Counted from the first letter of the stretch, positions 1 to 64,000 are shown. The stretch is DNA of 64,000 nt from Fimicolochytrium jonesii (GCF_025526975.1 NW_026515682.1:620001-684000), one strand, 5' to 3'. Numbers and translations: made by a program. Notes: generated by a model from the letters alone, not told the origin.

Positions 1-250
1 CAAGGTCATCAGTGGTGTGGGCAGCTTTGATCTTGTCGAGGATTGCAGAATCGAGGGGGGTGAGGAATGCAGCGGCAAGGCGGAGACGGTCTGGGGGGAG
101 ATTTGTCGTTTCCTGGGATCGGAACGCCTCTTCCCCCTCCTTTAGCTCGTATTCGGAGCGGCGAGAGAGGGCGTCAGCCTGGTGTTGCTGGGTGCCGGGT
201 CGGAAGGTAATGATGAAGTCAAAGTCGGCGAAGAGAATCAACCAGCGTGC
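1..250 (-). pseudogene. Ty3/gypsy pol fragment (end of RNase H to integrase linker), interrupted at 250 by a copia LTR
   Basis: Clearly homologous to ~48730-48970 of the gypsy element in this window (shared ...TTTAGCTCGTATTC..AGCG.CGAGAGAGGGCGTCAGC.TGGTGTTGCTGGGT...). The minus strand encodes [28 protein letters not shown]. Confidence 0.85.
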
Positions 251-859
251 TATTGACACCTTAGCTGATATAGGTGTATCTGAGAGGTCACTAAGACTGG
301 TTCGCCAATGACTGAGGGACGTAGCTGCCCAAAGGGCAGTGTTGTGATGTAGAAGACAGCAGTGTGGCAAGAGTAGTGCGATGGAAAGTAGTGTATTCAA
401 GAGGATAAAGTGAAGAGAGGGGATGGGCAACAGGTCTGCCTTTTATACGAATCTGAGGCTTCTTTCTTGGGGATTCAGCTATGTGCTGGGGCGTCCAAAG
501 CACCCTCTGAGACACCTCAGAACGCCCAAGGCGTCTCTGAGTGCCGCAGTTAACTTTGTGAAGGTTTTGCCAAGTCTGTGCAGCCTGCTGATGCCCCCAT
601 GGACGTCTGCCAAGTCGGCGGAGCCTGCGTCAGGTGCTACCGGCTTCCACAAGCTCAATAAAACCCAATCTAGCTACTACAACCCGATCACAGCTCCATA
701 CGGGCACTACTGACCGCGGTGAGCTCTAAGAACATCATGAAAGCGCAGTGCTGATGCCTGGATGTCTGGGAAACGGTCCAGACATCTTCAGAGCCTCCCA
801 AGACGCGTCCTAAGCCTTGCAGAGCCTTGTAAGTGCCGCATCTTGATGCTATCTCAATA
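251..859 (-). repeat. 3' LTR of Ty1/copia family 1 with TATTGA...TCAATA termini
   Basis: 6-bp terminal inverted repeat. On the minus strand it is preceded by a polypurine tract (GAGAGGGAG) and the copia RNase H C-terminus. 657-859 recurs at 8779-8970. Confidence 0.8.
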
Positions 860-954
860 CTCCCTCTCACTTGAAGGCTCTGCAGCCTCTAAGTGCATCG
901 CAGCTCTCAGACATGTGAAGTCTGGCATGGTGAGGGGCTTGGTGAGCACTTCAG

Positions 955-1540
955 TGTTATGGACGACGCGCCCATACCATAAGCTTACCTACTGACAGCC
1001 GCCAATGTCAACCGCCAAATGTCAAACGCCAATGTCAATGTCAATGTCAGTGTCAATGTCAGTGTCAATGTCAATGTCAATGCCACTCCCCCTCTCTCCT
1101 CTCATTTCGCCAATCCTCTTGCAATATTGCCACTCCCCCTCTCTCCTCTCATTTCGCCAATCCTCTTGCAATATTGCCACTCCTCCTCTCTCCTCTCATT
1201 TTGCCAATCCCCCCTCGGCTTCTCCACATCCCCCACTACTTCTCCATAGCCAGCAGCTGTAGCAATGCTCTCTACGCTCGCCACGCACGCTCTAGGAGCA
1301 AAGCTGGCGCCCCCCCAGTCCCCTCTGGTTGTTGTTGTTCTCTGATCTGCTGGGTTGCCTATCTATAAATAGCCGGCCTCTCTTCGTCCATTCCTTTCCT
1401 CCCCAGCAGATCAACACCAGTTCTTCTCATCTCTTGTTCTAGTCCTTGTCTCTTGTTTCGCCAATACAATCTCTTGTCGCCCATCGCTCTCGCCTTGTCT
1501 TCTCTACTTCGCTTCCGCCTCAGTCGTCGAGATCATAACA
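955..1540 (+). repeat. Family A LTR with (TGTCAA/TGTCAG)n microsatellite and TATAAATA box
   Basis: Near-identical to 54099-54725 and 59692-60317, with fewer hexamer units. Confidence 0.95.
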
Positions 1541-2326
1541 GTTTGATCTGCTCCAACACTGCGAAGTTCAGAACCCGTCAAGCCCTGCATCTGCCGACCC
1601 TTTTTCGCCATGCCCCAATCTGAATGCGTCCCTTTCACCGCTAAGCAATGAAATAATATGTGCCAAGCCATCGCCGCCTTGCAGGCCGACCTAGCCCAAG
1701 CCCAAGCCGACGCACCAGCTGCCCAGAACATTGCCCCCCAGGTTCATCCCGATGCGTAAACCCATCCCCAAGTCACCCTAGCACCCAACACCAGCTCGGC
1801 TCAACACCTCCAGTAACCCGGTCACCCTGTAACTAAACCCCATACCCCGACACACCACCTCCGACACCCTGAGACCCTCAACACTCCACCCGCTCTGTCC
1901 GTGTGGTTTCCTTGGACTTTCTCACCTCCGCATCTACTGCAACGGAAGAAGCCAACCCTCTCGTTCTTGCTCGACACCCCTGTTTTCCGGTCATCCCAAT
2001 CCAAGTCCCGCATCCCGGTCTCAGGCACGAAGATGACACCATGAAGAATCTCAGTAACCCATCACACCAATTACCCGAGGGCATGTGGGCAAACGATCAT
2101 TTCAAGGACCGTTGTCAACGTCACCCGTCTTGTCATGTTGCAGCTCAATCCATCCCCCATTCACGTTCTGTCTTCCGCACGTCCGGGTTCCCTGGCCTTC
2201 TTACCTCGCACCATTTGCAACGGCAGAAGCCAGCAACCACCTTCCTACGATCCGCAGTACCCTGTTTCCTTGGGCCACCTCACCACGCAGCAATTGCAAC
2301 GGCGGGGGCCACTCTTCCATGCTCTG

Positions 2327-2449
2327 TTTCCGCGAGGTTCCCAAAAAGGAATGCTCGCCTCTCGCCTCGGCTTTCGCGGGGTTCCCAAAAGGGAATGCTC
2401 GCCTCCTGTCTCGGTTTCCGCGGGGTTCCCAGAAGGGAATGCTCGCCTC
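2327..2449. repeat. Three tandem ~44-bp units (TT(C/T)CGCG(A/G)GGTTCCCA.AA(A/G)GGAATGCTCGCCTC)
   Basis: Directly visible; each unit has a small TTCCC-N4-GGGAA-type hairpin. Confidence 0.85.
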
Positions 2450-2739
2450 TCGGAGCAAAGCTGGCGCCCCCCCAGTCCCCTCTGGTTGTTGTTGTTCTCT
2501 GATCTGCTGGGTTGCCTATCTATAAATAGCCGGCCTCTCTTCGTCCATTCCCTTCCTCCCCAGCAGATCAACACCAGTTCTTCTCATCTCTTGTTCCAGT
2601 CCTTGTCTCTTGTTTCGCCAATACAATCTCTTGTCGCCCATCGCTCTCGCCTTGTCTTCTCTACTTCGCTTCCGCCTCAGTCGTCGAGATCATAACATTC
2701 AGCTATCATCTCCTTTGTTGGGCAGTACTGGAGGGTAAC

Positions 2740-2984
2740 ACTTAGCAGTAGTCAGCAGAGGAAGCAGATGACTGAGCGAACTCTATGTAGTGTGCAATGC
2801 TGTACTGTGAAGTATGTATTGTCTTGTGTAGAAAAGTCTAAAGTGTGAAGAGGACACGAGGTCCGAAAGGGGAAGAAAAGATAGAAGTCCCGTACGTGGA
2901 AGCGTGGCGTAAGCGGGAGGGGAGTCACGTGAGGAAATAAACTACGGGAACCCCAACCGGGAATTTGGGATGATACCTCCAACA
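2740..2984 (-). repeat. 3' LTR of copia family 2 (TGTTGG...CTAAGT)
   Basis: Homologous to 8607-8782; purine tract abuts position 2985. Confidence 0.8.
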
Positions 2985-3246
2985 CCCCCACTCAAACTCA
3001 CGAGTCTATCTAAGTGAAAGATAAATTTAAACAATGAGTACAATGGTGCGGCCGTACGCGAAAAGCAGGCGGACGTCGGGTGATTAGCCATGACTAAAAA
3101 TGAGAGAAATGAAAGAGTAAAATGAAAGACGAGGGAAACGCCGCGAGTATAAAACAAGAGACAGCTGTCAGTCGCCCCAGAGAGGTAAGACCAACGTTCC
3201 CATACTCAACTACCATATCCCAGACTACCACATGATACGCGAAACA

Positions 3247-3654
3247 ATGGCGAACGGAGGCAAGAACGGCAGGAGTGGCAAGAAGAGCGGCGACGGCAAG
3301 AAGAAGCAAACGGCCTGTAAGACGGTGACGCCCGCAGCCCCTCCAGCTGCACCTCCACCAGGACCCTCACGACCGACTACGCGCTCTACGCGCGCTTCGT
3401 CCGCAGCGTCCGCAAGCGACTCTTCGATGTCGAAAGCCCGAGTTAGAGAAGCTCTTCCATTGGCGACGCAGGTGTCGACGTTGAGGTACCGGAGGGATAA
3501 CCATGAGAACCTCGCGAAGCATCGGGCGTTTACGAAGGCGAAACTGGATCGATCGAAGCGAAAGAAGGGGTCATTCGAGGCATTGATGGAGGACGCAGAC
3601 TACCTGGGGTGTAAGGCAGTCTCGGAGTCGCGATATAAAGGAAAAGGCGCGTAA
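3247..3654 (+). CDS. Antisense, basic low-complexity ORF in the 3' region of copia family 2 (probably continued by a frameshift to ~3770)
   Basis: MANGGKNGRSGKKSG...; K/R-rich. The shifted frame continues RVTKEKMKEAKRCSDAVERRERDKMMKRLQYLRKH. Confidence 0.4.
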   Translation: MANGGKNGRSGKKSGDGKKKQTACKTVTPAAPPAAPPPGPSRPTTRSTRASSAASASDSSMSKARVREALPLATQVSTLRYRRDNHENLAKHRAFTKAKLDRSKRKKGSFEALMEDADYLGCKAVSESRYKGKGA

Positions 3655-3956
3655 CGAAGGAGAAGATGAAAGAGGCGAAGCGCTGCAGTGATGCGGTCGA
3701 GAGACGGGAGCGAGACAAGATGATGAAGCGACTCCAGTACTTGCGAAAGCACATGGATGATTCGTCTTGAAGTGAGGATGGAGACGGTGACGGAAACGGC
3801 GGGGAAGGTGGTCCAGGGGGTCCGCCTGGTAGAGGCGGAGCCGGAGCCGGTATGCCCTCGGTGCCGGGGCAGCGACAGCTATCACGGTGGCGGGTTAAGG
3901 TGCCGAAGTCGTATGTAGTGCCCAGATGCCGTTCCGGTATGGGTGTTCCGTATGTC

Positions 3957-6810
3957 TCATTCGGACGTAGTCGTCGCCGGCTGTCCATTGCTAGCGACAT
4001 GTCCTTCTTGAATCGCTTGAATAAATTTCATAGGTGTCTCGGGAGGAAAGGGCTTTGTAAAGTAATCTGCTAGTTGTTCCTGCGTCGCGGTGTCGAGGAG
4101 TACGGCGTCTTTCTTTGCCACGCTGTGGCGTAGCTTGTGGTAGCGTACGTCAATGTGTTTGGAGCGTTGAGTAATAGCCGTGGAGTTGGCAATCTCGCGG
4201 GCGCTCTGATTGTCGATGTGGAGTGGCGTGGGGTCCTTGATGTTGTCGTATTCGTTGCCGAAGAACTCCGCGATGATTGAGCGGGGCCAGATGGCCTGCT
4301 TGTGACCGAGGGCTGCGGCGATATACCCAGCTTCCGTGGAACTGAGAGCTACGCACATCTGCTTGGTGCTTTTCCAGTAGATAAGCTGGCCGTTGAAGAA
4401 GCTGGCGATGCCTGCGGTAGATTTGCGGTCGTTGACATCGTCTGCATAGGATGCGTCTGTATAGACGCGAAGTCCAGCTTAATCTGAATGACCGGACTTG
4501 TAGGTAAGCTCGAAGGTGCGGGTACCTTTCAGGTAGCGCATGATGCGAAGTACGTCATTCCAGTCGGCTTGGGTAGGAGCTGAGACCTGACGTGCGACGA
4601 AGCCGACGGCAGTTGAAATATCGCAGTGCCAGGTAATGGATCCCATGTGAGGGCCCCCACTGCTTCCTGGTAGAGAAGCTTGCTATAAAAAGGAGGGCAT
4701 GCGGAGGCTGATCGGGTACGCGCAGAGACGGCGCACGGCGTAGGTATACCCAGTCTGCGCGCGGCTTGTGCAGATCTTCGTAGCCTTGAAATTGTTCAAC
4801 ATAGACAGGTCCGTCGATATCCCTGCGTAAGAACGCGTTGGGGACGTCGAGTTGATGGATTTCCATATCAAGAGAGACGGCAATGGAGAGGAAAAGGCGA
4901 AGAACTGACATGGGTTGGGTTCGGGTGTAGGTGTCGTTATAATCAATACCCTTGGACTGACAAAAACCTTGAACTACACCACGTCCCTTGAATTTCTTGA
5001 AAGTACCGTCCGGATTGAAGATTTGACAAAGTACCCAAGTACTACCGAGTACGCGCCGATTTTGCGGACGGCGTACGAGCTCCCAAGTCCCGTTATCAAC
5101 TATGGCTTGGAACTCTTTATCAGCTGCGAGCTTGAAGTCAGCTGATTGAGGGGAGGCCATTGCTTGTCGCCAGGTCATAGTGACGGATTGAGGCGTGTCT
5201 TTGGTACGCGCGTTGAAGGCGTTCGAGAGGGCTTCAATGGTTCGGGCGTTGAAAGCATCTGGACAAGACTCCCAGATATCCAACGCTTCACTCTCAATGA
5301 GATCAGAACGTGGTTGCCAGGTAGGGGTGGTAAAACCAAACCACTTGATGGAGTATTCCTTTTGGACGTTCTTGTCGCGGCGTTGACGTTCGGAGAGGAT
5401 GTGTTCGATATGGAACTCCTCTTGCGAGGTGGGAGCATCTTCTAGAAGATCTAGGAGAGCAGGATCTTGACGAAGGCGCTCAGGGAGTCCAGTGGATTCG
5501 TCGAAACGAACGTCACGTGAGACGGCGACAGTGTTGTGAACTGGATCCCAGACATAGTAACCTTTGGTGCCTTGTTGGTGAGCATAGCCCACTAGGTACA
5601 CCTTGTTAGCACGATTTGCCATCTTGTCCCGGCCCTTGGGTGGAACAACAGTGTACGTGAGACATCCGAGCTTGCGCAGATGCGCGATGCTTGGGCGGCG
5701 ACCGGTAAGGAATTCGGAGCGCGATTTAGCGTCCGGGGATGCAACTGAATGCGGATAGAGGTTGTGCAGGTAAGAGACAGCCTCCAGGATGTACGGCCAG
5801 AGCTTGCGGGGAAGGTGAGTGTCCGCGAAGATGGCGCGTACGCGGTCCAGCAACGTCCGATTGAGGCGCTCTGCTTTTCCGTTTTGTTGACTAGAATAGG
5901 CGACAGTAGACTCATGGGTAATCCCATTGTCGTGTAGGTACGACGTGAGCTCGCCAGTGTATTCTCCTACCCTATCCGTATGTAGGTTCTTGAGGGAGAC
6001 GCCAGTTTGATTCTTGAGCCACTTATGAAAGATCATAAACCTTGCGGTAATAGTGGATGCCTCCTTGTCCTTGATGGAGTAGGTACGGGCGAAATCGGAG
6101 CCATCGTCGAGGAACGCGAGACTGTAGCGCTCTCCGTCGATGCCGTGGATCCGAAATGGACCTTGTAAATCGCTGTGAATCAGCTCGCCGGGTTTGTGTG
6201 GTGGGGATGTCAATTTAGGGAAGGTAAGGCGGGTAGCTTTGTCGAGAGCGCATGGATCGCAGCGTGCGCCGGAGTCCGGCGTAGCCCCCACTGGAGGCCA
6301 ATCCTCTACTATCTTAGGCATAACCGGGAAAATGTGGTTTCCAGGGTGTCAAAGACGTTGATGCAGAAGTTGGGGGGTTATGGAAGCGACCAGTGCATGT
6401 GCACTGGGCTTGTAGGTAGTAACCCGTTCTTCTAAATAGTACGCGTCGCCTTCGCGCATCCCCATCGCAAGTAAATGTCGGTCGGTATTGAACGTCACGA
6501 CGTTTGTGGGGTGAAAGGAGACGGTAACGCCGTTATCAGTGCATTTAGCAACAGATATAAGCGGCTGGGCAAGACTAGGAACCAAGAGAACATCGCGAAG
6601 AGCGAGAACGTTGCCGCCGGACGTAGGTTGGATAAGTACGGTACCCTTCTTTTGAGAGGTAATGGTAGTCGAATCCGCGAGTCCAATAAGGCGTTAGTAG
6701 TCTTGAAGAGAAGATGGATCCAGATCCTCGATATAGGGGGTCATATGATTCGTACAACCGGAATCCACGTTCGCCTTGAAGAGGCGGATGTCGTGGTTGG
6801 CTGGTTGGAC
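3957..6810 (-). pseudogene. Copia pol: protease, GAG-pre-integrase, integrase, chromodomain, partial RT, RNase H
   Basis: VDSGCTNHM (protease); LHQRL*HPG; HSDLQGP / FLDDGS / LHTDRVGEY / NGKAERLNRTL (IN); VSRDVRFDE; QLDVPNAFL (RT); YTDASYADD..RKST and RSKHIDVRYH (RH). In-frame stops present and the RT core is missing. Confidence 0.9.
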
Positions 6811-8517
6811 TCAAACGTGCATGGCATAAGCCATGGAGGCTGCAGCGGGTGCGTCCTGCTTGGTTTTCATGTTCTTGTCCATGATATCCTTGACAGCTTT
6901 GTAAGTAAAGCAGTTTTCCGACTTGTGGCCGTCCCTCTGGCAGTATTTGCACTGGGGAGGCTTCTTGGTTGCGTCAGAAGACGAGGATTGGGTAGAGGAG
7001 GAGCCTCTAGAGTCGCCAGTCTTGGGTTTGTTCTTCTTCTTCTGAGGTAGAGCGGAAGTAAGGTGGGCAGCGGATGCGCCCGACTGAGGCGTACTCGGGG
7101 TCTTCTTGTTGAGCTGGGCGGCTATACGAATCGCGGCTTCTTGAGAAGGGCTAAGTCTATCGTCGTACTGAGCCTGAGCAGTGATCAGGGTACTAAGATT
7201 CTTGGGAAGGGCTTGAAGGAAGTCGGCACAAAGCACGTATTCCGGGAGCCCGGGGAGTTGTCCAGCCAAAAGGTTGAACTGGGCGACGAATTTGGTTAAA
7301 CCTTGATGGTTAATTGACTTGGGCTTCAGAGCGCGCAGTCTGTGAAGAACTTGCGGCAGACGAGTCCAGGGAATGAAGCGCCTCAACATCGCGGAGCGTA
7401 ATCCGAGTCGCGGGGGCAGTCCATGGACGTCTTGAATATCGTGCCAGGAAATTATGGAGAAGCGCTCGTTTTCAGGAAGGCTTTTCCACCACTGGAGAGC
7501 TGGTCCAGTGAGCGCGTTGACGACGAAGTCTACGCATCCGGAAGGCGAAATCATCTGGTACTTCATAATCACGTCGATGTGATCAAGGAACCCTTGAAGC
7601 TTGGTAACATTGGAGTCGCCGTTGTAGGTGCCGAGTTTACTAAGGGTAGTGTTGATGAAGACTTTGGAAGCTGATTTGCCGGCCGTAGGGGGTGTTGCGG
7701 GAGTAGCAGATCTCACAGATGCACTTTCATGTGGAATTTCAGCGAAAGGAGGGCTTTGAGAACGGGTTTGAAAGTATGGATGCCGTTCCGGGGCTTTGTA
7801 AGCGTATGGGACGGAGCAGGCCATAGCGCGCTGAGGAGGCGCATGGGGTGCCGGCAACACAGAGGTCATATATGGCACGTTTGCCTGGATAGGGCTAGTC
7901 GAATACTGAGAGCGAGTGCTGTTCACAGGCGACTGAGCAAGCGGGTTCACGGAGGGGACGGGAGGTCTGCCTTGTTGTGGCGCTCGGCCCGAATTCAAGA
8001 ACGAGGTAACCAATCCAGTCAGAGTGGCTATTTGATCCTTCATTTGAAGCATCTCCTCTTTCTGCTTGACAGGCATAGGTTCTTCCTGAATGGAATCCAT
8101 CAGGAAGGGGTCCGTTCCGGTATGTCCGCGTGATTCAGGCGCATCCACATATGGCGTGGTTGCGTCTTCCCATTCTGGGATAGTAGCAGAAAGATCCTCC
8201 TTGCTCTTCTTCTCATCCACAAATTCACCAGGCATTTTGTAAGGCGGGGTAGGTGTTGGTTCACTGCGTAAATTGGCATGACGGGCTACGCCTTGATTAA
8301 GCGGAGTACGTGAGTCAATGCCAGAGCGCTGATTAATAGATTCAGAACTCTTAACAGGGGGTTGTTGAACTTTCTTTCCTCCTCCTCTAGTAGCCGCAGG
8401 TAGGGGGTCCAGGAGAGCTCCTCCATGGGACCGCGTGTGGTGAGCGGAGGGCTTGCCGGCTGTCACTGCAGCTGCATAGCCCTTCTGAGGTTGGGTTGTT
8501 GAATCCTTAGGTGGCAT
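6811..8517 (-). CDS. Gag of copia family 2 (568 aa) with CCHC zinc knuckle
   Basis: CKYCQRDGHKSENC; capsid-like LTGPALQWW; starts ~80 nt after the PBS; same frame as the protease. Confidence 0.88.
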   Translation of the reverse strand: MPPKDSTTQPQKGYAAAVTAGKPSAHHTRSHGGALLDPLPAATRGGGKKVQQPPVKSSESINQRSGIDSRTPLNQGVARHANLRSEPTPTPPYKMPGEFVDEKKSKEDLSATIPEWEDATTPYVDAPESRGHTGTDPFLMDSIQEEPMPVKQKEEMLQMKDQIATLTGLVTSFLNSGRAPQQGRPPVPSVNPLAQSPVNSTRSQYSTSPIQANVPYMTSVLPAPHAPPQRAMACSVPYAYKAPERHPYFQTRSQSPPFAEIPHESASVRSATPATPPTAGKSASKVFINTTLSKLGTYNGDSNVTKLQGFLDHIDVIMKYQMISPSGCVDFVVNALTGPALQWWKSLPENERFSIISWHDIQDVHGLPPRLGLRSAMLRRFIPWTRLPQVLHRLRALKPKSINHQGLTKFVAQFNLLAGQLPGLPEYVLCADFLQALPKNLSTLITAQAQYDDRLSPSQEAAIRIAAQLNKKTPSTPQSGASAAHLTSALPQKKKNKPKTGDSRGSSSTQSSSSDATKKPPQCKYCQRDGHKSENCFTYKAVKDIMDKNMKTKQDAPAAASMAYAMHV

Positions 8518-8594
8518 GGTGCTTTCTAAGAGAGCAGTGACTGGAGACCGTGAGTTCTTTATCCTGGAACGTCCGCTAGCTGCGGGCGAAGCCA

Positions 8595-8606
8595 GGGCTC
8601 ATAACC
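8595..8606 (-). promoter_or_regulatory. Primer-binding site of copia family 2
   Basis: GGTTATGAGCCC directly after the LTR; typical of copia elements primed by an internal fragment of initiator tRNA-Met. Confidence 0.8.
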
Positions 8607-8782
8607 ACTTAGCAGTAATCGGCAGAGGAAGCAGATGACTGAGCAAACTCTATGTATGGTGAGATGTAATACAGAGAAGTCTTTTGTAGAAAAGAGGACG
8701 CGAGGTCCGAAAGGGAAGAAAAGAGTGAAGTTCCGTATGCGCAAGCGTGGCGTAAGCGGGAGGGAAGGCACGTGAGGAAATA
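8607..8782 (-). repeat. Truncated 5' LTR of copia family 2, fused to a family 1 LTR at AATAAA microhomology
   Basis: Matches 2740-2941, then switches to sequence matching 657 onward. Confidence 0.8.
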
Positions 8783-10453
8783 AAACCCAATCTAGCTACT
8801 GCAACCCGATCACAACTCCAAACGGGCACTACTGACCGCCGTGAGCTCTAAGAACATGATGAAAGCGCGGTGCTGACGCCTGGATGTCGGGGAAACGGTC
8901 CAGACATCTTCAGACGCGTCCTAAGTCTTGCAGAGCCTTCCAAGTGCCGCATCTTGATGCTATCTCAATACTCCCTCTCATTTGAAGGCTCTGCAGCCTC
9001 TAAGTGCATCGCAACTCTCAGACGTGTGAAGTCTGGCATGGGGAGGGGCTTGGTGAGCGCATCAGCTATCATCTCCTTTGTTGGGCAGTACTGGAGGGTA
9101 ACTGTCTTGTGTGCGACCTGTTCACGAATGAAGTGGTATCGGATGTCGATGTGCTTGGTTCGTGCATGGTGAACTGGGTTTGTGGCAAGGGCCATAGCTC
9201 CTTGGTTGTCCTCCCAGATGACTGTGGGGCATTGGACGAGTCCTGCCTTGTCTTGGTGCATGCTCAGTTCTCTGAGTAGAGATCTAAGCCACATGGCTTC
9301 TTTACAGGCGTCTGTAAGTGCCATGTATTCGCCTTTGGTGGAGGAGAGTGCTGTAGTGCGTTGTTTTCCTGATTTCCAGCTTACTGGACCGCCGAAGGTG
9401 AAGAGGTATCCTGTGGTCGATTTTCGAGTGTCTGGGCAGCCTCCCCAGTCTGAGTCTGACCATCCCACGAGTTTGGGGGTTCCTTGGACGGCTGCCAGTC
9501 AAAGTTGGTAGTGTTTGGTCGTCTTGAGATACGCCAGAATGCGTTTGGCAGCTTTCTAATGTCCTTTGCCTGGATTGGCTAAGAACTGGTTCGCAGCTCC
9601 AACTCCTTGGGCTATGTCTGGTCTTGTGCCGATCATTGCGTAGATCAGACTGCCTACAATGGCTTGATAGGGCTTGTTCTGCATCTCTGCAGTCTCTTCA
9701 GGCGTCTGAGGTGCCATTTCCTTGGTGAGAGGGCTTCCCACGACGCTGGGAGTTGATACAGGCTTGCAATCGGTCATCCCATATGTTTCAAGGCATTTTT
9801 GGATGTACCCAGTCTGGTTGAGCGTCAGGAGTCGTTTGGCTTGGTCTCGAGTGACTAGGAGACCCAGAAAGTACTGCAGGGCACCTAGGTCACGCATTTT
9901 GTACGCCTTCTGAAGTTCTTTGGCCTTGAAGCTGTCAAGACCGAGTCTCTTGTTGCTCATAAGTATGAGATCGTCCACATAGAGAATCAGGATGAGTAGT
10001 CAGCCCTCAAAGAACCTGATATAGACGGAATGGTCTGAATCAAGACGAGTGAAGCCTTTCTCAACAAGAGTGCCGTGGATTTTGATGTTCCATTCCCTGG
10101 GGACTTGTTTAAGACCATAGAGAGTCTTCTTGAGTTTAAGCACGAGATGCTCTTCTCCTGGCTTGATGTAGCCCGGTGGCTGCTTCATATAGATCTCCTC
10201 ACTGAGTGTCGGGTTCAGGAATGCGGTGGACACATCCATTTGGTCCATTTCGAGGTCCTGAGCTGCTCCCCACAACAGGAGTAGCCGAATGGTGTCGAAC
10301 TTGGCCACCAGTGCGAATGTTTCGTTGTAGTCAACTCCCTCTCCTTGTGAGAACCCTTGGGCGACTATTCCGGCCTTGTAGCGTTTGATACCGCGATCAG
10401 CATTCGTCTTGATCTTGTGAATCCACTTGCATCCGACAAGGTTGCGATCTTTG
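8779..10453 (-). mobile_element. Second copia family 1 fragment: RT-RNase H pseudogene (8965-10453) plus partial 3' LTR (8779-8970)
   Basis: QMDVSTAFLN, LKKTLYGLKQ, YVDDLIL, WSDSDWGG..DTRKST, RTKHIDIRYHF; broken by frameshifts and stops. Confidence 0.92.
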
Positions 10454-10728
10454 TGTCGGGGAGATCTCATCTTCACTTGGATTTCATATTATATTTCTTT
10501 TCTTCTACTTGATCCGAGACCTGGGCTGGCCACCCGAGCTCTCGGTGATACATTACATAAGGCGCCAAGCCTCACTGAAGCCACGCAAGCCCCACTGGCA
10601 GCCCATATATAAAGCTGTCAGTCGAGCGGCCGCTGCGAAGAACTTCTTACTTTTTTCTTCACTACAATACACTGCTCTCAGCCCTCTCGGAAGGGCCCAA
10701 TATCGTCTACGTTTCCTCTGACATTACA
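10454..10728 (+). repeat. 5' LTR of gypsy family B
   Basis: Direct repeat of 16061-16335 with several substitutions. Confidence 0.92.
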
Positions 10729-10740
10729 TGGTAGCACCAC
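10729..10740 (+). promoter_or_regulatory. PBS (TGGTAGCACCAC), probably complementary to the 3' end of initiator tRNA-Met
   Basis: Starts with TGG immediately after the LTR; resembles the TGGTAGCGCC PBS of Ty1/Ty3. Confidence 0.7.
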
Positions 10741-10767
10741 CTACCGCTAGCATCACCAAGACATTCC

Positions 10768-11731
10768 TTGTCAACGTTGCCCCTCTACCGGACGTCGCCC
10801 TTACACTCGTTCACAAGCAAGAATGGACCAACAAACTCAAGCTATTGTTGCGGCTGTCGCAGCTGCTTTCGCTACTTGGAAGCGTGCTGTTACGCAAGAC
10901 ACCCAATGAGCCAAACGTTTCAGACTTCTTATGGACGCTCGCAAGAACGTGCTCGTCGAATACAAGGGCTCCAAAGCTGCCAAAAAGATCGAAGAGTTCG
11001 TTACGTCTCACAGCAACTTCCTCGAGTCTCTCACTGTCCCGGCTGTACAAGCTGGACCAGACGGTACTGGAGCTGCCAACGCCATAGCCTTTACTATGGC
11101 AGAGTACGCTCCTACGCTCACTACCTACCTCAAGGGTACTGCTCTCGAGTGGTACAATACGGCTTACGCCACCAGCGCTCCCGCAAGTTGGACAGCTTCC
11201 CAAACGGCTCTTGTTGCTCACTTTTATCCTCGCAACCTGCGTAATACTATTGAGCTCAAGCTCTCCAGGCTCAAGCTCGGTGACTCTCTCGAAAAATATA
11301 TCAAGGAGTTTCAAGACAGCAATAATGAGCTCAAAGCCGCTCATTGTCTCGATAACACTCAAGGCACCATTCCCCTTATCAATCAGATTCGATACTTCAA
11401 GGCCGGTCCTCTCAAGAATACAGTAATCGGTCATTATCTTGCTGAAGCCGTTACAAACTTCGAAGTCTCGCAGATTACTAACATCAACACCCCTATCACT
11501 CTCGATCAAGCTATTACTGCAGCCCGTCGTGCTCATGTGGCTCATGGGTTCACTGACGGCAACCAATCCAATACACCTCGTCCGATTGCCTTGGCAACAA
11601 GTCCTCGTCAACGTCCAACGACCCCTTGTCCCCTTTGTAACAAAATGGGACATTGGAGAGTTGAATGCTGGTCAAATCCCGAAAATCGACAGCAAGGCTC
11701 GCAAACCCAGAACCGACGCGGTGGTTTTTGA
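10768..11731 (+). pseudogene. Gag of gypsy family B (frameshifted)
   Basis: YLKGTALEWY; zinc knuckle CPLCNKMGHWRVEC. Confidence 0.8.
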
Positions 11732-11989
11732 CAGGGCGGTCGTGGCGCTCAAACTCCGCAGCGCAGTTGCCAACCTAATCAACAACAAGGTTCAGCCAAT
11801 CAGGTTGATGCTGGGTCACGCATCACGGAAATTCTCGATGACGCCGTCAACTCTGCAAATACTACGAATACTATTACAAATCAATCTTCGAGTTTTTCCC
11901 AAGGTCGATAGAGCCCCTCGGTAGCTCTGCTTGGGCTACAACATACGATCCTACCGATAAACGTGCCTTCAAACCACTGTCTGCTGGAC

Positions 11990-14900
11990 TCTGGGTCTCT
12001 CATTGTCGCATCGGAAACAAGTTTGCTCGTGTTCTTCTTGATAGCGGCGCAACTGGGTTATTCGTTGACAAGACATTCGTCGAAAAGCATAAATTTCCCA
12101 AGAAACGTATCAAATCGAAGCAGATATGGCTGGCCGACAAAGAATCATACATGATTCTCGACACGGTCGTTTCGGGAAAGTTAGATCTAAGGGATCTCGA
12201 ATCTCAGTCGCTTTTCTTAGTTGGACAACTTCCCTGGCTAGTCAGTAATCTGGCTTACGACGCTATTATTGGAATGCCTTTCTGGCGTTTCTTTAATTAC
12301 GCTCAACAATTCTCGATGAGTACCTTACCTATCCTTTGCTGGACCAATTACGGCCCTATACCAAACGCACCGCAGTCTGTCACCATCAAGTGCGAAAGAA
12401 CTTCAAGAAACTGGGAAGACGTCGAATACATCCCAAAACACAACAACCCTTACTTCGATGTACAACAAGATCCGGTCTATGACAAAAGACCCATTCGACC
12501 TGTTCAGATCATTAAACCTGTGGATACTCGTCCTTTACAAGCCGCACCTCATTATGTATCTCGATTCGCTCAAGCCAATGCCCTTCGCAATCCTCAAGTC
12601 GTAAGAATGACTTCCAAGCGATTCAATAAGGCTTGGCGACGGAACAAGTTTGAAAAAGACACGGTTGCCTCGCTCTTAACAAAATACCGGACGCTCCTCA
12701 AGAGCTTAAAGGAAATCCAGGACATCTCAGTGATATCCTAAATAAATACGTCAATACGCTCTTCAAGGAACCGGAAGGTCTACCTCCTGATTGCGGAGAA
12801 GATAATTTCAAGATCGAACTCACTGAAGGTGCTGAACCCATTTGGCAACCTCTTCGGCACATGAACAAAGAAGAACTCGCTGAACTCAAGAAACAAATCA
12901 CCTCGATGCTCGAAAAAGGATGGATACAACACTCCTCAAGTCCCTGGGGTGCTAGTGTCGTCTTTGCGAAAAAGAAAGATGGCGGATTACGCATCTGTTG
13001 GGACTACCGAGGTCTCAATGCCGTCACCAAGGAAGATCGCACTCCTCTACCCAATATTTCTGAGATGAGGGATCGGATTCAAGGTTGTAGATGGTTTACG
13101 CTTATCGATATTCGAGAAGCATACCATCGTCTTCTTATACGAAAGCAAGATCGAGAAAAAACGGGAATACAAACTCGCTTCGGACATTTCGAGTATTTGG
13201 TCATGCCGTTCGGGCTTACCAACGCACCTGCTGCATTTCAACATCTTATGAATAAGATCTTCCACAAAGATTACGACAAATTTCTCGCTACCTATCTGGA
13301 CGACATTTTCATTTTCTCGAAGACCTTAGCCGAACATCGGGAGCACGTCGATCGTATCCTAAAGAAACTTGAAGAACATGCCCTTTTCATTCAGCCTTCA
13401 AAGTGCGTATGGGCTGAAGAAGAACTCGAATGGTGTGGACATATTGTCGGAAGACGTTGTGTTCGCATCGCGCCCTCGAAAATCCAAGCTATCAAGGATT
13501 GGGCTACCCCAAAGTCAACGAAAGGAGTCCAACGCTTTCTCGGGTTCACGAACTACTTCCTCGACTTTGTACAAGGTTATTCGGACATCGCTCTGCCCCT
13601 ATCAAGCATTCAATTTTCGAAAGTCAAATTTCAATGGGGTCCTGAGCAACAAAAGGCATTTCAAAAGTTGCAAGAAGCGTTGATCAATGCGCCTACACTA
13701 GCAACAATCGATGAAACCAAACCGATTTACGTCTACACCGACTCATCAGGCTATGCTATCTGGCTGGATTGGACAACCTTCTGGCGATGAAACGATCCCT
13801 ACGAATCTGCCTACTCTCGTCGGACAATGGAAGAATTTACCACTGCTCCGGCCTGTGGTCTTCTTTTCTGGAAGCATGAAGGACGCAGAAACTTGATATC
13901 CTACGCACAAACAAGAGCTATTAGCTCTTGTCAAGATGTTGGTCGCCAATCGACCATATCTCATCGGTTGTTTCTTCCGATGCTTTAGCGATCACAAGGG
14001 AGTCGAATTCATCCAAACACAACCCCATTTGAGCAGAAGACAAGCCAATTGGGTGGAGAAACTACAAGAGTATGATTTCGACATCCAGTATTTACCTGGA
14101 CGATGGAATCATATCGCTGACATGCTCTCCCGCAATCCAATCTATGCGCCTCGGTGTGTAGATTGTCAATGATGTCTTGACATGCATACGCAGATCAGCA
14201 ACATGCTTGTCAACGAACCTTCCTCCAATGCTGCGACAGACGATCCACAAGACTCACCTACTTGCTCAGAAGAAGAATGGAAAAAGGCGCTATGCAAAGA
14301 TCCATATTTGGATTATATCGATGAAATTTCTCGAAAGCCCCAACACGAGAAAACTTTGAAAGAACTCCGTTATACATTCGAAAATGGATTAGTACGACAC
14401 GAAAGACGTTGATACATTCCTGAAGACATTCGCCCGGAGATTTTACGGAAATTCCATGACGAACTCACCACCGGAGGACATCTCGGTGTTAAGAAGACTC
14501 TCGCGAGAATTCTTACGGACTATTACTGGCCTACTGTACGCTCCGACGGCATCAAATACGTTGGAACTTGCAAATCCTGTCAACAATTCAAACCTGGTCA
14601 TCGTCGATATGGATTTCTCTGACTTCTTCCTATACCCTTTGGAAGATGGCACACAATCGGATTCGAAATTTTCGAAGTAGATGAAACAAACTCTTGGCTC
14701 GTCTGCATTGATTCCCTTTCCGGACGTGTGATTCTGACACCGATCAAGAAGACAATCACTGGACGCGAACTAGCCCAAGTCTTTCTAGATCATGTTTGGA
14801 AACATGTCGGTATGCCAAAAGTCTTCGTTACAGATCGCAAACCTTGTGCACTTTCCGACTTCTTCCTCGCATTCAATATTCTCCTCGGTGTAAAACACGA

Positions 14901-15660
14901 ATTCGCTACGGCTGGTCAGCAGCAAACTGACAACAAAGTTGAGCGAGCCGTCCAAACCCTGAAAAGGATTTGGAAGCAATACCTTAACTACGACAAAAGC
15001 AATTGGAAGAAACTATTGCCTTTAATCGAATTCGCATACAACACTGCTCCAAGGGAGGAATATGAAGGTTTATCGCCATTCGAAGTAGATCTCGGACGCT
15101 CTCCAATCCTCCCGGGTTGGAATCCCACTCTCAAAGGACAAGAACTCAAACTTCAAGCTGTTGATCGGAATGAAATCGAACTCTTCAAGAAAGGGCAGGA
15201 AGACATCGCCCGCATCGTACTCAAAAAACTTCAGAGATCGCAAGACCAATTTGCACATCAACACGACAAAGGTCGAACGCCAATTGCATACAAAATTGGC
15301 GACCTCGTCGATCTAAATTGACAAGGAATCAACCTAGAAGTAGATGCTCGAAGAGGACTTTGATACTCAGCTACGTGGATCGGACCATTCAAAATCATCG
15401 CACTGGGAGCACATCCTGATACCTACGAACTTGATTTATCACCATCAAAGATCAGCGGCTTCTGGCCCGTCTTTCACGTCGATATTTTACGACCACATCG
15501 CGAAGAGCAATATCCGCAATGTGCAGTTCCACAACCTCATCCGCCAATCGAAGACCGCGGACAACCTGAATGGGTTGTAGAAGATATCATCGACGAGCGA
15601 CGCGCCGTACGAAATCTTCTAGTCAAAGGGCTCGGTTATCCCGACCCTACTTGGGAACCC
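11990..15660 (+). pseudogene. Pol of gypsy family B (PR, RT, RH, IN, chromodomain remnant)
   Basis: LLDSGATGLF (~12035); VMPFGLTNAPAAFQ and YLDDIFIFS; VYTDSSGY; IADMLSR; FVTDR..VERAVQTL; EWVVEDIIDERR...PTWEP. Many stops and frameshifts. Confidence 0.92.
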
Positions 15661-16060
15661 AAATCCGCACTTCGCTGCACGCCTGCCTACAAACGATGGT
15701 GAAAAGCTCATCCACAATCTTTGTGGATACGGAGACGAACAGCATAGAGCATCTCATATCACATCACACGCACGACGCCGCAAGAACCGCTCACTATCAA
15801 TCACACCGCTGACAAAAGCAACGTAAACTACATCACATCACGCTCGGCAACGCAAGAACCGACCTTATACACACACATCACACACGACGTCGGCTTAGGG
15901 ACGCCTTTGCCTCAAACACACACATCACACAGTGCGTCAACGCTATAAAATGAACAAGTGCGTCAACACTTTAAAATGAACATGAGCTCTCCCTTTCTTC
16001 ACATATCCCTCGTAGTTCACCTCTTTTTTATTCGGCGCCCTCCTCAGGATCTGAGGGAAG

Positions 16061-16335
16061 TGTCAAGGATATCTCATCTTCACTTGTATTTCATATTATT
16101 TTTCTTTACTTCTACTTGATCCGAGACCCTGGCTGGCCACCCGAGCTCTCGGTGATACATTACATAAGGCGTCAAGCCTCACTGAAGCCACGCAAGCCCC
16201 ACTGGCAGCCTATATATAAAGCTGTCAGTCGAGCGGCCGCTGCAAAGAACTTCTTACTTTTTTCTTCACTACAATACACTGCTCTCAGCCCTCTCGGAAG
16301 GGCCCAGTATCGTCTACGTTTCCTCTGACGTTACA
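16061..16335 (+). repeat. 3' LTR of gypsy family B
   Basis: Direct repeat of 10454-10728. Confidence 0.92.
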
Positions 16336-18173
16336 GCCCTTGCAGAAATCGTGCAGTTGGTCAAGCAATCAACATACAAACTCAACTGGATCACGCAAGG
16401 ACCAAAGAAAGGCGATGTCCCTGGCTCAACGAGACGTGGCATCCATCGCCAATATCTGGCTTGGCCCCCACACGGGCTGGGGATTGGTCAGCTGAAGGCT
16501 CTTCTTAACATGGATGCTGCGGGCGTATACGAGGTGGAGGCGCTGTTGGCTAAAGCGCGTGATCCTAACCCCACTGACACCGACATGTGGTACGTCTTAG
16601 TCCACTGGGCTGGGGATGATCTGGCACAATCGACTTGGGAGCCCCTGTAAGTCCGGTTTGTCTTATCGGACAGATACGTTCCTGCTCATAGGCTCACCGG
16701 ACAAATCTCCTCAGGCGACGGCTGCATTGGACAAATATTCAAGGCTGGCAACGCTTACCAGAGCTAACCCCAGCGAACGACGAGGAATGGAACCGCATGA
16801 TGGATATGGTTGACGAGCTCCTCGGAGCTACGAGCGCCTACCAGGCCATGGCGGTGGCGGAGGTTGACATGGGCATCCTGCACTCTGATGAAGATTACGG
16901 TTCGACGGACGACGACGATAATCATGAGAGCGTCATTGAATCGGACGAGCGACAAGTCGAGAATCATCCGCAGAGGGTACAGAATCCAGTCCTGGATGCA
17001 CACCAGGCAGGAGAAGCTGCTTACGTGCAACCAAACCCGCTGCCCAATACCCCGCCCCCTTATGTGTCTCCCGGTTTCAACAACGATGTTGTACCGTATC
17101 AGTCCGATACGCAACTTGAACCATATCGGTACGTTACGGAGGAATTGTCTGCTCGCCCACTCAAACGCAAAGAATCAGCCAGCGACAAACCCGAGGACCA
17201 TAGGGGGAGGCGCCTTTTCGTCTCTCTCTCGCAATTAGCTGCCACCATCCCTCGGTCGGTCCTCGTGTTTAAACTGCCCACCATCCGTGACCTGTTGGGA
17301 TCGAACTATCAACCCAATACAACTTGGCCACCGCTCGCAAAACTCCAAGGAAGCGCCTTCCCCGGGGACGGCGAGTTATATCGGATCCTCTCCTTCTTGC
17401 AGGAGGATCGGTGGCTTGCCAACACCACTGCGGAATTGGTGATCAACGTTGTAAAGGCCTCTGAAAAGTTTCGCGAGGATGTCTGCCATGCGCCCGTGAG
17501 CTATAACCAGATTAGGAGCACACAAGTAGCAGTAAGCTTCGCGAGAGGGGTTATAAAGGTGCGGCGACTACTCCAGCCAACGCTTTGTGGCTGCGCCCAT
17601 GTTGGATGGGAATCATTTCTGGGTGGTGATGTATGACAGGATAGACCAACGCTTTCTCCTGTGGGATTCCCTGAGAGCTCGGAAAACGACGAAGAGGTAT
17701 CAGGATACTCTTGGACATTTGTCTTGGATATTGGAAAAGGTTCACGGTGAGAACTCGTACCCTTAGTTTTTTCCTCTTCCCTGAGCTTATCGGACCGATA
17801 CGCAGGAGTTAACGTGCCACACTGGCCGGAAACGTGTGTACCCACTGCAGAGGGCAAAATCACCACAAAAGCCATGCGGGCCAACAGCTCGCTTTGGGAT
17901 ATGGTTGACATCTACCCGCATACGTGGCAACAACCCAACTACGTGGACTGCGGCGTATACGCCATTATGGAGTACTTGTACCTCTTCCTTGATGGGGATC
18001 AGGCTAACCTCACATCCATTGGGCGCGATGGGAAAATGCAAACCAAAGTGCCTGTTCCAGCATTAGACACAGGGGCGGCGGTGTCGATGAGGGGCTGGAT
18101 ATATGACTTGCTTAGCCACTGCCCATCTCTTGTCGCCAAAACGCGGAAGGCAGACGCGGAGTACAATTTCTGA
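16336..18173 (+). pseudogene. 5'-truncated intron-containing gene: chromodomain + Ulp1/C48-like cysteine protease, probably transposon-encoded
   Basis: YEVEALLA...VLVHWAGDDLAQSTWEPL followed by a GTAAGT donor; DRWLANT; APMLDGNHFWVVMYD (His at 17614); FLLWDSL; QQPNYVDCGVY (Cys). Confidence 0.72.
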
Positions 18174-19089
18174 CACGAAATATATAGGAATATGCATATA
18201 ATCACATTACAGCCGTAAATGTCTGAAATTTTTTGGAAGGAGGTTCATCATGGCCGCAGCGTATCGGGTCCGATAAGCCTTACCTACCACCCATGCCAAT
18301 TGATTCCGAATATCTTGACGTCCGTGGGTGTGCGAGAGGTCAATGACTACGGTATATCGGGCCAGATAACGTGGGTGAACCCGCGTTCTGTAATCCGCGT
18401 TGCTAATGAGAATCACAAAAATCACGTTTTTCTGTTTTTGGGCGCACAGCGGAAATCAAAGGGGGGATGAGGTGGACAGGGGGATAGACATTTTTGTTAC
18501 AGCGTGCTGCTTGGGGTGGTAGAGGTCAATAAATCTTCATAATGCGGTGACCTGGGAAATACGGGGGAGAAGGAGGACCTGCCTGCAGTGACCCATCCTC
18601 CTGAGCGGACGGGGCACTGGCATCCATTCCAAGCTCGTTATGTGAATTGAACTTCTTGTGAGTGACGGGAATGGCCTGCGGACGCGTGCTTTAGCCCAGG
18701 GTCTAGTTTTGAAGTTTTGAACAGAAACGCGGTGAGTCGGTGACGCGCTTCAACAGCTGGTTTGTCAGCAGCCTTGGAAGAACAAGGAGGTTTTTCCAAA
18801 CAAGCAAAACCTTGGCATCCGTCCAGGGGAATAGCAATAAGTTCCAGACCAATGCGAAACGTGGATAGACAGAAGGCGGGTTTGTTTTTAGTGAAGCATG
18901 AAAGTCTCTTGGTGGACTCCCCAACAGTATCCTTTGTAAGCTAGTTCGGGTATGTCGTCCGGGGAGAATCTCATGGTTGGGCACAGAAGCAGTTGACCAA
19001 CGGCCTATTCTCTTGTAGCACTCACTTGTTTGGCTCCGAGTAGCGGCTTGCTGCAATAGTCCAACAAAGTCCCACCTGGATCAGCACAT

Positions 19090-22000
19090 ATGTTGCCTAC
19101 TGCAACTGACTTGATGGCGGGACGGATATACCCATCGGTCGACAACGTCGGCGGTGACTCGGAGTCTATTGACATGGACTTAGAAAACCCGCGACTTCTT
19201 CGCCCCAAGGAGCCTGGGCTCCCCCGATTATCGACGTCCCAGCTGTTCTCGTTCGCCACCTGGTGGGAGGTTGTGCTGATGTTCTTGGCAGCCCTGGCCA
19301 GCATGGGAAGCGGGTCGATCAATTTGATTGCCATAAACGCTATTGGGAGCACTTTAGCTGGACTTATGAGCGGCACAGGTCAGGGCCTGTCGGGGATTGG
19401 CGAGAAAGCTTTTCTGTTCGCTGGACTGGCGTTATACGCCTTTTGTTCCAAGTACATCAGTCGGGCTCTATGGACAATGATTGCTGAGCGGCAAGTGAAG
19501 CGGATATCTTCTCTGTTCCTCGAAAGCGTACTTCGCCAAGACATGGAGTGGTTCGATCTGTCTGATGGAGACTCCCTGAGCACGCGACTGTCAAACGATG
19601 TGCCCTTGATTAGAATCGGGCTCGGCGAAAGCGCAGAAGCACTTTTCTCCGTCGCTGGCAATATCATAGGCTGCTTGCTTGTGTCCTTCTGGAATGACGC
19701 GAAATTGACAGGGATAATCCTTTCTCTGCTGCCGCTACTCATCGGCTGCGGGGTTGTCATAGTGAAGGTGAATGCTTCTATGGCTGCGAAGAGCGGCGAC
19801 GCATATGCTAGAGCTTCCTCTGTGCCCGAACAAGCCCTTTCGGGAATCCGTACCGTGTACGCTTTTACCTTGCAGCGGAGGTTTATGGAGAAATATGAGG
19901 ACAGTCTTCGGCAGGTCGAACAAGTGGACATACGAAAGGCGATGTTCTCTGGGCTGTCCATGGGTGTCTTCAGCTGCATCTTGTTCCTCATATTTGCACT
20001 ATCATTCTACATCGGGACACATATGGTCTTGGACGGCAGGATTCCAGGGCCAAATGCAGTGGTTGTCCTCTTGGCGATGATGATTCTAGCCTCCTCGCTG
20101 ATGGATGTACCGAGAAAGCTCTCGTCCATTGCCACCGCGCAGGCAGCCGCACGTTTGATATACTACATCATCTGGAGGAAACCCTCGATCGATCGGAGCT
20201 TCAGTGAGAACAATCTGCTGAACGTTACTGGGGACATCTCGTTCAAAAATGTGAGGTTCAGTTACCCAAGCCGCCCAGACGTGCCCATCCTGCGCGGGCT
20301 CTCGGTGGATATCAAGGCCGGGCAAACCGTAGCGTTTGTGGGTGGATCTGGGTCAGGAAAATCCACCACTATCGCCCTTTTACAGAGACTATATGATCCC
20401 ACTTCTGGGGTAGTCACACTGGATGGCAAAGATGTGAAAGACATGAAAGTATCAGCCCTGCGAAAGCACATTGGTGTCGTTGGACAAGAACCGGTTCTGT
20501 TTTCCCTCACTATTCGGCAAAACATTCTCTTGGGAATCCATGGGGAAGTGTCTCCCAACGTCTTCATATCCGCCTGCAAAATGGCTCAATGTCATTCCTT
20601 CGTCACGAAGTTCCCCTTGGGTTATGATACGCCAGTCAGCCCAGGAAAGCTATCTGGAGGGCAGAAACAACGGATAGCCATTGCCCGAGCGATTTTGAAG
20701 AACCCCAAAATCCTCCTTCTGGATGAAGCAACCTCCGCCTTGGACACCACTTCGGAGCGCCTAGTGCAGAAAGCTCTAGACGCCGCTTCCGCAGGTCGCA
20801 CAACCATTGTGATTGCGCATAGACTCTCGACCATCCGCAATGCGCATGTCATCTGCGTTATGAATTGTGGGAAGTTGGTGGAGATGGGAACTCACGAACA
20901 ACTTTATTCGATGGGTGGGGAATACACCGCACTCGTAGACAAGCAAAAGCTGTCTGTGGAAGCTGAAACGGGACAACCAAAAAGGGACTATGGTGCAGAG
21001 ATGGAAAGCCACGGACAACAACCAATTTTGGAGACCGAGGAAGTTCGTGACATGTTAAAGCTACCGACCGTCACACTGGATCCGCCCGATACAATTGCGA
21101 GACAAATACGATTGAAGCTGAAAGCGGAAAGGTTGATAGGACGGCGGGAAGCAGCGCGCGAGTCGCAACGATTTTTTCGGAGGGTGCGAAAGCTTCTCGA
21201 CCCAGAGACTAAGCTTATCGTTGGCGGCACTATCGCTGGGGCCTTTAGCGGACTGGTCGGTGTTCTTGAAAATGGTTTTCTGGGGCTCTGTCTTGCAATG
21301 CTAGTCTTACCAAAGGTGTTGCCCCTTGATTCAGGTGTTCCCTGGTTTTGCGGTCATCATTTCGTTCACGATCGGAGAGGTATTGAAAGAGAAAACCGCG
21401 GATACCTGGATTAGCTACATGGGTGAGGCTTTTTCGGTCCCTTTTATGACGACGAACACAGGCTCACAGAGCTTCGGATCATAGTGCTGGTCGCCGGTCT
21501 TGCGTTTACCACGCAATGGGCTCAAAGTGCCTTATATGGAAAGGCCGTGGCACGCGCAACGTTTAGACTACGCCTATCTGTTTTCAGAAATCTTCTGCGT
21601 CAGGAGGTTGGATTCTTCGACGCAAAGGCCAATGCGCCTGGATCGTTGTGCAATCGCCTTGCAGCTGTGGAGAATGTACCACGCATGCTTACCGATATAT
21701 ACGGAGACTCGGGGCGCGTGATGTTCACAGCAATATATGGGATAGCCCTATCACTCGCCTTCTCGATGACCCTGGCCGGCATCTTGCTCCTACTTGCCCC
21801 TTTCATCATCGCCGCGGGTTACTGGCAGAGCACATCTTTGGCAAGATTTGCAGAATCAAGCAAAGAGGCGTATGAACAATCTACACAGGTTGCGATGGAA
21901 GCTATCAAAGAAGTCAAGACTTTGAAGATGCTGGACCGAGAAAAGTTCGCGGTTGAACGCTACGAAGCGTTTCTCGATAAACCCTTCCGCATGACAAAGC

Positions 22001-23096
22001 GAAATGCATTCGTGGATAGCATTGCCTACGGTCTGCAGGACACGGCATCCATGCTCACCATAGCTCTAGGCTTCTATGCGGGACAAAAGCTCGCCGACAG
22101 AGGCAGCATTGAACTATGGCAAATCATGTCGGTTGTATTGGGCATGATGACGACGATGATATCGATTTCCAGCTCGGCCGGCCTGGGCATGGCATACGTG
22201 AGAGGAAAACTCGCCTCGCAGACGGTATTTTTTGATGCCTTCAACGGTACGCAGGTTCACGACATGAAGCTAACTGGCTCTTGTGTTTGCAGACGTTTGC
22301 CATCCTTGATCGAGAGACGTCAATCGATCCCGACAAAGCCGGAATCACCCCTGAAGACTTCCGCGCCGATTTCCAGTTCTCAAATCTAGTATTCCAATAC
22401 CCGACGTCGCCTGAACCTATCTTCACGGGCATGTTCTCCCTCGCCGGTGTTGCGAATAAAAGTTTAGCCCTCGTGGGTCCGAGCGGTTGTGGAAAATCCA
22501 CCGTGATCGGCCTCCTCCAACGGTGGTATGACCCGCAAGGAGGTGCAGCTACGCTAGGCGGTACGAAGATTTCACAATACCAGCTATTGAAGGGCCTTCG
22601 TCCGCATATGGCACTGGTTGGGCAAGAACCGATACTCTTCGATCTCACCATCGGCGAGAATATAGCTTGGGGTTCTGAGGCTCCGGTCACAAGGAGCGAG
22701 ATCCAAGAAGCGGCGGGGCAAGCCAATGCTCACAGCTTCATCAAAGACCTCCCAGAGGGCTACGACACGCGTGTTGGTGAAAGAGCTCAACTGTCCGGCG
22801 GACAACGTCAACGCATAGCTATTGCGAGAAGCTTGATTCGTCGGCCCAAGCTGCTACTTTTAGACGAGGCAACGAGCGCTCTGGATTCCAGAAGTGAACT
22901 TGAAGTACAAAAGGCAATCGATAGGGCTGCTACGGGTCGGACTACCGTTACAATCGCGCATAGGTTGTCTACCATCAAGAACGTTGACCAGATTGCAGTG
23001 GTCCAGGACGGACGGGTTGCGGAGCTTGGTACCCATAATGACTTAGTAGCTCGGAATGGAATCTATGCTCAGATGTGTCGAGAGCAGAATCTATGA
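19090..23096 (+). CDS. Full-size ABCB (MDR/P-glycoprotein-like) transporter, TMD-NBD-TMD-NBD, 3 introns (~21256-21334, 21423-21483, ~22224-22292)
   Basis: GGSGSGKST / LSGGQKQRIAIARA / LLLDEATSALD / IAHRLST, then GPSGCGKST / LSGGQRQR / DEATSALD. LRQDMEWFD and LRQEVGFFD TMD motifs. Splicing restores AFSGL-VFPGFAVII. Confidence 0.95.
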
Positions 23097-24096
23097 ATCT
23101 AGCAAAATAGAGGACAAGCTCCAGACTCACGCTCGGTTTACCCCTAGCGCATGGTTTGGCCTTGTCCTGGAGGTTTCCGCGAGATCTGCTGTGTAATATT
23201 GGTTCACATGATCTTCCCAAAATCAAATGAAATGACCTCCCACATTTGATGTATAGTTCCTCTGTGCCAGGAAAGCGTTTGCGCGAGTGCATGGAAGTCA
23301 CTGCCCGATCCTACTGCCTCACCTGCGCAAGAAGTTATTCAAATGATTTTTGTGGCACAGAAGCTCTTGCAAGCCAGTTTTTCTGGAAGGTCAACATCGC
23401 TGCACGAGGAAACGCTGCGCCATGTCAATACAGCTACAATAAGGAATAGGAATAGATCAACACATTGCCAGAGAATCCCGGCGTCCTGTGTCATGTGTTG
23501 AATATGTATATATCGCTGGGTTTCTTTTGGATGGGCCAGAGCTATCCTGGCTTGTCTCTGCTCAGGATGAGGCCCCTAGCTCTCGTACATGTGGTTGGTT
23601 GCAAGGCGGGCTTTGCAAAGACGTTTTTTGCAAGACAATTGTACCCGTGCCAGGTTAAGCACCATATGTCTCGGGTAATCGGTTCTCGCCGTCAGAACCT
23701 GAACGATATTATGCTCTGGACGAGGAACGTAGTTCATGAGTTCAATGGATGAGGAGAAGGTTGTGCTTCAGGACTGCTGGGAAGACTGGTGTCACACTGG
23801 TCAGGGTAAGGTTCTTCGCCGATGTGATCTAGTATCTTTCGCATGTCGTCGATTCTCTCGTTTAGCGCAGTTATTATATCCATCTCCTTACTTCTCAATG
23901 CGTCCGGTGAGTTTCCAGGCAGGACGCTTCGAATAACCCGCTCCGCGATCCCGACCCAAAATTCCTTGTTGAAGAGAATCTGATGATGTAATTCTTGTTT
24001 CCCGGCGATACCAATGATGGAGGCGCCTTCATGCCTCTACCCAGCTTTCCTTCCCTCCGGCTCGTGTTGCTGGTCGGCGCCGACGGTTTCGCAAGC

Positions 24097-24645
24097 TCAA
24101 TCATATAAACGGCATATATCCGGGAGATACAGTTCCGAACATCCAGTGGGATGAGACCCTTCAAATGCTCGGAACTGACTGGCCATATACATAGGTGCAT
24201 CCGACTGCAATGTAGCGCAAATCTCGTACTTCACGCATAATGAAGCCACGTCGTCCGGCATATCCTTGAAACCGAACCAAGCGACCAAATCCATCGGAAA
24301 CATGCTGCATGCCATCATCTGAGGGTACCGCTTGACATTGTAGCGTATGATGCCGCACGATGAGCGTACAAGCTTTGGCGGTATGTCATCTGCCTCCGAA
24401 GCAGCCAGCACTTCCATCAGTTCCCGACCTGCGATGTGATGCCAAAGCCAAAGTAGTTGTTTCACCAGCGGTTGCTCTTCCAGAAGTAGACAGTTTCTCA
24501 CAGCTTTCGATAAAATCTCCATCGCCGCCTTCTTCCAAAAGCCGACGATCTGGGGTGGTACTGTAGGACTGACATGCTCGCTGTGGATGCCTGGGCGGTG
24601 ACGACGAATCAAAGCAACCCTCCAAACATCCCACCCCCGCCTCAA
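24097..24645 (-). CDS. Hypothetical protein or gene fragment
   Basis: 182-codon frame with protein-like composition; no motif recognised and start uncertain. Confidence 0.3.
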   Translation of the reverse strand: MRRGWDVWRVALIRRHRPGIHSEHVSPTVPPQIVGFWKKAAMEILSKAVRNCLLLEEQPLVKQLLWLWHHIAGRELMEVLAASEADDIPPKLVRSSCGIIRYNVKRYPQMMACSMFPMDLVAWFGFKDMPDDVASLCVKYEICATLQSDAPMYMASQFRAFEGSHPTGCSELYLPDICRLYD

Positions 24646-25371
24646 GATTTATGAAATACCCTTCTGATTCCATTCCGCACGTAGTCCCGGGTTCGAGTCC
24701 TAATTGAAGAAGCTTAGGAGCGAAAGAGGTAGAATGGTCTCGAATGTGCTAGATTCCGGAAACCCTTGTCCTCTGGATGTGTGGTGACCGGAATCTTATG
24801 TAATCGCAGCGAAGACTTCTGACAGCGCGTTCCGATGCTGTAGTGCAGCTTCTAGAGGAAAAGGCTGTCGAAAACCCAACTGCATCCATCGAAACAGTGT
24901 CGCCAGGCACGACTGGCACCTGTCTTTACACAGGTACAACAAACATTATGAAAGCTACGTTTCGTCGGAGGAGTACACTATACTTATGCCATCGTCACCG
25001 GATAGCTGGCCGGTTGTCAGCAGCTGTGATGTAAGGTAAGGGACGGGAGGAGCGAATTTTGCTTTGAGCACACCTAAGTGTACTTATATAAAGTCATTCG
25101 ATGGGGTATAAAGCTATATTGGTGATATAAAATCATAAAGACACTTGACATTACTCGAATCTATGAGACGCTTCCCATATATGCGCAGGGTGGGGGAGAC
25201 CCCTTTCTCCGGCGAAGTATTCCTGGGAGAATGAGCATAAATACCCTTGGGATGTTAAGATGCTTTATTCTGGTTCCCAACGCGCCATCCCCGCGAAGAG
25301 GTTGACCGTTCCCGACGGTAACGCAACTCAAAGCCTCGAACGATGCTTGAGCCACCGAACGACAAACTAAA

Positions 25372-26073
25372 CTACTCTTGCTCCCCAAGTACAAATTTGC
25401 GCAAGATATATTCGTCCGGTGAGAAATGTTCAGTTGCTATAGCCATGAACGCGCTGTGGTCAACATCGAGCCGGTTCAACTCGTGTTCCGCCGTGCATCT
25501 TTCCCTGAACAGATTGGTACTTCGTTTTCCCAGGAAGCTGGAGAGGTCACTCAGCGTTTCGGCTTCCCTTTCGCAGTCGTCCTCACTGATGGGATTTGCT
25601 CCAGCTGCGGGCTGTGATCCTGTTTGCGCAATTAATTGCATGACTTCGTACTGAAGGTCCCGCGTCTCCAACCGAATGTCGTTGAGCAGCATTTTGAGAT
25701 GCATAAATCGCAACAAGTCGATTGCTACCTCTTGTCGGAGGACTCGCGACAAGTCCAAAATCGTCCGTTCGGGTTCGTCGGTGTCATCGACGTGGAGAGT
25801 GTATGTCGCAAGTACAGCCGCGTTGCCGCACACAAACGGTAAGTTTCGATTAACCGCGTCAGGCGAGCGTCGTGCATCATGGCTATCATACGTGAGTTGC
25901 ACTTGGCCTCGAAAGTAGCAATCTTGCCCGGAACCATCGCGTTCTACGACTACGATAGGGAATGATACATCCTTCATATGTCGGACGTGTAGAAGCTTCT
26001 TCAAAGCCTTGAAGTCGCTGACGTCGGTGAAGTACGGCTGACTATCAAAAGGAACAAAGAGGAGTTGCGGCAT
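25372..26073 (-). CDS. Intronless hypothetical protein (233 aa)
   Basis: ATG-to-stop ORF with globular and coiled-coil-like composition; no family recognised. Confidence 0.55.
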   Translation of the reverse strand: MPQLLFVPFDSQPYFTDVSDFKALKKLLHVRHMKDVSFPIVVVERDGSGQDCYFRGQVQLTYDSHDARRSPDAVNRNLPFVCGNAAVLATYTLHVDDTDEPERTILDLSRVLRQEVAIDLLRFMHLKMLLNDIRLETRDLQYEVMQLIAQTGSQPAAGANPISEDDCEREAETLSDLSSFLGKRSTNLFRERCTAEHELNRLDVDHSAFMAIATEHFSPDEYILRKFVLGEQE

Positions 26074-26408
26074 TTATTCGCTTGGAGTGTATACAACTTC
26101 CACAACAAAGGGGCGTTAGCGTTCAGAAGTAAGACTTGCTAATGCGGCGATGTCGAAGGGAATTGTGGTAGCGATTCACGTATTTGGAGGATGTGCACTC
26201 AATTTTACTCCCAGATGGGTTAAGTGCTCTGGAGTTCGGCCATGACTGCTTTTATATGAACAAGCAATTGGCGCGGTGAGGGGTTTAGGGTTAGGCATAC
26301 ACTCCGCGACCCTAACGGACACATGCAACCCAATCGTTCTTGAACTCGTTCTAGAATAGACGATCCCTAAACCTAATAGCTTCAAGATGCCATATCAATT
26401 ATGTATAG

Positions 26409-26725
26409 GTTACCCGGTCCGAGTCAAGGCCTTCGATTGTCAACCTCCTGCTGCGCCCACCTTATATTGCGCCTTCAAATTCTTTTCGCTTCCATCCAGC
26501 TCACGCCAGGTGAAGCGTCTGAGGGTTCCCTGCTGACCTTCCTCGCCCTCACGATAGCAACGAGTCTGCCACCCGCATCAAGATCAAGAGCCCATCATGG
26601 TGAACAGAGACATCCAAGGCGCCAACTTCCGTTACCTCCTCTACACATATGCGCGATATAACGGGTTCAGACCAGACATGAACCGTCAGCCTTGGGAACC
26701 CAATCCTTATCCCCTCTGGTTGTGA
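26409..26725 (+). pseudogene. Possible Fanzor/TnpB C-terminal (RuvC-III) remnant
   Basis: After a GT..CTGAC..AG intron (~26510-26557) the frame reads QRVCHPHQDQEPIMVNRDIQGANFRYLLYTYARYNGFRP..., resembling NRDxNAAxN...RP. No RuvC-I/II seen. Confidence 0.35.
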
Positions 26726-28933
26726 ATGTCCCCCCCCCCCCCGCCGGGCCCCGAATAGCAACCTTCTCCCCCTAAGATCTCCTTAGTTCACCATGATCCC
26801 CCCCTTTAGTTTTTAGATGGCGCTTGTTACAGGGTGCATCAACTTTACGCGGCTGGCCTTCGAGTTTGGCTGTGAACCGATTCTCACCGAATCTCCTATG
26901 ACAGTCTTCACCACCGGTTGTAAACCGTTTTTGGCTTTTGGCTTACTGGAGTAAGAAACTCACTTCCGCGGTTGTCTTGAAAAAACTAAGATTGTTCGGG
27001 TGTGGCGGCGAGCTTCCAGAAACTCCTCCATGACCAGTGCGGAACACTTAATATAGCTGTTGACAAGTTCAACCTCTCGATTATAGTGGTGAGCACTAAG
27101 CTGTTGAGCGCTTTATCGCGTCCTTTGCGAAGTTTCCGCCAGTGATATCTGCGCTTCATTGACAATCGGTCACCTTCGGAAGGCGCAGAGGCCAGGCTAC
27201 CGATTCCGCACGTCGATGAGCTCCCGGAAACCGTAGGCACTGCAACCAAGGATGTCGTGAGACAACGTTGTCGTCGCTGACAACCAGAAATCGTTCTACG
27301 AATACTTCACCTAAACGTATGCGGCCTTCCCCAGTAATGCTTTTTAAATCAAGACGGTCAACGAACACAGTGATCTACACCGCAACCGCAAGCCATCGCG
27401 CCGACGACGTCTCCCAAACGTTTTCGTCACGTTCTAACTCTTGTTTCTCCAGTGTCGGCGTCAGAGAATGGTAGTCTTGCTCACTGCTATACGGACGCAT
27501 AGAGTGATTATCATCAGACCACTGACGTAAACGAGACGCAGTTCACGACCAAACTCAACGCCCTTCCCACAGGGTCAGGTAAGGCAGGTCGTTAATGTTC
27601 AAGTTTGCCGTAATGCCTGATATACATTCTTGCGATTGATTTATGTACCTCCCAGTGCGGAACTTGACGGAGGTCTTGGCGTTACGTGATAACAAAATGT
27701 CACTGGACTCTTCGCAAGCAAATGAGTTTCTGTTTCAGCTGATCCCTCAAGACGAGGACGAAGATTGGCGACAGGTGCGAGCATCAAGTGCGGTGCAAAC
27801 ATCGAAGTTCTGCACGCACGTTATTTGTGACTGAAGGTTTTTTCGGCATGACCAGCTCGTCAGGTGCACCATCTGCAGTAGGCACCAAAGTTTGATCACT
27901 CCGTGCGATGGGAAATTTACGGATGATTCTCAATGATAGTTTTTCTGGTTCCCATAGAGAGGGTGGAGTTACAATCAGTGTTTGGCGCTCGCCAAAAGCA
28001 TGCCGAACCACCAGAGCATCGCGGCAGGACACGCAACGTGGGAATGTACTGGGCGGCATCGGACAGGTTTTTCCAGGCATTCCTTATCGTGCCAACGTTT
28101 CTCAAACCAGATTGAAATTCTGTCTGTGGGAGAGAAACTCAGGTCCCCGCAAACATCGATGCTGACCCTTTCCCCCGTTGCATCAGTCCCATCGTAACCG
28201 AATGTGAAGGGTAAGCGAATTGTTCAAAAGCCGCTACCAATTGGGTCGGGTAGAATCGACCGATGGTTCAAGAGGTTGGATCCGCGAAAATAACGTTGCA
28301 CCCTTAAAAGATCCCGCCCGTTTGGACACGCGTCCGAACCCGCCAAGGGTCAGGGCTAAGGGTTGTGCGCCAGGGTTCAGGGCTAGCCGTGCTGGACTGT
28401 AATTCGTAGGGCAGAGAATATGGGGAGGCATTCGATTGTTCTCCATCAGGTCGTCAACAACGCTTCGCGCTTGACGCTGGGCATTCTGGGTTGCGATAAA
28501 GTGGGCGGACAGAATCGCAACGATAGCAGCAGTGGCAGCGTCCATTCTTGCTCGTCTTGCTGCCGGTATGTCCGTAGCATCAGGACATCAGGAAGTTGTG
28601 ACAACTAGAAGCTACCGTGAGATTCCAGAGTTTTGCATTGCCAAACCCTGGCTGAAGATTGAGAGAGATTGACGCTAATATGAGAGAATAAAGATCCCAT
28701 GATTTGGGAGACATGTTCATCAATTGATCCGGGGTCTGGACGTTGCCCACGTCGTCCCCATCAGGGCCCAGCTTTGATTCTCGGGCTTTTACATTGCTTG
28801 TATCCTTCTTTCGTCGCTACAAACTTCCAATATAAATAAGGACCGGCGGGGTTGAGGCAGTGCACGGCAAAGTCCAGAATCAAACGTCAAAGTTCGAATT
28901 CTTTCCCAGCGTTATAAAAAAATCTGAGAGAAG

Positions 28934-31376
28934 ATGGCATCACCTTTGAATCCCCTCGTACCCACGAACGATGAGGAAGTCGGCGCAGATGGGGGGGACT
29001 ACGATCCGGCGAGTTTGGCAGCCGAAGCCAAGAAGGCCAATGGCAGCAAATCCAGCACTTTTCCGGCGATCAAAGTTCCGTTGTGGGTTCTGCTGGGAGG
29101 AACAACTTTGCTCATCCTAGCAATGGTTGTTGTACCGGTGAGTCCCAAGAAGACAGCACGTTGTATGGGTGAGAATAGAGAGACTTGTGCGCCATCACTC
29201 ACCTCTTGCGAGCATCAACGCAAAATTAGTCCAGCACAATTTTCATAACAAACGCTTATGCGAATTCGGAGGAGAGCGCACAGACTATCACAGAGGTTTG
29301 CTCACCAATGCTGCTTCCTCCTGTCGCCCGGGTCACTTAAGAAGCTTGAATTCTCTCCTTACCATATAAGGCGACTCTAGGGGCTGCCTACAACAACTTC
29401 AACAGTTTAATCCTCAATAACCGCCGGGTTGGTCTTACATTCGGCCGCAACAGCAGGACCGTTAGTCTGCTTGAAAGCGCCGGCAGTAGCTCAGCTACAT
29501 CCGGCATGATTTGGCCTGCTTTGCGAGGCTCCGATTTTCTCAAAGATATGATAGAGCTTAGTCACAATAACGACGATATTTCTACGTAAGAGGAGTTTGG
29601 CAACGACGACCAACAGCGCTGAGAATCTATAGCATTGTTATTTTCTCAGTACCTTAATCTTATTATCTCATTCCAGGATTTGGTGTTTGAAGAATACAGG
29701 TCCTGCGTCGGATTGGGCTTCACCTCATGTGCAATTCGGGATTGACAAATGGACCATCAAAAGCCTGTCGCCCATCTACGGCGGCAGTGCCGGGAATCTG
29801 GCTGACCTGAAAACCCTTCTCCCGTATGGAGCATACTGGACGATGGACTACATGGAGCAGCATCGTGCGTGATGTCGTGTTCTAAATCCAATAAAGCCAT
29901 GGCCTGAAGGCTGTTCCATGATTTATTTTCTTTTAACGCTCGTTACCCATTTCTTAAATCTCCTGCAGATCAGAACACTTACTGGAAGGTTGGTCAATAT
30001 CAGCATGCCATGTTTTTATGTCAAGCTCATCGACTTACAGAAACTTCTTCCTCCTTACAGCAAGCAATTGATCAAAATGCCAATAATCTAACTGCGCAAG
30101 CGGTATCAATCATTCTTCAAGAATATACCCAGGACTTCTTCGATCCTTCAAAGAATCTCTCCAACTTCAACCGCATGGCTCGCGTCTCGCCTTATCTTGG
30201 AAACGCTTGGACATATTACAACTCGTCCTCGATTTTCCCGACTGCCAACCTTTATAATACCAGTCGCGACCCTGCTTACCTCAAGATGACTAGTGGCCTA
30301 TTGGACGGGCAAACGTATTGGGGATACGGCAATATCTATGGGAGAACATATGCGTGAGTTTTCGTTGGGATATGATCACTTCGTATAGCCGAAAGGTCTT
30401 GATATGGCGTTCACGTCAACAGAGCTGTCAACACTGTGATATACGCGGGCCAGTCGACGCCTAGCCATGTCTGCCAAGCAGGCGGCATTCTTCAAGAGTC
30501 TCTGGATCTTTATATGCAGACCCTGGTCCCGTCGCAGAATGCCGTTATTTTCCTTTTCGATGCGCTGGGTACGGGCATGTACCCTGCAGGAACCATTATC
30601 TCGACATCCATTCCCAATGCTGGCATCCCTACCGACCCGATGTTAGCGCTTTTCTCTCTCCGTAAGTAGGGGGTGTTCAAGGATTGCTTGCTGTGATACT
30701 TGAATGCTTCATTCACCTCATCGTTATTCCAGTCACTATCGACAAATCGTGGGACTCCAACATCGCACAAGTTGGCAAGTACCTTCGCGCAAAGTATCCT
30801 GTCATTTCCGACCTTGTGGGGCCGACCACATTCAAAGCCACGCTTGGAGATGGTCAGGCTTGGTACATTGGGGCGCAGCAGATTAAGGTCGACGACATCG
30901 GTGGCAAGTGGACGTTGGTCATTGCCTTTCCTCGTAGCGACTTCTTTGCTTCCATCGACCGTTCCATCATACGCAGCATCATTGTCATGGCATGCTTGGC
31001 CGTTGCGGGTGTTTTGGCGACACTAGCGGTTTCATTTGCCGTGGTTTACCCGTTACACGTCCTCGGAGTATGCATGGGTGAAGCAACACAGATGAAATTC
31101 AAATTCTTGGAGGACCGCAATATAGATAAGACGAGTGCGGTGACTGAGGTAGCATCAGCTGCACATTGAGTCTGACACGAGATAGGTCCAGCGTAACTTA
31201 TCATGCTGCGCTTGTTCATCCAGATTTCGAATTTGCAAACTGCCTTCGCGACAATGGTAAAAGCGTTCGCCGCCGGAATCCGCAAAAACGCCAGTCTGGT
31301 TTCTGCCAAGTCACGAGTAGGAGCCACGACATCCGTAATGAAGAAAAAACTGTCAATTACTCAAGCTTCAGACTGA
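28934..31376 (+). CDS. Multi-exon membrane sensor: N-terminal TM, Cache-like ectodomain, second TM, HAMP-like segment, no catalytic output domain
   Basis: KVPLWVLLGG TM1; WTLVIAFPRSDFFASID then TM2; PLHVLGVCM..ATQMKF...SAVTE/ISNLQTAFATMV HAMP pattern; several GT-AG introns. Confidence 0.7.
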
Positions 31377-31899
31377 CCGATCATAAGATGCGGGTGTATC
31401 AAATTGCGCACAATGTTTCCGGCTTAGCCGTGCTCTTTTTTGCTGTACTTGGATGCACCGATTTCCGTGCATACAAGATCCCCGAATTAATTGATTTCGC
31501 TCGTTGGAGTTGACAGCGGCCATGAAAGGGTTGACGAGGGACTTGTTTGAGCTATTCAAGTCTTCGCGACAAAGACGAACCGGTGGCCTTCCTCTCTGCT
31601 GCAAACACTTGCGCAGGTCGTCGTGCCAACCCTTTAGTCACTTCCATAGGAGTAGGTCGGTGTGACTTTGCACACATTTATTGTTGAGATGCCGACGAAA
31701 AGACGAGGATCCTTGTCGCGTGGCTCTGTGGGTGAACAGGTGTCGTGTTTGAAAATGGGCTTGTAAGGTTACTAGCGCGCTATGTGCTCGGTGCGGTAAT
31801 TGTCGATTGTTGGCCGTACAGTTATACAGTCCGGACGCCGGCGAGTTGCGCTTGTCGGCTGCCGGAGCAGCGTACGCGTACGTGGTGAAAGGGCAGCTG

Positions 31900-34015
31900 G
31901 ATTTGCAACAAATGGTGTCAATGGAAGGGTCCATCAAGGTAGCTTGGAGCATGAGCGCCGGCTGCGAGGTGCGACTTGAGGTCTCTGTACAAGCTGCTGT
32001 GCTGGTCGAAACCGCGCCAGAGGTTGCTGGATTATTAGGCTACGGGCGATGCTACACCAGGTGCGACGGTGTCGCTGAGGTGTGTGAGTCGGGGGGCATA
32101 CCTCGCGGAGAGTTCGATGGCCATGTGAGCACAGTTTTTGGGTGCTGGATTATTAGGCTGCGGGCGACGCCACACCAGGTGCGACGGTGTGGTGCCGGCT
32201 TGTCGAAACCGCGATGTTCGGCAGATGGTGCTACGCTGATGTGATATGCGAGCCTGCCTTAAACTGCGCAGTGTAAAGCGATTCTTGACCTACCACCGAG
32301 CCATGGCTATCTGCGGCCGTCAGCGGGTGAACTTTGGCAACCTGATATTGAAGGATGTTCTGCGGACAGCCGTCGGTTTCCTTGCGCTGCTACAGGTGAT
32401 AGCAATGAAGGTGCATCCGGAGTTGAGGGACGATGGGACCTTGTTAGACGCTGTGATAATGGTAATACCTTCCACATGTGGGATGGTGACATCCAACTCC
32501 AATGCCGTCGGATGTAGTTCTTGAGCGATAGGGAGCAATGTTAGCGCCTCACAATTAGTTCTGCTTACCGCTCGCTTGACCTCAAACACTTGATGTGGAG
32601 AGCCTCTTCTGAGATATTCACGCTTACTTCTCAACCGCTTGACCGTAGGATTCAAAAGTAAGCGTAAATTTCGCAGAAGAGGGTCTTCGGTATTCCCTAT
32701 GTTGGTATCGCCGGAGAGGAAAGCAAACTTCACAGGGGACCCTGTTACAGGGGCAGTAAAGAGATATCCGATGCCAACCGCCGCTCTCGACAACTCGCGG
32801 TTTGAACCACGTGTGTCTTCTCAGCGTCGTATGCTTTTGTCGGAGTTCTCTTATACACGCTGTCGCTTCCCGTCAGTCGACGCGCAAAACCACGCAAAGG
32901 CAATTAAGCGACGCGCTTATTTCAAAGAACTTAGAGAGGGGCCACGCACTCTCGCGCGCGCCTTTGGAGCCCTGGGCCGCCTCGGGCACTTTCTCTTTCA
33001 TTGTCTGGCCAGGGCTGGCCAGAAGTGCGGTACCTCTCTTGTGACACAGACACTCAATTCCATTAAGAGGTGGGTATACCAATCTCGCCATCGCCATTCT
33101 GGTCCCCAGGCTGGCTGGCTGACCAGGCTGACCCGCTGCACATGTAATGTGGAGTGTCCGGTCTTATTGGAGAACAACATGTGTGAGCGAGACATGTCCC
33201 GCCTGGTGTGCGAGACATGTCCCAGACAGGGTTCTCCAGTGGACTCCGACCTCATGGGTACTTCCGGTGCTCGTCGCGCGATCCTATGAACAACAAGTAG
33301 TTCTTCTACTACATATCGCATAGCAGCGCCGACGAACACCCAGTCCGTCTACAATAGCTTACAGCAAAGTAGTTATTGTATACGAACATCAGTTATACAA
33401 CCCCTGTGGAAGGTAGTCCACATCACATGGTAGCACCCCTCGTTTCGAGCAAAACGAGCTTCCTAGTAGATAAACACGTCGGCAACTTCAGCATCTCGAA
33501 ATTGCGGACGTAGCAATCGTCACAGAACGTCGATACAATCATTCTAGACGATTCATATAGCCTTCAGGACGTCCAGGACAACGTCCACCTCAACTCCTGA
33601 AGCCCCTAGTGCACTATAGTCGAAAAGCGCCGACCTCTAGGTTATTTACCTAGTGGAACGACCGATACGTCGCAACCACCTCGCTTTTCGCACCTGGATG
33701 GTTAGACAAACCTCCGTAACCCACAGTTTGCCATCCATATCTTACTCTTTCAGTATATCAACATCTTGAGAGTATACGTCCCACAGTCGATATGTAGTCA
33801 ACATAAACGCGTGTTTACTAGTATCCAATTAGGACCCCGTTCACGGATCGGAAGTCTACCCCAGTAATTTGATTCCCTTCAAACTTGGAAACCACGTAGA
33901 GTATCCAGAGCTTGAAGACTTCTGAAACTTTCAAAGAGATTCGACCTACAGATACTGAGATATCAAAAAACGGGTTTTCCATCGCCACTATAACCTCTGT
34001 ATAGCAAGACTGCAA
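31900..34015 (-). pseudogene. Heavily decayed gene or transposon ORF with a PHD-finger-like remnant
   Basis: GVGCHHPTCGRYYHYHSV*...HCYHL at ~32390-32500; protein-like frame at 33000-33800 with many stops; ~48-bp direct repeat at ~32024 and ~32143. Confidence 0.3.
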
Positions 34016-34402
34016 CAGTTTTGACCGAAACGACCCCCGATAAGGTTCTTCCCAATCTAAAGAACTACCATGAATTTACCTGAACGTTTTGGGATTTTTG
34101 AATCACTGCAAAACGAGTAATCCGTTATCGCCTTCGTCAATGTTTCGATATTGAAGCGAAAACGGGCGGATAGAAAAAGTCTTTCAGTTTTGGGACAGAG
34201 CTAAGCCGTTAGGGTTCCTCTTGATTCCCTCAAAGGCCCTTTTAAACTGATAGCTTCAGATCCTGTCTGGGATCAACGTAGCCAAAACCCGCCGTCATCG
34301 GACATGGTGGATTTTGGGGATTTTTCGCTCAAAAAGAGGGAAAATCTATGCTCAAATTTTGGTTGTTGCATATGGAACATACCTGATTCGAGAACCTTGT
34401 TG

Positions 34403-34933
34403 TGTTAAGAATGGGCGGAGCCGACGGAAATAGAGGCGACTTGTGGTGCAGGTTGTTGACAGGTAATGGTATTCAGACCGAAACAAGAACTAGAACAAGA
34501 CTAGGAAGAACTGGTGTTGATCTGCTGGGGGATCAGGAAGTGGGGAGCTCAGGGGAGGCGGCTATTTATGCTTTTCTGGGAAGGCTGGGGAAGCGTGGGG
34601 AAGCAGAAGGGTACGGAATGAGAGGGAAGCCAAGAGAAGCGCCAAGGGTGGGGGAAGCATAGAAACAGAAGACTGGGGATGGGGTGGCTACGCTGAGGCT
34701 CTGGGCGGGTACGTGGGGAAGTATGAAGAAGGGTTTGTAAGCGCCGAGTGTTGGGAGGTGTGGCTACGTGCGGCTGCGTGGAGAAATGAAGGCAGTGGCA
34801 GGTGTGGGGTAGCGCGGCTGCGTGCGGCTGCGAGGTTTGGCAGATGTCAGGTTTTGACAGGGAATTGACATTGACTGACTGTTGGGATGCTGTCATGAGG
34901 TAAGCGCATGGTATGGACGCGTCGTCCATAACA
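34403..34933 (-). repeat. Solo LTR of gypsy family C
   Basis: TG...CA; TSD TGTTG at 34398-34402 and 34934-34938; matches 46761-47279 and 52068-52586. Confidence 0.95.
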
Positions 34934-35126
34934 TGTTGTTTGTGTGTATTTGCTCGAGGTACTGAGCTATACAACATCAATGGAGTACTTCTGTCCGCAT
35001 TCTGGACGTATTCGTCATTGTTTGACGTTATTCGACCTGAAAACAAGATTACACTGGCGAGAAGGTCATCATGAGTACATCAACGGGTAGTACAGTTACC
35101 AGGAGTGAGGAAACTACTCCTGGGGG

Positions 35127-35172
35127 TAGGGTTAGGGTTAGGGTTAGGGTTAGGGTTAGGGTAGGGTTAGGG
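35127..35172 (+). repeat. Interstitial telomeric tract (TTAGGG)n, about 7-8 units with one variant
   Basis: Directly visible. Confidence 0.92.
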
Positions 35173-35631
35173 ACAGGGTTGAGGCACGCACTCTCTCCTA
35201 GTGCAAAATGCGGCCACCTTTAAAAGATGCCTACTTAAACGATACAGAATCCCGGCGCAGACGTTGTCAAGAAGGCGTTTGCATCCTTTCAACATTTGCC
35301 GTACGCGCACAAATGCAGATTTGCGCAAGATGGGGCGAAATGGCCTAGCGGGCATCTCAAAGCGAAAGCAGATTGGCTCCCTCATCCCTCTGTAGTTTCT
35401 CCGTTCGGATCCCTTCCAGTTTCTCCACGTTGTCCCCACTCCATGTGCCCAAGCACCCGGCAATTTTGTCGATGTTTTTGTGAGCTTGGACAGGCCATTC
35501 GACACGGACATCTTCTTTCTCTAGTTTGTCAACTTGTCGAAACCAGTCGTCACACAAAAGCAGAATGACGGGCCAACAGCTTAACGGTGCGGTAGCACTG
35601 AGCAGTACAACGGACAATCTAGTAAAGCATC

Positions 35632-36850
35632 TTAAGCTACATCCTCCAACGCTATGGTAGGAGTGGGAGCCCAGCTCCGGCCAGGAATATTTCCCCCCAG
35701 ATTGCGAGCCGAGGCGCCCGCGATTTGTTGTGGGTTGTCTCCTTTGTCAGCCAGGGCAGAGTTTCCTATCTGAGGCTTGGCTGGGCTGCTGGATTTCGCA
35801 ATTCGAGGCCCCGTTCGAGATCCGGTACTTTCCGATTGTGCATTCGACGCTTGATCAGCGGACGTTTTGAAAAGTGCGAGCACTTCAAAAAGGTTTTCAC
35901 CCACCACCCAATACACACTAACAGTTTGTTGTATTGGGTTGGTGTACCAACTGCCCCCTAAAGGGAAGGGAAAAGGAAGGGTGAGGAAACTCGGATCAAC
36001 ACTGGAAGCAAGGGCAGAAGAAACGGAAGAAAATCTTAGAACGTACCCGGGAGGCTAGAATAATAATTATCGTCAGGGTAGACATGGTCATGGTGAAAAG
36101 GAGCAGGACGTTGTTGATAAGCTCCATATTTCTCATCCGCTGGGCCCCTGGGGATCCCACTGAAACACCTTTGTTGCGGTTTGCGCGAAGCTATTCCGAT
36201 AATTGTGAATGTTCAATTTAGGATTGCAATAACGTCTCAAGCAATCTCCGTCGGTGACAAACCCAATTACCCCTTTCGTAAACGTCCCCAGTCCAACAAG
36301 TGAGTATACAAGCGGCTTGATGACACTAATTCCCCAGAAGTATGACGAAATCCCTCCTAAGAATTCGTTTTGCAAAACGTCTCTGTAAGCGATGCCTAGT
36401 TCAGCAGCACCGGTTGCTAGATATAAATACGGTAAGCCAAGCAATAAAACGGAGAAGCTGAGACCACATCATCCTCAGAAATATACCGGTGGCAATAATT
36501 ATCAAGCCAGCGACGAGAGCCTTCTGATGCGGCTTGTTGGTCAGTATAGCTCGGAAGCGCAGAGCGGAGGCCATAAGAAGGGTGCTGTTTCGGACGATAG
36601 ACCAGGGAATCAAAAGCACCGAGAATAAATATAAGTGATCCCTGTATGTGTACGAGTACGGGTTGCTTCTGGCCCATGCAAGCACCGCACAGTCGGCCAC
36701 TGTAATTCCGAACAAACGAAGAGATGCGAGATGAACGGCAAGAAATGACTCACTCTCATCCCACGGAGTAGACGAGCGTACCAGATAAACACGTGCAAGC
36801 AAAAAGAAGATATGCTCGCAGATCGGGTCTCGTCTTGAGTCTCCAACCAC
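35632..36850 (-). pseudogene. Multi-pass membrane protein gene or pseudogene
   Basis: Consecutive hydrophobic frames (36401-36850, 36133-36444) and an S/P-rich tail (35632-35916); structure unresolved. Confidence 0.35.
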
Positions 36851-39800
36851 TGACGACCAGCCCTAGTGACATCAGTGTATTTGAGCTATAGATGCTCAAG
36901 TGGGAAACCTCAATGGGCGTCATCGCACATTGGAGACCTCCACGTACCTAAGCCTATCATGGGCCAACCCATGCCCATGATTATAGCACTACCACCGTTC
37001 GAACCTGGTCATTGTAGTACCCACTGAGATTAATCTTTATGTTCTTCTGCCTAATGCATGCTTATCCCGTACCGATATCCTCATCGAACTGCGTGGCTAT
37101 CCCAGTACAGTATTCCACACCCTCCTGTAATTGAGCGACACCATCGAGCACTTTTGAACGTGGTAGCTTTCGTAGAAAAATTTCTAAAGGGACAATGGGA
37201 TGCCTTCTCAAGCAAGTGTTTCTCGATTTCACGAGGAGATGCTAGACTCTTACCTGCACCTCAGGAGCCGCAACGGCTTGACCATACACAGCTGGATCGC
37301 TGAAATTAAGTGACATAGTAGGGGAGCCTCGCGGCAATGCGGTGTTTAACTCGATCTCCAGGTTGGTGAGGTTGGAGGTGCACCCACTTGCTGCAACTGT
37401 AGGATACGCTGGTAAAGAGGTTTGTTGATGTTGGTAGCAAGGAAAATTTTGACAAAAAAGCTAAGCCTGCCAAGGACGGGTCCAGTTTCGGAGACGAGGA
37501 CATCAAAAGTAAAGGGTCTTTAAACGGAATGAATGAATGACTGAATGAATACGGTGTCCTTCAGGGCGCCAAGATTTCTTCCCGCCGCCGATCAAAAATG
37601 TGGCGAAAACCTTATGCATTCGAAGTTTCAGCAGGAACGTCATGGAGTTTAACCGGGCGCAAGTCGGGTGAAGCGGAACAGAAACAGCTGGGGGGAAAAG
37701 GGGCAGAACATCGCGCAACCCTAACAACGACTTGCACTCGAATTTAGCTGGTCTGGTACACAACGATCCATGCGTCTACAATTGAGTTTGCTGGGGTTGA
37801 CGCATCAAACCAGAACTACAAAATTCGCATACATACCCGACAAACCTGCGCACTATATCAACTTTGGCCAAGTGCAGGTCCAGTTGAAAGGGTGGCTGGC
37901 GTGCCTTGGGCCTTGGCAGCGCTTCGGTTGCAAGGGCGGCGGGTTAGGGACAAGGTTGAGACATGCACGCCCCTCCTAGTGCAGGTTCGGGCCAGCCGTG
38001 AAAGACCCGACCCCTAATCAAAGCAAAACGGGATCCCCGTCTTCAAAGGGGATGCGCAGACACCGCAGACACCGCCGTGAAGAGTCGGTCGCATACTGCC
38101 CGCACTTTTCGTAGGCGCAAAGGTGCACATGCCGATTGGTCTTTTTCGTATATCCTGCCGACTTCCTGCCACCTCTGGCCCTCAGTGCATGCCCTTCTCA
38201 TACGACCTGTTACGCATCAGAATCTATCCCGACCTCCCAGCTGTTCTCCCCTCTTGCTTCGAAGCTTCAACCCGCCGTACTCGGGACTCAAGCCAGCGTT
38301 CTGTCGCAGGCACGCACAACAAACACATTAGCTCCAACGACATGGGGGCAGCCCCGGAGGCCACCCGGAGCCCACATCCTTCATGTTGATTCCCAGGCGG
38401 CATTGGAAATAGGATCGATCTTTTGAACTTTTTTGAAGCCTTTCTGGAAAGTTTTTCTCAACGGGCTAGACTTTTGGCAGTTCACCACGAATTGGATTGT
38501 CGGTCCCCTGCCCGCCGTGCGGTCTTTCTTCGACAAGGTGGTTGCGGAAGCGTGATCAGAAGATATGAGGTTACTTTGCGATCATATGCGAGCAATCAAT
38601 TGATCTATCATGGAACACGGTGGATTGGCTGCGAAGGCCCAACGACATCAACTCGACTTCCTGGCGCACCAAAAGGCTCACACCGACGGGGTGTACGCTG
38701 TGACGAAAAGTAACACCGCAATCAAGAACATAATGGAGTGCTTCCGAACTGAGGTGTACGATGGAGGCTTTGTGAAACGGCTTGATTCAGATCCTTTCTA
38801 CCTTGGCTGCGACACGGGTACGTCGACATCTAGGAGGAGGCCAACGGACTTAGGCTGCACGGACGAAAAGCACAACCCTGAGGGATACCATCGATACATT
38901 ACACGCTAAGACTTGTTCCTGGTCGGCTGGACAGAAAGAGACCCAGCGAGGCGGCTTTTCCGGCTCGTTCTTGCACCCATAAGACCCACATCCCCCGATG
39001 GCATCGCCCTAGTATGTTTAATGCTGATGCGAGATTATCCCGCAGAAAAAGTCTCGATAGAGCTTGTATGGCTGCTTTTACGAGGCCCTGTTTCCCAGCG
39101 ATACAAACGTTCAAACCAAAAACCGACCTATGACTTCCAGTTGCAATCCGGAGCCTTTCCTGAAAGCTTCTTACTTCCTGGTCGAACGCTAAGTTCGACA
39201 TCCCTGGTCTAAACCCGTGTGCTATGGCGGATACTTTGATAAACTGCATTTCCAACAGCTTTCCTGCAGCAAGATTGTATCTCACAAGGCTTCCACTCCC
39301 AAGTCCTCTTCAGCGTTGGACTGGCCGTGCCCCGGTTGGAGGCAGAGTAGGATTAGGGTCATACGATTAGGTTTAGATGGGTTCCAACGCCAACAGCAAC
39401 ATAATCGGGTTTGAGCTGCTCGGATCAACGGTATTACGTAAGTCGACATCCGACCTGGGTATTTTTGGGATTGCTATCCGACATAAGCTTTCGGTCTCGC
39501 ATCGCCCATTTCGCGAAGGGTGCATTCATACGGTCGGAAGCCACATGATGCCGGCATGAGCAACCGCCCAGAAATGAGGTTTGCTGGGTCTCCCTCTTGC
39601 CGATATGTGTCCTACCACCGGGAACAATGAAGAACTCTGTTCGTCTCAACGGTGCTAGTAAGCTTGCAATGAGCACTACTACGTACACACTGAAGGCGGG
39701 ATATTCACAGAATATAGATCTGCGTTTCTAATTCCCCCGACCGTACTCGGATTCTGCACACACGCCCTTTGGGAAACTAGATTTGGCTTTGTTCGCCTTA

Positions 39801-40036
39801 ACCGCTGCTGATGCTTCTGGACGCGCGCCAGTCCCAAGCACGATCGAGATGAACCGAGTTTCTTTACGTTTCCCAGCTTGCTGGGATGCTTCCCATTTCT
39901 ACACGAAGCGGGATTTGAGGTGATGTTTGTAGTTCGTCCCCCGTCCATTCACCCATTTCTCCCCCTCCATTCGGGAGATACCGAAGCAACGTAAAGGACG
40001 AGCGAAGACCGAAGGCAAAGCAGAACGACAAGAGCC

Positions 40037-41689
40037 ATGTCAGCGCAAAGGTGCAAGTGGACGGAAAGCGAGCCAGAGGCTTGCGCCATCGTGTGGGACG
40101 ACTATCCCAACTACATCGGAGTGGTAAGGCTTCGGCTGTCCAACCAAAGACTTCGTGCTTAAGTCGGGGATTCCACCCACTCGTATGCGATGTGTTTACT
40201 GTTCTTTGTGTCTAGCATACGGTGGCTTTCGTCTGCATCGTTGCCACGATAATCGGCTCGACCTTCGTCCTTGTCCGGGCTTATAGAGAGAAGACCTACA
40301 CATCGTTCGCCGACCGATTGTGAGGACCGTTTAAGTTCCGCGGTTTGTGCTTCTGATGGTGTCTCCAGGAACTCACCCTTTCGCAAAATAGGCCTCTCTA
40401 TCGGTGCCTCGCCGATCTTATCTTTGCAACAGTCCATACACTGGACCACGTCGTGGTGGTCAGCGCACAGAGGTATCCGGCCGAGCGGGTCGGAGCAGTT
40501 CTGGCAACCTTGATCTTCTGCTTCATCGCATATCAAGTATGTGACTCCATGTCTCCATCGTATAAAGGAGGTGTCGAGAAACCAACAATATGTTTGATTT
40601 GCTCCCGGGCGCAGATGCTCGTCACGACCGTACTCTCGTTTCAATCCTTCCTAAAAGTCGTCGTCGGGAGGGAGTTCCCCCTGGGAGCATACGAATACCG
40701 TCTTCACCTCATGGCAATAATGCCGGGGCTTTTGATCTTTGGGACCGCAAACATACTTAACGGCACTGGCCCGTTTCTGTACTTGTAAGGCTTATTTCCT
40801 TCCGTCATGAAGGAAAGCACGCATGAACAACTCTTGGATAGCTGACGTGCTCCTGTTTGCCATTACTACTCAATCCTTAGCCAAGGTCCCAACCTACAGG
40901 TTGGCACTGCGGGTCGCATTTACGGCTGGTTTGCGGGTGCGTTCTGCAGTTGATCATCGCTGTATCCTCTTCGGGGCACACGTACCTAACCGTCGTCCAC
41001 TCACAACCACCACCAGTTGCATTCTTTATATCCGTCATATGCATTGTTCTGGCGACATCCACGCTGACTGTGCGACACGTCAACAAGGTCCGAAATGGGA
41101 TGGGGCAGAAGAAGAGCGCTGCACAGATGGCCGCGAGCGCAGGGACGGAACGCGCCGTGCGAAGATTGCAGAGCTTCGTGATCGCCGCTTGCTTGCAATG
41201 GTTTCCGTGCTCGGTGCTGCTCACCGCCATCATGGCGGATGGCATCGCCCCGTACGGGTTCAGAATGTTCCTGATCTATATCGGAGTCGCTGGTGAGTGC
41301 TTTTGATTGTCCGGACATTCCGATGGTAGGGCCACAGCATCTCAAATTTCTCGAATCCGTATTCCTTTTTAGGGGCCAATCTCGGAGGTGTATGGAACAG
41401 CGCCGCGTAAGTTGATCCCGCCCTTTCAGATGTGCAATCTTTGAGCGTTGCAATTATCGAGCATGCGACATGGTAACGCTTTAGCAATTTGGGTAGGTAT
41501 CTTTACAACGAGTATATTTACCGAACCACGCGAGCGGAGGTGCACAAGGCGCTCACCGAAGGGTCCTCGAAGTCGTCAAGCGGTGCACACAGTCAGCAGA
41601 GTCAAGCGCCCATCGTGGGAAGTATGCATAGGAAGACTCCCGCTGGCCGTGCTGACCTCCCCACATATAGCACCATGGCTCTCCCTTGA
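40037..41689 (+). CDS. Multi-exon 7TM GPCR-like protein
   Basis: Spliced reading HTVAFVCIVATIIGSTFVLVRA...DR(L)PLYRCLADLIFATVHTLDH...RRLQSFVIAACLQWFP...NLGGVWNSAAYLYNE; GT-AG introns; hydrophobic helices. Confidence 0.7.
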
Positions 41690-41749
41690 ACGGACTGAAC
41701 CCGTCCCTCCACATCTTTCATACGTGGTCAGTGTGCACGAGTCGTGAAG

Positions 41750-42739
41750 GTCAACTTCTCCTCTGACGCTAACTCCAAGTCTGTCAATCCCGCTGTGAAG
41801 GCGCGTGCTGAAAAGATCAATATATATCTATACACGAACACCTTGCCATTGAGCTCAAGGAGGCCCAGGCTGGAATGAAGCACTATGCCGACGAAAAGCG
41901 AACCTCTGGTCCGGATCTCAAGCCCTTCGCAAAAAACCTCAAAGCCGCCAGACCCTCTCAGAAAGTTGATAACCAATCCACAACGTCCTCTACGCCACCC
42001 TCATCGAGCCTCCCTTCACCACTCCTGAGCGCCATGAACCCGAACCAGTAGCTCTTGAAGAAGTTGAAGGCCAAGAGCAAGGGTCGTTGAAGAAACATTC
42101 ACCTCCGCAATTCCCAGCGACAACTCCAGTATTTCGTCAAATGACAAGAGTGGCCCAGTTCCGAGAACACCCGTGAAACCGTTTGGTCGCCCCTCCCACT
42201 CCACCGAACTCCTCCAGGAATCCCACAACGTATACCCCGACAACCTTGCTCCGCGGCCCGCTCCGGTTCCGACCCGCCGACGTAAGGCGCCGTCGGGACG
42301 ACGACGCTAAAGGTGGGGGTGATGTTATGGACGGCACGTCCATCCCATTCCGACGCATGGGAGATCGACAGCACCTGTCCGTCTGTGACACTTGTCAGTT
42401 GATTCATCGTACAACAACCACGCAGCGTAGCCAGCCACACGCGCAGTCGTACCCCTTCTATCCCCTGACCGTCCATCCCCTTCCCACTTTGTTCCATTGC
42501 TCCGATTGCACCTTGCCTTTGTCTATAAATAGCCTAGCCTTCCCCGTTCCCCTTTGCTGCTCTCCAGCAGATCAACACCAGTTATACTTACACTTGTATC
42601 TTGTTCTCCTTCGAATACAAATCTCTTCCTGTTGTTATCATCCCGTGGCCCGAGCCTCATTAGGGCCCGGGCCGCTTGCCCCGTTAGCCCCGTCGATCTT
42701 GGCTTCCCGCCTCCTGCTCCCGCCGCCAAGATCATAACA
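41750..42739 (+). mobile_element. 3' fragment of an old gypsy element (family D): decayed IN/chromodomain tail, PPT, LTR 42323-42739
   Basis: Homologous to ~59040-59690; AAAGGTGGGGGTGA then TGTTATGGAC...ATCATAACA; TATAAATA and AGCAGATCAA inside the LTR. Confidence 0.85.
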
Positions 42740-44073
42740 CGCATGGAGCAAGACTGCCCGAGTACGGAATGCGTCGAACCTTTAACCCCGTCACCAGCGG
42801 AGACGATCGTGGTATCCGCAGAAACGACGATTGAGGCTACGGAGGGTGAAGACGAGCTGTCCCACTTTTTCCACCAGTACGACCTCACAGAAGAGGAACG
42901 AGTTTATGCACTCAGCATCCTCGACATTATCTTAGCGCCCTCGATCGACCAACTAATGGGAACGTGGGACAATGGTCACAGAATTTTAGATGTTACACTC
43001 CATGCGCCCGTCCGAAGTCGAAACCCACATCTCGAGTTAGGGGAAAGTTTCAGGCGAAGGGCGCGTACTGGGGTCTGCGACGCCCTCGATCGTCCGGGTG
43101 GTTAGGATGGCTGGGTGTCTGTATTATAGGCGACCGTTGTATAGAATGAAATGGAGCTCAAGCCATTAAGACTCGAAGACCTCCACGTGATCGACGATGA
43201 AAAGAAGCTTGCGTCACGTGATCAAAGGAATTGGGCTATGCTCCGACATGCCATGTATGTAGGCGTAGAGAAAGATACACTCAAGCAAGTGGCCATAAGT
43301 GGCTGTTAATTCCTTAGCGAAACGCTCGCCGATCCTTCTCTCATGCCAAGGTTTTCCGAACGTTCCATAAGAAGCTCCGGTCGGAGGAACTCAATTACCT
43401 CGTGTGTAACGTCATCGGGGCCTGTGGATGGGCAGGCAATAGATTGTCAAGGAAAAACAATCGTATCGCCGACCGGCCGCAGGGCTCTCCGATGACGTTA
43501 CACCGTGTCAACGCTGCGCACTGATCTGCAGGGAAACACCCATGCCAGCGGAGTTGTAGTGGTCACGTAAGCATACATACCGTCATTAGGCTCGTAACTT
43601 GGCGATATTGCATGGAAGAGGACTCCCTTCTGTTTTGCTCTGAGACGGGTCGGATGACCACGTACTTGTTTTTTCCGTGCCAAGTTGTCTTGCCTGCCGC
43701 CATGGAGTGCTCGCCCACCGCACAGAAGGCCGGGTGAAAACGTGACCTTGGTGGGGTGAGCATCACGGTTTGGCTCGCAGCTATAAAGACCAGCTATCTC
43801 AGTGCCTGCTCGGCCAATTGCTCACAGACATATCACCCCAGAGGGAAATTGATTCAGGAAATCATCTGTGTCGACTCACAAGAATCAACGCACCTACCAT
43901 GTATGTATGAGGCTAGTGGCTTGTTGCTCTGGCTTCCTACCTTGCGTATAGGCAGGCTGCTCGTCGATGGGCATATCGGGCTGCACACTGACTTCCGAAT
44001 TCTCGGGCATTGCTTTGGTTGCCAATCCATTGCCGTCCTATCACTTCCACAGAATACGCACACAGTACCGAAA

Positions 44074-44949
44074 ATGCCGCTTCAACAGATCACCAACTTG
44101 CCTACGGTTGACACTGACACTGACACCCTCGCCCCCATTACCCACGACGTCCCGCATCCTGCCTCGGATGTTGCTGCGGACACCGAGGAGCAGGGAAACG
44201 GCACGCCCGCCATCGGGCCCCGCGCCACAAAGCCCGGCAAGTCCGGAAAGCGAACAACCGCTGCGCCTCAAGGTGAAGGTTCCACTCAGCCCGCGCCAAT
44301 TCGCCGCAGTTCGGAATCACCCGGTGCCCCATCGACGGCACCGCCGGAGAGTATTACGGAAGTCCTCGGATTGATGCGCGATATCTGGCAGCAGAACAAC
44401 CTGTTGCTGGCGGAAACTCGCCAGAATCAGGCGACGAACGAAAGGCATTTCGCCGCTGCACAGGTTGCTGCCATTAATCACACTGACCATATTTTGGAAG
44501 CCCAGCAGGACCGGCACACGGCAACCGAGCAGCGTCTGATCGCGCTCAGCGACACATTGTCAGCAACGACAACCATCACTTCCGAGCAGAACGATGCCCC
44601 CGCATGCGAAGGGGTTCGCCCCAGTCAGATCGTGGAAGGCCTTAGCGCTGCAATTCAGGACGGAGTGCTTGTCCGGGACCCTGGTCACTATATGGTCACC
44701 GGCGATATAGCACCATATCACAGGTCCTACATGAAGAGATCCCACAACTTCGTCTGGCGCAACAAGTCCGCACCGAAGCGCGCGCTGGACGACATCCTCT
44801 CAACCATCGAGGACACCGGAGGTGATTTCCTACAGCAGCCCCTTCCCCGAGATCATCCTGCTCGTCGGTTTCGCCGCCGAGGTTTCCGAAACAACTGCGT
44901 CGCGGGCTGGAGGGTGAGGGACGGACACGCATCCTCTCAGACGATTTGA
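44074..44949 (+). CDS. Intronless hypothetical protein (~291 aa): disordered N-terminus, coiled coil, basic C-terminal domain
   Basis: First plausible ATG (AAAATG) within the 43756-44949 open frame; no family recognised. Confidence 0.55.
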   Translation: MPLQQITNLPTVDTDTDTLAPITHDVPHPASDVAADTEEQGNGTPAIGPRATKPGKSGKRTTAAPQGEGSTQPAPIRRSSESPGAPSTAPPESITEVLGLMRDIWQQNNLLLAETRQNQATNERHFAAAQVAAINHTDHILEAQQDRHTATEQRLIALSDTLSATTTITSEQNDAPACEGVRPSQIVEGLSAAIQDGVLVRDPGHYMVTGDIAPYHRSYMKRSHNFVWRNKSAPKRALDDILSTIEDTGGDFLQQPLPRDHPARRFRRRGFRNNCVAGWRVRDGHASSQTI

Positions 44950-45174
44950 GGGGAGTCGAGGAAGCTGACTGAACTGCCTGTCGGATATATGTCGCGCTTA
45001 TGAGGGAAAAATATCCGACTACGGTCGCATATCTCGCATGCCAAAGACGCGGGGGCGTTGGTCGGGGGTTTATTCTTGGTAGAGGCGGAAAGGTTCCGTT
45101 TTTTGGGTGATGTCGGATGGTTATTCGACCTCTCGTAAAAGCGAGATGAAATAATCAAGTCCAGATGGTAGTTA

Positions 45175-45232
45175 CACGTGACCGAAGAAGAAAAATGAGC
45201 ACAGTTCACGTGACCGAAGAAGAAATGACCGA
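45175..45232. repeat. Direct repeat CACGTGACCGAAGAAGAAA x2 plus a partial TGACCGA
   Basis: Copies at 45175-45193 and 45207-45225. Confidence 0.8.
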
Positions 45233-45898
45233 TGAAAACCAAGTTTGACAGCGCGTAAACCCCGCAGCCTTATGGCCTTATGGGTGTGCCTCGACGGTAT
45301 GCTGTCAATTACCAATTAACCGCCAACCAGGCACTGCCTTGGGATGGGCCTTCGCTCCGGCACGATGTGCAAAGTATATAAGGTAACCGAGGGGGGTTTT
45401 GCCGCCTGCATTATCGTCGAAAGCTCTAACTAACGCGCAATTGCACCCCTGGGGTACACGTAGTGCACCCAGAATCCGATAGTTTCTTGCAACTCGCCCA
45501 ACGGCCTCTGGAACCACACGCAATGGCCCTTTGGGAAATTTGCATTCACGGTGCACGTTTCCCAGCCACTTACCCTTCATCTTGAGATCGGAATGTATCA
45601 AGTTCTCGCATACTTCAAGGTGTTTTACTTTCCATTCGCCCAACGGCACCGGGGAGTGACTACACTGTTGTGCCCACTGCGCCGAGCGCTGCGTCACTCC
45701 CACCTCGGAGCTGGTACACACTTTCCGGGTCGACCCTGCCAGTTGCCCCGCCAGCTTCTGAGTACCCATCCCACGAACAACCTGTTTCACCTTGCGTAGG
45801 AAGCTTGTAATTTTGGCCAATACTCCTTGGACAAACTACCAGGACCTTGCATCTTTTTTAAAAAACCAGAGCGGGTGGTTTTGGTCGTCCAAAAAAAG

Positions 45899-45971
45899 AA
45901 AAGGGGTGTTGTTACGCTAGTTTCGTAGTCCTTTATAAGATATCACCAACTAGCGTGACAACACCCCTTTT
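45899..45971. repeat. 24-bp inverted repeat (1 mismatch) with a 25-nt spacer
   Basis: AAAAGGGGTGTTGTTACGCTAGTT / AACTAGCGTGACAACACCCCTTTT. Confidence 0.9.
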
Positions 45972-46105
45972 TTGGCCCCGCATCAACACACTGGCCCCAT
46001 TGGCGGTCAAGGTACTGTCTTCGCGGGGGGGGGGGGCACCCCATCTTGGAGAACCAAAAGAATATTCTGGTCCTATAGCAGGTATTGAGTGAGAGCTGAG
46101 ACATA

Positions 46106-46760
46106 TCATGCTGATGACACCACCTTGTCGATCGACCTGACTCCGGAATGGTTCTCCGGCTCCCGTTCGACGCGCAGACAAATATTGTCCAAGCATAATT
46201 GGATGAGCGTGAGGGAGTCCCTCTCGGGCTTGTACATGTGGCGCCGGTACAGTCCATCTCTTACCAGTTTTGATTTATATAGACGAAGTTGGAACGCATT
46301 GAGAACGGCCGCGACAGGTCCGGAGCGGTAATCTGGAACAGGCAAATGGAACGCAAACTGTTATTTTATCGTTTCGAGAGGTGTCAGTGTGGACAAGTTA
46401 TCGGGCAAGGAGAAATTTTGACGTGGCTCCAGAGTGACGCCGTTCTCGGCTAGAATTTGATTGACAATGTGGTCTATAGGATCAGTATATGAGACGAGAT
46501 CCCAATCCCAGTCAACAGTAGCCGTACCGTAAGCCAACTCATCAACGCAGTCCATCAGTTGTGGTGCACGCTTCCAGATCACCGCTAGATCTCCTTTGTG
46601 TGCTTTGTGCTCAAACTTTTCTCTAAAAAGGTACTTCTTGGCTTTGAGTCGCATGTCCAGGTGGCCGCAATTGTCGTGAATGCGGGTCAAAAGATCCTGG
46701 AAAGTATCCCGGTCAATAATGTCAATCCGTGAAAAGTTGAACGTGCAATCAAGATCCTTT
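46106..46760 (-). pseudogene. C-terminal piece of the split primase-helicase gene
   Basis: In frame with 52587-54098 across TSD CCTTT (KKLAK-DLDCTFNFSRID); one TAA at 46361-46363, after which the frame continues to 46106. Confidence 0.85.
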
Positions 46761-47291
46761 TGTTATGAATGGGCGGAGCCGATGGAAATAGAGGCGACTT
46801 GTGGTGCAGGTTGTTGACAGGTAATGGTGTTCAGACCGAAACAAGAACTAGAACAAGACTAGGAGGAACTGGTGTTGATCTGCTGGGGGATCAGGAAGTG
46901 GGGAGCTCAGGGGAGGCGGCTATTTATGTTTTTCTGGGAAGGCTGGGGAAGCGTGGGGAAGCAGAAGGGTACGGAATCAGAGGGAAGCCAAGAGAAGCGC
47001 CAAGGGTGGGGAAGCATAGAAACAGAAGACTGGGGATGGGGTGGCTACGCTGAGGCTGTGGGCGGGTACGTGGGGAAGTATGGAAACAGAAGACTGGGGA
47101 TGGGGTGGCTACGCTGAGGCTGTGGGGAGAAATGAAGGCAGTGGCAGGTGTGGGGTAGCGCGGCTGCGTGCGGCTGCGAGGTTTGGCAGATGTCAGGTTT
47201 TGACAGGGAATTGACATTGACTGACTGTTGGGATGCTGTCATGAGGTAAGCGCATGGTATGGACGCGTCGTCCATAACATCACCCCGTCCT

Positions 47292-50200
47292 TTAGCCACG
47301 GCGTCCGGATGTTGTTTTGATGTTGGCAGGCTTTGGTCGGGGTTTGTCGGGGTACTTTTGGTGGAACTGGGCAACAAGCTCTTGACATCGGGCAAGGTGT
47401 TCCACTGGCTCCCATGTGTTCTCCGAGCTTGGCCAACCCTGCCACTTGATGAGGTACTGAAGGTGCGTGCGTCGAATACGGGAGTCAAGAATGTCTTCCA
47501 CAATCCATTCCTCCTGTCCTTCGACTTCTTCTGGTGGGGTGGGTTCTGGCTCAGTTCGCTCCGGAATGGTGAAATGTGGTTCAAGAAGGGAGACATGGAA
47601 GACGTTGTGAATTTTGTAGGATGGGGGAAGCTTGAGGCGATATGTGACCGAGTTGATCTTCTCCGTGATTGTGCAGGGGCCAATCTTACGGTGATCAAGT
47701 TTCTGGGAAGGTCGGAGAGTCTTGAGATTCCGCTGTAAGAGCCAGACACTGTCCCCAGGTTTCATGTCTGGGCCAGGTGCCCTCTTAGCATCGGCAAAGC
47801 GCTTCATGCGTCCTTGGGCCTCCTTGAGCTCAGTGGCAAGCTGTTCATGGATTTCCTTGAGATGGTTGGCACGAGCTTCGGCTGCAGGATTAAGGGATTC
47901 GGTTGTGGTGGCGGAAGCCAGACTGAATCGAGGATGGAACCCATAGTTGGCGTAGAAGGGGGTTGTCTGGGTGGCGGAGTGGATGGTGTTATTGTAAGAG
48001 AACTCAGCAGAAGACAAGAGTTCCTTCCAGTTATCTTGTTGATAGTTGCAAAAGCAGCGAAGGTATTGCTCAAGAATCTGATTGGTCCGCTCGGTTGAGA
48101 GGTTGACCTTGGTTCCCAGGAGAGCGAAGAGACGTTTCCAGAAGTGGGAGTTGAACTGTGGGCCACGGTCAGATACAATATCATCGGGGAGTCCATGGAG
48201 CCGGATGACATGGTGCCAGATCAGATCTGCAGTTGACTCAGCGGTGGCAGTTTTCCTGCACGGTACAAAGTGCGCCATCTTGGTGAACCGGCAGATGACA
48301 ACGAGCACAGAATCAACCCCATTACTGGCGGGTAGATCCGTGATGAAGTCCATGGAAATTGACCCCCAGGGGCGGTCAGGGACCTGCAGGGGTTGGAGGA
48401 GACCGTAGGGCTTGTGTCTGCTGGTCTTGGCTTGAGCACATACGTCGCAGGACCTGATGTAGGACTTGACAAAACGCCACTGGCTAGGCCACCAGTAGTT
48501 GCGTGAGATGAGCTCCAGGGTCTTTGACATGCCGTAGTGTCCTGCCAAACGCGTGTCATGCATGTCCCGGCAGATCTCAGCACGGAGCTTGTTGGTGGGG
48601 ACGTAGACAAGGTTGTCGTACAGCAGAACCCCATTTTCCTCGGAGAATCGCTTTATCCGTTCTTGGTCTTCTTGAGATTGCTGGGCAATGGGGGCCCTAA
48701 GCTGTCGCCGGATGGTTTGCGCAAACACATCGGATGCCAGGGCAGCTTTGATTTGGTCAAGGAGCGAGGAGTCCAGTGGGGTCAGATAAGTGGCGGCCAG
48801 GCGGAGATGGTCAGGGGTGAGGATCGTGGTTTCCTGGGAGCGGAATGCTTCTTCCCCCTCCCTTAGCTCGTATTCAGAGCGACGAGAGAGGGCGTCAGCT
48901 TGGTGTTGCTGGGTACCAGGGCGGTATGTGATGACAAAGTCGAAATCAGCAAAGAAGATTGACCAGCGGGATTGGCGGCGGTTGAGGGTACGGGTAGTCA
49001 TGAAGTACTGGAGGTTCTTGTGGTCACAGTAAACGATGACCTTGTGGCGGGCACCAATGAGGTGGTGTCGCCATTGAGCAAATGAGTCTTGGATAGCCAG
49101 GAGTTCCTTGTCGTAGATCTCATAGTTGATTTCCTCAGGAGTAAATTTGCGGGAGTGAAAGGCCACGGGGTGGAGTTGATCTGTGTCATCCGGTTGAAGG
49201 AGGACGGCGCCAAGGGCAAAGTCGGAGGCATGGGATTCGACAATGAAGGGCTTGTCAGGGTCGGGGTGAGTCAGGATAGGTGCGGAGGTGAAGGCTTTCT
49301 TGAGGGTTTCAAAAGCTAGGTGTGCAGCGTGGGTCCATTTGAATGGCAAGTCTTTGCGAGTGAGCGTGGTCAGGGGTGCAACGATCGCAGAGTACCCTTT
49401 GATGAATCGTCCGGTAGAAGTTGGCAAAACCAAGGAAGCGCTGGATGCCTTTGACATTCGTCGGGGGTTCCCATTCGGTAATGGCAGCCGTCTTCTTTGG
49501 GTCCATGGAAATGCCTTGCTGGGAGATGATAAACCCCAGGAACTCAACAGAGTCACGGTTGAATTCGCATTTTTCCGGTTTCGCATACAGCCCGTGCTGG
49601 CGGAGCCGTGAGAGCACCTCTCGGACGTGATCGGGGTGGTCTTCTGGGTTTTTTGAGAAGATCAGAATGTCGTCAAGGTAGACCACAACAAAAACGTCGA
49701 GAATGTCACGGAATATGTCGTTCATGAGGTGTTGGAATACTCCAGGGGCATTGGTGAGCCCAAACGGCATGACATTATACTCGAATAGGCCGTAGCGACA
49801 TCGGAACGCTGTCTTCCATTCATCCCCTGGCCGGATCCGAAGAAGGTTGTAGGCTCCCCGGAGGTCAATCTTGGTGAGCCGGCGTGCCCCTTGAAGACGA
49901 TCCATGATGCTGTTAATCAAGGGCAAGGGATAGCGATTCTTGATGGTGATATTGTTGAGTCCACGATAGTCGACGCACAGACGGAGGGAACCGTCCTTTT
50001 TCTTGACAAAGAGGACTGGGGCACCGGCGGGAGACTTGGAGTGCTTGATGAACCCCTTAGCTAGGTTCTCTTCAAGGTAGTCACAGAGTGCCTGCATTTC
50101 AGGCTTGCTGAGACTATAGATCGGGCCGAACGGTGGCTGTTTGCCCTCTTCTAAGTTGATGGGACAGCCGTAGGGTCGGTGCTCTGGGAGGGTATCCGCG

Positions 50201-51110
50201 TTCTTCTTGGCGAAGACGTCCGCAAAATCTTGGTATTCTTCAGGAATGATGGCCTTCGGATCTTTTGGAGAAGTGGTCGCCAGGGCTTGGGAATCTGACT
50301 TGGTTGGATTGGCGTAGGCAATGAATGCCTGGTCATGCCTTGCCGCCACACGGAAAGCTGGGGCGCTGTTAAACGATACGTGGATCGGTGTGGGTGCTGG
50401 GTCCAGTGTGTTGGGTGTCTGGGCTAGGGAGACTGAAATCTCGTCTTGATGGATACGGATCAGAGGTTCAGGGGTTCTTGAGGGCTTCAGGCTAGGTTCT
50501 GTTGGCCGGACATCCCAGGAGGCGTATTGTCCAAAACCGCAATGGCAGCGGACGCAAAGAGTGCGAGTCTTCCAATGTAGCTCCACATCATGGAGCTCAA
50601 ACCAGGGAAGCCCCAGGATGATTGGTGCATGCGGGGAACATGTCACATGGAATACCACCTCCTCAAAATGGTCGTTGACCCACATGCCCAAAGGTTGGGT
50701 GTGATGGGTAATGGAGCCCGCATGGCTGGGACGTCCGTCAACCAGTTCAAGCGCAATGGGGTCCTCCTTCTTGACAAGTGGGATGCGGTGCTTGCGGGCA
50801 TAACTTTCGTCGATGAAGCACAACATCGCACCGGTGTCGAGTAGTGCTGAAAGCTGAACTGGAGCACGCTGGGCCGATATCTGCAGGGTAACAGGGTACT
50901 AGAATGGTGAGGATGGGCCCAAAGTCCGCATGGGTGAGGGTATCTCAGATAGGAGATTGACATTGTTGGTGGTCAGGAGAAGGGTGTTGCTGGAGATGCC
51001 AGGATCGGAGCAAGGTTTTGTGGCTTCTCCCTTGGCAGTACTTGCGTGGTGAGAAGGCCCAGGACAGGTATTGCCCAGCTGCTCGGCCTTTACTGCAGCT
51101 GGACTTGGGC
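47292..51110 (-). pseudogene. Pol of family C element
   Basis: [37 protein letters not shown] / IVSDRGPQF; chromodomain EWIVEDILDS..LIKWQGW..NTWEP. Frameshift near 49410 and loss of the AFHPQxxGQ motif. Confidence 0.93.
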
Positions 51111-52037
51111 AAAATCCTGGATGGGTGCAGGTTCCTTAACCGCGACATTCGCCGTGCGTATCTTGTTCGGGCAGAGTTTGGCTATGTGGCCAGGTTTACC
51201 ACAATAGAGGCAAAGTTTGTTTGTGATGCGGTGTTGGCGCTCTAGCGGTGTGAGGGGTCCTCACGGACGAGCAGCGTCAATGATCATAGGGTCGTCTGGG
51301 CGGTTGTCGGGGCCCATGAGGGTGGGGCTAGTGGTAACTGGCACATAGGGCTGTCGGTTCCTGCTTCGCTCTAGACGGCGCTCAAACAATCGGTTGTCAC
51401 ATTGGATGGCCTGTTCCATCACGGTGTCGATTGAGGCGGTAGGGGGCATCGTGAGCATTAAGTCCTTGACGTCTTCTTTGAGGCCGCGACGGAAGGTGGC
51501 AATCAATGCCTGGTCATTCCACGACACATCGCATTGCAGCTGTCGGAATTCAGCTACATACTCTGTTGCTGCACGGGTTTGTCGAAGGTTCTGGAGCTTG
51601 TTTTCGGACGTGCGGATCCTGTCGCTGTCTCCAAAGACTGCTTGCATTTGCTGGATGAAATCATCCAGGTTCGTAAGGGAAAGATGGTCTTGTTCGACAA
51701 GGGGCGCCAGCCAGGCCTGGGCGGTGCCAGTGAGGTAGGTGCCAATAGTTCGTATCTTGGTCTGATCGTTGGGGTAGCGCCTGGGTTGGAGGGCGAACAT
51801 GAGCCGGATCTGGTTGAGGAACCCACGGAACTTGCTTCGGGTGCCATCAAATTTGTCTGGGAGACTGATTTTGGGTTCGGGGGCGTGGGTGGCAGGGGCA
51901 GTGGTCTGGGTTTGCGCTAGTTCGGCTTGTAGGGTGGTATTCTGCGCTCGAAGTTCGTCAATCGCATTGCACATGGCTTGCCAGGCTTCGGCCGTGAGGG
52001 GAAGGGCGTCGGACATGGTGATTTGGCGTGGAGGCAC
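51088..52037 (-). pseudogene. Gag of family C element (premature TGA at 51261)
   Basis: PDKFDGTR, LTGTAQAW; the frame resumes with CLYCGKPGHIAKLC; closely related to the family A gag. Confidence 0.9.
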
Positions 52038-52586
52038 AGCGGCTGAGGGTTGTTGAGCAGATCAAACTGTTAAGAATGGGCGGAGCCGACGGAAATAGAG
52101 GCGACTTGTGGTGCAGGTTGTTGACAGGTAATGGTGTTCAGACCGAAACAAGAACTAGAACAAGACTAGGAGGAACTGGTGTTGATCTGCTGGGGGATCA
52201 GGAAGTGGGGAGCTCAGGGGAGGCGGCTATTTATGTTTTTCTGGGAAGGCTGGGGAAGCGTGGGGAAGCAGAAGGGTACGGAATCAGAGGGAAGCCAAGA
52301 GAAGCGCCAAGGGTGGGGAAGCATAGAAACAGAAGACTGGGGATGGGGTGGCTACGCTGAGGCTGTGGGCGGGTACGTGGGGAAGTATGGAAACAGAAGA
52401 CTGGGGATGGGGTGGCTACGCTGAGGCTGTGGGGAGAAATGAAGGCAGTGGCAGGTGTGGGGTAGCGCGGCTGCGTGCGGCTGCGATGTTTGGCAGATGT
52501 CAGGTTTTGACAGGGAATTGACATTGACTGACTGTTGGGATGCTGTCATGAGGTAAGCGCATGGTATGGACGCGTCGTCCATAACA

Positions 52587-54098
52587 CCTTTGCGAGCTTT
52601 TTGAGACGGAACTTGCTTTCGGTAATCACCTCCGACAGGTCCAGAGGGGCAATCCCGATGTTGGCAATCTCACAGAACAACTTGAGCGTGTCGAGATTAG
52701 AGTTGTTCAAGCCGGCGAGGCGCTTGATTTCCAAATCGTCAATGAGCTGCTCGAAAACCATGCACTTGGGACGCCTTTGACCATCGCTGACGCGGCCTAG
52801 GCCTTCAAACAAATGAAAGCATGTGATCATGTTGGACAATTTTGGGTGGCGGACGCGATAGAGCGCTTGGGGGAAGTCTCGGGACGGGAGGATGAGCGCG
52901 TATAGACAGAATATTTGATCGGAAACGTCCTTCCTGTCAAAGTTTACGCCGACCAATATCGCGCTGTTCGTGACAATGCAACGCATTTCATTTCGGCCCC
53001 ATATCACGTTTGCATCGCATAGGTCCTGCTTTTCCTGCTCCTCCTCAGCATAGTAACTGAGAACCTCCCACTTGTCTGTCCAATCGAACGCCTTCAACAG
53101 TACCTGAGTGATGGTGTTGATCCCCTGTTTCCCTTTCTTGAAGGGGGTGAAGACGTAAAGCTTTTCCCCCACCTCAAGGGCTTGATACATCATGGCCACC
53201 CAGTTGTCAAACGCGCGGGGTGTGTCGTCGGGAGCCACAATACGTAACGTGCGAGATGTTGGCTGCCTTGCCGTTTTGAATACCTCCAGGTGATCGCTGA
53301 TGTTGCTCGACGTCTTTCGTATGAAGCCCTTCACTAAGTTTGTCGTCGCCTTCTTTGTCAACGCATCCATGAGAATGACTTTGGCGGCGTTATCTATGAC
53401 GCTATTAAAGGCCACCCAGTTCGTGTTGAGATTGTAATGCATATTGGCACCGCCTCCGAATGTGTTCAAGATCGTTTTGATCTCATCGCCAATGACAATA
53501 TCAAAGGGCTTTGAGAGGTAGTGAAGCGACTGGATCGAGCAGATAACATAAGGTCGTTGGTCTAGCGCCCCCACCCGCTTTTGCTCTACGGTGATCTTCG
53601 TGTAGTTGATAAAAGAGATCCCGGCCTCCTCTAGCCTCTGTTCCGTGTTGGCGCTAAGAGTGATCCGTGGAGCTAGCCACAAGACACGCTTGCCGATGCC
53701 GTATCGCTTGATGAATGCGACAACGGCTTCGGTTTTCCCGCTTCCCATAGGCCCAGTGAACGGAAAACTTGACCGATGGTCTCGTCCCCTCTGCCTGCGG
53801 AAAGAATCGTCTGACGCCTTTTGGGTCAATCGGTGCGACCTTTGGAGGTGAAATATCTCTGAAGTCATGGAACCGTCGTGCACGCCTTCCGCAATTCGAT
53901 CCTCCAATAGTTCGAATTGGTCTCGGAGGCGCAGAGTGACTTTTGTTTCCTTGATGTTCGGGAAGAACTGGACCAGGAGATGGTCAAGGAAAGAGCGCGA
54001 CAGGCCGTACTGACCACAGCCGCGCCAGGCTTCCTGTTGCTTTTTGAAGTACGTCACGCTCGAATCCTTTTGCTGAACCCAAGCCCAGAAGTCTTCAT
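52587..54098 (-). pseudogene. Middle piece: superfamily 2 helicase, UL9/origin-binding-protein-like
   Basis: GPMGSGKT (I), WLAPRITLS (Ia), ICSIQSLH, IVIGDEI (II), ILMDA (III), TNSAILVGVNFD (V), QALYRVR (VI); no introns. Confidence 0.88.
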
Positions 54099-54794
54099 TG
54101 TTATGGACGACGCGCCCATACCATAAGCTTACCTACTGACAGCCGCCAATGTCAACCGCCAAATGTCAAACGCCAATGTCAATGTCAATGTCAGTGTCAA
54201 TGTCAGTGTCAACGCCAATGTCAATGTCAATGTCAGTGTCAACGTCAGTGTCAATGTCAATGTCAATGCCACTCCCCCTCTCTCCTCTCATTTCGCCAAT
54301 CCTCTTGCAATATTGCCACTCCCTCTCTCTCCTCTCATTTTGCCAATCCTCTTGCAATATTGCCACTCCTCCTCTCTCCTCTCATTTCGCCAATCCCCCC
54401 TCGGCTTCTCCACACACCCCACTGCTTCCCCATAGCCAGCAGCTGTAGCAATGCTCTCTACGCTCGCCACGCACGCTCTAGGAGCATAGCTGGCGCCCCC
54501 CAGTCCCCTCTTGTTGTTGTTGTTCTCTGATCTGCTGGATTGCCTATCTATAAATAGCTGGCCTCTCTTCGTCCATTCCCTTCCTCCCCAGCAGATCAAC
54601 ACCAGTTCTTCTCATCTCCTGTTCTAGTCCCTGGTTCTTGTTTCGCCAATACAATCTCTTGTCGCCTATCACACTCGCCCTGTCTTCTCTACTTCGGTTC
54701 CGCCCCCGTTGTCGAGATCATAACAGTTTGATCTGCTCCAACACTGCAAAGTTCAGAACCGGTCCAGCCCTGCATCCGACAAACCTTTTTCGCC

Positions 54795-55793
54795 ATGTCC
54801 CAACCCGAATCCGTACCTTTCACCGCCAAGCAATGGAACGATATGTGCCAAGCCATCGCCGCCTTGCAAAGCCAAAACGCCAACTTGCAGGCTAACCTAG
54901 CGCAAGCCCAAGCCGACGCACAAGCTGCTCAGAGCATCGCCGCCCAGTTTCAAGCCGATACGTACACCCGTCCCCAAGTCGCCAACCCTGCTTTGGAGCC
55001 AAGAATCAGCTCGCCCGAGAAGTTTGATGGTACCCGCAGCAAATTCCGTGGGTGGTTGAACAACATCCGGTTGATGTTTGCTCTCCAGCCCGACCGCTAC
55101 CCCAGCGACATCATCAAGATCCAAACTATTGGCACCTACCTCACCGGCACTGCACAAGCCTGGATGGCGCCCCTAGTTGAACGCCAAGATCACAGCCTTC
55201 AGGACTTCGATAGTTTTATCAGTCAGATGCAATCGGTCTTCGGAGACAGCGACAGGCTCCGCACCTCTGAAAACAAGCTCCAGAACCTTTGCCAAACCCG
55301 TGCAGCAACCGAGTACGTCGCTGAGTTCCGCCAGCTACAATGCGATGTCTCCTGGAACTACCCGGCCCTGATTGCTACCTTCCGCCGTGGCCTCAAAGAA
55401 GACGTCAAAGACCTGATGCTCACAATGCCCCCTGCGGCCACCATTGATGTGGTGATGGAGCAGGCTATCCAGTGCGATAACCGACTGTTTGAGCGCCGCC
55501 TGGAGCGAAACAGAAGCCGCCAGACCGTCCCGGTTCCCCACACCTCGTTTACTACTACCACCACTGTCGACCACAGCGAGCCTATGAAGATTGACGCCGC
55601 TCGTCCCCGCGGCCCTCTGAGCCCTCAGGAACGCCAACGCCGCATTTCCAACAACCTCTGCCTTTACTGCAGTGGCGCGGGGCACATTGCAAAAGTCTGC
55701 CCCGTCAGGAACAAGACCACCACCCGTGCCGCCAACGTCGACATTCAAGAACCCTCCACCGAACAGGGTTTTCCCAAAGTCCAGCCGCAGTAA
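54795..55793 (+). CDS. Gag of family A element (332 aa)
   Basis: PEKFDGTR, LTGTAQAW, zinc knuckle CLYCSGAGHIAKVC. Confidence 0.93.
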   Translation: MSQPESVPFTAKQWNDMCQAIAALQSQNANLQANLAQAQADAQAAQSIAAQFQADTYTRPQVANPALEPRISSPEKFDGTRSKFRGWLNNIRLMFALQPDRYPSDIIKIQTIGTYLTGTAQAWMAPLVERQDHSLQDFDSFISQMQSVFGDSDRLRTSENKLQNLCQTRAATEYVAEFRQLQCDVSWNYPALIATFRRGLKEDVKDLMLTMPPAATIDVVMEQAIQCDNRLFERRLERNRSRQTVPVPHTSFTTTTTVDHSEPMKIDAARPRGPLSPQERQRRISNNLCLYCSGAGHIAKVCPVRNKTTTRAANVDIQEPSTEQGFPKVQPQ

Positions 55794-55810
55794 AGCCCCA
55801 GCGACTGGAC
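55766..55810 (+). promoter_or_regulatory. -1 ribosomal frameshift signal (G GGT TTT plus downstream hairpin)
   Basis: Heptamer is in the gag frame; the -1 frame is open into the protease; GTCCAG...CTGGAC stem. Confidence 0.75.
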
Positions 55811-58800
55811 AACACACACCGCCCCGGGCCTCCTAATCTCGCAGCTCCTGCAACGGGAGAGGCCATTCCCCTGGTTCCCGACTCCGTTATAGCCGACACA
55901 ACCCTCCTAGCCACTGCCCATGTCGAAAACTCCGAAATTAACCCCCGCGCCATGCTTGCGCTGGGTCCCGTCGAACCCTTCAACTACCCCGTTACCATCA
56001 TGGTATCATCCAGCCGCGCCCCAATACCTACCTCAGCCATGATCGACAACGGTGCCCTGTCCTGTTTCATCGACAGAGACTTTGCCCGCAAACACCGCAT
56101 CGCCCTAGTCCCGCATCAGCGTCCACTGACCATCGAACTCGTTGACGGTCAACCCAGCTCTGCTGGGCCAATCACCCATCACACCCAACCAGTAGGCATG
56201 TGGGTCGATGACCACTTCGAAGAACTCGTCTTCCATGTCACCAAATCACCCCATGCTCCAATCCTCCTTGGTCTCCCCTGGCTCCGCCTCCACGACATTA
56301 ACCTTGACTTCAAGAACCTTTCGGTCCGTTTCCGTTGCGACTGCCAGTACCATGAATTCGCGAATTGGGACAACTCTCCAGCACCCCCGAGCCCAGCACC
56401 CGCCAGAAGCCCCCGAGCCCTTGATCCGCATCCCCCAGGATGAAGTCCCCGTCGACAAAGCATGGTCGATTCCAGTACCCAAGGTATCTCGCTCCAGCAC
56501 CCCAGAACCGGCTCCCACGCCGCTCCGAGTCTCGTTCATCTCCGCCCCAGCCTTCCGGGTCGCAGCAAGGCATGACCAGGTCTTTGTCGCCTACGCCAAC
56601 CCTGCGAAACCCGATCTCCCGGCCTCGCCTAGCCCTAGTAACCCCCCTGACACCCGAGAAAGACATCAAAGACTTCCTGCCCCCCGAGAATCAAGACTTC
56701 GCCGACGTTTTCGAAAGGAGAAAGGCTGACACTCTCCCCGAGCACCGGCCCTACGACTGTCCAATCGATCTGGAAGAAGGCAAGCAGCCACCTTCCGGCC
56801 CGATCTACAGCCTCAGCGAACCAGAAATGAAGGCACTCTGCGAATACCTCGAAGAAAACCTCGCCAAAGGATTCATCAAATCCTCAAAGTCCCCTGCCGG
56901 TGCGCCAGTCTTATTCGTGAAGAAAAAGGACGGTTCTCTCCGCCTCTGCATCGATTATCGAGGCCTGAACAGCATCACGGTGAAGAATCGCTACCCCCTG
57001 CCCCTGATCAACGGTATCATGGATCGTTTGCGCGGCGCCCGCCGTCTCACCAAGATCGACCTCCGCGGCGCTTATAACCTCTTACGCATGCGCCCGGGCG
57101 ATGAATGGAAGACCGCCTTCCGCTGCCGCTACGGCCTATTCGAATACAATGTCATGCCCTTTGGACTCAGCAATGCTCCTGGCGTCTTCCAGTACCTGAT
57201 GAACGACATCTTCTGCGACATTCTCGATGTGTTTGTTGTCGTCTACCTCGACGATATCCTGATATTCTCCAAGAACCCCGAAGATCACCCCAAACATGTC
57301 CGCGAAGTCTTGTCCCGCCTCCGACAGCATGGGTTGTACGCCAAACCAGAGAAGTGCAAATTCAACCGCGAATCCGTTGAGTTCCTAGGCTTCATCATCT
57401 CCGAGAAAGGCATCCAGATGGACCCCAAGAAGATCGCTGCCATCACGGATTGGGAACCTCCCAAGAACGGTCAAAGGTGTCCAGCGGTTCCTCGGCTTTG
57501 CCAACTTCTATCGCCGATTCATCCAAGGTTATTCCAAGATCGCTACCCCGCTCACAGCCCTGACCCGGAAAGACATCCCGTACGCCTGGACACCCGCCGC
57601 AAACACCGCCTTCGAGAACCTGAAGAAAGCATTCACCACCGCCCCCATCCTTGCTCACCCTGACCCAGAGAAGCCCTTCGTCGTCGAAACTGACGCCTCC
57701 GACTTCGCTCTCGGCGCAGTTCTCCTCCAACCTGACCAGGACAATCAGCTCCACCCCGTGGCCTTCCACTCTCGCAAATTCACGGCCGAAGAGATCAACT
57801 ACGAGATCTACGACAAGGAACTTCTGGCCATCCAAGACTCCTTTGCCCAGTGGCGACACCATCTCATTGGCGCCCGTCACAAGATCACCGTTTACTCCGA
57901 CCACAAAACCTTCAGTACTTCATGACCACCCGCACCCTGAACCGCCGCCAAGCCCGCTGGTCGATATTCTTCTCGGATTTTGACTTCGTCATTACCTATC
58001 GCCCCGGTTCCCAGCAGCACCAAGCTGATGCCCTCTCCCGACGCTCCGAACATGAGCTAAAAAGGGGGAAGAAGCGTCCCGCTCCCAGGCAACCACAATT
58101 TTGACTCCCAAACGCCTTCGACTCGCCGCGGCCTACCTCACACCCATGGATACCACGCTGCTTGACAAGATTAAGGCCGCCCAGGCCTCTGATCCCCTCG
58201 CTAAGACCATTCGCGAAAAGCTCAAGATACCCCTCGCCCAACGAACCGAGGAAACCCAAGATCGTATCAAGCGGTTCTCAGATGAAGATGGGATCCTGCT
58301 GCACGGTAACCTGGTCTATGTCCCCACCAACGAGCTCCGAGCTGAAGTCTGCCACGACATGCACAATACACCCCTAGCCGGCCACTTTGGGATGTCCAAG
58401 ACGCTCGAACTCGCCTCCCGCAACTACTGGTGGCCCAGCTAGTGGCGCTTCATCAAGGCCTACGTCAAGTCCTGCGATACCTGTAGCCGAGCGAAATCCA
58501 GTCGACACAAACCGTACGGCCTACTCCAGCCCAACAATATCCCTACCCGCCCTTGGGGATCTTGGCCCCTGGACTTTATCACCGGTCTGCCCCCCGTGGA
58601 CCGGTACGACTCCATCCTGAACGTCAACCGTCGCCTCACCAAGATGGCCCACTTCATCGCCTGCAGCGAGTCAGAATCCGCCGAATCCACCGCCGACCTA
58701 GTCTTCCACAACATCATCCGTCTCCACGACCTCCCCGACGACGTCATCTCTGACCGAGGACCCCAGTTTAAGTCCCGGTTCTGGCGTCTACTTCTCGAAC

Positions 58801-59678
58801 TCCTTGGGGCAAAAGCCAACCTCTCCTCGGCCTTCCACCCCCAGAGCAATGGCCAGACGGAATGCACCAACCAGATCCTGGAACAGTATCTCCGATGCTT
58901 TTGCAACCACCAACAGGACAACTGGAAACAGCTTCTGTCGTCCGCCGAGTTCGCCTACAACAACACCCACCAGTCCGCCTCCCAGACCACCCCCTTCTAC
59001 GCCAACAAGGGTCTCCACCCCCGCTTCAGTTTCGCGGCCTCTGCTACCTCCGAATCCGTCAACCCCGCCGCTGAAGCCCGCGCTAAACAAATCAGGGAAG
59101 TCCATGAACAGCTCGCCCTTGAGCTCAAGGAAGCCCAAGATCAAATGAAGCGCTACGCCGACGCTAAACGAATTCCTGGACCAGACTTCAAGCCTGGCGA
59201 CCACGTCTGGCTCCTCCGCAAAAACCTCCAGACAACCCGGCCCTCTCAGAAACTCGACCATCGCAAGATTGGGCCATTCCCCATCGTTGAAAAAATCAAT
59301 CCCGTCGCCTACCGGCTCAAGCTCCCGCCTACGTACAAAATCCACGATGTCTTCCATGTCTCGCTCCTCGAACCCCGCTTCACCATCCCCGAACGACACG
59401 AACCCGAACCCGTGCCCCCAGAGACCGTTGAGGGTCAACAAGAGTGGGCTGTCGAAGCCATCCTTGACTCTTGCATCCATTGTCGTCGCCTGCAGTACTT
59501 GGTCAAATGGCAGGGCTGGCCTGACTCCGAGAACACCTGGGAGCCCGTGGAACATCTCACCCATACAGACGCACTCCTCCAGGACTTCCACAGCGCGTAC
59601 CCCAACAAGCCTTCCTCTGTCCCCGTAGCACCTCCTCTGCGGCCACACCAAACCCGACGCCGCCGCCGCCGCCGCTAA
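55766..59678 (+). pseudogene. Pol of family A element (several frameshifts, stop near 58440)
   Basis: [53 protein letters not shown]; chromodomain EWAVEAILDS..LVKWQGW..NTWEP. Confidence 0.94.
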
Positions 59679-60317
59679 AAGAGAGGGGTGATGTTATGGA
59701 CGACGCGCCCATACCATAAGCTTACCTACTGACAGCCGCCAATGTCAACCGCCAAATGTCAAACGCTAATGTCAATGTCAATGTCAGTGTCAATGTCAGT
59801 GTCAACGCCAATGTCAATGTCAATGTCAGTGTCAACGTCAGTGTCAATGTCAATGTCAATGCCACTCCCCCTCTCTCCTCTCATTTCGCCAATCCTCTTG
59901 CAATATCGCCACTCCCCCTCTCTCCTCTCATTTCGCCAATCCTCTTGCAATATTGCCACTCCTCCTCTCTCCTTTCATTTCGCCAATCCCCCCTTGGCTT
60001 CTCCACACCCCCACTGCTTCCCCATAGCCAGCAGCTGTAGCAATGCTCTCTACGCTCGCCACGCACGCTCTAGGAGCATAGCTGGCGCCCCCCAGTCCCC
60101 TCTTGTTGTTGTTGTTCTCTGATCTGCTGGGTTGCCTATCTATAAATAGCTGGCCTCTCTTCGTCCATTCCCTTCCTCCCCAGCAGATCAACACCAGTTC
60201 TTCTCATCTCCTGTTCTAGTCCCTGGTTCTTGTTTCGCCAATACAATCTCTTGTCGCCTATCACACTCGCCCTGTCTTCTCTACTTCGCTTCCGCCCCCG
60301 TCGTCGAGATCATAACA

Positions 60318-61172
60318 TTCATAGTCAATTCCAACGTCCCAACACCAGAGCATGACACGCCAGATAATGTCGTGCCGAAGAAAGCCGTCTTCCGCCCGCT
60401 TGGCGCAGGGCAAGATGGCAAGTTTGCCGAGAGGTTCTGCGGTGAGCCAACCGAAATCGGTGGGGACTTTGAGCGTTTTCTTTGGCAAAGCCAGGATGCT
60501 TAACTTGGTGGCAGGGGAGCCGTCTCGCCGTTTCGTGGCGAGTTCTGGAAGCATGGGAAAAGAGAGCGTCGCAATATCAACAGCATGGTCGTCAAAATCG
60601 TGCATTACTAGATGCTTTGACCATTCCGCGTCTCCCTCGATGTAAGCTTGCCTGGGTTGATTGGGCTTCGCCTGGTTGATGCACTTGAAGTTTCGATTTT
60701 TCGTGTAGACATGGGTGTCAAATCCTAGCTCTTTGTATTGATGGACGAAACGCACAACGGGTCCCATAGCCTCCAGGTTTTGCGCGTAGTAATTTGAAAG
60801 GATGATGTGCCAGGACCCTTCTCTGCCCGATATCTGGAGTCGGGCATTTTGAAACTCCCCGAGTATGACCCTCTTGATTTCGCTTAGCGGGGTCTCGGCC
60901 TTGTCCACGTCAAAGTAGAGTTTCCGCACATGGTCAGGCACAAGAATCTTGTAAATCCCGGCCTTCCACCTGAGAAGTTTGCACAGCTGTTCCCTGGTGA
61001 CGGCGGACCACAACCGGCCCTTCTTTGCCGTGAAGGATAAGATCGGGAACATTTCGTCCGTCAGATGGCGTAACACATGATCCTGTGTGCCGGTTTTGTC
61101 AACGTTGTTATTTCCGATCCATTCAATCTTCCATGAAGTGGCCTTTCGAAAAGCTGTGGCGTCGGCCGTCAT
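60318..61172 (-). pseudogene. N-terminal piece: archaeo-eukaryotic primase (PrimPol/large-DNA-virus type) and start of a PriCT-like domain
   Basis: KLYFDVD (DxD), GSWHII (SxH), FDTHVYTKNRNFKCINQAK; joins 54093 in frame across TSD TTCAT (WDVGIDY-EDFWAWVQQK). Confidence 0.88.
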
Positions 61173-61294
61173 TCGTAAGATAGCCCTCGTCACTGATATC
61201 CGAAACCAAAAAAAAGAATCAATTTTGGACGCACCATGTGTTCAGAGCGGGCAAATCATTTTTACCTTCCTATTATCTAGACAACTGATAGGCG

Positions 61295-61825
61295 ATGGGC
61301 GTTCCTCTTTACAAATACACGGCGGTGCTCTCTCTCCCGACCCGTGACGTGCAAGCAGTGTTCACTGCAAACACGCTACAGGGACTCTCACAGCAGCTGG
61401 GCTTATGTCCAGACACGATTCACCGGCTGGTCGTCAAAGGTGACAATACAGGTTATAAGAAACTGGTGCCTTTCAGTATCAAGCGGGAGGCGTTGCCGAA
61501 GGCCATCATGACGTCGAAACCTGCAAACATGAACGGTTGGAAGGTTCCGCCCATGGGTGGTGGTCCGACGCCGGTTACCCAGACTCCCATTGCCGGCGTC
61601 TGGACGAGCAAAGTGAACGAGGATACCCGGTCGGTGATCGTTATGGCAAAAAAAGGTGGACTTTTCCGGGAAAGGGAGGGGGAAAGAAAGGGTCAAGGAT
61701 TTTCTGCCTGTAGAACAACTGAAGATGCTCGGTCGGTTCAAGGGATGCAAGATGGGTTGACTCCCTGCCGATCCGGAGGCCAAGCGAAGGAGGTCAGCTG
61801 GATATATTTTGGAACAACCGGTTAA
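61295..61825 (+). CDS. Small ORF divergent from the primase-helicase; N-terminal HTH-like segment
   Basis: ATG ~120 bp from the primase start; TLQGLSQQLGLCPDTIHRLV helix-turn-helix pattern; 3' half uncertain. Confidence 0.5.
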   Translation: MGVPLYKYTAVLSLPTRDVQAVFTANTLQGLSQQLGLCPDTIHRLVVKGDNTGYKKLVPFSIKREALPKAIMTSKPANMNGWKVPPMGGGPTPVTQTPIAGVWTSKVNEDTRSVIVMAKKGGLFREREGERKGQGFSACRTTEDARSVQGMQDGLTPCRSGGQAKEVSWIYFGTTG

Positions 61826-61831
61826 TATGAG

Positions 61832-62194
61832 CTAAAGCTTGTAATCAACGCTTCCCAGGAACTCCCTCCATTTGCTCACGACACCCTCGAAGTCCTCAAC
61901 CAGTGCTTTACTCAGTTGCGCGCAATGGATGGCTCCCAAAAGAAGATCAATGTCGCTTTCGGACGTGTCCTCGCCGGCTAGTACGCGCCGACTGATTTCG
62001 CCGAGCCTGGTGCTGTCATGGCTGGCGAAGGTCTGGAAGTAGACGCAGGTGCAACCCTTGGATCGTCCGGACGTGTGGATGAATTGTGCACGGATTGAAT
62101 CGCGAGCGTGCTCATCCGTGTGGTTCTTCATGTCGCTGTCCATGACTTGCTGGAAACGCACTAGCTCTTGTTGGTGTACACAGGTGGTTGCCAT
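61832..62194 (-). CDS. Intronless hypothetical protein (120 aa)
   Basis: Clean ATG-to-stop ORF, helical composition, convergent with the previous ORF. Confidence 0.5.
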   Translation of the reverse strand: MATTCVHQQELVRFQQVMDSDMKNHTDEHARDSIRAQFIHTSGRSKGCTCVYFQTFASHDSTRLGEISRRVLAGEDTSESDIDLLLGAIHCAQLSKALVEDFEGVVSKWREFLGSVDYKL

Positions 62195-62454
62195 GTTGTT
62201 CTGGTGGTTTGCCTACAACCAGTTGAAACGTTGCCCTTATAACCTTGCGCGGCTGACAACAAACTGACAGCGATACCGTGTTGTCCAGTAGGGATCCATT
62301 AGCGATTACATAATTAGTTGAAAAATTATCGACAGCGCGTCTCCCACATCTTCAATTGGTGATGATGGATGGGGGAAAAGGAAATAGTCAAATACTTCAC
62401 CCATAGGAAGTCACCTTCACGGCGCGCAACCTCGTTCCTTTCTGTGCTCAGGAT

Positions 62455-63260
62455 GTGCTGCCCAAGACCGCAATGGACGCAAACCCATGCTCAACTCTGT
62501 TCACAGAAGACTTGAAGAGGGCTTTTCGTATATCCTGCCGACTGCTTCCCGGCTCCAGTGGGTGCCCTTCTATACAACCTGTTGCACGCAGTGCCAAAGA
62601 AGTTTCGGCACGAATGGGGCAGGGTATAAGACACATATTGGGGCGCTTCAATCAGAGCCGCTCCCAGAGTGGCCCTTCGAGGCCTGGACATCACCATATG
62701 GGGCACGTGCAATCCGCCCTTGATCAAGAAGTGCACGCATAGGTTGGAATTAAACCAAGGATCAAAGGTTGCAGCCTTTGGACTACTTTGGCTAGATGAA
62801 GCGCGATCGTGTTTGGAGAAAACCGGTACTGGAATCCCGCATCGAGAATCAAAATTAAAAGATGGATCTAGAGAGCCTGTGAGACTAAATTTCATTGAGA
62901 TCACACGCTCCACACCGTATAATACAAAGATGGAAGTCTTACAGAAACAATTTGAGGCCTGCTCCTACGCTATCAGGTGAACCACGGTACATTTCCATAT
63001 TCCTGTACATGCGAGCGGAAGTATGGATGTTTCGTTATGCGTTCTATGTACCATTCGTGCAGAGGCAACAGGAGCTCGCTCTCCAAAGCCTGCCCTTTGG
63101 CCCATCGCCGACTTTTGTCATGCATTCTTATATGCATGATATCGCACTCCATGATGCGCAGAGACTCGATACAGTCCTCTCAATGGCCACGCAAACCGAG
63201 GAATTCCACCCTTTGCCTGACGAACTGGGATGCGTCTGTGGCAGTTCCTACATTGCGTAG
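62455..63260 (+). pseudogene. Decayed ORF paralogous to the region near 38050-38420
   Basis: 21-nt exact match TTTTCGTATATCCTGCCGACT (62523 vs 38143) plus nearby similarity; broken frames. Confidence 0.35.
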
Positions 63261-63773
63261 ATAGTATACCGTGCCCTCCTTCCCTTCCTCCAGGTGGTAG
63301 ACCTCCTCAAAGGCCTGTGCGTCACATGCGGCCCTCCCCTCCCTCTCCCTCGCCACTGAGCACATGCAGTTGTGCATCGAACGGAGTCCCAGTGTTTTGG
63401 GAGTGATATGCTCCGCCAAGATTGAGAGCTTCAAGAGCTCTTCTGGTGTAAGGTGTCGTTGATCGTCGATGTTCCCATTGCAGAGCCCCGGCATGTGATC
63501 GGTTGCACACCTGAGCCAGAATCGCAGAAGAAGGCCGTCCGGACAACGCTCAGCGAGGTACGTATCATCATCAACTACCCTTGTGATTGGGAACCTACAC
63601 CCCAACAGCTTGTGGTTCAGCTGCCCAAACTTGCACATTTCCGAATGACGTGCGTGATCATGTAGTGCATCGAGTTTATCAAGGTGCAGTTCTACGTCCG
63701 AGAGCTGGTCGGTGAGCATGGCAAATGTTCGGATGATTGGGTCGGTCCCGTTGGGGAGTGGAGGAGATACCAT
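63180..63773 (-). CDS. Intronless hypothetical protein (197 aa)
   Basis: ATG-to-stop ORF with an N-terminal coiled-coil-like stretch (DPIIRTFAMLTDQLSDVE); 3' end uncertain. Confidence 0.5.
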   Translation of the reverse strand: MVSPPLPNGTDPIIRTFAMLTDQLSDVELHLDKLDALHDHARHSEMCKFGQLNHKLLGCRFPITRVVDDDTYLAERCPDGLLLRFWLRCATDHMPGLCNGNIDDQRHLTPEELLKLSILAEHITPKTLGLRSMHNCMCSVAREREGRAACDAQAFEEVYHLEEGKEGTVYYLRNVGTATDASQFVRQRVEFLGLRGH

Positions 63774-64000
63774 TTGGAGGTCGCTTCGATGAAGAATGTC
63801 GGTTTTTGCCGTGCGTTTTCATTTCGTCCCAGGCGAGCTTATATAGAAATTCTCCAACTCAGGATGGACATGGCGCCCCCCGCTGCTGTGAAACACATTT
63901 CGCTCCTCTGTCTGTAATCGAAGGTTCGCCTGCGCTGGGACCTATCGTAGCATAGGGTATCTGTGACGCGTTCGGCGTTTCTCATATTAGACCGATAGTT

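What the first reader, a model, noticed from the sequence alone, without database searches (positions are those of the whole stretch)
46106..61172. Hidden ~1000-codon virus-like primase-helicase gene cut into three by two retrotransposons
Seen: removing 54099-60317 (TSD TTCAT) and 46761-52586 (TSD CCTTT) rejoins 61172-60318, 54093-52587 and 46755-46106 in one minus-strand frame. The junctions read WDVGIDY-EDFWAW and KKLAK-DLDCTF. There are no introns and only one internal stop (46361). Motifs give an AEP primase (YFDVD, SWH, D..VY..NR.F), a PriCT-like segment and an SF2 helicase with UL9-like motifs. Known: AEP primases and UL9-like origin-binding helicases are typical of large DNA viruses and related mobile replicons, not of core fungal genes. 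Inference: this is the replication gene of an endogenous DNA virus or self-replicating element, silenced fairly recently since both inserts have near-identical LTRs. An ORF caller sees only unrelated fragments.
Basis: partly seen in the sequence, partly recalled or inferred. Interest (0 to 1): 0.92.

Follow-up and report, generated by a model that had tools for sequence, protein, structure and literature searches.

The report
Broken virophage-type replicase with origin-like palindrome
A soil chytrid fungus carries a broken DNA-replication gene, likely from a small virophage-like virus, cut apart by two retrotransposons; beside it lies a 73-base inverted repeat, also found next to related genes in free viruses, that likely marks where the protein would start copying DNA.

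Summary
Confirmed. Two Ty3/gypsy elements with 5-bp target duplications split one 1004-codon gene. Its three pieces tile end to end on intact homologues. It is an AEP primase fused to a UL9-like SF2 helicase. The host is a spizellomycetalean chytrid.

The closest relatives are other chytrid-genome copies (up to 54% identical) and replicases of 7-30 kb virophage and Polinton-like contigs, not giant viruses. That family is known (YSLV7 helicase, cluster PC_0108). No capsid, packaging ATPase or integrase was found in the window.

New here: 134 nt past the stop lies a 73-nt inverted repeat with a TATA-containing spacer. Similar 62-74-nt dyads sit within 500 nt of the homologous gene in 14 of 30 loci and bracket it in 7. 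A DNA-first search recovered the replicase on 7 of 13 contigs with a 71-73-nt dyad, against 0 of 15 other lengths and 0 of 9 decoy loci. I read it as an oriS-like origin (about 0.5); a terminator hairpin is the main rival. My literature searches did not find it described. The scan held no look-alike sequence, only a note on a different UL9 fusion.

The parts
60318..61172 (-). Replicase piece 1 (285 aa): AEP primase domain (motifs YFDVD, SWH, FDTHVY) and start of a PriCT-like helical segment
   Evidence: Open frame; 54% identical to chytrid protein P0055 over 278 aa; homologue P0002 residues 4-212 align to PrimPol 7jk1, Z 14.8, rmsd 3.8 over 190 aa
54099..60317 (+). Ty3/gypsy chromovirus B; LTRs 54099-54725 and 59692-60317; target duplication TTCAT at 54094-54098 and 60318-60322
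   Evidence: pol broken by several frame changes and 2 stops
52587..54093 (-). Replicase piece 2 (502 aa): rest of PriCT-like segment, linker, UL9-like SF2 helicase (Walker A TGPMGSGKT, SLHY, MDA, GVNF, QALYRVR)
   Evidence: Herpes_ori_bp E 5.4e-10, DEAD, ResIII; 53% to P0040
53758..53873 (-). Stretch between two compensating frameshifts, just before Walker A (positions approximate)
   Evidence: Another frame matches P0040 at 63% over 19 aa; frameshift-aware alignment with 3 of 5 homologues
46761..52586 (-). Ty3/gypsy chromovirus A; LTRs 46761-47279 and 52068-52586; target duplication CCTTT at 46756-46760 and 52587-52591
46106..46755 (-). Replicase piece 3 (C-terminal helical region, where UL9 has its origin-binding domain); internal stop at 46361-46363
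   Evidence: 27-35% to the C-termini of homologues, best E 3e-22
45899..45971 (.). 73-nt dyad: 24-nt arms (23 of 24 paired) starting AAAAGGGGTG, 25-nt spacer with a TTTATAA core; candidate oriS-like origin, 134 nt past the stop
   Evidence: Best inverted repeat in the window, score 21 against at most 13 in 40 shuffles; only match of the family pattern in 64 kb; folding z -6.6
45308..45835 (-). Weak T5orf172 (GIY-YIG-type) endonuclease-like frame just past the dyad; may belong to the element
   Evidence: Pfam E 0.016, below the curated cut-off; no homologue found
61295..61825 (+). Divergent small ORF whose N-terminus resembles short viral NUMOD-like proteins; lead only
   Evidence: ESM Atlas scores 0.84-0.88, under the 0.9 lead threshold; no Pfam or PHROG hit

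Best explanation
The window holds a broken AEP-primase/UL9-like helicase gene, split by two Ty3/gypsy retrotransposons, that is likely the replication gene of a small virophage- or Polinton-like virus once integrated in a chytrid genome, and the 73-nt inverted repeat just past its stop is likely the origin this protein would bind. Shown: the gene, its five lesions (two insertions, two frameshifts, one stop), its family, the chytrid host, and the recurrence of the dyad beside homologous genes. Inferred, by analogy with HSV-1 UL9 and oriS: the C-terminal domain would bind the two inverted arms, the helicase would open the TATA-containing spacer, and the AEP domain would prime synthesis. Inferred history: the element integrated, lost or left outside this window its capsid and integrase genes, and was disabled about as long ago as element B arrived; element A followed. 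My odds: gene identity 0.97, small-virus source 0.85, dyad as replicase-bound origin 0.5.
For: Fold: the AlphaFold model of intact homologue P0002 (pLDDT 85) matches HSV-1 origin-binding protein best (Foldseek E 6e-17; VIA Z 26.2) and PrimPol for residues 4-212 (Z 14.8). Its best viral match is A0A0A0RKB1 (E 7e-58, 25%), named as the Yellowstone Lake virophage 7 origin-binding helicase in a supplement row of PMC7805220; giant-virus matches are 11-19% identical. Context: 24 IMG/VR loci lie on 7-30 kb contigs; 26 of 48 loci hold an A32-type ATPase and 20 of 48 a member of the tyrosine-recombinase cluster (duplicates included); 4 hold a Sputnik-type capsid. Tree: the window protein is sister to P0040 of Phlyctochytrium arcticum (SH 0.998), in a clade with 15 of the 16 chytrid-labelled proteins and soil locus L025. 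Host: the ABC transporter at 19060-23096 is 100% identical over 92% of the query to a protein named from Fimicolochytrium jonesii. Dyad: 22 of 28 dyads lie within 500 nt of the gene, which is 7.6% of the bases, in 14 of 30 loci. Dyad-containing repeats bracket the gene in 7 of 25 loci examined. One 14,976-nt contig has the dyad inside 662-nt perfect terminal inverted repeats and again after the gene. DNA-first scans: replicase on 7 of 13 contigs with a 71-73-nt match (5 new) against 0 of 15 other lengths; 3 of 4 contigs (1 new) with a second pattern; 0 of 9 decoy loci. Arm positions 11-22, not asked for by the pattern, pair 77% (n=19) against 29% (n=14) and 23% (n=5); the window pairs 11 of 12.
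Against: No capsid, ATPase or recombinase was found in the window with 41 profiles built from the related loci, and no second dyad or terminal repeat. So the element is unbounded here. 16 of 30 loci have no nearby dyad by my rule, and the rule was tuned on these loci. 6 of the 13 DNA-first contigs show no replicase in the stretch held (five are 4-6 kb fragments). Most dyads lie close to some gene's 3' end, often between convergent genes, as a terminator would. A scan with the window's own outer box found 1 locus, 58 nt long, without the replicase. The arms do not carry the HSV-1 box GTTCGCAC, and the RVKNL motif is absent from piece 3 (sequence). The C-terminal match to UL9 has rmsd 22.7 overall. 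No binding or replication was tested.
Confidence: 0.55

Rival explanations
1. The gene is the same viral replicase, but the dyad is a transcription-termination or polyadenylation hairpin, like the hairpin rule of mimiviruses and their virophages (recalled, no call).
For: 42 of 51 intergenic dyad calls have a gene 3' end on at least one side, and 17 lie between convergent genes; several start within 70 nt of a stop. One virophage contig has three dyads right after genes and no replicase in the 13.6 kb held. The window's dyad is downstream of the stop and folds well.
Against: Only 36 of 349 gene 3' ends have one. 5 lie between divergent genes and 4 between a contig end and a gene start, one of these inside terminal inverted repeats. 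They cluster at the replicase. A fixed 71-74-nt span, a conserved outer box and a 25-30-nt spacer are more than a hairpin needs.
Confidence: 0.25
2. The gene came in alone, as a mobile replicase cassette bounded by its own dyads, and never lay in a whole virus at this site.
For: No structural gene in the window. Dyad repeats tightly bracket the gene in 7 loci, including mid-genome in virophage locus L019. The family is patchy: cluster PC_0108 occurs in 9 virus clusters, at 1-12% of members in the 7 larger ones. A T5orf172-like frame is adjacent, as in the mobile-helicase model of PMC11296320.
Against: No upstream dyad in the 2.8 kb available. The closest free locus L025 has an ATPase and other genes around the cassette. 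No integrase is known for such a cassette. The window ends close to the start codon.
Confidence: 0.2
3. The gene is a relic of a giant virus (Mycodnaviridae or another nucleocytovirus) integrated in the chytrid genome.
For: Giant viruses encode the same domain architecture (PMC11253617), and giant viruses of zoosporic fungi are described (PMC13533422). One distant homologue, P0044, lies on a 90-kb contig.
Against: Giant-virus matches are 11-19% identical against 25% for the virophage protein. All 24 viral loci lie on contigs of at most 30 kb. No giant-virus hallmark appeared among 42 window ORFs scanned. The surroundings are host genes and retrotransposons.
Confidence: 0.07
4. The gene is a vertically inherited or domesticated chytrid host gene that became a pseudogene.
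For: Its closest named homologues all come from chytrid genomes, and its GC3 (0.55-0.66) is host-like (0.57).
Against: No introns; several divergent copies per genus scattered across the tree and mixed with metagenomic sequences; the virus-type dyad is adjacent.
Confidence: 0.03

Closest known systems
Yellowstone Lake virophage 7 origin-binding helicase (A0A0A0RKB1); protein cluster PC_0108 of Bellas and Sommaruga 2021 (PMC7805220)
   Same: Same length class and architecture; best viral structure match for homologue P0002; found in both virophages and PLVs.
   Different: About 25% identical; the window copy belongs to a chytrid-associated clade and is broken. The rows and passages I saw give no cis element for this family.
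Powellomyces MELD viruses (Starrett 2021, PMC8502044) and the Spizellomyces punctatus PLV (PMC7805220)
   Same: Small integrating DNA viruses in the same chytrid order. The Fig. 6 legend lists an S2H replicase similar to the YSLV7 helicase among MELD virus replicases.
   Different: The passages do not say which virus carries S2H, and I could not compare sequences. No capsid is present here to assign a group.
HSV-1 UL9 and oriS (PMC12543377)
   Same: Same helicase family, best solved-structure match; oriS has inverted binding boxes around an AT-rich spacer, as the dyad does.
   Different: UL9 has no primase domain; the box sequence and RVKNL motif differ; no third box was looked for; binding is untested here.
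SF2_hel of mriyaviruses, mimivirus R8, ASFV pF1055L (PMC11253617)
   Same: AEP fused to a UL9-like SF2 helicase.
   Different: Those lie in 35-45 kb or giant genomes; giant-virus members are distant.
PLV end-module model (Barth 2024, PMC11296320)
   Same: Proposes that inverted repeats next to a primase-helicase act as its origin, that helicases flanked by repeats are mobile, and that T5orf172 genes go with them.
   Different: That work concerns D5-like SF3 helicases and whole terminal repeats. Here a defined 71-74-nt dyad with a conserved outer box follows a UL9-type replicase.
Retrotransposons inside endogenous virophages and PLVs (bioRxiv 10.64898/2026.07.28.741278, which also cites Ngaro elements in Cafeteria)
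   Same: Host transposons invade and break integrated small viruses.
   Different: Here the invaders are two Ty3/gypsy chromoviruses, both in one gene. The 52-nt terminal palindromes of that preprint have a loop of at most 10 nt by its search settings, unlike this dyad.

Membership tests
AEP-PriCT-SF2 (UL9-like) primase-helicase | AEP fold with three catalytic motifs | tested here: met
   Homologue P0002 model aligns to PrimPol, Z 14.8, rmsd 3.8, 190 aa; profile hits PrimPol at E 0.011; DxD, H and D motifs intact in piece 1.
AEP-PriCT-SF2 (UL9-like) primase-helicase | SF2 helicase of the UL9 subfamily | tested here: met
   Herpes_ori_bp 38.5 bits, cut-off 20; UL9 is the top match by profile and by fold.
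AEP-PriCT-SF2 (UL9-like) primase-helicase | PriCT-2 domain between the two | tested here: inconclusive
   Pfam PriCT_2 hits 3 of 24 homologues, all distant, and 0 of 36 more; profile alignment places that segment on the stretch cut by element B, with modest column confidence.
AEP-PriCT-SF2 (UL9-like) primase-helicase | C-terminal origin-binding domain | tested here: inconclusive
   VIA alignment runs to model residue 949 and UL9 residue 831 but at rmsd 22.7; the domain was not folded alone; RVKNL is absent.
Endogenous Polinton-like virus | Major and minor capsid genes and A32 packaging ATPase | tested here: inconclusive
   None found in the window with 41 profiles, but no chytrid-type capsid profile was on hand and only 2.8 kb lies upstream.
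Endogenous Polinton-like virus | Tyrosine recombinase or RVE integrase; terminal inverted repeats | tested here: inconclusive
   No recombinase hit outside the retrotransposons; no terminal repeat pair in the window.
Endogenous Polinton-like virus | Replicase of a type carried by PLVs and virophages | tested here: met
Virophage (Sputnik-type capsid) | Virophage capsid protein and cysteine protease | tested here: inconclusive
   Capsid profiles from the related loci find nothing in the window; the element is not bounded.
Mycodnaviridae / giant endogenous virus | Hallmark genes (capsid, PolB, D5, capping enzyme) in a gene-dense region | tested here: inconclusive
   None among 42 window ORFs scanned; the rest of the genome is not held.
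Herpesvirus oriS-type origin | Two inverted boxes around an AT-rich spacer | tested here: met
   oriS layout from PMC12543377.
Herpesvirus oriS-type origin | UL9 box sequence GTTCGCAC | tested here: not met
   Arms start AAAAG(T/G)GG; the HSV-1 box is not in the window's arms. It works like oriS at most; it is not one.
Herpesvirus oriS-type origin | Bound and unwound by the cognate helicase; supports replication | not testable with these tools
   Needs biochemistry.
Ty3/gypsy chromovirus (both inserts) | TG...CA LTRs, 5-bp target duplication, gag-PR-RT-RH-IN-chromo order | tested here: met

The most novel reading that the evidence does not exclude
The UL9-like primase-helicase and its flanking 72-nt dyads form a self-contained replicon cassette, an initiator-helicase-primase with its own oriS-like origins, that moves among virophages, Polinton-like viruses and chytrid chromosomes. 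It would be a small-virus form of the UL9/oriS system of herpesviruses, with origin and protein diverging together by clade.
Probability: 0.3. Interest if true: 0.82.

Novelty: new variant of a known kind. Interest (0 to 1): 0.62.

Why it matters
How virophages and Polinton-like viruses without a protein-primed polymerase start replication has been proposed but, in the passages I read, not shown (PMC11296320). A short, recognisable dyad tied to one replicase family gives a concrete origin candidate that a single protein and a 73-nt DNA can test. If it holds, it links small protist and fungal viruses to the UL9/oriS mechanism of herpesviruses, and it gives a DNA-only probe for these viruses. 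The locus also shows that such viral relics in chytrid genomes escape gene callers when retrotransposons cut them. The replicase family, chytrid PLVs and transposon invasion of endogenous viruses are each already known.

Tried and rejected
No whole genome is held, so other copies and the region past 64000 could not be searched. No sequencing run was listed and no RNA holder was listed, so the frameshifts were not checked on reads. A single-sequence fold of piece 1 failed (pLDDT 35) and was not used. Piece 2 found nothing in the GenBank phage collection or, as a single query, in IMG/VR. tblastn and 41 profiles from related loci found no further viral gene in the window. The T5orf172-like frame found no homologue; the ORF at 63183-63818 gave no Pfam hit and Atlas scores of 0.77 or less. 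No upstream copy of the dyad was found. The second inverted repeat at 32599-32686 lacks the outer box and TATA core and was set aside. No Rfam family matched 42000-64000. A plain alignment of 18 dyads did not hold register. The pairing test is biased by its own filter and missed the window's dyad, so I replaced it. L025's recombinase-like ORF is read from motifs by eye; neither Pfam nor my profile confirms it. The 13 distant loci L036-L048 gave no dyad under the rule, though three show another repeat. The supplement of PMC8502044 gave no hit for Powellomyces or S2H. Iyer 2005 is not held. Supplements of the bioRxiv preprints are closed and may bear on novelty.
Full report
Observation. Element A (46761-52586, minus strand) has the duplication CCTTT; element B (54099-60317, plus strand) has TTCAT. 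Both are Ty3/gypsy chromoviruses. Their LTRs differ at 3 of 519 sites and at 9 sites plus 1 gap in 627. The three remaining pieces add up to 1004 codons with one internal stop at 46361-46363. They tile end to end on 20 homologues.

A correction. Between about 53873 and 53758 the true frame is another one. It matches P0040 at 63% over 19 residues, and a frameshift-aware alignment finds two compensating shifts with 3 of 5 homologues. The gene therefore has five lesions. Element B's pol has several frame changes and two stops in about 3.6 kb, and only 7 of 107 near-invariant residues of the replicase are changed, inside the 1-12% range of 25 homologues. Both fit a gene that died about when B arrived. 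Whether the shifts are real or assembly errors is open, because no reads were listed.

The protein. Piece 2 hits Herpes_ori_bp at E 5e-10. I folded intact homologue P0002 with an 18-sequence alignment (pLDDT 85). Its best solved match is HSV-1 origin-binding protein on oriS. Residues 4-212 match human PrimPol (Z 14.8, rmsd 3.8, 190 aa), and the three AEP motifs are intact in piece 1. PriCT-2 is supported only through three distant homologues. The C-terminal region aligns with UL9 only at high rmsd.

Host and relatives. An ABC transporter in the window is 100% identical to a protein named from Fimicolochytrium jonesii, Spizellomycetales. The search for longer homologues of piece 2 gave 24 proteins, none closer than 40%, so no intact near-identical copy was seen. 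All homologues with an organism name are from chytrids. In a 63-sequence tree (865 columns, FastTree, rooted on three distant proteins) the window protein is sister to P0040 (SH 0.998). It lies in a clade holding 15 of the 16 chytrid-labelled proteins, with several copies per genus scattered and metagenomic sequences mixed in. The root is distant, so I draw no direction of transfer. The family is large: 912 representatives at E 1e-30 or better.

What carries the gene. The 24 IMG/VR loci lie on 7-30 kb contigs; 24 more came from metagenomes. Of the 48, duplicates included, 26 hold an A32-type ATPase and 20 a member of the tyrosine-recombinase cluster; four hold a Sputnik-type capsid. The closest free locus, L025, has an ATPase and a methyltransferase-like gene. 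The best viral structure match is A0A0A0RKB1, the YSLV7 origin-binding helicase, representative of cluster PC_0108 in virophages and PLVs. In the window, 41 profiles from these loci find only the replicase. A weak T5orf172-like frame and a small NUMOD-like ORF are leads. Only 2.8 kb lies upstream, so the element cannot be bounded.

The dyad. At 45899-45971, 134 nt past the stop, 24-nt arms flank a 25-nt spacer with a TTTATAA core. It is the best inverted repeat in 64 kb: score 21 against at most 13 in 40 shuffles. L025 has the same layout on both sides of its gene. In 30 protein-first loci (left out: near-duplicates L013, L023, L032-L034 and the 13 distant loci L036-L048), 22 of 28 dyads lie within 500 nt of the gene, which is 7.6% of the bases; 14 loci have one and 16 do not. 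That rule was tuned on these loci, and tandem copies are not independent.

Independent test. Scanning IMG/VR with the outer box and a central TATA gave 33 loci on 28 contigs. Thirteen contigs have a 71-73-nt span; 7 of them carry the replicase in the stretch held, 5 of these new. None of the 15 others does. The remaining 71-73-nt contigs that were scanned look like virophage or PLV pieces. A second pattern gave 3 of 4 contigs, 1 new. A decoy gave 0 of 9 loci. The window's own box variant gave 1 unrelated locus. Arm positions not in the pattern pair 77% in the 71-74-nt class, against 29% and 23%. Dyad-containing repeats bracket the gene in 7 of 25 loci examined, 5 inverted and 2 direct. One 14,976-nt contig has the dyad inside 662-nt perfect terminal repeats and again after the gene.

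Mechanism. HSV-1 oriS is two inverted boxes around an AT-rich spacer, bound by UL9's C-terminal domain (PMC12543377). By analogy the replicase would bind the arms, open the spacer and prime with its own AEP domain. This is inference. The main rival is a terminator hairpin: 42 of 51 intergenic dyad calls have a 3' end on one side. But only 36 of 349 gene ends have a dyad, 5 lie between divergent genes, and one pair sits in terminal repeats. The mimivirus hairpin rule behind this rival is recalled and comes from no call.

Literature seen. Passages only: PMC8502044 (supplement searched, no hit), PMC7805220 (supplement rows), PMC11296320 and its preprint, PMC11253617, PMC13533422, PMC12543377, bioRxiv 10.64898/2026.06.19.733378 and 10.64898/2026.07.28.741278. 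Chytrid PLVs, this replicase family and transposon invasion of endogenous viruses are in print. Searches did not turn up the dyad or an oriS-like origin for this family. The library lacks most subscription papers, I did not open most listed hits, and preprint supplements were closed.

Earlier scan notes. No look-alike by sequence and nothing in this genome. One note describes a PolA-like domain fused to a UL9-type helicase on a lake virus contig; I did not test it.

Verdict. The split gene is real and of a known family. The recurring origin-like dyad is the new part. Interest 0.62; new variant of a known kind.

Noticed in passing
window 4555-8598 (-): A copia-type pol (RVT_2, rve, retroviral SH3) has a weak chromodomain hit (E 0.0015, below cut-off) between integrase and RT, and Ty3-type capsid hits lie in the ORF upstream. 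This may be a nested or chimeric element.
   Followed up: no
window 19060-23096 (+): Nearly intron-free ABCB transporter among retrotransposons. It is 88% identical to a Gaertneriomyces protein but at most 55% to other listed homologues; transfer between chytrids is possible.
   Followed up: partly
window 34403-34933: Solo LTR 94% identical to the LTRs of element A, flanked by TGTTG on both sides.
   Followed up: partly
window 38143-38216 and 62523-62590: Two short stretches are 76% alike and both read VGRIYEK on the minus strand; no family was found.
   Followed up: partly
window 32599-32686 and 43404-43503: Two further inverted repeats score above 40 shuffles (19 and 15 against at most 13) but lack the outer box and TATA core.
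   Followed up: partly
window 63183-63818 (-): A 212-aa ORF rich in Cys and His, with a stop and then a further open stretch; no Pfam, PHROG or Atlas assignment.
   Followed up: partly
L054, L078, L070: Looser AAAAGTGGG...TATA...CCCACTTTT dyads of other lengths lie within about 250 nt of D5-like or DUF927 primase-helicase genes; perhaps an analogous origin.
   Followed up: no
L016, L017, L040, L041: Other branches of the replicase tree carry dyads with other outer boxes (TTGCGG; GTGGTAG), some in three copies per contig; origin and protein may diverge together.
   Followed up: partly
L010-L013, L021, L022: In six loci the replicase is split near its C-terminus into a long ORF and an ORF of about 95 aa; a shared natural split or frameshift is possible.
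   Followed up: no
P0007 residues 1-250: This homologue has an N-terminal extension that looks by eye like a second, degraded AEP domain.
   Followed up: no
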